A stretch of 64,000 nucleotides of DNA from Macrostomum lignano (lineage: Eukaryota), in the NCBI GenBank assembly GCA_002269645.1, contig NIVC01002429.1, positions 110,620-174,619 of the forward strand, given 5' to 3'. A program made the position numbers and the translations under genes. Shown here piece after piece: positions 1 through 64,000 of the stretch (the first letter of the stretch is position 1; every line of letters begins with the position of its first letter). The notes beneath the pieces were generated by a model. It saw only the letters and a program-made list of their open reading frames with translations. It ran no database searches and was not told the origin of the DNA.

Positions 1-182
1 CGCGCTTCGTTTAACCAGCGTATGGTGCGTCGCAGATTCCTCTGGCCGAGCTGGTCGCCAGTACTGCTCATGCTGGGCACCCGCATGAAGCCGGGGAACG
101 CCTGCAGTGCGTTGAACATGATCTGGCGCTGTCTGGCCGTCAGCTGCACGCCACCTGCGTTGATTGCGTTTGTCCGCGAGGA
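1..182 (-). CDS. Probable internal coding exon of an unidentified gene continuing off the left edge
   Basis: Acceptor ...ttcaccaag| at 183, then an open GC-rich frame to base 1: SSRTNAINAGGVQLTARQRQIMFNALQAFPGFMRVPSMSSTGDQLGQRNLRRTIRWLNEA. No recognisable domain. Confidence 0.45.
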
Positions 183-272
183 CTTGGTGAAGACAATCAA
201 TAGAGATCGATTGACGGATGGGGAAAGCAGTAAAGGCAGGGTACGAGCGCGTTGTGACAGGATTGGCGAGTG

Positions 273-500
273 ACGGGCTGGGGAAGGGAGTAGGCTAGGT
301 ACATACAGTTGCAGGGGCGAGAGACGGGCTGGGCAAGGAAGGGAGTGGGCTATGTACATACAGTTGGAGGGGCGAGAGACGGGCTGGGGAAGGGAGTAGG
401 CTAGGTACATACAGTTGCAGGGGCGAGAGACGGGCTGGGCAAGGAAGGGAGTGGGCTATGTACATACAGTTGGAGGGGCGAGAGACGAGCTGGGTAAGGG
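273..500. repeat. G-rich minisatellite, about 4 units of ~56-59 bp in two alternating variants
   Basis: GACGGGCTGGG..AAGGGAGT.GGCTA.GTACATACAGTTG.AGGGGCGAGA repeated. Confidence 0.85.
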
Positions 501-2421
501 AGTGGGTATAAAGCTAAAGATCAGGGAGCTAAAGATTAGAGAGTCCAGAGAACCTACAGGTTCTCAGTGGCTTCTACCCTATCTACGTGCATGTAAATAG
601 ATCTACAAAGTGCGTGTAACTAGTACATGTACATGCATTCCTGATTACAAATGTATTTCAGTGATGATAAAGGATCACTGGCTGCATAAAGCGCACAATC
701 AGGCTTAATTCACTTTCCAGAGAATCCCGATCGTACATCTGCAACACCAATAATATAGCTGCTTGACTTTAAATCAGTGCAACAAAATGGGAAGTGCAGG
801 AAAATTTAATAGGCTACAGCACGCGGCTACAATGAAGCTCATTCAGTGCATGCAAATAATATTTCATAAGTTCTATGCAGTTAGTGCATGCTGTACTGTA
901 CTTTTATGTTGGCGCCGTACAATATCGATAAAAAGCAGCACAATTTTCGTAATTAATCAGCTGTGTTTTAATGGTGGGCTATTTCCAGACGTTATACCGT
1001 GTCCATAATTTTTTTCTATAACTTCTATATTTTTTTCAACTGATTTTCGATTAAAGCTGATTATGTTAAATTATTTTATTCATATGGTAATTGGTGCTAT
1101 AGAAAGAGCATTGCATAATTAAAAAAATATGCATAGAATCGTGCTATCCGTAGAATGACTATCCAATTCCATTAAGCTATTTCAACCCTTCCCTTAGGAA
1201 TAGGTGAAGACAATATTTTGTCGCAGGAGTTCAAACCCGGAGATTTAAGATTTGTTTGATTTCGAGTCTAATTTGAACTTTTGCGACCTAATATAGTTCA
1301 TCATAAACGAACTTACAAAACTAAAGCAAGCGTTAAAATAACAGAAATTAAAGTCTTAGCAATATTTATATTTAATTTTAATTATTGTAAATTTATACTG
1401 TACATTTAAGGCATTTCTCTCCCTAGATTTCCGTACTTGTAAATTAAATTTTAAAAGCAAACTACTATAGATTTAGATATCATGTTCTTATACTATTTTA
1501 TTATATTTTACTATCACTGAGGATCCTTAGTTTCTCTTCCAATAATTATTTCCTACAAAATCGACAGTTTAACAACGTCTTTTGTTGAAAGTGAAGCATT
1601 TAATTTTTTTAATTTAGGCGTACTTTTATTTAACATGTTAAGATTAATTCATTTAAATAAAGGCCGATAAAAATTTGATGCAACAAAAGCATTTTTAATA
1701 TAAAAATCACTTAGTACAGGAAACAAAGGAAGTCGATAATTTTCGTGCCAGCCGTGAGCATAAACTGCAGTATCCACTGTTGGGCCAGACTCCCAATACA
1801 TGCATGCAATTTCAGATATTAATGTGTAAAATTAATAACTAATTACAGTTGCCATGCAGATGCAGCTTTGTTATAAAGTTTTTTTCACTTTTAGTTTTAA
1901 AAACACAGCCCAGATAGCAGTATTTATAGAGAACTAGTTGAGGCAAAGCGAAAAAAAATAAAAAAATTATTTCTAAAAATCCATTTTATATGTATAAAAG
2001 CCCAAGAAAATCACGGAGCCGTTAGTTAAGTAATTAATAGGGGCTTGAGAAGACGGTGCGTGATCGCGACGATTCGGCGTGAAGACTTTCTTTGCTGGTT
2101 AATAAGAGTAATTTAGTAAAAACTTCCATTCATAGCGGGAAGATAAAAGCGGCAAACGATTGGGCGAGCAAGTTAAATTCAATCGCATAGAAAACGGTTG
2201 CCAGACAGCAAACTAAAAGGGGGGCTTATCTAGCAAAAAGCAATACAAAAAACCGGCCCGATTAGGCCAGGAAAAACTGAAGGCTAAGACACTGAGCGCG
2301 CACTTCCTACTCTTAGTAGTAGAGGCGTTGCGTTAGCGCGCGGGCAGAGGAAATTATTGGCAGGTAGGGGGAGGGGGCGAGGAAGTCAAATCCGGAGGAG
2401 GGGCGCGGGGGCACAGGTGAG

Positions 2422-2876
2422 TTACTCATCGCGCGGCTCATCGCCTTCCGCTCCCGCCGCGTCATCTGCAGCGGCCGGAGCGGCGGTTTCATTCTCTTCC
2501 TCACCTGGCGCCGCCGCCGCGGCCGCTGACTCTGCGGCCTCAGGTGCCTCAGGCTCCGCTTCAGCTTCGGCCTCGGGCTTATCCTCAGACTCAGGCTCAG
2601 CTTCAGGTTCCGCTTCAGGCTTCGATTCGGCCTCCGGCTCAGCTTCAGGCTGAGGTTCATCAGCTTCAGTCTCCGGCTTAGCCTCATCAGCTTCAGCCTC
2701 GGGTTCAGGCTCAGCCTTAGCCTCCGGTTCAGCCTCGTTCTCGACCGCCGCCGGTTCCGCGGGTTCCTCGCTTTTACCCTCCGCGGGTTCCTCGCTTTCA
2801 CCCTCCGCGGATTTGGCCTCGCCCTGTTCCTGGCCACTCTTGCGCATCTCGGCCACCTCTTTGCGAGCTTGCATGC
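2422..2876 (-). CDS. SPA17-like last coding exon: second half of the final IQ motif plus an E/A/P-rich acidic tail
   Basis: Acceptor ttgtag|GC completes Gly in IQAGFRG-MQARKE. EPEAE low-complexity tail, TAA at 2424-2422. Confidence 0.88.
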
Positions 2877-5800
2877 CTACAAGAATCAAGCAGCGTATTT
2901 TATAATAAAAATCACACTAGCTTTACATTTTGCTTGAAGCCTGTGGAAACGGATAGAGAGTAACGGATACTCACCGCGGAAACCAGCCTGAATTTTGGAA
3001 GCCGCCTGATTCTGAGCCGGATCGTTGGGATCCACGGCATTGGCGGCGTCCGAGTCGGCTTCGCCCTTGGCCTCGTCGGTCTTCTCCTCCTCCTCAGCCG
3101 CGACCGGCTTCTTGAATTGAGAAAAGAAATGAGTTGGTTTTTGGGGAGAGTTCGGGTTCGAGCGTCAAGTGTCGGGGTTTCTGCGGCTAAGGCTGTTTTG
3201 CAGTTTTAGTATAGTGGACTAGCCATTTGCTCCCCCATAAATAAATGCAATCTAAATCTAGAAATTCAGTACTTCCAGATCCATTTAGAAACTGCTTGGG
3301 TGTCATCTCACCGTCTCAGGGCTCGAAGAGGATCTCAGATTAGAGAAGAAGGCGATCATTTTTTTCACCTGTCCGTCTTTTTGACAGCTGGCCATGGCCT
3401 AATAAGTATATTCTCTTATTTAAACCAAGCTAATTCTCGCTAGCAAAAAAGCAGAAAAGGTAAAGGATTTGTTTCGTCTTCTTCTTGTTCCGTGAAGAAA
3501 TCAGCGCTGATAACTAAGCAAAATGCCGCTCTATTGGTTATGAAGTAGATGAGATTTGCATTCACTAAAACCTCGCTCTTTATTGGCCGTCGCAAAAGGA
3601 ACGCCAGAAATGAGGAAAAGGTGCGAAACGAATAGGGCAAACACGGAGCGCGGTGCGCAGTTCTGTGTTTTACAATTTGCAGCAAGAGGAGAGCTTTGAG
3701 TAACAGAGGGAGAGAATGCAGGGGCTAGCATTGGCGCCATATGGCGTATACAATTGAGATTTTTGTGACCTCTACTAATGCATTCGCCCATTAAATGCTC
3801 TAGAAAGCTTGTCTGCAAATAACAAAGCGACTTGGAATTTATTTCTTGTAATTTTTTTAATAATACTACTCTCGTAGTTCGAAAACCTTTTAGTCCTCTC
3901 CCTATTGTCTTTTAAATATGCAAAAAACTATTAAATTTCACGAAGAACACCTTCCGATAATCAGGTAAAGCGCGAAATCACTAAGCGGTTATTGTACTTG
4001 GCTAACAAAAATGCAGTGAAATATTGAGCAGAGAAAGCCATAAAATCCAGTGCCAAGCTTGCCGTTAATAGTTGCAGAAATCTGACTCTTTGTAAAGGGG
4101 CAGGAAAAAACTGACGTTGGTCAAGTTCGAATTCATGAAGCCAGCTTGCGAAATGCAGCAGGTTCTGGCTCCATTTTGTTATAATGAGCTGCGTAATGTT
4201 GTAGGCTGAGAAAATCCGATTTCAGATACAAAAATGCCTCTGTTAGCTTTCAACTAAAGCATATTGTGCGGCGGCTTCTATTGCAAAATTGCGACACAAA
4301 GCGAGGCTTAATAAAAAGTCAAGCCACTCCCGATAATTATGTCAGTAATCCGTTGCGACCTCGAAGTCTCGTGAAGAATCTTCAGCCGCTGATGACTCGA
4401 CGGGCGCAGAAAAAGTCTCATCGACCGGTGAAGACTCAGCTGCAGCTTCATCTGCAGCCTCCTCAACCGGTGAAGACTCAACGGTAGTTTTATCAGCAGC
4501 CTCCTCAACCGGTGAAGACTCAACGGCGGCCTCATCAGCAGCCTCATCAACCGGTGAAGATTCAACTACAGCTTCATCGGCAGCCTCCTCAACCGGTGAA
4601 GACTCAACAATAGCTTTATCAGCAGCCTCATCAACCGGTGAAGACTCAACAATAGCTTCATCAGCATCATACTCAACCGGTGAAGACTCAACTGCAGCTT
4701 CATCAGCAGCCTCCTCAACCAGTGAAGCCTCAACGACGGCTTCATCAGCAGCCTCATCAACCAGTGAAGATTCAACTGCAGCTTCATCAACAGCCTCCTC
4801 AACCGGTGAAGACTCAACAATAGCTTTATCAGCAGCCTCCTCAACCGGTGAAGACTCAACGACGGCTTCATCAGCAGCCTCATCAACCGGTGAAGACTCA
4901 ACAATAGCTTTATCAGCAGCCTCCTCATCAACCGGTGAAGAATCAACAATAGCTTCGTCAGCATCATACTCAACCGGTGAAGACTCAACGGCAGTTTTAT
5001 CAGCAGCCTCATCAACCGGTGAAGAATAAAGTGCAGCTTCATCCGCAGCCTCCTCAATGGGTGAAGACTCAACGTCAGCTTCATCAGCAGCCTTATCAAT
5101 CGGTGAAGACTCAACGTTGGCTTTATCAGCAGCCTCATCAACCGGTGAAGACTCAACAATAGCTTTATCAGCAGCCTCCTCATCAACCGGTGAAGAATCA
5201 ACAATAGCTTCGTCAGCATCATACTCAACCGGTGAAGACTCAACGGCAGTTTTATCAGCAGCCTCATCAACCGGTGAAGAATAAAGTGCAGCTTCATCCG
5301 CAGCCTCCTCAATGGGTGAAGACTCAACGTCAGCTTCATCAGCAGCCTTATCAATCGGTGAAGACTCAACGTTGGCTTTATCAGCAGCCTCCTCAGCAGG
5401 TGCAGACTCGGCAACCACGGCGGTCTGCAGATCTACAGTCTCCTCAACGGGTGCAGACTCGGCAACCACGGCGGTCTGCAGATCTACCGTCTCCTCAACG
5501 GGTGCAGACTCGGCAACCACGGCGGTCTGCAGGTCTACCGTCTCCTCAATGGGTGCAGACTCGGCAACCACGGCGGTCTGCAGATCCGCAACCTCATACT
5601 CATACTCGGTGTCAAAAGTAAGCAAAGCCTCGAATGCAGCCACTTTGTCATTAATTTTTGAGTCAAAGGGGGCTGACTCGGCAATGCTTGTTGGCTGCTT
5701 GATGCTGGGTACCGCACCAGAGGGAAATGGTTGCTAGGGAAAGAGAAATAACGGGGGAAACTTAGAACGCATATAAGCATACCTGCTTACAATTAACAGC

Positions 5801-8800
5801 AAACTTGAGAATATGGAAAATGTGATGTCAGTGGGAACATCTTTGATTTATTAGCCTACCAAGATGCAATAATTTCACACCTCAAGTTTTCTGCAAGAAA
5901 TCTGTAAAGAAACAGAAAATGTCCCATCATGAAGCTTGACCATAATGAAACTGTGACACAATATAGTGTACTTGATTCAGAAATAAACGTTCGTTTTAAT
6001 TTAATAAGCTTCATTTTGGTAAAGAATCATGATAAGCATCACAGTTTTATCAAGGTCAAGTTTCAAAATCGATCCTTCACAAAGTTCTGCAACAAAGTTC
6101 TGAAAGTACATGTAGTTGCGTAACCTTCTGTATTGGCACCAACTTTTGCAAGAAGATGCTTTTAAAACTCGCCAAAGCGTTGCTTGCAACTGAAGAAGTT
6201 GGACGAGAGGTTCGCTTGTAGAAAATTTTTCAAGTGGGGCAGACCAGGGTCGCCTCATGGTTACGAGCTAAAACAAACGGATTAACCAAAGAGGCTTCTA
6301 CCTGGTTAAGTACACGCCTTGGAATCATTGAAAAGTATAAATTATTTACGACAAAAATAGCAAGAAAATATGCAATTTATGGTCTAATAAAGAAAAGGAA
6401 AATTCAAGCAAGAACTGCACTGGTTTCTAACCTCTTCCTCGGCCTCTTTCTGCTCCGCCGCTTCGTCCTGCTGCTCTTGGCCTGTTTCGTCCTTCAGCTT
6501 CTTGCGAGTCTGATAGCCTTTGAAGCCGGCCTGGATCTTGATGGCAGCCTGGGCCAGCTCGGGATCGTTCAGGTCGATCTCCTCCTCTGGGTTCTCCTGC
6601 TAGATGGGGATTGGGAACAAATAGAATACACTGTAGTGAGCTTGCTCATCTCTTGGTTGCACTGAGCTCAGCTACGAGTCTACGACTCAGAATCTACTTA
6701 AGAGCTTAATAACACGTATTTTCAAAATATTACGTTTTTTTCTAAATTACTATTTAGAATGGTATGAGTTTTTGACTAGCTAATGTACATTCTTGATGCT
6801 TTAGAAAGGTAAGGACTATCGACTAGCTAATGTACATTCTTGATGCTTTAGAAAGGTAAGAACTATCGACATGCTAATGTATATTCTTGATGCTTTAGAA
6901 AGATAAGGACTATCTACTAGCTAATGTACATTATTGATGCTTTAGAAAGGTAAGGACTATCGACTAGCTAATGTACATTATTGATGCTTTAGAAAGATAA
7001 GGACTATCTACTAGCTAATGTACATTATTGATGCTTTAGAAAGGTAAGGACTATCCACTAGCTAATTTACATTCTTGATGCTTTAGAAAGGTAAGGACTA
7101 TCGACTAGCTAATGTACATTATTGATGCTTTAGAAAGATAAGGACTATCTACTAGCTAATGTACATTATTGATGCTTTAGAAAGGTAAGGACTATCCACT
7201 AGCTAATGTACATTATTGATGCTTTAGAAAGATAAGGACTATCTACTAGCTAATGTACATTATTGATGCTTTAGAAAGGTAAGGACTATCGACTAGCTAA
7301 TGTACATTATTGATGCTTTAGAAAGATAAGGACTATCTACTAGCTAATGTACATTATTGATGCTTTAGAAAGGTAAGGACTATCCACTAGCTAATGTACA
7401 TTATTGATGCTTTAGAAAGATAAGGACTATCTACTAGCTAATGTACATTATTGATGCTTTAGAAAGGTAAGGACTATCCACTAGCTAATGTACATTATTG
7501 ATGCTTTAGAAAGATAAGGACTATCTACTAGCTAATGTACATTATTGATGCTTTAGAAAGGTAAGGACTATCCACTAGCTAATGTACATTATTGATGCTT
7601 TAGAAAGATAAGGACTATCTACTAGCTAATGTACATTATTGATGCTTTAGAAAGATAAGGACTATCTACTAGCTAATGTACATTATTGATGCTTTAGAAA
7701 GGTAAGGACTATCCACTAGCTAATGTACATTCTTGATGTTTTAGAAAGATAAGGACTATCGACTTGCTAATGTACATTATTGATGCTTTAGAAAGATAAG
7801 GACTATCTACTAGCTAATGTACATTATTGATGCTTTAGAAAGGTAAGGACTATCCACTAGCTAATGTACATTATTGATGCTTTAGAAAGATAAGGACTAT
7901 CTACTAGCTAATGTACATTATTGATGCTTTAGAAAGGTAAGGACTATCCACTAGCTAATGTACATTATTGATGCTTTAGAAAGATAAGGACTATCTACTA
8001 GCTAATGTACATTATTGATGCTTTAGAAAGATAAGGACTATCTACTAGCTAATGTACATTATTGATGCTTTAGAAAGGTAAGGACTATCCACTAGCTAAT
8101 GTACATTCTTGATGTTGTAGAAAGATAAGGACTATCGACTTGCTAATGTACATTATTGATGCTTTAGAAAGGTAAGGACTATCGACTAGCTAATGTACAT
8201 TCTTGATGCATTAGAAGGGAATGAGCTATAGCCTGGCTAATGCACATATAATGCAAAGGTAAGCTTGCTTCATTATACCTGAGGCTCCTCGGCCGCCTGC
8301 TCCTGAGCCTCGTCCTGCTGCTGCGGTTTCTCAGCCTCTTCGCCAGCATCCGGGGCCGCCTCCTTGAATGAAAGCGAGAATTAGGATTAATTTTCATATA
8401 AAGCTGCGCTCTACTCGATACGAAATCAAACTGAGACAAAGACAACAGAGAGAAAACTAGGCTACGTGTGAAAAGTGGAAAATGTTAACAAAATGACAGT
8501 AAAACGAATATTTGGTGAGGTTTAAATTAATATTTTATTAGTAGGGGGGTTACCTTGCTGGCACTCTTGCGACTCAGCGGACCCTTTGACGAGCGCTCTC
8601 GATCGCCAAAGCAACACAGAAGAAATGAGCTCATGCTTCTGAGCCAATAAGTTATCTGAGTCTACACACCACTGGCTTAAGCTATTTGACACTAATTTGT
8701 TTTCTCTGCACAGCTGCACCTTTGTTAATTTGGCGGCAAAAAGTGCACATGCGCCGCCGAGCAATAGCAGGCTTGAGGGTGAGAGTGAGTGAAATATTGG

Positions 8801-11800
8801 AAGCAGGCCAGGAGCGAGAGGCCGAACGCAGAGAGCGTATATTTATGCATTTTATCCGCTGCAGGGTCTCGACTCTCGCCAGCTGAAAACTGTCTGACTT
8901 TTGGAATAGGAGAGCCGCACGGCCTCACCTGTGCGCGCAGGCCCGCTTCAGTTTTCAGAACTTCTCTCTCTCTCTCTCTCACACTCAACCCTGAATGCTG
9001 TATCCATCGGACCTACAGTTTACACACACGCCGGAAGCAGATATTACCAATTGATAAACTTGGGACTTCCGTGTGCAAGTAGTCTGACTTGAACATCCCT
9101 CACTGTAAGATTAGTGATGAGCCTCTTACAGCTGCCAGGTGCACAGTCAGGTGGATGACTTAAAACGGTTTGAATGCGCAGGACCTACTGCAGCGTCGCT
9201 CGTATAAAATTCCAGTCAAGTTCTCCAAAAATAAACCCCGTTGCCTGCTTTCAAATAAACAGCCACTTGTACGGGACTGCCAAATGGAGGCAACTTAGCA
9301 GTTCTTGTGCTGTCAAATTAATAATTCATGGATACTTCTGCTCCAGTTGGACGGTAATCACCACGGAGATTAATTATAGCCTTTTAAGATTTGAGAAGAT
9401 TTGATAGAAGTCTATGCACAGGTGCTGTACAAGAGTGCATAAGCACAGGCAATGTGTACTTTTTGGCAAGGAATTTGCTCTATAGAGTTTCTATGCTCTA
9501 TAGTGAGTTAGTAGCGGTCAATTCTGAGCTCTTGTTGAGTCTTGCAACAAGTTGGCTTAAATTCACGGTTGCTGAAGGTTTGCCTAGAAAAGCACAATGA
9601 ACGAAAAATGCTTTCCAGTGTTAATTAGCGAGCTGTTAATATTGGGATTATGTGAATCTCAACAACACAATGGGACAAAAAACACGGAATAAACTATTAT
9701 CGGTCTCCATGCAGCCTAGAGCTCTTGTTAATAGGCACGAATTGAATTCGCAAACAAAGGAAGGTGATTGAACGATGCAGCATTGAAAGCAAAGCAGGCA
9801 TCCCAAACGCTTTGATAACTACAATGTAACAATACGCATGGTAGATGAACTCTACTCAAGTGCTCCCTGCTTGGTGACTGGCTACCAGGGACCCTGGAAC
9901 TGTGAAAACTTAACTTTGTTTCCTTTTTAATCCAAAAACAAATACTTGTGCGGATTTAAAATTTACTTTTCTCTGTGAAAATCTCTAAAATTTCTCTGAG
10001 TTCAGTCTTCCAGTCCAGGGCAGTTCCAGTTGTCCCTGATAATTACTAAGTCAGTAGTAAAAATGATAAAAGCTAGTACTAATAAAATTGGGACTTAGGA
10101 AACTAAAACAAACTCGGCACTGGGTAAGTGCCAGTGACTGGGAACGCTCGAGCGGCATAGGATACCTTTCCTGTTTCTGCGGAGTTAGCGTCCCCGGAGC
10201 GGGACTTATGGCTGCTCCATCCGCGTTGAATTTTGACAGCAGCCGCCTGCACCTCTGGGTCGTTCAGATCTATATCTACCTCCTCTTCACCGTCCTTGTC
10301 TCTAATCTGTCCCGCGGGCTCTGGAGCAGACTCTTCAACTACATCAGGCTCGCTGACTTCATCAGCTTTCTTAGCCCGAGACTTGTGGCTGCTCCAGCCG
10401 CGTTGTATCTTGACGGCAGCTGCCTGAACCTCTGGGTCTTCCAGATCGATGTCTACCTCTTCTTCATCATTTTTCTTCTCTTCTTCCGCAGTTTCTGGAG
10501 CGCCCTCTTCAGCTGGCTTTGCTGCATCATCTTCATCAGCTTTCTTAGCCCGAGACTTGTGACTGCTCCAGCCGCGTTGTATTTTGACAGCAGCTGCCTG
10601 AACCTCCGGGTCTTCAAGATCAATATCTACTTCTTCTTCAACATTGTCCTTCTTCTCTTCCACAGATTCTTGAGCAGTCTCCTTAACAGCATCATCTTCA
10701 TCTGTCTTATTGGCTCGAGACTTGTGACTGCTCCAACCACGTTGAATCTTGACAGCGGCTGCCTGCACTTCTGGGTCTTCAAGGTCAATATCTACCTGCT
10801 CCTCTTCGGCTTCCTCTTCAACCGGCTCGGGAGCAGTCTGTTCAACTGGCTCAGCTCCATCAGCGTCCTCAGACTTCTTAGAGCGGGACTTGTGGCTGCT
10901 CCAGCCTCGTTGAATCTTAACAGCAGCTGCCTGCACCTCTGGATCCTCCAGATCTATGTCTACTTCCTCTTCTTCATCGTGTTTATTCTCTTCCGCAGAT
11001 TCTGAAGCAGTTTCTTTAACTGGTTCGACAGCTTCATCTTGATCAGTCTTTTTAGCCCGAGACTTGTGGCTGCTCCAGCCTTGTTGAATCTTGACAGCAG
11101 CTGCCTGCACCTCTGGATCTTCCAAATCGATGTCAACCTCTTCCTCTTCCTCAGCGTTTTTCTCAACCGGTTTAGCTTCATCAGCTTCATCAGACTTCTT
11201 AGGGCGGGATTTATGACTGCTCCAGCCTTTCTGAATCTTAACAGCAGCCGCTTGCACCTCTGGGTCTTCCAGATCTATGTCTACCTCTTCCGCAACCCCC
11301 GGGTCCCCTGCCTCGGTCTTGGCAGCAGCGGTGCTTTCATCGGCTGCAGACTGAGCAGCCTCGACGGCTGCTGCTGCTGCCCTCATTGCCTGAAAGCGTC
11401 GCGCAAAAAATGTTCTTGCAGAGTGCGAGTACGCAATGTAGCTTGCAAAAACTAATGCTGTATATTAATTAGCCTTGACACGAACTATTTTTAGCGAAAT
11501 AGACATAATTAGAGTTTAATTATTAGAAAGCAATTGTTAAAAAGCAAAGATGTTAAAAAAACAGTAGCGATGCATGATCATGGGGGTTTACAATAGACAG
11601 TGCCTTATTGTGATCCGCTCATGTATTGACAGCTTATGTGGTAATTTAAATTGAAAATCCAGCTCACCTCTCGCTTGGCCTTCATATCCTTTCGGGTGCG
11701 GTAGCCCTTGTAGCCGGCCTGTATTTTCACGGCCGCCTCTTCCAATTCGTCCTTGGATGGGCCCTCGATGATTTTCTGTCGGGAGAGAGTTGAGAGTGCA

Positions 11801-14800
11801 CATTTGATTGGTTATTTATTGTTGAGATGACTGCTATATGTGCAAGAGACCGCTGTCGGGGAGCAGCAATAGCTGCTTGAACTCAATATTATGGATCGAG
11901 GTGGTACAGACATCTTTAATGACAGTTCACAGCCATTTTTACCCAAATCAGTATTACAGTAAACAAAAAATGAGCTGTAGAAATAGTAAAAGTCCCAACA
12001 AACTGCCATGAATCAAATCGGAATCCAAAAATTCGGGAATATAAATGATTAAATTAACTTTAAAAAAATATTTTAAGGGTTCAATCGTGCTTTCATTAAG
12101 CCAATAGGATTCATTTCCGTAAATAGGCTTATGGAAAGCTCTGCCTTCATTTACATTAGAGAACGTCCATATATGGAAATGAATACATTTTACTCTGAGC
12201 CATTCATTGCAAAGTAATCAACTTATGCTGCAAATTATCTAGAGCAAACAGCGCACAAATCCAAGTGAAACAGCGAAGATAACCTCATTTACAATCGCTG
12301 GCATTGTTATTTATATATTTCTTGATGTCTGACTGCATAAATACTTTGGCGTGGTAAGAAAGAGTAAGACGTGCATGGGCAAATAAAAATAAATAATATT
12401 TAAAGAGGTTAGAAGCGACCAAAGTCAACTGCAAAACTAATTGGGACCAGAAACGCAGACAGCAGATTGGGTACTTGGCGGTGTTCACGCGGTCCACACC
12501 CACACGCAAACTGCAACAAACCAAACCGGGCTGTAGGCTCCCCTTTGCGTTGCCAAGCATCTCAGAATGAATATACATGTAAATACCGGCGTATGTGCGC
12601 AAATTTGTACCGACTATTTTGGGCACAAATGTTAATAATAATAGCATCACAATTCGTATTCGAATTCGGCTACAACTCTGCCAACTCTGTGTTTACTTTA
12701 GCTTGGTAGCAAACGCTTCGCTTGATACCAAACCGCCCGAACGCATTATTCTCTTCGCTCCCCGATGCCAATGAGTAGTAAGTAAAGCATTTAAATGCGC
12801 AGATAGTAGCAGTTTCACAAATCAGTTTAGATAAGCCGTGAGATTCAATTAACTATGCAAGTTCAGACTTGCAATTTCCACCGTTTCGCCTTGTTTATAC
12901 AACCGATTACAACCAAGCACAGATTACGCAGAACGGGAGCAAGTAACTCATGAGTTTTGGCTTTGCGACCATGATAGCTTTTGGTCTAGGGGGAAGCTAA
13001 AGGGTAGGCTGGATTGATAATGCGGGTAAATTGAAGCTTGAGATTGAGACTTGTTGATTATTCGCACCTTGGCTAAGCGCTGGATTGGCCAACGTCCTCC
13101 ACCCCATCCTCACCCGCATTCGCTCCTCTCTGTCGTGAAACTCCTGCCTCGCTTCGGCTTCTCGCGTCTGGCGGTCGTAGAACCAGTCGGAGAATTTGAC
13201 AGGCGACGGGGGCCCATTCGACGGTGGCGAGAACTGGCGCGGCAGTGACTGCACCGTCGCTCGGTGCGGCGATTTCGGTGCGGCTCTGCTGGCCGGCTGC
13301 GTCTCAGCCTCGTCGCCGCCGTCTTTACCGACCACGCCACCATTCTCGGGCTTCGCGGCCAAGTATCGCTTCTTCAAAGAAGCCCATCTGTCGGCGTAGT
13401 TAATATTGTCTTGCTTGCGGAGGAAATCATACCGACTCATTGTGGCCGCCTTTTTAATATTGCCCGGCTTTGGTGGCGCCTGGTGCATGCTCTGGGACCT
13501 AGTCACAGTAATGGTCTCGGTGACCTCCGATGGCACCTCTGTTGCTGTCTTATCCGCATCCGGTTGACTCGGTGACTCGATAGTTATCTGAGGTGTCACG
13601 CGCACTTGTTTGTTGTCTACAGTCTTACTGGCCGCAGGTGTGGGAGTCCGATCATTTTCACCGGTTTTCGAGCTAGCCTTCGGCTCAGGAGCATTGCTCT
13701 TTCCGCTTTTGCCGCCCGGCTTTGCAGCATCCTTGTTCTTCTTCTTGCGTCGACCGAAACAGCCCAGCATAGTTTGGCTTTAGACGAATTTCGTTGCCTC
13801 GTGCCTTTGTTAAGAGAATGAAGCTCTATGGAGAGCGCAAAGATCACCTGTCGATTGATGAGTAAATAGCGTCAGAAAATGCTGCCAACCTAGCCGCAGA
13901 AGAGGCTGCGCGCCGAGCTTAGCAACAAGAAATCAAGATGGGGTTGCTTGCCACTCGCCGCTAGCGCACTAGAGCCTGGTGTACAATGCCGGCATCCAGC
14001 CAGGCCAGCCAATGACGAACAAGGAACCGAGAACTGACGTTATCGTAGAGGAGATATCGCACACACAATGAACGATTAGCTTGTTGCCAAACTGACTGGA
14101 CAGGAGCAGTGACAAAGCGCTTGCGCCAAAGCTAAAATTCTGCGCAAATTTGCAGACAGCCACCCGGCTGAGGAGGGCTTACAGTCCAGGCAGAAGGAAA
14201 GTGTTTCACTACCTCTTCTAGTGCAGCTCTTTCCCTGCAACCAACGCGAGCTGAGCAAAGTGGGGCGGGTGCAGCGCTTTACTGTCTTCTGCTTTGGAAC
14301 TCCTCTTCTTTTGCTTTGGCTTCTGTCTTCTGGTTGTGTCTTCTGCTTTTTTATAAAAAAAGTCGAACCAGCAGACCAATATGCAGCGTTCCGCAGAGCA
14401 GTTGAGTTGAATTGGCAAGAGCGGTTTGCTCCTGGGGCTCCGAATGAAGCGTTCTTCTTCTCTGTCTCTCTCTATTCTCTTTTTAGTTCTTGTTTGTGCA
14501 AATTTGTACAGCTCTGTTCTCTCACACACTCCGCTCTCTCCTCTCTCTCTCCTTGCATGCTTGTAGAACTCGATCTATGCCCAGCGACCAGTGGTGTAGG
14601 TGCTGCGCTGCGGTCTTCTTGGGAGGCGAGGGAGGATGGGTTGGCGCCGGCCAAGTGCGCCGGTACTGCGCAATAAAGAACTCAAGGTCTCGGAGGGGGC
14701 CCAGCCCGGTATATACCAGCCTCACCTCGCAGTCACAGCTCGTACTTGCCAGCCCGTTTCTAAGTGTCCATTTATACAAGATACGCATTAGTGTATATAG

Positions 14801-17800
14801 CCAACGCTTTAATTAGAATTCACTTTGAGCCCAGGGCTGCAAGACAGCATGAATTGGAAGTTGGAACAGATACGTATTATATACAGGCGTATAGCTATTT
14901 TTCACAATATTAACGAGCTGTAATAATGAGTAGGTGGGGCTAAGTACAAGCTTAACAGCTGCACTGGCTAAACTGTCGATCCATTGTGTATTCTATTGTA
15001 TATTAGTGATCAACTGTCCGAGTAATACGAATGAAATCGACGAGGAAATTCTATTGTACGTTTAATGAACAATTCCTTTTTATGTGTAGTTCTCTGACTA
15101 AATTACATGTACGAATTCAGATATTCGAATAACTCAGACTAGACACTCCGAGATTCAAGAGATTTATTAGTTTAAGGTGGAAGGAATAATTCGTTTGGTA
15201 GGTAATTAATTATGTGTTTTTGAGTCTGCATGGAGTGACATGGAGTGAAAATGACAATGCTTATAAAAAAACTCGCCAAACTGTGTTTTTGATAATAGCT
15301 ATTTTAGTAGCGTGAGTAACAGCAGTTGTTGTTGTCCCAGAATAATAGACTACATAGCACAGAGCCGCAGGCTATGGGAGGAGCGGCTCTTAACGGTTGT
15401 CGCATTAATGTACATTGCTCCAAATGAATGTACACTGGCCGCAATTAAGCCGAGACCCCTAGACGCCCAGCCCCGTCTCTCTGACCCAGACAGGCTAGGC
15501 TGGTGGAGCTCTCGGGTAAATATTGATTTTTCTCTCTCCCCCACTGTACGCGAAACCGAAGCAAACAAAGCGAGACTTGGGCTCGCCCAGGGGGCAGTGC
15601 GACGATAAATAAGCCCTGGCCTAGTGGACTACTCTTCCACTTCAGACAAAACCTGTTGTTGTCTAAAAAACACCCCCAGGCCCTGTCAGCTACTACAAGC
15701 CTACATAGAAACTGCGAATTGGCCGGTGCAATGATGACCTTAATGCGAGAAAGCCTTTGCAAGCTAGCCACTACTTTACTGGCTAGATTTATCCGTATTT
15801 AACTCTCAAACAATAGGAAAGGCAAGGGTGCGTGAGTCAAAATATATCCAACTACGCTACTTGCTACGACTAGGAGGGTAGTAGTATTTAAAACATTTTT
15901 ATCAAGCGCAGCTTGTTAAAATCTGCTTCAAGCACTCCCTGATTTTAAAAGTTGCTTAGCTCATACACTGTACAGGACAAAACACTGTAATCATTTAAAA
16001 CATAGCAGTAGTGTATGTGGCATTTTATCTCAACAGACAAAACACCATAAATAACTAGGCTTGAAAATGGCCGGCAAAAAAGTCACTTGCTGCGGCAGTA
16101 AGCGGGGTAGAATTATAAAAATTTCAGCGTGCACTTTTATTAAAAGCTTCTCCATCTGTTCGGCCGTGAAGCCGATGAAAGAAACGGAAACTAAGCAGAA
16201 AGAAAGGAGGCGACCGGACGCATGAGCGAGCGGGTCGAGTTGGACAAACATGCCCTATCCTAGCCGAAGGAAAGGGAAATCTATCCCCTCCCTCAGCCCC
16301 ATCGCTGCATATTTATCAATGCTAGAGATCGAGAGTGGCTCAAGTGGGGGCAGTCGGCAGCAAATCTAGCAGCAAAAGGCATGGTCGAATGTCCCGAAAA
16401 AGCAAGAGGAGAGAAAACAGGAGCTGTGCAGACCGCGAAGAATACTTGGGAGAATTTAGCGACAGCGAACGATCTATAGCAGGTCAGACAGACCCGGACA
16501 GCGCTGTTTGAGGCTGGCAAGAAGTGCATTTCACGCTTTGCTTGTACCAATGACTATATGCGCACGCATGCATAGTGTAATAGTAGTACTGCACCCGATA
16601 CCACAGTTCCCCATGCCCCTGCAGTCGGCCAAATAACTTCAGTCGATAATACGATACGAAACAACTTTACTTTCCAAGATATCTGTCGCTAGTGCAAAAG
16701 TCTGCAGCATCATATTACAGGATTATGTTAATTATGACTTCGCAGATATAGGCTATGATAAACTAATAAGAAGACAGCATTGAATGAGTACACACAGGAA
16801 GTGCATCCATTATTTGCTTTGCAATTGCCCAAAAATGTACACAGAAGCATGCTCTTACAGTAAAGCACAAAGACATGCTTACAGAATCTTCTTCCTCCGC
16901 ATCAGCGGCCGCTGAAGCTGGCTGGTTTTTCTTCTCCAGCAGGTCCTTCCGTGTTTTGTAGCCTTTGAACCCTGCCTGGATTTTCGCCGCCGCGGCCTCC
17001 ACCTCGGGATCGTTCAGGTCGATGTCCTGCAGTGGCAAGAGTTGATGAATTTGGGATGTCAGGGTCTGGCAGGTCTTCAGCTCATCTAGAAATCTTAAGA
17101 TCATTTTAGAGACCCTGATACTTTTGAAGAGACCCAGACACCCTTGAAGAGACCCATACTCTTGTAGAGATCCTGACACCCTTGAAGAGACCCAGACACC
17201 CTTGAAGAGACCCATACTCTTGTAGAGATCCTGACACCCTTGAAGAGACCCAGACACCCTCGAAGAGTCTCAGACACCCTTGAAGAGACCCAGACACTCT
17301 TGTAGAGACCCTGACACCCTTGAAGAGACCGACCCAGACACCCTCGAAGAGTCTCAGACACCTTTGAAGAGACCCAGACACTCTTGTAGAGACTCAGACA
17401 CCCTCGAAGAGACCCAGACACCCTCGAAGAGTCTCAGACACCTTTGAAGAGACCCAGACACTTTTGTAGAGACTCAGACACCCTCGAAGAGACCCAGACA
17501 CCCTCGAAGAGTCTCAGACACCTTTGAAGAGACCCAGACACCCTTGAAGAGAACCAGACACCCTTTGAAGAGAATCAGACATCCTTAAAGAGACCCAAAC
17601 ACCCTTGAAGAAACTCAGACACCCTTGAAGAGACCCTGAAACCCTTGAAAAGACCCAACCCAAACACCCTTACAGAGACCTTGGCACCCGTATACTGTAG
17701 AGACCCTGACACCCGTAAAGAGACCCTGAGACCCTTATACTGCAGAGACTCTGACATCCTTATAGAGACCCAGACAACCTCAGAGAGACCCTGACACCCT

Positions 17801-19462
17801 TGAAGAGACCATGACACTCTTGAAGAAACCCTGACACTCTTAAAGAAACCCTGACACCCTTGAAGAGACCCTGGCACTCTTGAAGAAACCCTGACACTCT
17901 TAAAGAGACCCTGACACCCTTGAAGAGACCCTGGCACTCTTGAAAAGACCCTGACACCCTTGGAGAGACTCTGACACCCTTGAAGAGACCCTGGCACTCT
18001 TGAAAAGACCCTGGCACCCTTGGAGAGACCTCTAAACCCTCATGGAGAGCCTGACACCGTTATCAAGTCTTACACTTACCACTTCCTCAGCCGATCCCTG
18101 TTCGGGAGCCGATTGTCTGTAAAATGGAAAGCCAATTCAAACTTTAAATGATGATTTGACATCCGATTTTTCCTAGCTGTGCTCTGCACTACGACCTACG
18201 CATGTACTACTGCTGCTGCTCGGGAATCACTAGCCAATAGTGATGCATTTAGAAACTCGAACTAAAAGAGGCGGCCAGATTGATGGCGGATACGGTAAGA
18301 TTGAGTTGCAGAAATTGGACAGGGCGCCGTCTCTTTCTCGCGGAGGCTGAGTTGTCTGGATCGATCGAAGGAATTAGCGAGGGGCGGCAGAGGGAGAACG
18401 AACGAGCAGTTCTGATTAATAATGCTATAAGCTTAACTCTGACTTAATCTGGTTTGCACTTTTTCGTCATAAAGTCTGCGCGACCTTTCTATATGAGATG
18501 CTGGCTGATTTACAAAGAATTATTCAGTTGGGAGAATTGCCCGCCCAGGCGTTATGAACCTGTGTCTGACTCCGAGACAGACAAGCCAGCAGTTAACCAA
18601 ACAGACGTGAAAATAACTAAGACACATAGTGTAAAGAGACTGAGACCCCAAGACAGACACTGAAACAGGCAGACAAGCAAACGCCAAGACAGACAGTAGT
18701 GAAAGGTGGACACTAAGACAGCAGACACTAAGACATCAGGATAGGGGGACACTAGGACAGACAGACACCAGGACACAGACACCAGGGCAAGTTAGACACT
18801 AGGACAGGCAGAAACCAGGACAGGCAGACACCAGGACAGGCAGACACCAGGACAGACAGATATTAGGACAGGCAGACACCAGGACAGGCAGACACCAGGA
18901 CAGGCAGACACCAGGACAGGCAGATATCAGGGCAGACAGACACCAGGACAGACAGACACCAGGACAGACAGACACCAGGACAGGCAGACACCAGGACAGG
19001 CAGACACTAGGACAGGCAGACACCAGGACAGGCAGACACCAGGACAGACAGACTGTGCACCCACTTGATGGCTTCGCGCTCCTGGTGGCCGCGCACAGCA
19101 GACTGGATCTCGCTGGCCGCCTTGTCCTCGCGCAATTTGGCGGCCTCCTTTTGCGCCGCGTGCCGCCTAAAATTGGTCTGGATGACCTTGGAGGCGTCCT
19201 GCTGCTGCGGGTCGGATGGGTCGATGGTGGGCTGCTGGAAGGAGGTGTTGTTGTAGAACCTGTCCTCGACTTTGGCAGCCAGTTGGGCCGGATCGTCGTC
19301 GCCAGTTTCCTCGCGTCGGCGGATCAACTCCTCGAAGTACATGGCGCCGAAGGTGTAGATGTCGGCTGGCTGGGAGCGAAGCACCTCGCGGGCGAGGCCC
19401 TCCAGGAGTGATTGAAATCCGCGAGGAACACGGAGCTTCGTGCTGCTGAACGGTACTGACAT
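2422..19462 (-). CDS. SPA17: SPA17/Sp17-like protein: RIIa dimerisation/docking domain plus 13 IQ or IQ-like motifs in acidic spacers (946 aa in the 10-exon model)
   Basis: Exons (minus strand): 19462-19065, 18116-18080, 17026-16883, 11775-11668, 11389-10166, 8362-8279, 6599-6432, 3398-3312 (optional), 3110-2975, 2876-2422. All introns are GT-AG, phases are compatible, and the total is 2841 nt = 947 codons. The N-terminus MSVPFSSTKLRVPRGFQSLLEGLAREVLRSQP...KVEDRFYNN matches the vertebrate Sp17 N-terminus (MSIPFSNTHYRIPQGFGNLLEGLTREILREQP...KVEDRFYNN) from memory. Confidence 0.88.
2975..3110 (-). CDS. SPA17-like exon carrying the first half of the final IQ motif
   Basis: ttcaag|AAG...QAASKIQAGFRG|gtgagt; phase 0 in, phase 1 out; 136 nt. 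Confidence 0.88.
3312..3398 (-). CDS. Short exon (A)MASCQKDGQVKKMIAFFSNLRSSSSPET: cassette exon or alternative start
   Basis: ttattag|GCC ATG G... ACG|gtgaga; 87 nt, phase 0 to phase 0. Confidence 0.55.
4342..5733 (-). CDS. Alternative terminal exon of the SPA17-like locus: acidic 14-aa (VESSPVEEAADEAA) and 20-aa repeats, 463 aa
   Basis: Strong acceptor tttctctttccctag|CAA at 5733, phase 0 and in frame with ORF 4342..5643; TGA at 4344-4342; AATAAA on the minus strand at 3843-3838. Confidence 0.7.
   Translation of the reverse strand, partial: QPFPSGAVPSIKQPTSIAESAPFDSKINDKVAAFEALLTFDTEYEYEVADLQTAVVAESAPIEETVDLQTAVVAESAPVEETVDLQTAVVAESAPVEETVDLQTAVVAESAPAEEAADKANVESSPIDKAADEADVESSPIEEAADEAALYSSPVDEAADKTAVESSPVEYDADEAIVDSSPVDEEAADKAIVESSPVDEAADKANVESSPIDKAADEADVESSPIEEAADEAALYSSPVDEAADKTAVESSPVEYDADEAIVDSSPVDEEAADKAIVESSPVDEAADEAVVESSPVEEAADKAIVESSPVEEAVDEAAVESSLVDEAADEAVVEASLVEEAADEAAVESSPVEYDADEAIVESSPVDEAADKAIVESSPVEEAADEAVVESSPVDEAADEAAVESSPVEEAADKTTVESSPVEEAADEAAAESSPVDETFSAPVESSAAEDSSRDFEVATDY
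6432..6599 (-). CDS. SPA17-like exon with a canonical IQ motif (EIDLNDPELAQAAIKIQAGFKGYQTRKK)
   Basis: NAGNAG acceptor tag|cag, donor GAG|gttaga; 168 nt, phase 0 to phase 0. Confidence 0.88.
6776..8205. repeat. 47-bp intronic satellite, ~30 copies, with alternating variants
   Basis: CTAGCTAATGTACATTATTGATGCTTTAGAAAG(G/A)TAAGGACTATC(C/T/G)A; first two copies start at 6776 and 6823. Confidence 0.95.
8279..8362 (-). CDS. SPA17-like acidic linker exon (EAAPDAGEEAEKPQQQDEAQEQAAEEPQ)
   Basis: tttcattcaag|GAG...CAG|gtataa; 84 nt, phase 0 to phase 0. Confidence 0.85.
8554..8634 (-). CDS. Alternative first coding exon MSSFLLCCFGDRERSSKGPLSRKSASK (di-Cys N-terminus)
   Basis: ATG at 8634-8632, exactly 27 codons, donor AAG|gtaacc in phase 0, compatible with the 8362 acceptor. 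Not in the ORF track. Confidence 0.65.
8928..9000 (-). promoter_or_regulatory. Putative internal promoter or non-coding first exon (GA-rich, ending in CAG|GTGAGG)
   Basis: (GA)n tract followed by a consensus donor at 8928, about 300 nt upstream of the MSSFLLCC start. Confidence 0.35.
10166..11389 (-). CDS. SPA17-like large exon with 7 tandem IQ-like repeats (VDIDLEDPEVQAAAVKIQRGWSSHKSR)
   Basis: tttcag|GCA ATG...AAG|gtatcc; 1224 nt = 408 codons, phase 0 to phase 0; matches ORF 10103..11386. Confidence 0.9.
11668..11775 (-). CDS. SPA17-like IQ exon (KIIEGPSKDELEEAAVKIQAGYKGYRTRKDMKAKRE)
   Basis: ctcccgacag|AAA...GAG|gtgagc; 108 nt, phase 0 to phase 0. Confidence 0.88.
13114..13770 (-). CDS. 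Alternative first coding exon MLGCFGRRKKKNK... (219 aa, basic and Ser/Pro-rich)
   Basis: ORF 12997..13770 has an internal phase-0 donor CGG|gtgagg at 13113 compatible with the 11775 acceptor. A 5'-UTR acceptor lies near 13848 and a GA-rich tract near 14550. If unspliced it is a nested 257-aa gene. Confidence 0.65.
16883..17026 (-). CDS. SPA17-like IQ exon (DIDLNDPEVEAAAAKIQAGFKGYKTRKD)
   Basis: actgcag|GAC...TCT|gtaagc; 144 nt, phase 0 to phase 0. Confidence 0.9.
17105..18050. repeat. Degenerate ~19-20-bp intronic minisatellite
   Basis: GAGACCC(A/T)GACAC(C/T)CTTGAA and variants. Confidence 0.9.
18080..18116 (-). CDS. SPA17-like 37-nt micro-exon ((K)QSAPEQGSAEEV)
   Basis: ttttacag|A...GTG|gtaagt; converts phase 2 to phase 0, exactly bridging exon 1 and the 17026 exon. 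Confidence 0.82.
18775..19050. repeat. 16-bp intronic minisatellite
   Basis: GGACAGGCAGACACCA repeated. Confidence 0.9.
19065..19462 (-). CDS. SPA17: SPA17 first coding exon: RIIa domain plus two IQ motifs
   Basis: gccATG at 19462; IQTNFRRHAAQK and IQSAVRGHQER; donor AA|gtgggt at 19064. Confidence 0.92.
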
Positions 19463-20801
19463 GGCTGGTGGATAGTTGCTGTAACATGCAATGATGATTA
19501 AAATTTACCGTTTAAGATTTCTTTAGCCTCTGATGGTCTCTGACAGATATTTAAACAGTAATTGTAAAGTTGCATTATGGGCTGGACCAGAAGCAATTTT
19601 GAATGTGCTTGGACACAGACTAATATTGGAAATCTGGTAAAAAATAGTTAAGAATTCAATTCACTACACATAGTTAATAAATACAAATCATAAGTGCTAC
19701 TGATTATAAAAAAATACTGACTGTTCTATTGACTAAAAAACTATTAAAAGTAGCTTTGTATATTTCTTTACTATTTTTAAAAACCCTATTGCTTATAAAA
19801 AGTCCTCTTTAAATGCTTAGCTATATAATAAAAAAGGTATTTAGAAGCCATTAATTTGGTTTTGTTAGATTTACAGATAAGTAAATATCTTAAGGATTGC
19901 TAGCAGAACAGCTGACTTGTAGCAGGCAAGCAATAAAAAATGAAAGAGGAAAATACATCATAAAAACTCATTTCATGTTAGCCTTGATGGCTGATGCTAA
20001 GATTAAGTAAAACATTAATAATTAAAAGTGAACAATACAATGTACTTTTCCTAAGCCACTAATTAAAGCAAATAGTTTTTATAAATCAGATATAAGATGT
20101 AATTCAGGGTATCCATAAGCCCAGGGGAGCCAAATTAACTTATTATTGCTAAATTTAAAATCCATTAGTATGCTACAAATACTTGCTACTGATTATTTAA
20201 TGACAAAAAGTCAATAAATTTATCACCATAGTTAATGTATAATTTTTTCTGTTGCTGTGATCAATGGATTACATATTTTATCGCTTCTATTTTAATACAT
20301 GGGACAAAACTTCACCTAAAACTTTTAATTCAGTAATTAAGATTATAAGAAAACTGAGTAACAGTTTTTCAAAAAAAGTTATATAAAGATCAAAACCCGA
20401 AAAATGAGCATACAGTAGAAATAGATACGCTTGTAAGTAACCTAGACATGTAAAAAACTGTTTTAATAATATTTCTTGCAAGTTTTTTGATAAAAAATAC
20501 ACAATAAGAAAACCAATCTGAAAGACATGATCGAGACATTCTCGAAATGCAACTCTACTAATCATAAAATCCTGTAACTTAACAAGGATAAAAATTTTCT
20601 CGGAAAGGTCAGTTACCGTGGTGATTACCTTGGCAGTCAAGAAGACACAAATTTCTATTCTTAATAAAGACTTTTCGCAATGAAATTAACCTTAAACAAG
20701 TTGTACTTGAACGAAACAATCAAGTAGCTAATGTTTTTTGCAGCAAAGGATCAATTTTTGTTTATTCGTTTTATTTTCCCAAACCGTAAGTAAAATACTT
20801 A

Positions 20802-20900
20802 CTTGACTATTAATAAAAATAAAACTCAGCATTTCTTTAGTGCTTTATGGCTCGTTGATTTCTTTGCAGATTGTCAAAGTTAATGAGACGTAGCAGACTC
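20802..20900 (-). promoter_or_regulatory. Putative non-coding first exon of the SPA17-like gene
   Basis: Donor AA|gtaagt at 20802; a 5'-UTR acceptor ttacag| lies just upstream of the ATG (~19479). The TSS position is a guess. Confidence 0.35.
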
Positions 20901-20970
20901 TCGGGATCCATAATTCAATTACATGTGGTGGTCACATGAATGTGCAAGGACTACTCAAGTAACATATACA

Positions 20971-22291
20971 TCTTTATCCTTGATGTATCCTTGATGAGTG
21001 GTCCTTGATGAATGTGCTGAATACATATGTAACGTAGTATGCATGATCTTGACTTTACTTGACTTAGCTGCAGGGGGCATCCGGCGGATGCAGCTAGGAG
21101 GTGGAGGAGACCGCCCATTTCGCTAGCCCCCCCTGGCGACAATCACTTCCATCGAAGCGATGTTCCAGCTGAGAACGGGGATAAGGACCCCACACCATGG
21201 AGGCCCCCTTTCTGGACAGGCGTCTTAAGAGAGTTGCCGTTCAGGTGGGCCACGACATTGCGGTTCCGGCCGGATCATGAACATGATCCACCGGACAAGG
21301 TGAGGGTGCGTGGCCCTGGATTCCAGGGCTCTGCAAAAGGCCTTGAAGATGTCATTGTCCAAGGCCCCTCAATGTCCTGGACAAGCGAGAGGGCAAAGCC
21401 TCTGCCAAGAACGACCCTCTCCAGGAAGTCAACGATGACATATGAGGGCACTCTCTGTAGACCTGCCCGCGCGGAAGGCGGGCTGGTTCTGCGAGAGTGG
21501 GAAGCGCTTCAGCGCGACCGAAAGTAGGCGAAAGCAGGCAGAAAGAGGTGAGGCTGATAGGCCTAAAGGCTTTCACCGATTGGTAGTCGTTCTTTCCAGG
21601 CTTGGGGATAAAGACCACCTGGGCCTCTCTCCACGCAACTGGTACATAGCCCAGCTCCACACAAGCTCGGAGGAGACGACAGAGGAGGTCTAGAAAGCGG
21701 TTTACCGCCTCGTGTGCAAGAACGCTGGATAGATGCCCCGGCGCCTTGAACGGGTTAAAGGACCTTGCCGCTCTAATAATACGGTCTTTGGTGTAGACTT
21801 CGCTAGGCCTTGCCCTCCCACGGTGTGGTCAGACAGGCCCTGCTGAGTCGGAGAGTCTGAGTCTCTTCAGAGCTGTCTGTGACCGAGCCATCAGGTCTCT
21901 TCACAACAGAGAGTTTAGAAAAACAGTCGTTCGGGAGTGCCTTTACCACGCGGGCTACGAAGCGAGAGCCCTCAAGCCCTTCGCAATATTGGCGCCATTT
22001 GGCCGTCTTGGCACTTCTGACTTGGCTTTTAAACTCGTGGATCGCACGGGTAATAGGCTCTCTATCAGATGGGTCTTTGGTTTTGAGCGCTCGTCTTTGG
22101 AGGGTCCTGGCTCGGCGCCGAAGGGCCCCGAGCTCTGGGTTCCACCAGGGAGCAGATTTCTTGCCTTTGTAGGCCTGAAGAGGACAGGCTGCCTCATAGG
22201 CAGTGGTGATCACCCCGCCCAGGGAGGAGGCGAGATCATCCACGACCCGGCAGTCAGAGAGGTCACCGTGGAGGTCAAGATCAAGGACTAG
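20971..22291 (-). mobile_element. Degenerate non-LTR retrotransposon ORF2 fragment (endonuclease-RT linker and N-terminal RT; LOA/R1-like)
   Basis: PWWNPELGALRRRAR...WRQYCEGLE and WREAQVVFIPKPGKNDYQSVKAFRPISLTSF motifs, with frameshifts; flanked by the 20-bp direct repeat CTACTCAAGTAACATATACA (20951-20970, 22292-22311). Confidence 0.85.
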
Positions 22292-22490
22292 CTACTCAAG
22301 TAACATATACAGGACGCTACACTCGAAATCTAAAGTAAATATTTTGAAGGCAACTTTTCGCCGAAAAATACACTACAGAGATAGGGGGGTTTAACTTTTT
22401 CAGCACAAAAATTGTTAGTGCTTTTGATAGGAGGCAGATCCGGTGTTCATCTTTTAATATGTTGTGTCTTTCTTATTGCTCTATCGATAT

Positions 22491-24110
22491 TCAAGACGCG
22501 CCGTCTGGTGCTGCGCGCTGGGTGTCGGTCGTAGCCACCCTCAGCAGCGCGCTCAGCTTTGCCCGCGCGGCCGTGCTTTTGGACGGGGCGGTTTGCTTTG
22601 CCTGGGCAGAAGCTCCCGCCTCGGCCCCGGCCGCCTCCGTGTCCCGCCCGCCCTGCTCACAGCCACGGGGAGGGTCGGCCTCGTAGGTGCGGATGCGCAG
22701 CTTCCAAAGGCCGAGGTTGATGAAGCTGCCGTGCGGATAGCGCCTCATCCAGGCGTCCGACAGCCCAGGATGGCTGTGAAGCCAGTGCCGTCGGTGCGCT
22801 TAAGGGTGTCATGCACCACTAGGCCCGCGGCGGGAAGCTCTCGGTGGACTGCTAGCAGTCCTTTCCGGAGCTCATCAGCAGATGTAACGACGCTTCTGGC
22901 CGGAACCCAGATTCGATGCCTCTTGGTCCGGGGGCGCTCGTCCTCTCTGCAGAAGGCTAGATTGAGGTCCCAGCACTGCTCGGGCAGCAGCTCAAGGAGC
23001 CGCCGTCCCGATTCAGCATCACTGGGCCAAATAAAAAGGCACGAGTCCCTCGTCGCATTCGAGTGAATGTTCAGAGGCGTGCCCTTCAGAGTAAGCTTCC
23101 ACAGGAGGCCATCAACGGCACCTCTCACCTGCTTCAGCTGGTTCGGGGACAGGCGCGCGTCCTTCCCCAGAATGACAACCGCCGGTTGCCTCTTTGCCGC
23201 ATCAGCATAGGAGGCCCGGGAGTCGGTCGAGCCTTTTTCAGGAGACCTGTCCATCCTTCCGGCTGCATCAGCCTTCCTATCCTGGGCAGGGACTTCAGTG
23301 CCCTCTTCCGCCACCGCCCCAGATTGGGAAGCTTCCGCTGCCGCGGGCCGTTGGCCCATGGCGCCGGTTAGGCTTCCATCCTCCTTGGCCCGCCTCGCCT
23401 TGTTAAGTCGACGGCGGGCAGCTCCAGAGGTGGTGCTCAGCTGCTTGGCAGCTGGAGTAGCAGGTGTCTTCTCGGAGGCACCGCTCAGAGTTGGCTCCAC
23501 GGGTCTCGCCGAGGCGTCCCTGATGGTAGCAGATGGTATGGCCGCGGAGTCCACGGCCCCGGCCGAGGCCGGAGGCACTGTGTCATCCACAGCCGGTTGG
23601 TTACTTCGGCTAGAAGCCATTGGCTGGAAGTAAAAAGGTGGGACTTCCTGCAGAGCACAGGCAAAGAGCCGCAAGGCCGCAACCCCAAACCAAGCGGCAG
23701 GTCCACAAAAAGCAAAAAACGAGCTACCACCCTGCGGGGGACCCAAAAGCCCAGGGGAACCGTTAGCGACCAGACTACTCCCTGGCCAAGCGTCCATCAG
23801 CACGGAGTTACACTGGGACCTTAGAGGGTGCGTTTAAGGACCAGGACCAGGCGCCAACGAATCAGCTCGGCAAGGCCCAAGGAGGCCTACCTGAACACCC
23901 ACGGGACGAGTACCCTTCGAAGTGCACCTTGCAAGGTGAAAAGCAGGAGACAGAGTCTCTTGAGATATCAGCCCACCAGGGGAGGCAGGTGTGAGCATCG
24001 CTGGCTGGGATAAAGGCCATACCAGTCTCATACTGCACAGATAGTTCACCACGCCATTACGTGCAGGACCCGGGGTCCTGAGGGCAACAGCTCCATCGAT
24101 TTCGTCATAC
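22491..24110 (-). mobile_element. Non-LTR retrotransposon 5' region and ORF1 (gag-like; DUF4780/LOA-type by inference) with a 1-bp frameshift
   Basis: ORF from ATG 23620 with SYADAAK, RIWVP and LAVHRELP segments; a frameshift near 22765 continues into LSDAWMRR...NLGLWKLRIR. Same strand as, and upstream of, the ORF2 fragment. Confidence 0.65.
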
Positions 24111-24965
24111 ACTGTTCATACATCTTAAACATGTAGTATTCGATTACATAACATGTAGGATGCAAATCATGACACGAGGGCAACGAAAATGAAAAATGTA
24201 TTCGTATTCAATTTAAGTTAGTTTATAAATAATAATTATTATAGAGTTCCGGTAAAGATTTAATATTATGCTTATTATGTACAAATTGTAAATGCAACAA
24301 TTTGTTTGTGAATATACACAATTGGGGACAGCTACCGGTGAACATACTGAATAAAACACATATTCTATAGCTTCATAAAAGTATGCATTGTCTCCATGCA
24401 GTACAAGTAGCAGTGTCAACCATTTGTGTAAAATTCGTGCACAAGTTGCTTTTAATTAATTCTCAATTTACTGGAGAACTAATCCTACCGCCTACTCGTA
24501 TACTCGCACGCATTATCTGACGTCCGGTCGACGCTAATTACTCGGCCGTCAGCCGGGTTAGTAACATCCAATTTCGCCCAGTACACTCGCTGGGGCGGAT
24601 CAATTGCAAGCAGCTTGAATACCGGTTATACTGGAGTAGAAGATTTAGCAGGCAGTGATGAGGCGCACTGCCGCACTACACTCGAGCAGCTGCGAGAGGA
24701 TGCGTGGGCATAAAAGGTACAGCTGATACGAGATTGCCTAAATAAGCGCCTGAAGCAAATACACCAGCATAATTAGTCAGAGCGATAAAGCACGAATGAT
24801 AAAAACTGTCTGATACTCGTAATGTGCTAAGCAATATAAAGACAAGCAAAAGACTCTTGATCTTAATCTGAACCTACCCTTAATGTGAATGCGAATTTTC
24901 ATAAATTATTAATTGATTATTTGATAAATATTAGTTGGATGCTCATGACTTGACAGGTGGAGAGC

Positions 24966-25490
24966 AGGGTGAATCAATTCCCAGCTACCATTTCCGGAGT
25001 GAATCAATTCCCAGCTAACATTTCCGGAGTGAATCAATTCCCAGCTAACATTTCCGGAGTGAATCAATTCCCAGCTACCATTTCCGGAGTGAATCAATTC
25101 CCAGCTAACATTTCCGGAGTGAATCAATTCCCAGCTACCATTTCCGGAGTGAATCAATTCCCAGCTAACATTTCCGGAGTGAATCATTTCCCAGCTACCA
25201 TTTCTGGAGTGAATCTTCTTAGCTATCAATTCAGGAGAGAAGCTTCCCAGCTGGTCTGGAGTGAATCTTCCCAGCTACCAATTTCGGAGTGAATCTCTTT
25301 AGATGCCATTTTCGGAGTGAATCTTCCCAGCTAGCAATTCCGGAGTGAATCTTCCCAGCTAGCATTTCCGGAGTGAATCTTCCCAGCTAGCATTTTCGGA
25401 GTGAATCTTCCCAGCTAGCATTTTCGGAGTGAATCTTCCCAGCTAGCATTTCCAGAGTAAATCTCCTTAGATGCCATTTTCGGAGTGAAT
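24966..25490. repeat. 30-bp minisatellite
   Basis: GAGTGAATCAATTCCCAGCTA(C/A)CATTTCCG, degenerating rightwards. Confidence 0.92.
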
Positions 25491-27892
25491 CTAATCCTTT
25501 TTTACCATCTCCAGCGTGACTATGCCTCCAGCAGCCAGATTAAAATGCCGATGACCCAGCAACAACCCAGGTCATGGGTATGAAATGGCAGAGATGGCAA
25601 CTGTTTACCTTAGATGGCATGGCATGGTAACAGTGAAGAGAGCTCTGTTTGCCCATTGCACATGGCTTACGAGTAAATCATGATCACAGTAATAGCAGTA
25701 ATAGCACAAAAGAGTCGAATGCTAACAAGAGAGACTCAGCGAGGAACTCAGACAGATATTGCGTGCAGCAGAAAGTCAGCGGTTATTGCTTTTAGTGTTT
25801 CATGTGACCTTTTGTCAGGGCATTGGATGAAATATAATATTACTGAGGTATCTAGAGCAGATTAGGCAAAATGTATCCGGAACTGGTCCTGAATTCGCTA
25901 GCAGAACAAATGGGGATGCCAATTTGATCGCTGGAATGGAACCTAAAGCAAGGAACCGAGAGCTGGTTGAGATTATCCCATGCTCTGCTGTTAGAGACCT
26001 GAACCTCCTGCACATCATCAGCCACACAGTTGATGTTGGTGCATCAGACGTGCTGTGGTGCCGTACAGTATACAGCTATCAAGATTTAACGGTGCGGGCG
26101 ATAACTGCTGCAACGAGATGCTGAGAACACGATTATCCAGGACTCCTGCGGGTGGCTCCTCCGGATTAGTCAGGCAGCTAAGTTAGTGTGAACTTGCTTA
26201 GAAAATGCCGCTGCAGCTGCAGCTCGTCCATGAAGTGTTGCCGTCTTGGCTCTGACTGTTGGCTCGGACGTCATCAAGTTGGTCATTATTGCGGTGTGCA
26301 CCTCTCTACCCCTGACTGAAACTGTGTCCTGCATAGCAACCCAAGAGTTTTAGCACAGTCTGCAGTCCTACTCAAGGAGTCGCCTACCTCTTGACATACA
26401 AAGAGGTATAAAGTTAACATACACTTTTTGAGCCGACTTGCTGATCCCGAACGAAGAGGAGATCGGGATGGAATCTCTCGGCATTTACTGACTCAACAGT
26501 TACTGACTCCAGTATAGGTTTGGTGCGGGGTTCCATTGTAGAGCCCTAAATTGGCATCGTTTTTGTAGGTCAGAGTTATAAAAACAAAACTGCTGCCACC
26601 TCAATGCGCTCAGAGGAAGTTTAATTCCGTTTGTTAAACTGCATCCAATCTAAATTGGCGTCAAAAGGGACATAATTGTTAAACAATCTTTAAACAGCCT
26701 ATTAACTACCGTAAAACCTTAACTACCTTGAGAATCGGATCTGGTCAATAGAATCGAGTCAGGGCAACCTTGCGGCCCTTGAATGATGTCGATTTGTTTA
26801 AATTAAACAAATGCAATCTTTTGCCAACAAGAAAATGTCTATTGATAAGAATTCTGTTATCCAGCAGACTAAGCTGCTCTGTCAGTCAAGTTCCTAGAAA
26901 TTTCCGGAATCCTTCTGCGCGTGCCAGAATGCGAGATTTGCCTTTCAGAGCGCAGAGTAAAAACACCCAAAAAGTGTAGACTTTGGGGGCCTATATCGAT
27001 ATTCTGCAGTCTAAATTTAGAGCCATCTTCGTGCAAAACATATTTGCAATTTTTTTATCAATGATGACGTTAAGGCTCGTACAGCTAAGGTCGCAACAAG
27101 CAGTCTTTAGCGTACCAAAATGATAACCAAAAGTCTAAAAATGACATGAAATTCTATGAAAAAAAATCTGAAGAAAAACCGGAAACAAGAAGATCGTACT
27201 AAAAATGGGAAGAAGAGATGGTGCGATATCTTGGGAGCGAAGACAATCCTATATTCAACAGGATTGCTGGCTGCCAGGCGTGTGGGATCAATCTGGACCC
27301 GGACTCTCCACCGTACGGTACCGGAAACGCCGATTCTCCACGTTCAAGCGGAAGTCAATGCTGGCAGCTCACACCATCGACTGTAAAGAAGCTGCAACCG
27401 AAACGTCGAATGGATGGATGAGGGAGCAACACATTTTGCATATAGTGTACACAGGTTATTCCCTTCGCGTTGACGATAGAGAATCTCAGAATGTCGGAAC
27501 TCCATCCAGACTGACTTTAATCGTGTACTTGATTATTGGGAAGCGACATTTCAGTTGCCCAAAGGCATTCTCAATCACTGCCCTGCCCCGTGGAAAAAAA
27601 ATCTCTTCAGGTGAGGCCGGACCCGATATTGACCCGAGTTTCGCTTATTTTCTGAGTTTTTAGTTAGAGAACTAGCAAACTAATGCAAGAAGCAAAAATT
27701 ATCCATGCAATTCCATTAAAAGCACATTTTCTTGAGAACTGGTTATTTCTTCGGTTTTATAGATCACCTTATTCGAGTAAAATTGTCATGGACAAAAATG
27801 TTTGCTATGAATATCTTTTTTCTAAAAGTAACAAAAGTACACAACAAAATAAAGCCTTCACAAAGATAATTGGCATTCCACCCAAGTCGAAA

Positions 27893-29415
27893 GCATCCCC
27901 TAGATAGCAAGCATCCCCCAGAAAGCAAGCATCCCCCAGACAGCAAGCATCTCCCAGATAGCAAGCATCCCCCAGACAGCAAGCATCCCCCAGATAGCAA
28001 GCATCACCCAGATAGCAAGCATCCCCCAATACCCGATAGCAAACAACCCCAGATAGCAAGCATCCCCCAGATAGCAAGCATCACCCAGATTGCAAGCATC
28101 CCCCAGATAGCAAGCATCACCCAGATAGCAAGCATCCCCCAGATAGCAAGCATCCCCCAGACAGCAAGCATCCCCCAGATAGCAAGCATCCCCCAGATAG
28201 CAAGCATCCCCCAGATAACAAGCATCCTCCAGATAGCAAGCATCACCCAGATTGCAAGCATCCCCCAGATAGCAAGCATCACCCAGATAGCAAGCATCCC
28301 CCAGATAGCAAGCATCCCCCAGACAGCAAGCATCCCCCAGATAGCAAGCATCACCCAGATAGCAAGCATCCCCCGATACCCGATAGCAAACAACCCCAGA
28401 TAGCAAACATCCCCCAGATAGCAAGCATCACCCAGATTGCAAGCATCCCCCAGATAGCAAGCATCACCCAGATTGCAAGCATCCCCAGATAGCAAGCATC
28501 ACCCAGATTGCAAGCATCCCCCCAGATAGCAAGCATCCCCCGATACCCGATAGCAAACAACCCCAGATAGCAAGCATCCCCCAGATAGCAAGCATCACCC
28601 AGATTGCAAGCATCCCCCAGATAGCAAGCATCACCCAGATTGCAAGCATCCCCAGATAGCAAGCATCACCCAGATTGCAAGCATCCCCCCAGATAGCAAG
28701 CATCCCCGATACCCGATAGCAAACAACCCCAGATAGCAAGCATCCCCCAGATAGCAAGCATCACCCAGATTGCAAGCATCCCCCAGATAGCAAGCATCAC
28801 CCAGATTGCAAGCATCCCCCAGATAGCAAGCATCACCCAGATTGCAAGCATCCCCCAGACAGCAAGCATCCCCCAGACAGCAAGCATCACCCAGATAGCA
28901 AGCATCCCTGGATAGCAAGCATCCCCCAGATAGCAAGCATCCCCCCAAAAGCAAGCATCCCCCAGATAGCAAGCATCCCCCAGATAGCAAGCATCCCCCA
29001 GATAGCAAGCATCCCCCCAAAAGCAAGCATCCCCCAGATAGCAAGCATCCCCCAGATAGCAAGCATCCCCCAAATAGCAAGCATCCCCCAGATAGCAAGC
29101 ATCCCCCAGATAGCAAGCATCCCCCAGATAGCAAGCATCCCCCAGATAGCAAGCATCCCCCAAAAGCAAGCATCCCCCAGATAGCAAGCATCCCCCAGAT
29201 AGCAAGCATCCCCCAGATAGCAAGCATCCCCCAGATAGCAAGCATCCCCCAGATAGCAAGCATCCCCCAGATAGCAAGCATCCCCCCAAAAGCAAGCATC
29301 CCCCAGATAGCAAGCATCCCCCAAAAGCAAGCATCCCCCAGATAGCAAGCATCCCCCCAAAAGCAAGCATCCCCCAGATAGCAAGCATCCCCCAGATAGC
29401 AAGCATCCCCCAGAT
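27893..29415. repeat. 18-bp satellite, ~1.5 kb
   Basis: CCAGATAGCAAGCATCCC repeated; source of the MLAIWG, GDACYL and GGCLLS ORFs. Confidence 0.96.
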
Positions 29416-29897
29416 TTTGCTAAAAAACCGCTCTGTTTCTGGAAAAATTGCTCCGATCTACACGATAATTGGTTGCTTTCCTTAGAACAGATGTTAAGAT
29501 TTCTTAGAAAATCATTTTTGGTTCATAATGGCTTCTTTATGCCTGATTTTTATGAACATTTGCGGGAGACTGATGATCCAAATCTTGTAAAGTATTTCCA
29601 AATTTTTCGGCTCAACTGTCGGCTCAACCAATTCCCAAATGATGCACTCTGCCAGCTCATTGGAAGGGTCGGTCTGTTCCCATTCTGAGAGCAAGACCCA
29701 CCCCCACCCCCCAATCCAATGGTTGTCAAGCAAATCCGGAGCGGACAAAAAGGCGCAGCTCGACTGGCGATTCGAACTTCGCTTCGCAAATTGAATCGAA
29801 TCTCAGCCGCAATTCGGCACCAGTTCCGCTCCGACTCTCGCAGACTACAGACGCTTGCAGCGGCGGGAGTTCCTCACACACAAAAGGCGACTCGGCA

Positions 29898-31786
<1,889 letters not shown>

Positions 31787-32989
31787 GCTACTGAGAGACG
31801 GAGAGGTCCGATATCGATATTATCAGTTCACCGCCCTGTCTCACCAAGCAATTCTTTGTTTCTTTAGACTTTCTCTGCATGTCAGCGAAGGAAGAACGAA
31901 CCGCTCTCAAACTTTTTCTGTCGGCCCAGTCCCGTGAAAGCTGATGAAATAAATAAATAACCCGAATTTCTAGTAGCAACACGGGCTGCAAGAGACTGCA
32001 ATTTGGCAAACGATTCAATTTAAGCAAGTTTTCTTTTTTAATACGTTTTTGAATTCTCGCATTTTAACAAAGTTTGTAGAGTAGAACTAGTATTGCAAAA
32101 AATTATAATAAAAGTTATCCGTCAACAAAAAGTATATTAAAAAATATAAAAAATTGGTTAAGGCATTCAAAAAAACAAAAAATAGTATAACAAAAATATG
32201 ACGTCATCCAGAAAGAAAACCGTTTTTTTTCAATAGTTTTTTAACTAACGAATGCATTTAAACAAAATAAAGAATAACATAACAAAAGTACGATGTCATC
32301 AAGAAAAATATTTGGACATTGTAAATTTGGAGATTTTTTAAATTGATGCATTTAAAAAAAGAAATAATAACATAACAAAAGTATGACGTCATCGAGAAGA
32401 ATATTGAAGATTTTAGACATTTGGGCGGGGCTTATTTGATAAATATCCCCAAGAGAGAGGGATTCAATTCCCATCAATAGCCATCCGATAGACCCCTGCT
32501 ACAGTAACACTAGAGCTGGGGACCATTGAATTTCTAGGAAATGTTTGGAAAAGCCTCCCATTTGAGTAAATTTGTTACAGAGATCTTATTTTCGCCCGGG
32601 ACTCGAACCCACCAACCCCACCTCCTCGGGATCAGGTGTCCCGGGGACGCCAAATTCGCATCGATACTAAAATGCAGCTCGGCTCCGGTTTCCAGGAATG
32701 TTCAATATTTTAGCTGGCTTTTACAATGCTTTTTAATGCCTGTTTTGCTTCATCAATGAGGATTTTGTGCTTCGATACCTCTCAGTATTCGAATATTGCC
32801 TCCCCCGAGATAATTTGGCTCAAATTTTTCTGTGCCAACGCACTGCCGTGAGTTATTTTCAGCAAAATATCAGTATTGAAAATAAGCCAATACTTCATTT
32901 TGTGACCTTGTGAGCAGCGGAAGGAGTTTCAGGTTTTGCCGTTATGCCGGCCTTGTATCGGTCCGCAATGTCAGTACTTCGTCGCCGCG

Positions 32990-33275
32990 GACTTGCCTGG
33001 ACGGCCTTCCGGTCCGCGTTGTTCCAGGGTGGCGTTATTCCAGGCGGTGATCGAGACCCCTGAGACCTGGACACTGACGGACTCGCTCAAACAGCAGGTC
33101 GATGCGGCGCACTTTGGCCTGCAGTGCGCCGCCTTCAAGATCGGCTACGAGCGAGTCACCAATGCGGCACTCTATCGCCGCACCGGCCTGTCCCATCCCA
33201 GCGAACTGTTGCGCCGTCGGGGACTCCAGCTGGCAGGCCTGATCATCCGAGCTGAGTCCCCCTGCCGCAACGGGT
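32990..33275 (+). mobile_element. RTE-like non-LTR retrotransposon 3' ORF fragment
   Basis: ETWTLTDSLKQQVDAAH...VTNAALYRRTG...LRRRGLQLAGLIIR resembles the post-RT ETWTL...VTNEELY...RRLxxAGHxxR region of RTE-type elements. Confidence 0.65.
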
Positions 33276-33344
33276 GCTGGTGCCTTGAAACGCGCCCTGT
33301 GACGTTGTACTTGCCTCTTCTGACTCGCATGGCTGGCTCACAAC

Positions 33345-33885
33345 GTATTTTGTTGTTGTGTCGGTGTTGTCATGTCGGTGTTGTTGTGTCGTTGTTGTGA
33401 TGTTATTTTGTCATGTCGGTGTTGTCATGTTGGTGTTGTTGTGTCGGTGTTGTCATGTCGATGTTGTTGTATCGGTGTTGTCATGTCGGTGTTGTTGTAT
33501 CGGTGTTGTCATGTCGGTGTTGTTGTGTTGGTGTTGTCATGTCGGTGTCGTTGTGTCGCTGTTGTTAGGTCGGTGTTGTCATGTTGGTGTTGTTGTGTCG
33601 GTTTTGTTGTGTCGCTGTTGTCATGTTGGTGTTGTTGTGTCGGTTTTGTTGTGTCGCTGTTGTTAGGTAGGTGTTGTCATGTTGGTGTTGTTGTGTCGGT
33701 TTTGTTGTGTCGCTGTTGTTAGGTCGGCCTTGTCATGTCGGTGTCGTTGTGTCACTGTTGTTAGGTCGGTGTTGTCATGTCGGTGTTGTCTTGTCAGTGT
33801 TGTGTCGGTGTTGTTGTGTCGGAGTTGTGATGTCGTTTTTGTTATGTCGGTGTTGTTAGGTCAGTGCTGTCATGTCGGTTTTGTT
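33345..33885. repeat. TG-rich degenerate minisatellite
   Basis: GTCGGTGTTGTCAT and TGTTGTGTC units. Confidence 0.9.
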
Positions 33886-34536
33886 TAGTTCGTTTTGACT
33901 CTCTAAACTGAGAGAAAATGTCCTGTTTAATTTGTGAAACCGCGCAGCAAGCAGGCAGTGGTGGGGCAATGGGTTTAAAAGTCCCTGCATTATCGCTAAT
34001 GAGATTTGGAATAAGCTGGTGCTGTATTGAGCCGCTAAAGACTTGATCATCTTTTTATGTGTTTTTTGCTTTCTTTAATACAGCAGAAAGCAGATGGGGT
34101 GCTCCCCGTTTTAATCAGCTGAGGAGACCTGTTGTCTCGGTGTAATTATCGTCTTATTTATAAGCCACCTTGCCTACTCGTAATCTACGAGCTAGTAGCT
34201 GATGTGCATATTGCTGGAATAATTTAAATTAGGAATGTTTGATTCATATTGCTCCAGCTTTTGTTCGCAGCGGAACATCCGCGATCATCCAGTAGGGCGG
34301 GCAAACTCATATTTGATTTTAAAGACCAAAAAAAAGAAGAAACTTGAAGTAAAGATTACCCATCTGTACTTAGTACCCTGAAAAGGAATTTATAATAGCA
34401 CACGTGCACAGGTACATAACTCTTTGCGGTTAAAACTTGATAATTCGACGTAAAAGAGCATGTGAGTTAGTTGGAAAATAAAAGCAGCTAATCTTTTCGC
34501 GTCTCGTATATTTAGATGAATATGGTATTAAACAGT

Positions 34537-37500
34537 TCAGTTTGCAGCCTGCGCCAACTTGTTCTGGGATGCCACAGGAAAGCTGACGTTGCAGTGCGAA
34601 CCGCCGTTGAGCTCTGGGACGCTGAGCTGATGAAGGCAGAGACGGGAGTAAAATTGTGAACTAAGAACTCAGAGCACTCATAAACTCATGAACTCACTCA
34701 TGAAGTAACTGATTAACTCACTCACGAACTAACTCACTCACGAACTAACTCACTCACGAACTAACTCACTCACGAACTAACTCACTCATGAACTCACTCA
34801 TGAAGTAACTGATTAACTCACTCACTCACTCACTCACTCACTCACGAACTAACTCACTCATGAACTCACTCATGAAGTAACTGATTAACTCACTCACGAA
34901 CTAACTCACTCACGAACTAACTCACTCACGAACTAACTCACTCACGAACTAACTCACTCATGAACTCACTCATGAAGTAACTGATTAACTCACTCACTCA
35001 CTCACTCACTCACGAACTAACTCACTCATGAACTCACTCATGAAGTAACTGATTAACTCACTCACTCACTCACTCACTCACGAACTAACTCACTCATGAA
35101 CTCACTCATGAAGTAACTGATTAACTCACTCACTCACTCACTCACTCACTCACTCACTCACTCACGAACTAACTCACTCACGAACTAACTCCCTCATGAA
35201 CTCACTCATGAACTAACTCACTCATGAACTAACTCACTCATGAACTAACTCACTCATGAACTAACTCACTCATGAACTAACTCACTCATGAACTAACTCA
35301 CTCATGAACTCACTCGTGAACTAATTCATGAAATCACTTATGAAATCACTCATGAACTCACTCCTGAACTCACTCCTGAACTCACTCATGAACTCACTCA
35401 TGAACTAACTCACTCATGAACTAACTCACTCATGAACTAACTCACTCATGAACTAACTCACTCATGAACTAACTCACTCATGAACTAACTCACTCATGAA
35501 CTCACTCGTGAACTAATTCATGAAATTACTTATGAACTCACTCATGAACTCAATCATGAACTCACTCACTCATGAACTCACTCATGAACTCACTCATGAA
35601 CTCACTCATGAACTCACTCACTCACTCACCCACTCATGAACTCACTCATGAACTCACTCATGAACTCACTCATAAACTAACTCACTCATGAAGTAACTCA
35701 CTCATGAACTCACTCATGAACTCACTCACTCATGAACCCACTCATGACTTCAATCATAAACTCACTCATGAACTCACTCATGAACCCACTCATGATTTCA
35801 ATAATAAACTCACTCATGAACTCACTCATGAACTCACTCATGAACTCACTCATGAACTCACTCATGAACTAACTCACTCATGAACTCACTCATGAACTCA
35901 CTCATGACTTCAATCATGAACTCACTCATGAACTCACTCATGAACTCACTCATGAACTCACTCATGAACTCACTCATGAACTCACTCATGAACTTACTCA
36001 CCCGGTCAGACGAAGCAGATCGATTCACTTCGCCGAAGGAGGCGGCCAGCCGCCCAGTGGGCCGTCGGTGCCGGCAGACGGCTCGGCCGAAGAGGTCGGC
36101 GACCTGGCAGAGGCTGCGGCCAACGCACAGGTCGGAGAGGCCGCAGGCCAGCAGGAGGCACCAACTGGCGGCCAGCACCAGTGATTGCGCCGTGCGCAGC
36201 TGTACCGGCAGCTGCTGGGTCGCCGGGTCGGCGGGCAGCGGCAGGAGGCCCACCGAGTGCAGCAGCAGGCTCAGCCCTGTGGCCGCCCGGTACGCAGTCA
36301 GCTGATGAAGGAAAGTGGAGCTGGTCTCCTGATTCGAATTCATGATAATCCATAATAATCCATGCCCACCGTCCATGATAATTCATGATAATCCATGCCT
36401 ACTGTCCATGATAATCCATGATAATTCATCCCCACTAGCTGTCCATGATAACCCATGGTAATCCATGCCCACTGTCCATTCCCAAGACAATGCATTTCGG
36501 TTATACCAGCTTGCGCAGAGGCTGCCTAGCGTAACACAATGCCAGAAGGCCACACATGAAGAGCTGCGGGAGGTCAGTAATAATATAGCTTTTTGCAGTC
36601 TGTTTGAGTATAGGAGCAATTGACTTAATCCAGAGCACAGATACTAAAATAACTAGATGGGCCACTCTTCAAATTTGCGTGTAAGCTACTTTCAGTTCAG
36701 TAGTTAAACAGAAGAATTTTAATGTGTTTTCAAAGTCAAAGCTCAATTATTGGCTCTTACCCGCCCCGCAGCTTAAACCCCCGTCCGCCCCAATTTTTAT
36801 TGCCTTTCTCGGAATTCCAGCCTAAAGCTGCCATGTACATTTCAGTGGACTGGCTAATGTACATTATTGCTGAACCAATTAGCAAGTTGTTTACGCCTGC
36901 AAGCTTGGGCTTCTAAACTTATCAAAGTCATTTCAGCTGTCTTTATAAAATAGCTTATATATTCTTCTTTGCTACTGAACTGAAAGTAGAAAGCTGTTCC
37001 ACTAAAGTACATGTATATAGCCTGAGTGGCCCATCTAGTTTTTAGTATCTGTGATCCAGAGGCAGAACGCTACGACAGTAAAGTACAAACAATGCCATCC
37101 CATCCCGATCGCTCACAGACAGGGAGCACCAGAGCGCAATGCCGAGCGGGCCAGAGAGCAGACTGAATTCGCGGCCTCCGCCGCCGCCAGTCAAGCAGGC
37201 GGTCGCAACAGCCAGCGCGAGTCCCAGCAGAGCCAGCAGCAGCTGGGCCCAGCCAAGGTGCGGCGGCACTCGCAGTCCGGTGCGGGCACCAGCCAGTAGG
37301 TCGGCCGAGTCCAAGTCCAGATTGCCCAGTTGTACATCGGCCGCTTCGGCGTTAGCTGCAGCGGCAGCAGCTGCGGCATCAACTGGCGAGGCGGAATCCG
37401 CAGCGGCAGCGGCAGCAGCTTGACCATCTGCTGCACTATCGGCATCGCCGCTGTTCTGTAGCTTTACCGACGCTGCCTGCCGATGTGGCAGCAGTCGAGG

Positions 37501-37626
37501 CATTGGCAGCCCGTCCGATCGACTTCTCTGGTCTACGAGCGAGAAGGCGCTACCGACGCATCCCGCAGTCTTGCTGCGGAAGCTACGTGCCTTGGATTTA
37601 AATGTTCTCAAAAGTGAAGAGTTCAT
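34537..37626 (-). CDS. CD20/MS4A-like (TMEM196/sarcospan-type) four-transmembrane protein, 318 aa, 4 exons
   Basis: Exons 37626-37117, 36563-36507, 36301-36002, 34626-34537, all with phase-0 GT-AG introns; 957 nt. LGWAQLLLALLGL...GPLGIALWCSLS-LFMCGLLAL pattern and four hydrophobic segments. The family call rests on motif resemblance only. Confidence 0.68.
34675..36000. repeat. 12/16-bp intronic satellite (AACTCACTCATG)n
   Basis: Fills almost the whole last intron of the MS4A-like gene. Confidence 0.95.
36636..37053. mobile_element. MITE, 418 bp, ~30-bp TIRs, 8-bp TSD (hAT/P-like by TSD length)
   Basis: TIR CACAGATACTAAAA(T)AACTAGATGGGCCACTC at both ends; TSD ATCCAGAG at 36628-36635 and 37054-37061. 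Confidence 0.88.
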
Positions 37627-37756
37627 TATTTGTAAAACTGATTGATGATGTTTATGGCTAAAACTTAATAAACGTAACCTGATTCTATTATTTATATAGT
37701 ACTGATGCACAAGTAGGCAGTAAAGAATGTCCGACCCCAAATTTTATGCAAGTCTG

Positions 37757-38190
37757 GGCAGTATTGTATTGTAGTTGCAAGCCGTGCACTATCTCTCCAT
37801 TACATGTAGTTTGCTCGATTTTTGTTTAGAGTTCCAGAGCACCTGGCTGAAGCTGGCGAAACAGCTGAGCATACCTCACCAGTCTGCCAGGAACGTGATC
37901 GTTAAGTTTGAGCAAACTGGTCGTTGCCGAGGCTTCAAGGAGAGGAGGCCGGTATAAACGTTATACCGGGCACAACGTTCGACCTACTATCATTTTTGAG
38001 TTGCATGAAGCTGGCTTTGCTTCGTTTAATCATTTTGCACGCTGATTGCAAGTTGTCTAAGGCAAAGATTCTCATTATCTTGTCTCACTTGTTGGCTAGA
38101 CCATATTACAATGCCATAGACACTCGTGCGCGTACTCGGGCAGTATTGTAGTTGCAAGCCGTGCACTATCGCTCCATTACATGTAGTTTG
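37757..38190 (+). mobile_element. Tc1-like transposase HTH remnant between ~55-bp direct repeats
   Basis: KLAKQLSIPHQSARNVIVKFEQTG; GGGCAGTATTGTAGTTGCAAGCCGTGCACTATC.CTCCATTACATGTAGTTTGCT near 37757 and 38138. Confidence 0.5.
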
Positions 38191-38596
38191 CTACGGAATA
38201 CTTTAAGACACTCAATTGTCCGAGCGTATAGTTAGTGCGGACAATTGAGATTGACTCGATTTCCCAGTCTCCAGTTAGAGAACTTTTTTCTTAGAAAGTT
38301 GACTAGAAGATCTTCGGTTAACCGGTACTTCATCACTTATTGAAATTTAATTAAACTAGAAATTAAATGTTTAAACGAATTACAAATCTGCTTTTTAATT
38401 AGAATTTCACAGAAGTCGCATCAGGTAAGCAGAGCTTTCATGCTTTCTATTTGATTCAGTTTTTGTACAAACATTCTGCAGATAACTGCAAACAGCAAGT
38501 TGATGCAAATAGAATAGAAAGAGCATTATAAAATACAGAAAACTAAATGCTATACTTGGAGTATTTTAAGCATTCTCAAAACTTCGTCCACTGGCA

Positions 38597-38735
38597 GATA
38601 GATTAGCAATCCACAGTTGCACACAGATTAGCAATCCACAGTTGCACACAGATTAGCAATCCACAGTTGCACACAGATTAGCAATCCACAGTTGCACACA
38701 GATTAGCAATCCACAGTCGCACACAGATTAGCAGT
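38597..38735. repeat. 25-bp minisatellite, ~5 copies
   Basis: GATTAGCAATCCACAGTTGCACACA. Confidence 0.92.
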
Positions 38736-38746
38736 CCCGCAGCCAG

Positions 38747-40953
38747 TCAGCCGGACACCGGAGGCCGATACTCGCACACGTCATCCATGGCCAGCTTGAC
38801 GATGTCGCCGGAGTCGCGCAGCCGCACCCGGACGAGGCCCCGGCGGCGAAGGCCGTCGTCGCGGTCCGCATCGTCGGCGGTGCGGCCAAGCTTGCCGGCC
38901 AAGGTGCCGCGCACCACCACAACGCGCACATCTCGCCGACGGGGCACCGCAGTCTCCAGTTCGCCGACTGACATTTCAACAGCTGGCCCGGCGTCGTTGT
39001 CGCCACCGTCGACGCATCGACCAGCGGCGCCGTCGCGCAGTTCGTCGAGCACGCGCAGCCGACGGCCGTAGAGCCGGTGGCCGGTGGCGCAGACTTTCAC
39101 CAGGCAGCCGGCCCGCAGCCAGCCACGCCGCGACTGCTCGGCTCTGTACTGGTTGACCCTGGCCGCGTTCATCACCCGGCTGTCCTTGTCGAACTGTCTC
39201 TGGCCGATGAGTTCCAGCGCGGCCAGCGGGTAGGACTTGACCCGGCCGGACAGCTGCGCCACGGCCACCAGCCAGCGGCTCGCGTCCGAGTCGGCCGAGA
39301 CCAGCGTGCCGCAGTGGCCGGCGTCTCTGCCAGCCGTGACTCGGCACCGGGTGCCCGGCTTCCACTGCAGATCGGCGGCGGCGGCATCGTCGGCGCCGGC
39401 TGATGACGCCAGGGCAGCCGCCTGGCGCCTGTGAGAGTGAATGAGAGAGCCGGATGTTAGCTGTGCGCCAGGGGTGACAATCTAGCGCCTATTTAGCGCC
39501 ACAGGTGAGATTCTAGCGCCATATTTAGCGCCACAGGTGAGATTCTAGCGCCATATTTAGCGCCAGAGGTGAAATTCTAGCGCCATATTTAGCGCCAGAG
39601 GTGAAATTCTAGCGCCATATTTAGCGCCGCAGGTGAGATTCTAGCGCCATATTTAGCGCCGCAAGTGAGAAAATTTTCAAGGAACTTGACACTATTAATA
39701 ATTGATTTCACCTGCCCTAATTGGGCCAGATGTGCAACCGACAGCTCAGCGGCAGCTATTGCGCGGCGCATCTGAAGGCTGCGTACGGCTGTTCAGTCCA
39801 AGGACTGGGGGGTCACCACACACACCCTTAATTACCCCAGCTACTGCTGGCACCCATTTACAGCTGGGTGAACTGAAGCAATGCAGAGTTAAGTATCAAG
39901 TGCTCAAGGATACAACATTTTTTCCAGTGGGATCGGGAATCGAACCCCCGACCTTAAGTCATGAGTTCGACGCTCTTACCACTAGGCTACAACCCTAGGC
40001 TGACACTACTAGTATCAGAAAGTGGCTACTCAAATCTACATCTTAGCATTTAATCCAAAAGACAGTCTGTGCCTTGGCGGGCTGGCCCTCACGGCTGGGG
40101 GGGGGGGGCAACCCCCCAGGGAAATTTTCGTGCACACAAGCGCGGCCGGGAATCGAACTCGGGAGACGCGTTAACCACCGAGCTGCTCTGCACCCAGCCG
40201 AAATTTGGGCGGCCTTCTATACAAATTCAAGCAAAACTTCGAGAGCTCAACCTACCCGCTAGCATCCGCCGAGTCGGCTCCCAGTCCCAGGCCGCGCGGC
40301 CGCAGCCGCACCTCGCGCTGGCTGGCCTCCTTGGCCAGATCCTCGGCGGTGCCTTTGAACCCCATGCCGCGCAGGGCCGCCAAGCCGAACGATTCCACAG
40401 CCACGGCGTTGTAGTCGGCGTCCTCCGGCTCTGCTTCAGCATCTTCTTCCCCTCTGGCCTGGTGGTCATTGTTCGAATCCTGCTGCTGATTGGTTTGCAG
40501 CGGCACCTCATCGACTGTTGAATTAGTTGACGAAGCGCCGATGGTGCCGCTTCCATTCTGGCACTCGGCCAAGATGGCCAGCACAGCCGGGCTTGCCTTG
40601 GTCAGCTGGTCCGCCTCCGACGCCTCCGCTGCCGCTGCAGCTTCAATCCGGCGCCTCTTTGCCGCCGCGGCCCAGTCCCGCTTGTCAGCCAGCAGGGGCA
40701 CCACAGGCTCGGAGTCCAGGTCTGCGGCCGAGCCCGACGCCGCCTGACCATCCAGCCGTTCAACTTGGTCACCCTCGATGGCGGTGATGAGCTCGGCCAC
40801 TGGCTGATTGGGCTGCTGGCGCCGGTTTTGCTCCTCAGTGACAAGAACCTCGGCAGCGGCTGCACCAGCCAGTCGGCCAGTTTTGGTTCTCTTGAAGCCA
40901 AATGCTACTTTGGTGGTGCTGGCGCCTGGCTGCTCAACAGGCTCCACTGACAT
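38747..40953 (-). CDS. GPKOW: G-patch domain and KOW motifs-containing protein (Spp2/MOS2-like), 459 aa, 2 exons
   Basis: Exons 40953-40256 (GG|gtaggt) and 39428-38747 (tcacag|G), phase 2, 1380 nt. N-terminal VAFGFKR, G-patch DYNAVAVESFGLAALRGMGF...RPRGLGLGA, KOW-like segments, LETAVP motif and C-terminal DDVCEY. Confidence 0.92.
39470..39670. repeat. 32-bp minisatellite in the GPKOW intron
   Basis: TCTAGCGCCATATTTAGCGCCACAGGTGAGAT, about 6 copies. Confidence 0.9.
39715..39997 (-). mobile_element. tRNA-derived SINE, family A, copy 1
   Basis: tRNA-like head with A box and B box (GGTTCGATTCCC), followed by a body nearly identical to 57345-57610. Confidence 0.85.
40060..40200 (-). mobile_element. 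tRNA-derived SINE, family B, partial copy
   Basis: GCAGAGCAGCT, GTTCGATTCC, GCACGAAAATT and GGCACAGA blocks are shared with 61665-61860. Confidence 0.6.
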
Positions 40954-42449
40954 TGTTGCTGCAGATTGTCTCTGTTGCCAATGAGTAACTTACTGTTGCT
41001 TTCTGCTCTTGCAGTTTGCCTCTGAAGGCTTTGTTTAAGAAAAAATATTAAAATAGCCATTTGGGGCTAGATTAGAAACTTAGCTTAGGTTTATTTATAA
41101 TTAGTACCCTTAAAGGGCCAACCCCCCCAAGGCATAGTGAAGTGTATATGCCTAACAAGGAATAAAATTAGGTCTACTATATATTTCTTAGTAGCTATAT
41201 GCCTGTGTATGACTATATACATAGATATCTGCTCAAAAATGGCAATACCTCATGCTAATTATGGACAATGTTATTTAAAGTATAATAAGATGCATATAGC
41301 CTTTGACTAATCAAAATGATATATTGTTAATAGTTTACTATATAATCAACTAATATAACTTTGACTTTCTATTCTAGACCAAGCCATATAGCATATCCCA
41401 AGGCTTATTTATATTATCCTCAAATTATTGAGGTCTATCTACACCTTTTTGCATTCAATTTCAACCAAAATTGCATTCAATTTCAGCAAGCTGGCATTTA
41501 AAATTGGCAATCTAAATTTAGCCAACCAAATCTTAATTCAGTTTAAGCATGCTTGCATTCCATTTCAGCAATCTGCATTCAATTTCAGCAATCTGCATTC
41601 AATTTCAGCAATCTGCATTCAATTTAAATTTGCATTAAAAAAAGCCGAGACCCTGGAATCTACCATAGTCGTCAATTTTTGCCAATTTTAGCATCAATTA
41701 TAATCGTTGATTGGCTTGTGATTCAGGGTTGGTTTTCGCTATTCTGTATTGGCTGATTGTTAGGTCATTCATACTCTGTCTATGGTAGTCCCCCGTTTAT
41801 ATTTAACTCACTGGTATCGAAATAGAAAGCGTGGGGGGGTAGCCTACTAACTGTCTAACTGATGATAAAAACGGCGCACGCGAGCAACAATCGAAGGTAG
41901 AATGCTAACTCTTCAATTTATGGTTAGCTAGCTAAGCTAAATTAGCTATTCTCCTGCTTGCAAGTTTTGATCATTTCGCGCATTTCACCCAGTCTCCGCT
42001 TCGTTTGATTGTTTCTACGTTTAATATTATAGTTCGAATTAGTTATGAGTATTGGTGATTTATCTGTTTAAAATCTGGAATCCTGGATTATGATAAACTG
42101 TGATTGATCTTGTGATTGAACTGGAATATAGTGCGCCGTGTTGATTTATACTTGATTGATTGACGCGTATTGGATTCATTCATCTGTTTATTGAAATATT
42201 TAAAATTGGCGCGTTCACATTTTCTTCTTCATTCTATGTCCATTTCAACTTTCAAATCCAACGCCTAATTAAATTCTTCAGTCTTTTTCTTTCCCCTGTA
42301 CTTTCAAACCACCCACCAAACCTCAACTCCGCGGTCGCTTACCCCCCTCCACCGCTCACCACTCTGCCCCCAAAAGCTCCCACCCCCCATCCTCTCGCCC
42401 GCCTGGCCCCACCGCCCAACACTGTACTTTCATTGATCGATCGAAACCA

Positions 42450-43815
42450 CTGTGACAGTGGTGACTAGTGATGTGACATTATGTGCTGGTGAAGTGACCA
42501 TGTTGACTGGTGATGTGACTCTGTTGACTGGTGATGTGACCTTATGGGCTGGTGATGTGCCCATAGTGACTGGTGATGTGACCTTATGGGCTGGTCATGT
42601 GCCCATAGTGACTGGTGATGTGCCCATAGTGACTGGTGATGTGACCTTGTTGACTGATGTGACCTTATGGGCTGATGTGCCCATAGTGACTGGTGATGTG
42701 ACCTTATAAGCTGGTGATGTGCCCATAGTGACTGGTGATGTGACCTTGTTGACTGGTGATGTGCCCATAGTGACTGGTGATGTGACCTTGTTGACTGGTG
42801 ATGTGACCATGTTGACTGGTGATGTGACCATGTTGACTGGTGATGTGACCATGTTGACTGGTGATGTGACCATGTTGACTGGTGATGTGACCATGTTGAC
42901 TGGTGATGTGACCATGTTGACTTGTGATGTGACCATGTTGACTGTTGATGTGACCATGTTGACTGGTGATGTGACCATGTTGACTGGTGATGTGACCATG
43001 TTGACTGGTGATGTGACCATGTTGACCGGTGATGTGACCTTATGGGCTGGTGATGTGACAATGTTGACTGGTGATGTGACCATGTTGACTGGTGATGTGA
43101 CCTTGTTGACTGGTGATGCGACCTTGTTGACTGGTGATGTGACCATGTTGACTGGTGATGTGACCATGTTGACTTGTGATGTGACCATGTTGACTGTTGA
43201 TGTGACCATGTTGACTGTTGATGTGACCATGTTGACTGGTGATGTGACCATGTTGACTGGTGATGTGACCATGTTGACCGGTGATGTGACCTTATGGGCT
43301 GGTGATGTGACAATGTTGACTGGTGATGTGACCATGTTGACTGGTGATGTGACCTTGTTGACTGGTGATGCGACCTTGTTGACTGGTGATGTGACCATGT
43401 TGACTGTTGATGTGACCATGTTGACTGGTGATGTGACCATGTTGACTGGTGATGTGACCATGTTGACTGGTGATGTGACCATGTTGACTGTTGATGTGAC
43501 CATGTTAAATGTTGATGTGACCATGTTGACTGTTGATGTGACCATGTTGACTGGTGATGTGACCATGTTGACTGGTGATGTGACCATGTTGACTGGTGAT
43601 GTGACCATGTTGACTGTTGATGTGACCATGTTAAATGTTGATGTGACCATGTTGACTGTTGATGTGACCATGTTGACTGTTGATGTGACCATGTTGACTG
43701 GTGATGTGACCATGTTGACTGTTGATGTGACCATGTTGACTGGTGATGTGACCATGTTGACCGGTGATGTGACCTTATGGGCTGGTGATGTGACCTTGTG
43801 GACTGGTGATGTGAC
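42450..43815. repeat. 21-bp satellite, ~1.4 kb
   Basis: GTGACCATGTTGACTGGTGAT; source of the VTMLTGD, VNMVTSP and STWSHHQ ORFs. Confidence 0.95.
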
Positions 43816-44111
43816 CATCATGACTGAATTAAGCGCAGCAGTCCCCCAGAATTAAAGATAGTGTAGGGTGAGAGAGGATGGTGAATTGGTGGTGAGGAGA
43901 GGGAGTAAAGGGAGTGGGTTGAGTGTATTATGGATCAAACAATGGTTATGTATTGGAGTTTATATAACATGCACAATGTCCTACTTTGTGTTGTACAGTT
44001 GAGTACTGTATTGATTATTCATTCCATCTATCCATCCATCCATCCATCCAACTCAACAGAGTGTGTGTACGCGAGTGCATGCGTGCGTGCGTAAGGCTTT
44101 AAATAACGATT

Positions 44112-44292
44112 GTTACTATTTATGGAAAATGTACTAAAAATAGATGCATATTTGTCCTTAAAGATATAAGACATTGACGATTCTAACTTGTGTAAATGTA
44201 TCAACCAAGCAGTCAATGAGTCATCTATATCTCTAGGGACGAATATCTCTAGGGATGCATCTATTTTTAGTACATTTGCCATAAATAGTAAC
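44112..44292. repeat. Imperfect fold-back (MITE-like) element
   Basis: GTTACTATTTATGGAAAATGTACTAAAAATAGATGCAT and its reverse complement about 180 bp apart. Confidence 0.7.
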
Positions 44293-44926
44293 ATTATATT
44301 AAATTTGCGGCAACACTATTTGAACCGTGTTTAAGATAGTCTATGGTTATAACCACTTGACTGACTGATGCTGTGGCATTGATTTCTTACCTCTACCCCC
44401 ATATACTAGGCATATAGATAGATAGATAGATAGAGAATTGGCGGAGGCTGGCACAGTATAGCCCAATCAAACTTTTTAGCCAGCCAGCCAGCCAGCCAGC
44501 CATACAAGTATAGCCAACTCAATTCAGTCAGTTTGCGTGCGTGCGTGCATGCGTGCAACCTGACCAGATTTGACCTGACATGATCTGACTTAACCTTGTA
44601 ATTTATAGATTGCTTCTGTATAGTTACGATTATGCCAACAACCTTAATACCAACAACATTTACATCTTGAACCATATTATCCCACTATCCGTACCACATA
44701 GCCGTACCCAGCCTTTTTAATTCTGGGGGACCACTGCACTGACCAAGAAATGTGAAATTTCTCTAAGTGTCAAAATAAAGTTGACTTAGAAAATTTTTCG
44801 CACATCAAAAAATTTTTATTTTCCATTTTGTCTAATGAACCATATGCTGCTGTTTTGGATAACTTATCTGGGGAAATGCATGTTGCTGTCTGAGAGTAGC
44901 TTATCTGAGAGTAGCCAGCCATAACA

Positions 44927-45391
44927 CTAACCCTAACCCTAATTGACACCAGCCCTAACCCTAACTTAACCCTAACCCTAATTGACAACAGCCCTAACCC
45001 TAACTTAACCCTAACCCTAATTGATGCTAGACCTAACCCTAACTTAACCCTAACCCTAATTGATGCCAGCCCTAACCCTAACCCTAATTGACACCAGCCT
45101 TAACCTAACTTAACCCTAACCCTAATTGATGTTAGATCTAATCCTAACTTAACCCTAACCCTAATTGATGCCAGCCCTGAAACTAAATTAACCCTAACCC
45201 TAATTGACACTAGCCCTAACCCTAATTGACACCAGCCCTAACGCTAACCTAACCCTAACCCTAATTGTTGCTAGCCCTAACCCAAACCTAACCCTAATTG
45301 ATGCCAGCCCTAACCTTAACTTAACCCTAATTGACGCCAGACCTAACCCTAACTTAACCCTAACCCTAATTGATGCTAGACCTAACCCTAA
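44927..45391. repeat. Interstitial telomere-like satellite built from CCCTAA
   Basis: (CCCTAA)n runs interrupted by recurring CTTAA and TTGA(C/T)(A/G)C(C/T)AG spacers. Confidence 0.88.
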
Positions 45392-48300
45392 TGGTGACAA
45401 GAGCACAACACGTCCCCCAGAATAAAATTTGTTTGTTTTATGTGTCAGGGTTAGGGTGGGATGGGTGGGGGAAGAGGGTAGAGAATGAATGAATTATTGT
45501 AGTTCAGGTAGGGATTAATGTTTAATATGGTTTGATATAAATTTAACAGAATTATATAATTTTGCCTATATTTACACAAGTACTTCTATCAATAGTAGAC
45601 ATTGTATATTTTATTGTATGTATGTATATATGTATCTATGCTGGTTGGCTTGTTGTTCCAAATGACATCATCATCATCACCATCATCATCTTTGCCCGCA
45701 TACATATGTAACCTCCAAAATTCAGTTGGCTATACGACTTAGTTTAAACAAAAATGCATATTCGTCCCTAAAGATATAGAGCTACACTCGCGTTTCTCTA
45801 CTATTAGTCTGTGTCAAACACATGGTATATACATATCTAATACTAGGCAATAGATTCTCTTTAGCTTTATAAAAACTATAATTTAGCTTCATTTAATAGC
45901 AAATAGCAATATAAATACCCCAAGAATAATTTTTTTGCAATCAAATTTTAAGTAAAAATGGTTTGTCTCTATGCCTTATAGCTATGTCTACTATTACTAT
46001 ATATGATAAATTTTAGAAAAATCAAATGCTACAACCTTATATTAAACTATATTTAATAAACTAGTTTATTAAACTAGTTTCAAGACTAAATTACATTTTA
46101 TTTAATATTAGACTTAGCTAAGAAACGTAGCTATTTTAAAAAAAAACTATTTTAAAATTTATAAACTAGAAATTATTATTAAATTATTATCATTTAAAAA
46201 TATACTAATTTATACTCAATCATTGTATGATAACAAACAATTATATTTTTATAGTATAACAGATTTATTTTTTCAAAACTAAAATAGATACTAAACTAGG
46301 CCTAAAGACTAAGTTAGATTATCTAGTAGATAAATAGAAGATAGTCATAGGCCTACTATAGTAGTCATATCATAGATAATGTCAACTAGGTTATATATAA
46401 ATGCATTTATATTTTTAATAAGAATAAGATTGTAGGATAAGATCCTAATCTGAATTCTAAAAACCTATGCCTAGGGGTCTAATAGGCTTTTTACAAAGAT
46501 TGGTTCCAGAACCAGTGTGACAGTAACAGTGTGAATAGGCCTAATTCCAATTCTAGAACCAAAATTAGTATAGTAGGAAAATGAAAGAAAAGCTTCAAAC
46601 CAATTTTATGTTTGTCAGTCTTATCAATATTAAAAAATGTACAATTTTAAATGCCTTTAAATGCCAAATTATTTTACTGGTAAAGTGTTAAACATGATGA
46701 ATCAAGAAATTTTTTATCCAAATTCCAGAACCAGAACACAGTTCTAGAATTGATTCTGAAAACGTAACAGGCAATATGAAAAGCGCCAAATTCTGGCTCT
46801 GAAATTGGTAAAATGAAAAGCCTTTAAGAGTTAATCTTAAAAAATTGGATCCCCTAATAATTCTTAGGGCCTAAATAATTGTCTAATCAATAGTAGGCCC
46901 CTAGGCCCTAGGGCTCAAGGGCCTACAATCTCCTAATTCTCACCATTTGGCATAGGCATAAAATAACCTGGTTGTTGTACATACAGTGATACAATATGTA
47001 GGGTGTAGAGTAACTTTATTCTAACACGTCTAATGTCAATGTGTGCTCGGATGCCATAGAGCTTTATTTAGTTCAATTCAAGTTTTTTGCGCCGATATAA
47101 GTTTCCCGCCTAAAATGCTGTATGAGTCAGTCTTTTGTCATTGACAGTATTGCCAGTTTTTGGTTTTTTTGAAAAAATTCTTTAATAAAATTTAAGTATG
47201 AAAACTATTAATGACTAAACATTATGTTTTACTCTTAACCGTATACAAAAGTTTGTTTTTGTGGGGCTTTTTGATTTCGTGCCGTACGTAGTAACTTTCA
47301 CAGAAAACAATTGTAATGGATTACCAACTTTTACTAGAGTAATAGTAAAACTAAAGGCTAATCACGAAAGGTATTTTTTGTGTCGTTCGGCGCACAGGAA
47401 CATGCACGTGGTAGACGTCAGGAAGGCTGTATTTACTAGTAGACCATCATCTGAGGACCTGAGGTTACAGTTAGTTTCGACACTACCTACCACTAGTGAC
47501 TAGTCTAGAGAGTAGACTAAGACTGTAGACGTAGACTCTAGATTCTAGTTACTAGTATGATATTATTAACTGGGCCCTGTAAAACCTAGCTCGCCTTACT
47601 AGCTGCTTTACTTGCCACAGGCAGGGACCCCTATCCATATAGTTATTTCTTGGTGTTTGCATTTATTAAATTATATAGGCATAGGCCTAGGGGCTAGGCC
47701 TAGTGGCATAGGCCTAGGGGCTAGGCCTAGTCTTCTTAGTCTACACATTTTGAAATACACAGGCCTAGACCATCATATTTTTGTCAACTTTTATAACTTT
47801 GTAGATAATCTTTCCTTGTATGTATTAAGTTTAATAAAGAAATACATATGCCATTCATTGTTAGGCACCATTATTAAAAATCTTCAATTAATGGGAAGTG
47901 TTAATGTTAAAACAAAAAATCTTAGATTAAGACCTTAGTTAGGGCCTAGGCTAACTTATTAACTTTTAATTTCATTAAGTTGATTGAAATTTTATTAATA
48001 ATTGGTAACAAGGATTAAGCTATTAATGTGTTTGTTAAAATAGGAAATACTAGTTTTTTTACTTTTTTCCAAAATAGACTTTATATATCATATATTATTT
48101 TTGTCTTTCTTTCTTTCTTTTTAGTCAAAACAGAAAGGTTATCCAAGCAATTTACAAGCTAAAAAAACCAATATTAGTAATACTAACTCAAAATTTATAT
48201 TGTATATAAAATACTAAATAAAGTAATTATAAACTAAAAGAAAGAACTAACTTATTAAAAACTTAAAACTAGGCCTAATAACATAATAAAATATATAAAT

Positions 48301-48414
48301 AAGATTACATTTTTTATAATGAATAGAATATTAGAAATAAAGTTGTTTCAATCAAATTATTATGTTATAGAATATAATATAAGATTAAAAAAAGAGAAAT
48401 CATAATGTTATTTA

Positions 48415-49241
48415 CGAGGGGTGTCCCAAAAGTTCCCGGAATGTCTAACGTAGCTCTTCAACAGAGCCATGAAATTTCATGCCCATGGTGTCAAATGAAA
48501 GGAAATTTTGTCACAAAGAATACAAAGTTAAAATCATGTTGATATCTTTTTTTATTCAAGAGCTACAGCAAGAAACTTGCGCAAAGGTCAGGGGTAGTGT
48601 TACACAACCTCAACAATCTATGGCAATAATTTTTTCATCTCCATTTTTGGAGTTTTTCATTTTGAATTCATTCACAGCAGACTGGCCATCTCTAAAGCGT
48701 TCGATCCATCCGTAAATTGCAGTTTTTTCAGGCTGTTCTCACCGTGGATTGAGAATAAGTGGTCAGAAATCTTGGCTCCACTCCATCCTACTGACCAAAG
48801 GGCAAAAACTTGACTTTGCTGACTTTCAAGGCTCTGAAGAGAACTCATTTTCGCAAAGAAATTTCAATTTGAAAGCAAGTGCTTGGTACGAATTATCTGC
48901 ACTCGCGCAAAAGCTCAGATTAGCTTTATGAGCATTTCTGCTTTTTCCATAGACACTACCACGTCTTTCTAACACGTCAGTAGCACGAATTCAAAATGAA
49001 AAACTCCAAAAATGGAGATGAAAAAATTATTGCCATAGATTGTTGAGGTTGTGTAACACTACCCCTGACCTTTGCGCAAGTTTCTTGCTGTAGCTCTTGA
49101 ATAAAAAAAGATATCAACATGATTTTAACTTTGTATTCTTTGTCACAAAATTTCCTTTCATTTGACACCATGGGCATGAAATTTCATGGCTCTGTTGAAG
49201 AGCTACATTAGACATTCTGGGAACTTTTGGGACACCCCTCG
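48415..49241 (-). mobile_element. Non-autonomous mariner-derived element, 827 bp, 255-bp inverted arms, TA TSD
   Basis: TA|CGAGGGGTGTCCCAAAAG ends; arms 48415-48669 and 48987-49241; the internal minus-strand remnant ...GAKISDHLFSIHGENSLK/TAIYGWIERFRDG resembles the mariner N-terminal HTH. Confidence 0.88.
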
Positions 49242-49651
49242 TATATGCCAGCAATAAAAGGATTAAATAAATAGAAACAATTATAATACCAAACTTAAAT
49301 AAGTAATTTTAATTTTTTTAGCTAAAAAATAAAGAGATCTCCCAATTTGTTTTAAATCTTAGAAATACTTAGAAATTTGCAAAAATAGAAATATCACTTA
49401 GCTATGTTTTAATTTTCTATATTATTAATCAATGCAAAATATTTTTTGATTTTTGTATAATAATTCAATAATGGCTTAAAAACTATGTTAGGTCCTAAGT
49501 ATTTAAATCTCTATTTAATGTGTCTTATCAACTATATGTGCATATCAACTATAATAGTTTATGAATATTTTATACTTTATTTGGTAGTAAGAAATGATTT
49601 TAAGATTCCTAAAAATATATTTCAATTATCTTCTTAGTCTCATGCTTGGGC

Positions 49652-49836
49652 GCAACCTTGGGATTCACCCAGCCATTTCTATTGGCAACACACACATGTA
49701 AGTTGCTATTGGCTGAGAGCATGCACACCCTTTGTTCTAAAAATATAAAATGACAAAGTGTACATCGAGTGTTCTAAAAATAGAATATGCCCGTGTGTGT
49801 TGCCAATAGAAACAGCCGAGTGAATCCCAAGGTTGC
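49652..49836. repeat. Small fold-back (MITE-like) element with ~45-bp imperfect inverted ends
   Basis: GCAACCTTGGGATTCAC...TTTCTATTGGCAACACACAC versus GTGTGTGTTGCCAATAGAAA...GTGAATCCCAAGGTTGC. Confidence 0.75.
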
Positions 49837-50150
49837 ACACTTATGCTTAGTCTTAGATAAAATAAAGGTGAAAACTTAAATGTAGTTTCTTATATACCTA
49901 AATGAAAAGCACTTATTTATTTACTTCATACATGTAGCTAAATTGCTAGGATCTAATGTTAATTTACTAGTTAAGAGTTGCTAATTAGAATTCAAATTAT
50001 AAACTTTGTTTTCATCTATCAATTTTGAACTGCACCTCCTTTGCATGGTTTAGCCTTTGAGTTCTATCAACATGTTTGCTGGTCACTGGCCTTCTTGTGT
50101 CTGGTTTATAGCATTGAACTCCTTTTATACTGACTTTTCAAATCCCACAG

Positions 50151-51751
50151 CGTGTGAAGGCTGTTCCCGTGCTGCTGCAGGTGGCTGATGCAGGTGGCAA
50201 TGCTGCCACCATTGCTGTCACCTGCAGCGCCTTCAATGCAACCGCGCCAGAGCCGTCTGAACCAGCATCTGCAATGGCCGCATCTGCTGGGCCTGACAGC
50301 TTTGCTAGCCAGCCGGTGTCCCTCTGTGTGCCCATTGTTCCTGAGGACGAAGATGGCGATGAGGACAGGTCATTGTCTGGAGTTGGCACAGCAGCGTCAA
50401 GTGCCAACAGTTCACATCCTGCTACTGCGGCTCCTTCGTTAATTTCGCTCACCTCCCTGCCTCCTCCGGTGCCGACGTTCTCGTTGGCTGGCGCATCCAG
50501 TTCGCTACCTACGCTGACGCTGACGTCGGCCGTGTCATCGCATTCGCAGCAGCCACCGCCGCCTCCGCATGTGTCAACAGTGACGCTATTCATGTCGCAG
50601 TCGTCAGTAACTTCAATAGCTTCTTCTAGCAGTGCGGCCGCGCCAGGCAGTGCCGACCAGCAGCTGGGCGCTTCAGTTAGTAAAATCGAGCCGGGCTTGG
50701 TGTCCAGCGCCACCGGCCTGACCGCCCGCCCGTTGCCGCCGCTGTTCCGCCAGACCGACGTTGTAGTCGGGCCGCCCTGTCTCTGCCTGCCGGCCTCGTT
50801 GGCGCATTCGAATTTCGCCAGCCGGGCTGTGGAACTGCTGAACAAGCTGCACGCTAGCGCTATTGCTAATGGCGAAGTTCCTATCGACAGCTGCTCGGCC
50901 GGATCCGGCGGCGTCACGCTGTTCGTCCTTGGCAACAGCGGCGGCGGCGTCGGCGGCAACAATGGAGGAGGCAGCGGAAACGCCGGCGGCGAAGACTTTA
51001 CGCCCAGCCCGGCGTCGTCATTCCCTAGTCCGGCTAGGCAGCCAGCTGGCACCGACGATATGGATGAAGTGATCGCTGACGTTGTACCTAGAGCTGGATG
51101 TACCGATGGCAATGCTGACGCTCGGTTCAACAGTCTGGCATTGTCGAGCAGGACTGCGCCGATATTGTCGACGACAATGCCGAGGATGCCGATTATGACG
51201 ACACTGACGATGCAGCGATTGTGGAGGAGAAGCCGGCAGTGACCTCCAGCCCTATCGTGGGCTTCACAATCCGGTACGTTTCGCCGGACAGCGAGCTGGC
51301 CAAAGCTTCCCAGTCGGCCAGTTCGTCGAAAGCCGCGCCAGTAGGCGGTCGACTGTACAGCTGTCCAGTGTGCTGCAAGTGCTTCAGCAATCACTCCAAT
51401 CTGATGCGGCACAAGCGGGTGCACTCGGGCGCCAGGCCGTTCCAGTGCGTAGTCTGCGCCAAGGCCTTCTCCCAGTCTAACAATCTGTACCAGCATCAGA
51501 TCATTCACACTGGCCGGCGACCCTACATCTGCCGCCTATGCCGCTCCGCTTTCACTCTGCCTGGCAATCTGCAGAAACACGTGCAACGCTCTCACGTTGG
51601 CTCTGTGCAAAGCTGGCAAGAGGCCATGGAGCTTGAAGAGGACCTGCCGCAGCTGCTCACCGCAATCAGGACTGGCAGTTTCACGTTACAGCGTCAGGAG
51701 GAGCGAACGGATGAACCGAGTGAATCACTGGGAGCTTCCAGCGATGCGTGA
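50151..51751 (+). CDS. Kruppel-type C2H2 zinc-finger protein (3 fingers) with a long Ser/Ala/Pro-rich N-terminal region
   Basis: Acceptor cccacag| at 50150. Frame 50151-~51083 joins the finger frame (open from 51119) through a 50- or 65-nt phase-0 intron ending ttcaacag at 51133, or through an indel. Fingers: CPVCCKCF...HKRVH-SGARPF-QCVVC...HQIIH-TGRRPY-ICRLC...HVQRSH. Start exon not located. Confidence 0.78.
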
Positions 51752-51829
51752 ATGCCCTTGGCGGTCTGGGTCCGCACCGTGGGGTTTGCCTGGAATCTCA
51801 GTTCAGAATCCAGATTGGCTTTTTGTTTG

Positions 51830-53045
51830 CTGGTCATGGGCCTCCCAGTGTGTTAGCTGGTCCTGGCCCTCTCTCCGTGTTAGCTGGTCCTGGCCCTCTC
51901 TCAGTGTTAGCTGGTCATAGCCCTCTCTCCGTGTTAGCTGGTCATGGCCCTCTCTCAGTGTGTTAGCTGGTCCTGGCCCCCTCTCCGTGTGTTAGCTGGT
52001 CATAGCCCTCTCTCAGTGTGTTAGCTGGTCCTGGCCCTCTCTCAGTGTGTTAGCTGGTCCTGGCCCTCTCTCAGTGTGCTAGCTGGTCCTGGCCCTCTCT
52101 CAGTGTGCTAGCTGGTCCTGGCCCTCAGTGTGTTAGCTGGTCCTGGCCCTCTCTCAGTGTGCTAGCTGGTCCTGGCCCTCAGTGTGTTAGCTGGTCCTGG
52201 CCCTCTCTCAGTGTGTTAGCTGGTCCTGGCCCTCAGTGTGTTAGCTGGTCCTGGCCCTCTCTCAGTGTGCTAGCTGGTCCTGGCCCTCAGTGTGTTAGCT
52301 GGTCCTGGCCCTCTCTCAGTGTGTTAGCTGGTCCTGGCCCCCTCTCCGTGTGTTAGCTGGTCATAGCCCTCTCTCAGTGTGTTAGCTGGTCCTGGCCCTC
52401 TCTCAGTGTGTTAGCTGGTCCTGGCCCTCTCTCAGTGTGCTAGCTGGTCCTGGCCCTCTCTCAGTGTGCTAGCTGGTCCTGGCCCTCAGTGTGTTAGCTG
52501 GTCCTGGCCCTCTCTCAGTGTGCTAGCTGGTCCTGGCCCTCAGTGTGTTAGCTGGTCCTGGCCCTCTCTCAGTGTGTTAGCTGGTCCTGGCCCTCTCAGT
52601 ATGTTAGCTGAGTCATAGCCCTCAGTGTGTTTGTTAGCTGGTCATAGCCCTCAGTGTGTTAGCTGGTCATAGCCCTCAGTGTGTTAGCTGGTCCTGGCCC
52701 TCTCAGTATGTTAGCTGAGTCATAGCCCTCAGTGTGTTTGTTAGCTGGTCATAGCCCTCAGTGTGTTAGCTGGTCATAGCCCCTCAGTGTGTTAGCTGGT
52801 CAAAGCCCTCAGTGTGTTAGCTGGTCATAGCCCTCAGTGTGTTAGCTGGTCAAAGCCCTCAGTGTGTTAGCTGGTCATAGCCCCTCAGTGTGTTAGCTGG
52901 TCAAAGCCCTCAGTGTGTTAGCTGGTCATAGACCTCAGTGTGTTAGCTGGTCATAGCCCCTCAGTGTGTTAGCTGGTCAAAGCCCTCAGTGTGTTAGCTG
53001 GTCATAGCCCTCAGTGTGTTAGCTGGTCATAGACCTCAGTGTGTT
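51830..53045. repeat. ~24-30-bp minisatellite 3' of the zinc-finger gene
   Basis: GTGTTAGCTGGTCCTGGCCCTCTCTCA grading into GTGTTAGCTGGTCATAGCCCTCA. Confidence 0.93.
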
Positions 53046-53559
53046 GGTCATAACCTTCAGTTTTTTAATTTGGTAAAATGCACTTAGAATCCTGGCACTA
53101 CGGTGCAAACAGTTTCTTTACATGGAAATTGAAGCCAACTGATTAACTAACTGCCTTCTGAGTTGCTGCTATATGAAGTAGGTTTTGCAAATACCTTTAC
53201 TGCAAAGTTTATTGCGTGAATTCAAATCATAGCCTATCATCTATGACTTCATGTTTTTAGATTATTAGTGTTAGAGAAATATAATATAACCTTAGTGCTG
53301 TTACTAAATCTGGTCTTTTTGCGTCTTAACGGCATGTTGCTTGTAGGTCATTTGGAACCAGTTCTTCTGCAGTTTTGTTGCTCTTGATGTCCCTGTTTAA
53401 TCTGATTAATGTTCTTGATCAGAATTAGCAGCTATTTATTGTATGAGTATATTATATAGCTTACTAATTCCTACTAACATCTAGATTAGAGTTTTCTAGA
53501 TTTTGTCTGCACTTGATTTTAGATTTCAACTTCAAGATTTTAGATCTAAGTTACAGGAT

Positions 53560-54145
53560 TTGGGATCTGAATCACAGGGTTTGGGATCTGAATCACAGGG
53601 TTTGGGATCTGAATCACAGGGTTTGGGATCTGAATCACAAGGTTTGGGATCTAAATCAAAGGCTTTGGGATCTAAATCACAGGGGTTGGGATCTGAATTA
53701 CAGGGTTTGGGATCTGAATTACAGGGTTTGGGATCTGAATCACAAGATTTGGGATCTGAATCACAGGGTTTGGGATCTGAATCACAGGGTTTGGGATCTG
53801 AATCACAAGATTTGGGATCTGAATCACAAGATTTGAGGTCTGAATCACAAAATTTGAGGTCTGAATCACAGGGTTTGGAATCTGAATCACAAGATTTGGG
53901 GTCTGAATCACAGGGTTTGGGATCTGAATCACAAGATTTGAGGTCTGAATCACAGGGTTTGGAATCTGAATCACAAGATTTTGGGTCTGAATTACAGGGT
54001 TTGAGGCCTGAATCACAGGGTTTGAGGCCTGAATCACAAGATTTGAGGTCTGAATCACAGGGTTTGAGGCCTGAATCACAGGGTTTGAGGCCTGAATCAC
54101 AGGGTTTGAGGCCTGAATCACGGCGTTTGAGGACTGAATCACCGG
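53560..54145. repeat. 21-bp minisatellite
   Basis: GGGTTTGGGATCTGAATCACA; source of the LGSESQG, RVWDLNH and VIQIPNP ORFs. Confidence 0.9.
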
Positions 54146-56753
54146 ATTTTTTGGACTAAAACCCAAGAAAATGTTAAAATGTTCAACCCATGAAAGCAGT
54201 TAAAATTATACAGTAAAAGTGAATACTTGCGTTTTTACATTTTACTTAGGTCTCTGCCTGTCCCTCGTGAACATTTAGCCTCACCTGCAGCATTACGGCA
54301 CTGTTATAATTGCCAGTGAATAAGGCAAGCACTGTAAATTTGTCACTTATAGATACATCTGGCTATGTTGTGAGTTCTTTCTCTTTATTATGAGCTATTG
54401 TTTATATGGGACCAGAATAAATTGGATAAAGAGTATTGATGCATCAATAGCAGTTTCTGGTGTTAAAGCTACTAATAACATTTTACTTACACTATTGTGT
54501 TTTATGGCTATTGTGATTTCAATAGAATTATATACAATATCTGTCATATCTATATCTATATGTTACTGTTTAGGCTCTGTGCTGCAGAGGATACACTCAT
54601 AGAGACCCGCTTGCACCCGCTAACCTCCCCATGAGATCTGCTATGTAGAATTGAAGCTTTTTCACACCCTTTTATATTATGTTGACTGTGGTCTTTTTTC
54701 AATCGTTGTTGTGCGTTTTTCTTTCTTCTTCAATCTGTCAGTTCTAAAAGCAGCAAAGTTTTGGGGATTACTGTTTTTAATGTTTTTTTCTGCCTTTTTG
54801 TTTTTTAAAGCCTGATTTAAAAAAGTTGATATACTGTGAATTTTGTCGCTTCTCTAAGTCGGCTCGTGTGCAGTGAACTCCGTTGTTTAGTTTACTATAT
54901 AAACATTTTTGTGAGCACTAATATCCATTGATGTAATTGCCTTAATGATTGCCTGAGTAAGTTGTTGGCTTGTGTGCCTACATTTGTTTATTAATCATGT
55001 CTTGTAAATTAACGTTTGGGGTTAAAAACACAATTTTAACTATTCATTGACTTATATATTAGTAATAGTTCATTGAATGTATCATTGAAGTTCATTAATA
55101 TTATGTACAGCAATAAATTTAGCAATCTGTCACTTCAGCTAATATTAATATTAAGTGCGTTTGGCTGGCGGTAGCAACGGCTGCTGTAAGATTTTGATAA
55201 TCTTTTTATGGGCTTGTTTTTTTTCAGAAATTGTAGTTATTGTGCACATGGTGTCCGATAACAAAGATGACAATAAGGACAAATCATTGTCTATAAATGC
55301 AAATAATTGTCTAAAAGTGAGATAACATTCGTTCTACACTACTCTATTGCGAATCAGAAAAAGTGACATTCAAGAGATTAAAATATTTTTAAATTTTAGG
55401 GCAGCAAAATTATCATTAGAAAATAGGTGCAAAGTATTAGTTACTTCGCACACGGTTGTCAGTAGTGTTTCGGCATATTTCATAATTCCGCCTTGGTGCT
55501 TTCAAATTTGCTGCAATTTCTTGTTGATTGTAGTTGAAAACGGAAGGCTACGTAGCTACTGCTAAGTAACATCCCTGTAGAGCAGTAAAATGATTACAAA
55601 AGTCTAGAGATTGAATGCTTCCGGAAAATTGTTCATAAAAACAAATCTTTTTTGTACAAAAGTAATAGTACTCTAAAAATAACCAAAAAGTTGGTAACTT
55701 GCAGATTTATAAAAATAATAATAAAAAAAATTAACTTAAACTTATTTTACGCAAAAACTTATTGCTATACCACATGTTTGGTCTCCATTTTACAAATCGG
55801 TTTCATTTATGTGTAATTAAATTGTGCACTGTAGGACTCATCCTAGATGCAGTGATTTTTTAAATTATTAGCTAAGAAACATGTAAAACACCAAAGTAAA
55901 ATTTCAAAGTGATTAACTTAAAGATAAACTGATTCCTTTATTTTCTATAGTATGTCGGTTCAAGTTACTTATGCTTTATTTAACCTATTTCTCTGCTCTG
56001 GTGTCGCACTGTCGCAGTCACAACTGAAAATAATGTTTTTGTAACTAAGATAAAGTTTTTATTTGTATAATTAAGCTAAAAAACCTTCTAAAATGTTGTA
56101 TATATAGTATTTTTATCCCAATAACGTCTTAATACAACTATTCTATAATAAAGAACTACTAGACTAGACTTTATAACGAAGTGTTCCTAGTGGTCCTTGT
56201 ATATAATATCTTCATTCAAATATTGCTTTTAAATTAGCTATTTCAATTTTATTACCGCTAATCAGTACAAGCAAAAACTGAAGATAAAAGTAATGGCTCA
56301 AAATTACATATATCGGGTCATATGTTTTTCTATGTTATTTTTCCACATTTTGCAATTTGCATTTTTAGCTACAAAACAAATAAATACATACACATTTTGG
56401 TTATTAATTGACGAAAACAATATAGATAAACCCAGATATTGAACGATTGATGATTGCATGGCTAATAATATCAATACAACACTACATTTATGTATATCAT
56501 AACTAATTTTGGCTCAGACTAATTAATTAAGCTTTTTATTGTAATATAATCTAGGCATGAAATTAAAAATTCAATCACAAAATATCTTTTAATACTCATG
56601 TTTACTGATTTAAAAAAATTATATTACTAGTGAAATCTGCAATAACTGACTAGGCCTCAATTTTTTATACAGAATTTTTAGAATAATAAAAGCTCAAAAT
56701 ATCAGCAGACTGAGCAGGAGAAATGTAAGAGTTTCTTCCACTGTTTCAGCGCC

Positions 56754-60699
<3,946 letters not shown>

Positions 60700-61131
60700 C
60701 CTGACTAGAAACTGCAGGTATTAGAATTAAAAAAGGACGCTACGTATGCAGTACGCAGAAATAACTCACATCGTCTCAAATTTTATTAATTAATCAACTG
60801 TTCTAGACTAGGTGCTTGTGTAGCTGATATTTTTATCAAGACAGCTTTGCAAATTACGACCTTAAATCATTTCTACTATTACAATACTTTTCTACAAAAT
60901 ATTCGAAGACTAAAAAAGCATATTTCTTTCCAGTATATAGATCTTCCAATAATTTTATGTGCGTTTGTTTTTAAAGCGATACTGTAGTGGCTACTATAAG
61001 TACAGACAAAGCATGCTTATTAGATTTTTTAATTTGCCATCTGGAATGGTGAAATTTTTACTTTGTGCTCCAGGGTTGTTAATGTAATTTTTACAGTTAA
61101 TAATTAACTAGCATCTGTCTCCTGTTACTAA

Positions 61132-61600
61132 CACAATACTAAAATAGCTGGATGGATCACTCAGGCATTTATACTTAGCAAAACAGCCTTCTACTTTCAG
61201 TTCAGTAGCAAAGAAGAATGCATAAGCTATTTTATAAAATAGGCAGCTGAAATGACTTTGATAAGTTTAGAAGCCCAAAGCTCGCAGGCGTAAACAACTT
61301 GCTAATTGGTTCAGCAATAATCTACAATAGCCAGTCCACTGAAATGTACATGGCAGCTTTAGGCTGGAATTCCGAGAAAGGCAATAAAAATTGGGTTGCG
61401 CGGGGGGGGGTAGTAAGGAAAGGCGCGGTTGGAGGGTTTCAGCTGGAGGGTAATCAATGAATGGGTAATAAAAGAGCCAATAAATGAGCGTTGGCTTTAA
61501 AAATACAGTAAAATGCTTTTGTTTAACTTACTACTGAACTGAAAGTAGCTTGCACGCAAATGTACTGAGTGGCCTATCTCTAGTAATTCTAGTATCTGTG
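61132..61600. mobile_element. Second copy of the 8-bp-TSD MITE, opposite orientation, more diverged TIRs
   Basis: TSD GTTACTAA at 61124-61131 and 61601-61608; internal sequence is the reverse complement of 36636-37053. Confidence 0.85.
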
Positions 61601-61664
61601 GTTACTAAATACGTTTTATCGCAAATCTAGTTACTTATAGTAGGCTGGTATGCAAGGTTATCAA

Positions 61665-61860
61665 TGGGCAGAGCAGCTGGCTGGGGCCACGACCCCTGGT
61701 TCGATTCCGTGTGTGGCCACATTCATCTGGGGGCTTGCGCACGAAAATTGGCTTCACACCCATGAGGACTTCCCCCATGGCACAGAGTGTACATGCCTGA
61801 CGATTGGAAAGTCAAAGGGCCGCTGTACACCCTGTGTGAGCGTGTGTATGAGTGCGTACT
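61665..61860 (+). mobile_element. tRNA-derived SINE, family B
   Basis: B-box GGTTCGATTCC and blocks shared with 40060-40200. Confidence 0.6.
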
Positions 61861-62134
61861 ACATCTGACTTTGGCACACTCTCAAAAGACCAGTTGAAAC
61901 TTGAATCAAATTACCAGTTATAGATTTCGCAATGCCAATCTGCTCAAATATTTGTCAGCAGGTTTGCGGAAAGCAGGTAAACTTGTTCCTTCCTCTAAAA
62001 ATGTTCCTTCCACTAACGTGTTCTTGGATAATATTATTAATGATAGGCCAAACTTACGCTTTTAAAAGCAAACAAGCAAGTTACTAATTCGGTAATATGA
62101 GTACAAGTCATGCGCTAGAATGCTAATGCCGGCC

Positions 62135-62659
62135 TCAGTTCTGCCAGTTGGACAGCTGCAACTCTGCGGCAAAGAACTCCGCCTCAGCCTCCTGTTTCGA
62201 CTGTCGTTCGCTGGTGCGCCTCGCCGCCTCGCCGCTGCTCGTCGCTTCGCCGCCGCCTTCGCCGCGGCCGGCCTCGACGTCCCCGGAGCAGCCGACAGTT
62301 GGCGTCGAGCTGGCGCTGGCCTGGCCTCCATCGCTGGCGCCCAGCATCAGCTGCCTGATCAGCTGTTTCTGCTGGCGCAGCTTCTTCTTCAAGTTCTCCT
62401 TCAGCACCAGCAGCTTGAGCTTCTCGTCGAACAGCAGATCCTCCATACCGTCGCCGTTGCCTGCTCCGCCGCCGCCGCGCGCCGTCCCAGCCGACTCGGC
62501 GTCATCCGCCGCCGCCGCGGCCGCTCCGGACTTGGACGACTCTTTCTTTGCTCGGCGAGATAACAGCAGCCGTTGAAGCAGTTTGGTTGCCACGGAACCG
62601 GCCCGCGCAGCCGCAGCAAGCAGGCCGCCGCCGACAGCAACTATCATCCAGTCAAGCAT
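62135..62659 (-). CDS. Orphan 174-aa protein with an N-terminal hydrophobic segment and a short coiled coil
   Basis: ATG at 62659; GC-rich island in AT-rich flanks; LLFDEKLKLLVLKENLKKKLRQQKQLIRQL heptads. Could be the last exon of a longer gene. Confidence 0.55.
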   Translation of the reverse strand: MLDWMIVAVGGGLLAAAARAGSVATKLLQRLLLSRRAKKESSKSGAAAAAADDAESAGTARGGGGAGNGDGMEDLLFDEKLKLLVLKENLKKKLRQQKQLIRQLMLGASDGGQASASSTPTVGCSGDVEAGRGEGGGEATSSGEAARRTSERQSKQEAEAEFFAAELQLSNWQN

Positions 62660-63039
62660 TGGCCTAGCTAGTGGGCCACTGAAATTCTTTTTTTAGTTAC
62701 TTTACGAGTAGTAGTTTATTCTTTAGTTATACGGTAGAATTGGGCTGAGAGAATCTACTCATAGGCTATCAAATTACCGTTTGAGGAATCAGCAAAATAA
62801 AATAGACCACAGCCACTATTCAGTTGTCTATGGTAAACGTTTCTCCTATGATTCAGAATTCATGAAAATTGTCTATGGCTTTTTTATTCAAGTGTATTTA
62901 TACAAGTACGCGAGCTGTCATGTTTGAGTGTTTTTAGACAGTTGCTATTTATAGAAGGTTTTGATGCGCATTTGTTTTTAATACAAACGTCTATGGCTTA
63001 AGCCGACTAAAGGTTCATATTACCTCCTTGTAGCTCTAA

Positions 63040-64000
63040 CAGTCTGCAGGAGTGGGTCACTGACTTGCCAGTCTACAGTCAGTCTGCAAGAGTGGCGTCA
63101 CTGACTTGCCAGTCTACAGTCAGTCTGCAGGAGTGGGTCACTGACTTGCCAGTCTACAGTCTGCAGGAGTGGGTCACTGACTTGCCAGTCTACAGTCAGT
63201 CTGCAGGAGTGGGTCACTGACTTGCCAGTCTACAGTCAGTCTGCAGGAGTGGGTCACTGACTTGCCAGTTTACAGTCAGTCTGCAGGAGTGGGTCACTGA
63301 CTTGCCAGTCTACAGTCAGTCTGCAAGGAGTGGGTCACTGACTTGCCAGTCTACAGTCAGTCTGCAGGAGTGCGGTCACTGACTTGCCAGTTACAGTCTG
63401 CAGGAGTGGGTCACTGACTTGCCAGTCTACAGTCATCTGCAGGAGTGGGTCACTGACTTGCCAGTCTACAGTCAGTCTGCAGGAGTGGGTCACTGACTTG
63501 CCAGTTTACAGTCAGTCTGCAGGAGTGGGTCACTGACTTGCCAGTCTACAGTCTGCAGGAGTGGGTCACTGACTTGCCAGTCTACAGTCAGTCTGCAGGA
63601 GTGGGTCACTGACTTGCCAGTTTACAGTCAGTCTGCAGGAGTGGGTCACTGACTTTATCAGTCTACAGTCTGCAGGAGTGGGTCACTGACTTGCCAGTCT
63701 ACAGTCAGTCTGCAGGAGTGGGTCACTGACTTGCCAGTTTACAGTCAGTCTGCAGGAGTGGGTCACTGACTTGCCAGTTACAGTCAGTCTGCAGGAGTGG
63801 GTCACTGACTTGCCAGTTTACAGTCAGTCTGCAGGAGTGGGTCACTGACTTGCCAGTCTACAGTCAGTCTGCAGGAGTGGGTCACTGACTTGCCAGTCTA
63901 CAGTCAGTCTGCAGGAGTGGGTCACTGACTTGCCAGTCTACAGTCAGTCTGCAGGAGTGGGTCACTGACTTGCCAGTCTACAGTCAGTCTGCAGGAGTGG
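63040..64000. repeat. 40-bp satellite running off the right edge
   Basis: CAGTCTGCAGGAGTGGGTCACTGACTTGCCAGTCTACAGT. Confidence 0.96.

What the first reader, a model, noticed from the sequence alone, without database searches (positions are those of the whole stretch)
2422..19462. One locus appears to encode both an SPA17 (RIIa/AKAP-docking) protein and a ladder of GAP-43/neuromodulin-like isoforms with Cys-containing N-termini
Seen in sequence: besides the RIIa start, introns of this gene hold three more ATG-initiated exons on the same strand: MLGCFGRRKKK (13770), MSSFLLCCFGDRER (8634) and MASCQKD (3395). Each ends in a phase-0 GT donor compatible with the next IQ-region exon, and each has Cys near the start. 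Two share a C-F-G motif followed by basic residues. The predicted products carry 13, 10, 2 and 1 IQ motifs on a shared acidic tail. Established: Sp17 binds AKAPs through its RIIa domain and calmodulin through IQ; GAP-43 uses an N-terminal MLCC palmitoylation site, an IQ motif and an acidic rod. Inference: alternative promoters switch one calmodulin-binding scaffold between ciliary/sperm AKAP anchoring and membrane anchoring. This would link the SPA17 and neuromodulin/igloo-type architectures in one gene.
Basis: partly seen in the sequence, partly recalled or inferred. Interest (0 to 1): 0.85.

Follow-up and report, generated by a model that had tools for sequence, protein, structure and literature searches.

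The report
Flatworm SPA17–IQ gene with nested starts
This is one gene of the flatworm Macrostomum lignano in which the public RNA-based annotation already joins a cilia/sperm docking domain (SPA17 type) to a chain of calmodulin-binding motifs and an acidic tail. One of the three proposed internal start exons (MLGCFGRRKKK) is a conserved coding exon that probably gives a membrane-anchored short form; the other two are unproven.

Summary
The window is Macrostomum lignano contig NIVC01002429.1. The sequence facts hold: all exons, ATGs, phase-0 donors and the 13/10/2/1 motif counts are where stated, although 7 of the 13 motifs are degenerate (IQRGWSSHKSR).

The RIIa exon is a full-length SPA17 orthologue. 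The RNA-seq-based GenBank CDS PAA57957.1 (511 aa) joins it to the IQ exons and the acidic tail exactly at my predicted junctions, skipping the repeat exon.

- **Exon A (MLGCFGRRKKK):** real coding sequence. M-x-GCFG-[KR]RKKK is invariant in four homologues and is the annotated N-terminus of a paralogous M. lignano gene. It also has a splice acceptor 7 nt before its ATG, and one gene model reads it as internal.
- **Exon B (MSSFLLCCFG):** it shares the CFG motif with A, found in only 2 of 434 ORFs in the window. It could instead be a 42-nt cassette exon.
- **Exon C (MASCQKD):** no better than chance.

By sequence the IQ modules are closest to SPA17, radial-spoke protein RSP23, PEP-19 and neurogranin, not GAP-43. 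Teleost Sp17 gene models show the same layout: SPA17 exons spliced to neurogranin exons, including an MDCH start mini-exon. The mechanism (internal promoter or spliced-leader trans-splicing) and acylation are untested.

The parts
19065..19462 (-). E1: start exon coding the RIIa docking/dimerisation domain, the EDRFYNN block and two IQ motifs. It is equivalent to a complete vertebrate SPA17.
   Evidence: Pfam RIIa 4.5e-13. Residues 1-137 align with residues 1-139 of the 151-aa human Sp17 chain 8j07_K, E 3.2e-30. Included in PAA57957.1.
18080..18116 (-). E2: 37-nt linker exon (phase 2 to phase 0).
   Evidence: AG/GTAAGT sites. Included in PAA57957.1.
16883..17026 (-). E3: first acidic-IQ module (DIDLNDPEVEAAAAKIQAGFKGYKTRK).
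   Evidence: PDB PCP4/PEP-19 hit, E 0.046. 63% identical to the teleost neurogranin-like exon, E 4e-13. Included in PAA57957.1.
14526..14617 (-). A0: 92-nt exon with a pyrimidine tract plus AAG acceptor and a GTGAGA donor. It is either the 5'UTR exon of exon-A transcripts or an in-frame bridge from E3 to exon A.
   Evidence: The path E1-E2-E3-A0-A-E4 is open and equals the first 481 residues of UniProt A0A1I8GWL3 with one substitution.
13114..13777 (-). Exon A: ATG at 13770, MLGCFGRRKKKNK..., 219 codons, AG acceptor 7 nt before the ATG, donor GTGAGG. Conserved Cys plus polybasic N-terminus followed by conserved blocks (RYDFLRK, ADRWA, SLPRQFSP, VKFSxWFYxRQ).
   Evidence: Homologues P0121 (66% identity), P0122 and P0123, with M1, G3 C4 F5 G6, R8 K9 K10 K11 invariant. 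100% identical in the second genomic copy.
11668..11775 (-). E4: IQ exon (EEAAVKIQAGYKGYRTRK).
   Evidence: Included in PAA57957.1.
10166..11389 (-). E5: 408-codon exon with seven tandem units VDIDLEDPEVQAAAVKIQRGWSSHKSR (degenerate IQ). Skipped in the GenBank model and partly used in the UniProt model.
   Evidence: TRF period 174, 5.5 copies. The second copy differs by an in-frame 9-nt indel.
8554..8634 (-). Candidate exon B: ATG 8634, MSSFLLCCFGDRERSSKGPLSRKSASK, donor GTAACC. Alternative reading: a 42-nt in-frame cassette 8595..8554 behind a pyrimidine tract and an AG.
   Evidence: CFG motif shared only with exon A among 434 ORFs. No homologue or transcript found.
8279..8362 (-). E6: acidic linker exon.
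   Evidence: Included in PAA57957.1.
6432..6599 (-). E7: acidic-IQ module (EIDLNDPELAQAAIKIQAGFKGYQTRK). NAGNAG acceptor (tagcag).
   Evidence: Included in PAA57957.1. The UniProt model uses the second AG.
4342..5733 (-). X8alt: 463-codon open frame with a good acceptor and its own stop (TGA). Mostly 42-nt repeats (AADEAxVESSPVxE). A possible alternative terminal exon.
   Evidence: Open in the second copy too (405 codons, same ends). In no public model.
3312..3395 (-). Candidate exon C: ATG 3395 (GCCATGG), MASCQKDGQVKKMIAFFSNLRSSSSPET, donor GTGAGA.
   Evidence: Chance-level by ORF statistics. No homologue found. M13L difference in the second copy.
2975..3110 (-). E9: acidic stretch plus the first half of the last IQ (DPNDPAQNQAASKIQAGFRG|).
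   Evidence: Included in PAA57957.1. The intron position inside the IQ is shared with the M. lignano paralogue.
2422..2876 (-). E10: second half of the IQ (MQARKEVAEMRK) plus a 138-aa E/A/P-rich tail. Stop TAA at 2424-2422.
   Evidence: Tail is E 33%, A 27%, P 14%, net charge -46. Best PDB match is the Chlamydomonas RSP23 IQ region, E 3.6e-7.

Best explanation
This is a single, complex SPA17-family gene of Macrostomum lignano (GenBank BOX15_Mlig011073g1).

**Structure (shown).** Exon 1 alone is a complete SPA17: an RIIa docking/dimerisation domain, the EDRFYNN block and IQ motifs. Downstream lie phase-0 cassette exons. Each carries an 'acidic stretch plus IQ' calmodulin-binding module of the SPA17/PEP-19/neurogranin type. 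The gene ends in a strongly acidic E/A/P tail. The RIIa exon is spliced to these exons in RNA-based models.

**Long form (inferred).** It docks as a dimer on an amphipathic helix of an AKAP-type axonemal protein, as SPA17 and RSP7 do in radial spokes. There it holds several calmodulins. Module number is set by exon skipping.

**Exon A (shown to be conserved coding sequence; its use as a start is inferred).** It supplies a second N-terminus, M-L-G-C-F-G-RRKKK. One acylatable Cys next to a polybasic patch would place the same calmodulin-binding chain on membranes, as neurogranin, GAP-43 and igloo are placed. This form would arise in one of two ways: from an internal promoter upstream of the short exon A0, or by spliced-leader trans-splicing onto the acceptor 7 nt before the ATG.

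**Exons B and C.** B may be a second start of the same kind. C is probably a chance ORF.
For: - The window is identical to NIVC01002429.1 over 29,468 nt.
- PAA57957.1 equals my E1+E2+E3+E4+E6+E7+E9+E10 model exactly.
- That annotation was built from RNA-seq with StringTie, TACO and TransDecoder (PMC5730564).
- E1 aligns end to end with solved vertebrate Sp17 chains, E 3e-30. It also hits RSP7 and PKA RII D/D domains.
- Acidic-IQ modules follow the RIIa domain in mollusc, amphioxus and M. lignano paralogue Sp17-like proteins.
- Exon A has homologues at 66%, 40% and 38% identity with an invariant M-x(1,2)-GCFG-[KR]RKKK start.
- The paralogue is annotated as a complete 365-aa protein starting there. 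The spliced cDNA contig L004 has 989 nt upstream without any RIIa coding.
- The genomic copies have an in-frame stop 3-4 codons (window 3, L001 and L002 4) upstream of the ATG and an AG 2-7 nt upstream.
- Teleost precedent: Poecilia Sp17-like joins SPA17 exons to a mini-exon. That mini-exon has an acceptor 10 nt before ATG GAC TGT CAC AAT|GT. It is followed by a neurogranin-like exon.
Against: - No transcript or database protein from this locus starts at A, B or C. Fourteen exact isoform look-ups failed.
- GenBank lists only the RIIa-start product here.
- A UniProt gene model (A0A1I8GWL3) reads exon A as internal, through A0. The Cys would then not be N-terminal.
- The AG before exon A is AAG, not the YTNCAG motif typical of M. 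lignano trans-splice sites.
- The two genomic copies are 97-100% identical, so they give no conservation test for B and C.
- Acylation, calmodulin binding and localisation are all inferred.
Confidence: 0.55

Rival explanations
1. Only RIIa-start proteins are made. Exon A, entered through A0, is an optional internal cassette of a very long SPA17-like protein. B is a 42-nt in-frame cassette (RSSKGPLSRKSASK) or nothing. C is a chance ORF. The Cys motifs are never N-terminal.
For: - UniProt A0A1I8GWL3 (898 aa) has exactly this E3-A0-A-E4 path, open in frame, with canonical AG/GT sites.
- Exon A has a cis acceptor.
- B's 'FLLCCF' is coded by a T/C-rich tract followed by an AG at 8597-8596, typical of an acceptor region.
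- GenBank shows only the RIIa-start product.
Against: - That UniProt entry appears to be an automatic gene model from an older assembly (own knowledge; its provenance was not checked here), not a transcript. An open frame across A0 in the right phase has a chance of roughly 7% (my estimate).
- The initiator Met directly before GCFG is invariant in four homologues, although the residues between them vary.
- The paralogue and a cDNA contig start there, without RIIa.
Confidence: 0.2
2. These are two or more separate genes on one strand: an SPA17 gene (E1-E3) and a downstream igloo/neurogranin-like IQ gene starting at exon A. They are transcribed as one precursor and resolved by spliced-leader trans-splicing and polyadenylation. 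The annotated RIIa-to-tail fusion is a read-through or an assembly chimera.
For: - About 7% of M. lignano transcriptional units are precursors that encode several proteins, and about 30% of genes are trans-spliced.
- In the divergent M. lignano paralogues the RIIa protein (A0A1I8IBG4, own stop after five units) and the MPFGCFG protein are separate models.
- Mammals have SPA17 and NRGN as separate neighbouring genes.
Against: - E1-E3 has no stop codon when spliced, and I saw no terminal exon between 16883 and 14617.
- The fusion junction E3-to-E4 spans exon A and is present in both genomic copies' models.
- No spliced-leader sequence or YTNCAG site is seen at exon A.
Confidence: 0.1
3. One reading: four alternative promoters give RIIa, A, B and C starts, all used, with 13, 10, 2 and 1 IQ motifs.
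For: - All three ATG exons are intact in both genomic copies.
- B shares CFG plus charged residues with A, 2 of 434 ORFs.
- B and C lie only 191 and 201 nt upstream of the next constitutive exon.
- TATA-like or CCAAT-like strings lie upstream of each (read, not tested).
Against: - C is indistinguishable from seven other chance mini-ORFs, and its Cys is uninformative.
- No homologue of B or C was found in the paralogous locus or in any search.
- The public transcript skips E5, so 13 and 10 motifs are upper bounds, and seven of them are degenerate.
Confidence: 0.1

Closest known systems
SPA17 (sperm surface / sperm autoantigenic protein 17) of vertebrates
   Same: Collinear over the whole vertebrate protein: RIIa D/D domain, EDRFYNN block and an IQ at the end (E 3e-30 to PDB chains 8j07_K, 9fqr_Ic and 7my4_A).
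   Different: The vertebrate protein is about 150 aa with one IQ. Here that is only exon 1. It is followed by 4 to 11 further IQ-type modules and a 138-aa acidic tail, giving 511 aa in the annotated form.
Teleost spa17 / nrgnb (Sp17 isoforms of Poecilia, Salmo, Neolamprologus; zebrafish nrgnb)
   Same: One gene joins SPA17 exons to an acidic-IQ exon. It contains a mini-exon whose ATG-Cys codons (MDCH) sit 10 nt behind a splice acceptor, the same layout as exon A here. The zebrafish gene has been called both spa17 and neurogranin b (PMC9415131).
   Different: The fish gene has one or two modules, not many. Its Cys motif is MDC[CH] without a polybasic run. Homology of the start exons themselves is not shown.
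Neurogranin and PEP-19/PCP4 (calpacitins)
   Same: An acidic stretch (DIxLxDPE) lies directly before the IQ. E3 hits PCP4 in PDB (E 0.046). E3 is 63% identical to the teleost neurogranin-like exon (E 4e-13). Gly stands at the PKC-Ser position, as in teleost neurogranin. Mouse Nrgn and Spa17 lie in one small locus (PMC4098794).
   Different: Those are single-IQ proteins of 60-80 aa and are separate genes in mammals.
GAP-43 / neuromodulin
   Same: The predicted short forms have the same overall logic: an N-terminal Cys beside basic residues, an IQ, and a long acidic A/E/P-rich disordered tail.
   Different: No Neuromodulin or Neuromodulin_N Pfam hit. No PDB neuromodulin hit at E up to 10. There is no Ser at the PKC site. 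The resemblance is one of design, not demonstrated homology.
Drosophila igloo and arthropod 'neuromodulin-like' MGC-IQ proteins (e.g. Oppia nitens P0094, Oratosquilla P0130)
   Same: Short proteins with an acylatable N-terminus followed by two or three DIDLNDPE-IQ modules.
   Different: Those start MGC (a myristoylation signal). The flatworm starts have no Gly2. No link to an RIIa exon could be shown in arthropods (one search was uninformative).
Chlamydomonas radial spoke proteins RSP23 (NDK6) and RSP7
   Same: The last IQ and tail give the best PDB hit to the RSP23 C-terminal IQ region (DPAQ..AA.K.QA.FRG.QARKEVA.MR plus an E/A/P-rich tail), E 3.6e-7. The RIIa exon hits RSP7 (E 3e-5). PMC8339350 relates SPA17 to RSP7.
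   Different: RSP23 carries a nucleoside diphosphate kinase domain, and RSP7 has no such IQ array. In the alga the two functions sit on separate proteins.
M. lignano paralogues BOX15_Mlig000068g2 (MPFGCFGKRKKK + 3 IQ) and A0A1I8IBG4 (RIIa + 5 acidic-IQ units)
   Same: The same building blocks appear, and the intron inside the IQ (AGF[KR]G|MQARKEV) is at the same place.
   Different: They are modelled as two separate proteins, 38-65% identical to the window's exons. Their genomic linkage is unknown because the contig ends 4.1 kb upstream.

Membership tests
SPA17 | N-terminal RIIa docking/dimerisation domain | tested here: met
   Pfam PF02197, E 4.5e-13, residues 15-50. PDB hits to Sp17, RSP7 and PKA RII D/D domains.
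SPA17 | Collinear similarity over the whole protein, including the EDRFYNN block and the C-terminal IQ | tested here: met
   Query 1-137 aligns with 1-139 of the 151-aa chain 8j07_K, E 3.2e-30. Vertebrate Sp17 hits range from about 3e-39 to 4e-18.
SPA17 | Small protein (about 150 aa) with a single IQ | tested here: not met
   The annotated product is 511 aa with 6 IQ motifs. This also holds for mollusc, amphioxus and paralogous flatworm Sp17-like proteins.
SPA17 | Binds AKAP-type helices; located in axoneme or fibrous sheath | not testable with these tools
   Inferred from the RIIa domain and from Sp17 chains in PDB entries 8j07 and 9fqr, which I take from memory to be axoneme structures (one search lists chain names only).
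GAP-43 / neuromodulin | Sequence membership (Pfam Neuromodulin_N / Neuromodulin) | tested here: not met
   Only IQ was hit at E up to 1 for all short-form models. No neuromodulin chain among PDB hits at E up to 10.
GAP-43 / neuromodulin | N-terminal palmitoylated Cys pair next to basic residues | tested here: inconclusive
   The motif is present (A: MLGCFGRRKKK; B: MSSFLLCCFGDRER). Neither use as an N-terminus at this locus nor acylation is shown.
GAP-43 / neuromodulin | PKC-phosphorylated Ser inside the IQ (IQASFRG) | tested here: not met
   All canonical modules read IQAGF[KR]G or IQAGYKG.
GAP-43 / neuromodulin | Long acidic A/E/P-rich tail | tested here: met
   138 aa, E 33%, A 27%, P 14%, net charge -46. 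This is composition only.
Calpacitin-type acidic-IQ module (neurogranin, PEP-19) | Acidic stretch immediately N-terminal of the IQ | tested here: met
   DIDL[NE]DPE precedes 9 of the 11 downstream motifs, in E3, the seven E5 units and E7; E4 and E9 differ. PCP4 hit at E 0.046. 63% identity to the teleost neurogranin-like exon.
Calpacitin-type acidic-IQ module (neurogranin, PEP-19) | Small single-IQ protein encoded by its own gene | tested here: not met
   The modules are exons of a 17-kb multi-IQ gene.
igloo-type acylated IQ proteins | Met-Gly-Cys N-terminus (myristoylation plus palmitoylation) | tested here: not met
   None of A, B or C has Gly at position 2.
Spliced-leader trans-spliced internal cistron (M. 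lignano) | Trans-splice acceptor YTNCAG shortly before the ATG; spliced-leader reads | tested here: inconclusive
   An AG lies 7, 4 and 3 nt before the ATGs of A, B and C, but as AAG, CAG and TAG without the full motif. The motif is from PMC8629364. Read data were not available.

The most novel reading that the evidence does not exclude
SPA17 and the neurogranin-type calpacitins may be two products of one ancient bilaterian locus. In this reading the ancestral SPA17 gene carried downstream acidic-IQ exons. It also carried an internal exon that can act either as a spliced-in cassette or as a start exon giving a Cys-first, membrane-directed calmodulin buffer. The flatworm (exon A) and teleost spa17/nrgnb (MDCH mini-exon) would keep the undivided state. 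Tetrapods would have split it into the neighbouring SPA17 and NRGN genes.
Probability: 0.3. Interest if true: 0.75.

Novelty: new variant of a known kind. Interest (0 to 1): 0.5.

Why it matters
Neurogranin, PEP-19 and GAP-43 are treated as vertebrate neuronal calmodulin buffers of unclear origin. SPA17 is treated as a small cilia/sperm docking protein.

This locus points to a common origin in ciliary calmodulin scaffolds. Three things support that: the same acidic-IQ module follows SPA17's RIIa domain in flatworm, mollusc, amphioxus and teleost proteins; the Poecilia gene structure matches; and Nrgn and Spa17 are neighbours in the mouse. It also suggests a simple route to the neuronal forms: an internal start exon that swaps an axoneme anchor for a membrane anchor.

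M. lignano has transgenesis, RNAi and public RNA-seq, RAMPAGE and spliced-leader tracks. The switch could therefore be tested directly in an animal that has both multiciliated epidermis and a simple brain.

If exon A proves to be only an internal cassette, the locus is just an unusually long SPA17 homologue and is of modest interest.

Tried and rejected
1. **Exact look-ups.** Fourteen predicted isoforms (A, B, C and RIIa starts; with and without E5; both alleles; X8alt endings) were looked up. None is in the 15-billion-protein collection. This is weak negative evidence, because partial or allelic products would be missed.
2. **The search for homologous proteins.** It never returned the window's own proteins, although they are in the collection. 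They surfaced only in the representative search. The absence of B/C-start hits therefore says little.
3. **Paralogous locus L001.** There is no RIIa exon in the 4.1 kb before the contig end, and no B- or C-like exon. This is inconclusive for linkage.
4. **Cross-phylum synteny.**
   - The Oratosquilla MGC-IQ gene spans 230 kb, and no DNA was returned.
   - Haliotis Sp17-like is a single 927-nt exon with no IQ gene nearby.
   - Metagenome contig L008 has IQ exons but no RIIa within 10 kb.
   - Neolamprologus isoform X4 is not on record.
5. **Cys-rich 'N-termini' of other hits.** Examples are MLFCLFQ-, MSLCVWQ- and MFFSQ-. I rejected them as artefacts: they are translations of pyrimidine tract plus CAG acceptors by an ORF caller. 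The same worry applies to exon B.
6. **Second genomic copy L007.** It is 97-100% identical everywhere, so there is no selective signal for B or C.
7. **Spliced-leader sequence.** It was not found in the window or in any fetched locus.
8. **Literature.** No paper mentions Mlig011073 or Mlig023834. None states a common origin of SPA17 and neurogranin. One 'calpacitin' search was uninformative.

Full report
**What is in the sequence.**

The region is a eukaryotic, GT-AG spliced gene on the minus strand. I mapped 14 exon-like pieces, given as high..low window coordinates:

| Piece | Coordinates | Content |
|---|---|---|
| E1 | 19462..19065 | RIIa start, two IQ motifs |
| E2 | 18116..18080 | linker |
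| E3 | 17026..16883 | acidic-IQ module |
| A0 | 14617..14526 | short bridging or 5'UTR exon |
| A | 13777..13114 | ATG at 13770, MLGCFGRRKKK |
| E4 | 11775..11668 | IQ |
| E5 | 11389..10166 | seven tandem units |
| B | 8634..8554 | MSSFLLCCFG |
| E6 | 8362..8279 | acidic linker |
| E7 | 6599..6432 | acidic-IQ module |
| X8alt | 5733..4342 | repeat ORF with its own stop |
| C | 3395..3312 | MASCQKD |
| E9 | 3110..2975 | first half of the last IQ |
| E10 | 2876..2422 | second half of the IQ, acidic tail, stop |

So are the 13/10/2/1 motif counts. Pfam finds RIIa (4.5e-13) and IQ.

Two caveats apply to the counts:
- The seven E5 units read VDIDLEDPEVQAAAVKIQRGWSSHKSR. They lack the R/K-G core of the IQ consensus.
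- The public transcript model skips E5 altogether.

**Where it comes from and what is already annotated.**

A profile-free scan of 1.8 billion representative proteins returned two proteins that are the window's own products. Cluster look-up names them:
- PAA57957.1, 'hypothetical protein BOX15_Mlig011073g1, partial [Macrostomum lignano]', 511 aa.
- UniProt A0A1I8GWL3, 'RIIa domain-containing protein', 898 aa.

The contig NIVC01002429.1 is identical to the window over 29,468 nt. The CDS spans window 19468..2422.

My model E1+E2+E3+E4+E6+E7+E9+E10 equals PAA57957.1, minus its two leading residues, exactly. That annotation was derived from RNA-seq (StringTie, TACO and a de novo transcriptome, with ORFs called by TransDecoder; PMC5730564). 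The joining of the RIIa start to the IQ exons and the acidic tail is therefore transcript-based, not my inference.

A second genomic copy, NIVC01002259.1, is 97-100% identical. Its model (PAA59467.1) has the same exon composition, with a frameshifted C-terminal tail.

**What the parts are.**

- E1 alone is a complete SPA17. It aligns from residue 1 to 137 with the whole of solved vertebrate Sp17 chains (8j07_K, 9fqr_Ic, 7my4_A; E about 3e-30). It also hits radial spoke protein RSP7 and PKA RII docking domains. A structural and evolutionary study relates SPA17 to RSP7 of the radial spoke (PMC8339350).
- Everything after E1 is extra relative to vertebrate SPA17. It consists of 'acidic stretch plus IQ' modules (DIDLNDPExxxAAxKIQAGF[KR]G).
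- The same modules follow the RIIa domain in oyster, abalone, amphioxus and paralogous flatworm Sp17-like proteins.
- In PDB, E3 hits PEP-19/PCP4 (E 0.046).
- The last IQ plus tail hits, in order, the IQ region of Chlamydomonas radial spoke protein RSP23 (3.6e-7), Sp17 (0.007) and the neurogranin IQ (1.8). It does not hit neuromodulin.
- No Neuromodulin Pfam family is hit.
- The tail is E/A/P-rich with net charge -46.

The GAP-43 label is thus an analogy of design. By sequence the modules belong with SPA17, RSP23, PEP-19 and neurogranin.

**Exon A.**

This is real coding sequence.
- It has homologues at 66% identity (P0121, a Logan contig of another Macrostomum-like sample), 40% (P0122) and 38% (P0123, M. 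lignano BOX15_Mlig000068g2).
- The residues M1, G3 C4 F5 G6, R8 K9 K10 K11 are invariant in all four. Several internal blocks are invariant too.
- P0123 is annotated as a complete 365-aa protein that starts MPFGCFGKRKKK and continues into three IQ motifs.
- P0122 comes from a spliced cDNA-like contig with 989 nt upstream that contain no RIIa coding.
- The paralogue's second IQ has its intron at the same place as E9|E10.

So an exon-A-type N-terminus is used as a protein start in a sister gene.

At this locus, however, exon A also has an AG acceptor 7 nt before its ATG. A short upstream exon A0 has a pyrimidine tract, an AG and a GTGAGA donor. The path E3-A0-A-E4 is open in frame and is exactly what A0A1I8GWL3 models. 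Exon A could therefore be a start exon, an internal cassette, or both. An AG 2-7 nt before the ATG is also seen in the homologous genomic sequences.

**Exons B and C.**

A Cys in the first ten residues occurs in 28% of all 434 ATG-ORFs in the window. C therefore carries no evidence beyond a good Kozak context and donor.

B is different. CFG within the first 14 residues occurs in only two of the 434 ORFs, exon A and exon B. In A that motif is the invariant one. Against B:
- Its FLLCCF is encoded by a T/C-rich tract followed by an AG. The region may simply be the acceptor of a 42-nt in-frame cassette (8595..8554).
- I rejected similar 'Cys-rich N-termini' in other database hits as translated acceptor regions.
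- No homologue of B or C was found in the paralogous locus or in any search.
- Fourteen exact isoform look-ups failed.
- The second genomic copy is too similar to be informative.

**Mechanism.**

*Shown:*
- One transcription unit joins an SPA17 domain to multiple IQ modules and an acidic tail.
- All downstream exons are phase 0, so module number can vary by exon skipping. E5 is skipped in the GenBank model, and E7 has a NAGNAG acceptor used differently in the two models.

*Inferred:*
- The long form docks through RIIa on an AKAP-type helix in axonemal structures and holds calmodulin.
- The exon-A form replaces that anchor by a single Cys next to RRKKK, a typical S-acylation plus electrostatic membrane signal. 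That would give a membrane-bound calmodulin store like neurogranin, GAP-43 or igloo.

How the internal start is produced is open. It may be an internal promoter upstream of A0. It may be spliced-leader trans-splicing. About 30% of M. lignano genes are trans-spliced, and about 7% of transcriptional units encode several proteins (PMC5730564 and PMC8629364). The AGs before A, B and C do not match the YTNCAG trans-splice motif well.

From my own knowledge, unverified here: Macrostomum sperm lack a conventional flagellum. If so, the RIIa form would more likely act in epidermal or protonephridial cilia than in sperm.

**Comparison with vertebrates.**

Teleost RefSeq 'Sp17' proteins are RIIa plus a neurogranin-like end, MDCH.EECS.PQEEEDI.DIPLDDPEAN.AAAKIQAGFRGHMTRKK.

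The Poecilia mexicana gene is laid out as follows:
- SPA17 exons at 10001-10471.
- Five kilobases further, a mini-exon with an acceptor 10 nt before ATG GAC TGT CAC AAT|GTGAGT.
- The neurogranin-like exon at 16727-16927.
- The next gene downstream is a V-set/Ig gene.

The zebrafish counterpart has been named both spa17 and nrgnb (PMC9415131). Mouse Nrgn and Spa17 lie in one small locus with Siae, Vsig2 and Esam (PMC4098794). The flatworm E3 module is 63% identical to the fish neurogranin-like exon.

The layout 'acceptor, a few bases, ATG, Cys codons, donor' is thus shared by flatworm exon A and the fish mini-exon. I found no paper that draws this connection. Homology of the start exons themselves is not shown.

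**Verdict.**

- 'One locus, SPA17 plus calmodulin-buffer-like forms' is plausible and has a teleost precedent.
- 'GAP-43-like', 'alternative promoters' and the four-step ladder are not established.

Noticed in passing
window 4342-5733 (-): A 463-codon open frame with a strong acceptor and its own stop. It is mostly 42-nt repeats coding AADEAxVESSPVxE, in frame with E7. It stays open, with the same ends, in the second genomic copy (405 codons). It may be an alternative terminal exon and is in no public model.
   Followed up: partly
window 10166-11389 (-): The seven tandem units of exon E5 carry a variant motif, IQRGWSSHKSR, that has lost the R/K-G core of the IQ consensus. The exon is skipped in the GenBank model. 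Whether these units bind calmodulin is open.
   Followed up: partly
window 6775-8216, 17108-18030, 18731-19053: Large intronic minisatellites: 47 nt x 30.7, 20 nt x 45 and 16 nt x 20 copies. Many more fill the rest of the window. Several give long spurious ORFs.
   Followed up: no
L007 (NIVC01002259.1), gene 10001-26175: A second copy of the whole gene, 97-100% identical. It has a 1-nt indel in E10 that frameshifts the tail of its annotated protein PAA59467.1. This is either an assembly error or a decaying duplicate.
   Followed up: partly
window 2975-2876 region / PDB 7jrj_K: The last IQ and acidic tail resemble the C-terminal IQ region of Chlamydomonas radial spoke protein RSP23 (E 3.6e-7) more than any neuronal IQ protein. 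This hints that acidic-IQ modules are ancestrally ciliary.
   Followed up: partly
L009 (Poecilia mexicana KQ551355.1) 10001-20275: The fish Sp17-like gene contains a 25-nt mini-exon (about 15354-15378) holding a neurogranin-type start, ATG GAC TGT CAC AAT, behind an acceptor. A V-set/Ig gene lies directly downstream, in the position where (from memory) mammals have VSIG2/ESAM after NRGN.
   Followed up: partly
L005 (Haliotis rufescens JALGQA010000028.1) 10001-10927: The abalone Sp17-like gene (308 aa, RIIa plus IQ modules) is a single uninterrupted 927-nt exon. It may be a retrocopy.
   Followed up: no
window 38747-40953 (-) and 51221-51751 (+): Neighbouring genes: a GPKOW homologue (G-patch 9.6e-13; GPKOW_C 3.9e-10) and a C2H2 zinc-finger exon. 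ORFs at 21803-23803 (-) look retroelement-like by eye but have no Pfam hit.
   Followed up: partly
tool behaviour, versus 32: The word-indexed protein search never listed the window's own annotated proteins. They appeared only in the representative scan. Negative results from the indexed search for this locus should be read with that in mind.
   Followed up: yes
window 14526-14617 (-): Exon A0 contains an ATG (about 14558). After splicing to exon A it would open a short out-of-frame upstream ORF overlapping the MLGCFG start, a possible translational control element.
   Followed up: no

What the first reader, a model, noticed from the sequence alone, without database searches (positions are those of the whole stretch)
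8554..8634. Hidden 27-codon di-cysteine start exon creates a ~307-aa GAP-43-like isoform
The exon is too short for the ORF track. ATG AGC TCA TTT CTT CTG TGT TGC TTT GGC... runs exactly 27 codons to AAG|GTAACC. Splicing to the exons starting at 8362, 6599, 3110 and 2876 gives 924 nt (307 aa): CC motif, basic stretch, acidic linker, two canonical IQ motifs and an E/A/P tail. A GA-rich tract and an upstream donor at 8928 suggest its own promoter. The GAP-43 comparison is at the architecture level; sequence homology is not claimed.
Basis: partly seen in the sequence, partly recalled or inferred. Interest (0 to 1): 0.75.

Follow-up and report, generated by a model that had tools for sequence, protein, structure and literature searches.

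The report
Possible lipid-anchor start exon in flatworm
Inside a flatworm gene for a sperm/cilia-type calmodulin-binding protein sits a tiny unannotated exon that could start a shorter, membrane-anchored version resembling the neuronal proteins GAP-43 and neurogranin; sequence statistics favour it being real, but no transcript evidence could be obtained here.

Summary
The window is Macrostomum lignano (NIVC01002429.1). The finding lies on the minus strand, in an intron of the SPA17-like RIIa/multi-IQ gene Mlig011073.g1 (PAA57957.1).

All sequence facts hold. ATG 8634 runs 27 codons to AAG|GTAACC at 8554. Splicing to 8362, 6599, 3110 and 2876 gives 924 nt (307 aa). Those four exons are real annotated exons (100% match).

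ORF, donor and phase together are not beyond chance: 37-68% of shuffles produce an equivalent. No public protein model uses the exon.

Its peptide start (LLCCFGDRER) is far beyond chance. It resembles the N-terminus M-x-GCFG-[KR][KR]KKK of a Macrostomum family of IQ proteins. One family start exon lies 5 kb upstream in the same gene (13770). The candidate ranks second of 809 ATG-ORFs in the window. No chance ORF in about 2,200 comes near it, and composition-matched shuffles give p about 5e-5.

The amphioxus orthologue has two short Cys-rich alternative first exons in the same relative position.

The two IQ modules match PCP4 and neurogranin acidic/IQ modules at sequence level. Pfam Neuromodulin does not hit.

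Verdict: probably (about 0.5) a genuine unannotated alternative first exon giving an acylated, RIIa-less calpacitin-like isoform. RNA evidence is still required.

The parts
8554..8634 (-). Candidate alternative first coding exon: ATG + 26 codons, MSSFLLCCFGDRERSSKGPLSRKSASK, phase 0 end
   Evidence: sequence and phases. (N-terminal motif beyond chance). Identical in paralogous copy L001. Absent from all public protein models.
8552..8553 (-). Candidate donor GT (AAG|GTAACC)
   Evidence: It lacks +5 G, so it is outside the GT[GA]AG majority class (PMC8629364). Other donors of this gene are also atypical: GTATAA, GTTAGA, GTGGGT.
8639..8640 (-). Weak AG acceptor 4 nt before the ATG (ggctcag|AAGC ATG). 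It could be a cis acceptor for the 8928 donor or an SL trans-splice site.
   Evidence: It matches only CAG of the YTNCAG trans-acceptor motif. The SL terminal ATG would be out of frame.
8929..8990 (-). Putative non-coding leader exon with (GA)n tract, ending in consensus donor CAG|GTGAGG (GT at 8928-8927). The 5' end is unknown.
   Evidence: It lies in a GC-richer island about 9030-8554 (50-57% GC, against 33-42% upstream). Function is inferred only.
8279..8362 (-). Exon D (EAAPDAGEEAEKPQQQDEAQEQAAEEPQ), annotated exon
   Evidence: 100% match to PAA57957.1.
6432..6599 (-). Exon E, first acidic/IQ module (EEEIDLNDPELAQAAIKIQAGFKGYQTRKKLK)
   Evidence: 15/21 identical to the GAP-43 IQ in 4E53. 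Aligns to neurogranin.
2975..3110 (-). Exon F, start of second acidic/IQ module
2422..2876 (-). Exon G: end of second IQ, E/A/P-rich acidic tail, stop TAA 2424-2422
13114..13770 (-). Validated family-type start exon MLGCFGRRKKKNKD... (219 aa, ends ERMR|GTGAGG in phase 0; would join exon C)
   Evidence: HMMER scan: conserved N-terminus of PAA86897.1, PAA65130.1, A0A1I8HAI6 and Logan transcripts. Used in UniProt model A0A1I8GWL3.
19065..19462 (-). Exon A of the annotated isoform: RIIa domain start MSVPFSSTKLRVPRGF... (replaced in the proposed isoform)
11668..11775 (-). Exon C (IQ), the exon that normally splices to exon D across the intron holding the candidate

Best explanation
8634-8554 (minus strand) is a genuine but unannotated alternative first coding exon of the Macrostomum lignano SPA17-like RIIa/multi-IQ gene. 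Transcription from an internal start (or trans-splicing) in the C-D intron would join its 27 codons to exons D-G. This replaces the RIIa docking domain and three IQ exons with a short N-terminus, MSSFLLCCFGDRER... The hydrophobic di-Cys followed by a net-basic Ser/Lys/Arg stretch is inferred to be S-palmitoylated and to tether the protein to membranes. The two acidic/IQ modules are inferred to bind (apo-)calmodulin as PCP4, neurogranin and GAP-43 do, and the E/A/P tail is disordered. The product would be a membrane-anchored calmodulin buffer ('calpacitin-like'). It would be a second, shorter version of the acylated isoform started by the conserved MLGCFGRRKKK exon at 13770. Shown: the sequence anatomy, the reality of exons D-G, the non-random N-terminal motif, and the precedent in orthologues. 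Inferred: transcription, splicing, palmitoylation and calmodulin binding.
For: (1) ATG, open frame, phase-0 donor and phase-0 exon D fit exactly. There is an in-frame TAG 10 codons upstream, A at -3, and no other ATG between 8749 and 8634. (2) The N-terminus resembles the invariant core (GCFG + basic) of a Macrostomum IQ-protein family. It is 2nd of 809 ATG-ORFs in the window, behind only the true family start at 13770 (30.2, against 14.4 for the next). The maximum among 1,388 control ORFs in L003-L005 is 18.8, and composition-matched shuffles give P=5e-5. (3) The same gene holds a validated acylation-type start exon. (4) The amphioxus orthologue has two short Cys-rich alternative first coding exons between the RIIa exon and the IQ exons: MGSCSS..|gtagga and MCGCTSS|gtaaac. 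(5) Exons D-G are annotated exons with two Pfam IQ motifs. Their modules match neurogranin in pairwise comparison (E=8e-8); the family's module (amphioxus repeat + exon B of this gene) matches PCP4 (E=3.8e-5). (6) There is no difference from the 98.4%-identical paralogous copy over 8798-8385, where the noncoding rate is about 1/79 nt (weak). (7) A GC-richer island with a consensus donor lies upstream.
Against: No public protein or transcript-derived record contains the exon, although the index used is demonstrably lossy. All three public models of the locus skip it. ORF + donor + phase alone are at chance level. Codon-usage score is -9.2, inside the intronic distribution and far below the gene's exons; the test is confounded by the E/A/K-rich training set. 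The donor GTAACC is non-consensus. The basic cluster after CFG is weak (DRER vs RRKKK). There is no alignable similarity to family start exons beyond about 10 residues, at protein or DNA level. Diverged paralogous genes have no counterpart. If the 8638 acceptor were SL trans-spliced, the SL AUG would open an overlapping out-of-frame uORF. The F/L/C-rich peptide is encoded by a T-rich tract that could instead be a polypyrimidine tract.
Confidence: 0.5

Rival explanations
1. Chance ORF. The 27 codons are an accidental open frame in the C-D intron, and the CCFG resemblance to the family N-terminus is coincidence. The only products of the locus are those that skip it.
For: Shuffles give >=1 equivalent ATG..GT[AG]A phase-0 ORF of >=27 codons in 37-68% of cases. 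Other introns contain similar ORFs at 17757-17674 and 3395-3312. Codon usage is intron-like. No database record contains it. The donor is non-consensus. No homology is seen beyond the motif.
Against: The motif score is an extreme outlier (z about 5.7). None of about 2,200 other ATG-ORFs exceeds 18.8 against 30.2, and composition-matched P=5e-5. It lies in the same gene and strand as the true family start.
Confidence: 0.27
2. It is an internal cassette exon, not a start exon. The T-rich tract TCATTTCTTCTGTGTTGCTTT is a polypyrimidine tract feeding an AG inside the ORF. This gives an in-frame micro-exon 8595-8554 (42 nt, RSSKGPLSRKSASK) or 8583-8554 (30 nt) inserted between exons C and D. Alternatively, the 85-nt version (8638-8554) is a frameshifting 'poison' exon.
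For: AG at 8597-8596 and at 8585-8584 lie on codon boundaries of the same frame (read directly). The 85-nt version gives a stop in exon D. This would explain the retained donor and the conservation without needing a promoter.
Against: No model or protein contains such an insert. It leaves the ATG, the upstream in-frame stop and the significant CFG-motif resemblance unexplained.
Confidence: 0.1
3. It is an evolutionary relic: a former or duplicated acylation-type start exon that is no longer transcribed or spliced, and too young or too short to have accumulated disabling mutations.
For: Motif-level resemblance to the family start without a strong polybasic cluster (DRER instead of RRKKK). No counterpart in other family genes. 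No expression record.
Against: ATG, open frame, phase and GT are all intact in both genomic copies. There is no DNA similarity to suggest a recent duplication, so an old relic should have decayed.
Confidence: 0.1

Closest known systems
GAP-43 / neuromodulin (vertebrates)
   Same: Architecture: a very short first coding exon carrying a di-Cys palmitoylation motif next to basic residues, an IQ calmodulin-binding motif, and an acidic E/A/P-rich disordered tail. The exon-E IQ is 15/21 identical to the GAP-43 IQ in PDB 4E53. GAP-43 is palmitoylated on Cys3/Cys4 (PMC7494789).
   Different: No Pfam Neuromodulin/Neuromodulin_N hit. There are two IQ modules instead of one. The Cys pair is at 7-8 in a hydrophobic FLLCCF context. 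The PKC-target Ser inside the IQ (IQASFRG) is Gly here (IQAGFKG / IQAGFRG). It is produced as an isoform of an RIIa gene rather than from its own gene.
Neurogranin and PCP4/PEP-19 (calpacitins with an acidic/IQ module)
   Same: The family's module matches PCP4 [23 protein letters not shown] (PDB 2N77, E=3.8e-5; query was an amphioxus-type repeat plus exon B of this gene, not exons E-G). Neurogranin also starts with a di-Cys (MDCC).
   Different: Those are single-module proteins of 62-78 aa from separate genes. Here there are two modules plus a long acidic tail, and the N-terminus differs. Orthology was not tested.
Drosophila igloo (GAP-43-related, Neel & Young 1994, cited in PMC9618489)
   Same: Invertebrate, N-terminally acylated protein with multiple IQ motifs, counted among the calpacitins.
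   Different: Igloo is myristoylated at Gly2 (own knowledge). Here there is no Gly2, so only S-acylation is possible. No sequence comparison with igloo was run.
SPA17 (sperm surface protein 17) and the invertebrate RIIa + multi-IQ orthologues
   Same: The host gene is this family. It has the RIIa N-terminus MSVPFSSTKLRVPRGF... plus IQ motifs. Sp17 structures are hit by the IQ region (9FQR, 8J07).
   Different: The proposed isoform lacks the RIIa domain that defines SPA17, so it could not dock to AKAP-type helices.
Amphioxus RIIa-less isoforms of the same gene (B. belcheri isoform X3 MCGCTSS..., B. lanceolatum isoform X2 MGSCSSKDD...)
   Same: Short Cys-containing alternative first coding exons lie inside the gene, downstream of the RIIa exon. 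They end in phase 0 and join the IQ exons. This is the same design as proposed here.
   Different: Different peptides (a myristoylation-type MGxC, and MCGC). They are annotated by RefSeq, whereas the flatworm exon is unannotated. There is no sequence similarity between the start exons.
Macrostomum 'GCFG-start' IQ proteins (PAA86897.1, PAA65130.1, A0A1I8HAI6; window exon 13770)
   Same: The N-terminal core x-C-F-G followed by Arg/Lys, then IQ modules. The candidate is the only other ORF with this core in about 2,200 tested.
   Different: The family has a strong polybasic run (RRKKK) and a conserved ~200-aa region (RYDFLRK..., SLPRQFSPPS..VKFS.WFY). Both are absent from the 27-codon exon.

Membership tests
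GAP-43/neuromodulin family | Match to Pfam Neuromodulin_N / Neuromodulin models | tested here: not met
   hmmscan of the 307-aa product at E<=1 returns only PF00612 IQ.
GAP-43/neuromodulin family | N-terminal Cys pair in a short first exon, next to basic residues (palmitoylation/membrane targeting) | tested here: inconclusive
   CC at residues 7-8 with R12, R14, K17, R22, K23, K27 is present in the sequence. Whether it is acylated cannot be tested here.
GAP-43/neuromodulin family | IQ motif with the PKC-target Ser (IQASFRGH) | tested here: not met
   Both IQ cores read IQAGFKGY / IQAGFRGM, with Gly in place of Ser.
Calpacitin-type acidic/IQ module (PCP4, neurogranin) | Acidic D-I-D-x-x-x-P-E stretch immediately N-terminal to an IQ core | tested here: met
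   Exon E EEEIDLNDPELAQAAIKIQAGF and exon F/G VDPNDPAQNQAASKIQAGF are read directly and align to neurogranin (E 8e-8, pairwise). The family's module (amphioxus repeat + exon B) hits PCP4 2N77 at E=3.8e-5.
Calpacitin-type acidic/IQ module (PCP4, neurogranin) | Binds apo-calmodulin and tunes its Ca2+ kinetics | not testable with these tools
   Needs a binding assay.
SPA17-like RIIa + IQ proteins | N-terminal RIIa dimerisation/docking domain (PF02197) | tested here: not met
   Met for the annotated product of the gene (E=1.6e-12). Absent from the proposed 307-aa isoform.
SPA17-like RIIa + IQ proteins | Best homologues are RIIa + multi-IQ proteins of other bilaterians | tested here: met
   Hits to mollusc, annelid, amphioxus and sea-urchin RIIa+IQ proteins, E 1e-65 to 1e-21.
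Macrostomum GCFG-start IQ proteins | N-terminus M-x(1,2)-G-C-F-G-[KR]-[KR]-K-K | tested here: inconclusive
   Core L-C-C-F-G-D-R-E-R: CFG and one Arg match, but the polybasic run does not. The score is 30.2, against 55-58 for members and <=18.8 for chance.
Macrostomum GCFG-start IQ proteins | Conserved ~200-aa region after the N-terminus (RYDFLRK.., SLPRQFSPPS..VKFS.WFY..) | tested here: not met
   Absent. BLASTP of exon 1+D against the 13770 exon finds nothing.
Expressed alternative first exon (any gene) | Transcript with the exon spliced to the next exon | not testable with these tools
   No RNA data were reachable. Exact and word-based protein look-ups were negative.

The most novel reading that the evidence does not exclude
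Bilaterian SPA17-like RIIa/multi-IQ genes are dual-purpose loci. Besides the RIIa-bearing ciliary/sperm protein, internal promoters with very short Cys-rich first exons produce lipid-anchored, RIIa-less calmodulin buffers. The flatworm has two such exons (13770 and 8634) and amphioxus has two. The vertebrate calpacitins (neurogranin, and by genome duplication GAP-43 and PCP4) would descend from that internal isoform by gene fission. Two observations are consistent with this. The acidic/IQ module is shared at sequence level. Nrgn lies in the same small locus as Siae/Spa17 in mouse and human (PMC4098794, PMC4642301). I found no paper stating this in the library searched.
Probability: 0.3. Interest if true: 0.7.

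Novelty: new member of a known kind. Interest (0 to 1): 0.42.

Why it matters
If real, the exon adds an unannotated product to a model regenerative flatworm: a membrane-anchored calmodulin-binding protein of the GAP-43/neurogranin/igloo type, made from a gene otherwise annotated only as an RIIa (SPA17-like) protein. Together with the conserved MLGCFGRRKKK start exon in the same gene and the two Cys-rich alternative first exons in the amphioxus orthologue, it suggests a general design: one bilaterian locus produces both a docking-domain ciliary protein and an acylated calmodulin buffer. That would make the origin of the vertebrate calpacitins directly testable. It also shows how gene models that keep one isoform per gene hide very short first exons.

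Tried and rejected
(1) Exact look-up of the 307-aa product: not in the 15-billion-protein collection.

(2) Word-index search with exons 1-3 returned only one unrelated-species IQ protein. It failed even to return PAA57957.1, so this negative is weak.

(3) Paralogue comparison. The only close copy (L001) is 98.4% identical and has no change in 8798-8385. P(max gap >= 413) is roughly 0.1, so this is uninformative.

(4) Search for a counterpart exon in the diverged family genes L003 and L004. There was only a chance SFLLCCY in a T-rich intron with no ATG.

(5) DNA similarity between the 8634 region and family start exons: none. BLASTP: none.

(6) Codon-usage likelihood: intron-like, but the training set is E/A/K-rich, so it is confounded.

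(7) Rfam scan of 8000-10200: nothing credible.

(8) SL trans-splicing at 8638: the acceptor matches only CAG of YTNCAG, and the SL AUG would be out of frame. This is neither supported nor excluded.

(9) Literature: no paper mentions Mlig011073, Mlig023834, Mlig019204 or Mlig003552, and no supplement was held.

(10) Signal peptide or transmembrane reading of FLLCCF: rejected by inspection, because the hydrophobic run is only about 6 residues.

(11) Structure prediction was not run. The product is predicted to be disordered apart from the IQ helices, so a model would not discriminate between the hypotheses.
Full report
WHERE WE ARE. The window is 100% identical over the 20 kb compared (window 1-20000) to Macrostomum lignano contig NIVC01002429.1 (assembly GCA_002269645.1). 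M. lignano is a free-living flatworm and a hidden polyploid (PMC10468722, abstract seen). The finding lies on the minus strand, inside a gene annotated as BOX15_Mlig011073g1 (PAA57957.1, P0001, 511 aa). Pfam finds an RIIa domain and five IQ motifs in that protein. Its best homologues are RIIa + multi-IQ proteins of molluscs, an annelid, amphioxus and a sea urchin. All start with MAVPFSNTKLRVPRGF..., the SPA17 type of N-terminus.

Mapping P0001 back to the window gives these exons:
- A: 19462-19065
- A2: about 18116-18078
- B: 17026-16883
- C: 11775-11668
- D: 8362-8279
- E: 6599-6432
- F: 3110-2975
- G: 2876-2422

The candidate exon sits in the 3.3-kb C-D intron.

CHECK OF THE OBSERVATION.
- ATG at 8634 is followed by 27 codons (MSSFLLCCFGDRERSSKGPLSRKSASK), ending AAG|GTAACC at 8554.
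- Joined to exons D-G it gives 924 nt and 307 aa. Every exon is flanked by AG and GT and every phase fits.
- The product has two Pfam IQ motifs (E=5e-11) and an E/A/P-rich tail.
- The (GA)n tract and the CAG|GTGAGG donor at 8928 are there.
- An in-frame TAG lies 10 codons upstream of the ATG, -3 is A, and there is no other ATG between 8749 and 8634.

IS IT MORE THAN CHANCE? There are two separate answers.

The gene-structure features are not. The exon is the only ATG-to-GT[AG]A phase-0 ORF of >=8 codons in the C-D intron. However, dinucleotide shuffles of the intron give 0.6-1.6 such ORFs of >=27 codons, and 37-68% of shuffles have at least one. Other introns of the gene contain comparable accidental ORFs, for example 17757-17674 and 3395-3312. 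A codon-usage log-likelihood (-9.2) lies within the intronic distribution and far below the gene's exons (+26 +/- 12). That test is confounded because the training exons are E/A/K-rich. The only close genomic copy (L001, 98.4% identical) has no difference between 8798 and 8385, where the noncoding rate is about 1 per 79 nt. This is only weakly informative.

The peptide content, in contrast, is far from random. A full HMMER scan with the neighbouring ORF 13770-13114 (minus strand) showed that its start, MLGCFGRRKKKNKD, is the conserved N-terminus of a Macrostomum family of IQ proteins:
- PAA86897.1: MLGCFGRRKKKTKHD
- PAA65130.1: MPFGCFGKRKKQ
- A0A1I8HAI6: MPFGCFGKRKKKDKS
- two Logan-derived proteins

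I built a 12-residue scoring matrix from the five members that come from other loci or species, and scored every ATG-ORF open for >=20 codons.
- In the window (809 ORFs, both strands), 13770 scores 56.2, the candidate 8634 scores 30.2 and the next scores 14.4. The mean is -4.3 with SD 6.1.
- In control loci L003, L004 and L005 (1,388 ORFs), only the true family starts score >=55. The best chance ORF reaches 18.8.
- Shuffling the candidate's own 57 nt, including a version that keeps its T-rich half T-rich, reaches 30.2 in 1 of 20,000 stop-free shuffles.
- Only two of 987 ATG-ORFs in the window have CFG in their first 13 residues, namely 13770 and 8634.

The resemblance is confined to about 10 residues (L-x-C-F-G-x-R). 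BLASTP and blastn find nothing further. The strong polybasic run of the family (RRKKK) is replaced by DRER.

CONTEXT THAT BEARS ON THE INTERPRETATION.
(i) The locus already has one well-supported acylation-type start exon, at 13770. It ends ERMR|GTGAGG in phase 0 and would join exon C. The UniProt model A0A1I8GWL3 includes it. The family genes at L003 and L004 have no RIIa exon within 10 kb upstream.
(ii) In the amphioxus orthologue (L005), the RIIa start is at 6001. Two short alternative first coding exons lie inside the gene: MGSCSSKDDIQVSRGSLPRDK|gtagga at 10827 and MCGCTSS|gtaaac at 19128. The first common exon is at 29897. These exons correspond to RefSeq isoforms X2 and X3 (P0012, P0011). 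So short Cys-rich first exons that swap out the RIIa domain are a recurring feature of this gene family.
(iii) M. lignano trans-splices about 30% of its genes to a 35-nt leader ending in ATG. Trans-acceptors show YTNCAG, and GT[GA]AG was found at about 65% (122,399 of 187,627) of the regions around cis-splice sites analysed (PMC8629364). The AG 4 nt upstream of the candidate ATG (ggctcag|AAGC) matches only CAG. The leader's ATG would be out of frame, giving an overlapping uORF. The candidate donor GTAACC is in the minority class, but so are several confirmed donors of this gene (GTATAA, GTTAGA, GTGGGT).
(iv) A strong acceptor exists at 8772|8771, but an exon starting there would carry a 22-codon uORF. 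The 5' structure therefore remains open.

WHAT THE PRODUCT WOULD BE. The two IQ regions are not generic.
- Each has an acidic D-L-N-D-P-E type stretch directly before the IQ core.
- A query made of an amphioxus-type repeat and exon B of this gene has PCP4/PEP-19 as its best solved-structure match (2N77, E=3.8e-5). Exons E-G themselves were not part of that query.
The pairwise E-values are 5e-9 to 8e-8. It aligns to amphioxus P0012 likewise.
- The exon-E core AAIKIQAGFKGYQTRKKLKDE is 15/21 identical to the GAP-43 IQ in 4E53, but the E-value is only 0.1.
- Pfam Neuromodulin models do not hit.
- The Ser that PKC phosphorylates in GAP-43 and neurogranin (IQASFRG) is Gly in both modules.

The most accurate description is therefore a calpacitin-like protein. 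The calpacitin family is GAP-43, neurogranin, PEP-19 and igloo (PMC9618489). The product would have an S-acylation-type N-terminus, two acidic/IQ calmodulin-binding modules and an acidic disordered tail. The GAP-43 comparison holds at the level of architecture. GAP-43 is palmitoylated on Cys3/4 (PMC7494789). Family membership is not met.

MECHANISM PROPOSED (inferred steps marked).
1. Internal transcription start or trans-splicing in the C-D intron (inferred).
2. Splicing of 8554 to 8362 (inferred; phases shown).
3. Translation from the 8634 ATG (inferred; it is the first AUG for any 5' end between 8749 and 8635, shown).
4. S-palmitoylation of Cys7/Cys8, aided by the flanking F/L residues and the net +4 stretch (inferred by analogy).
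5. Calmodulin binding by the two acidic/IQ modules (inferred from sequence similarity to PCP4 and neurogranin).

The outcome would be a membrane-tethered calmodulin buffer that lacks the RIIa docking domain of the long isoform.

RIVALS.
- Chance ORF, 0.27. This fits the structural statistics and the lack of records. It does not fit the motif statistics.
- Internal cassette, 0.10. The T-rich tract encoding FLLCCF could be a polypyrimidine tract for AGs at 8597-8596 or 8585-8584. These would give in-frame 42-nt or 30-nt micro-exons (RSSKGPLSRKSASK / GPLSRKSASK). The 85-nt version from 8638 frameshifts to a stop in exon D.
- Relic exon, 0.10.

I put the alternative-first-exon reading at about 0.5.

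NOVELTY AND VALUE. No public model of the locus contains the exon: not PAA57957.1, PAA59467.1 or A0A1I8GWL3. If real, it is a new member of a known kind: an acylated IQ isoform produced from an alternative first exon. The wider and more interesting reading is that SPA17-like loci generally encode both an RIIa protein and acylated calpacitin-like isoforms, and that vertebrate neurogranin, GAP-43 and PCP4 derive from the latter. [quoted passage not shown] It has not been tested phylogenetically.

LIMITS. None of the tools reaches M. lignano RNA data or other Macrostomum genomes. The word-indexed protein search failed to return a protein that shares 84 identical residues with the query, so its negative result carries little weight. 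The decisive evidence is junction reads, which are straightforward to obtain from existing public data.

Noticed in passing
window 13114-13770 (-): A 219-codon exon starting MLGCFGRRKKKNKD and ending ERMR|GTGAGG in phase 0. It is the conserved N-terminus of a Macrostomum-specific family of IQ proteins (PAA86897.1, PAA65130.1, A0A1I8HAI6). It strikingly resembles the GAP-43 start MLCCMRRTKQVEKND (recalled from memory). The NCBI model of this locus skips it, while UniProt A0A1I8GWL3 uses it as an internal exon.
   Followed up: yes
window 10103-11386 (-): A 427-codon ORF with about 7 tandem 58-aa repeats, EEVDIDLEDPEVQAAAVKIQRGWSSHKSR. This is a variant acidic/IQ module with W-S-S-H in place of F-K-G-Y. 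A phase-0 donor AAG|GTATCC lies near 10166. The NCBI model skips it, and A0A1I8GWL3 uses it in part. It is probably a large alternative exon.
   Followed up: partly
window 4342-5733 (-): An open frame of 463 codons that begins at a good acceptor (ccctag|CAACC) in phase with exon E and ends in a stop. It is built of 42-nt (14-aa) tandem units (about 23.5 copies, also detected at 255-nt period) of the type SSPVDEAADKAIVE. It is a candidate alternative 3'-terminal exon giving a different acidic tail.
   Followed up: partly
window 6775-8216: A 47-bp minisatellite of about 31 copies (94% matches) fills most of the D-E intron. The paralogous copy L001 has a much shorter array (about 390 nt).
   Followed up: partly
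window 3312-3395 (-): Another ATG mini-ORF, MASCQKDGQVKKMIAFFSNLRSSSSPET|GTGAGA, with an earlier donor after 9 codons. It is phase 0 and lies just upstream of phase-0 exon F, so it would give a one-IQ product. It does not score on the family motif and is probably chance.
   Followed up: partly
L005 10827 and 19128 (Branchiostoma belcheri KV412261.1): Two short alternative first coding exons of the amphioxus SPA17-like multi-IQ gene. MGSCSSKDD... has a myristoylation + palmitoylation type start, and MCGCTSS is only 7 codons. Both lie downstream of the RIIa start.
   Followed up: yes
PDB search: The acidic pre-IQ string EEEVDIDLDDPEI occurs almost verbatim in vertebrate TRPM3 channels (residues about 610-632 of several cryo-EM entries). 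This is an unexpected match for the repeat unit of this gene family.
   Followed up: no
window 21803-23803 (-): ORFs of 146 and 352 aa (e.g. ...KKSAPWWNPELGALRRRARTLQRRALK...) that look like fragments of a non-LTR retrotransposon. The identification is by eye only.
   Followed up: no
window 51221-51751 (+): An ORF with consecutive C2H2 zinc fingers (YSCPVCCKCFSNHSNLMRHKRVHSGARPFQCVVCAKAFSQSNNLYQHQIIHTGRRPYICRLC...), likely an exon of a zinc-finger gene.
   Followed up: no
window 27.8-31.1 kb, 42.4-43.9 kb, 53.5-54.2 kb, 57.8-60.7 kb: Long simple or tandem repeat arrays that generate spurious long ORFs in several frames (e.g. SIYL, SVSQ, DRQT, VNMVTSP repeats). None looks coding.
   Followed up: no
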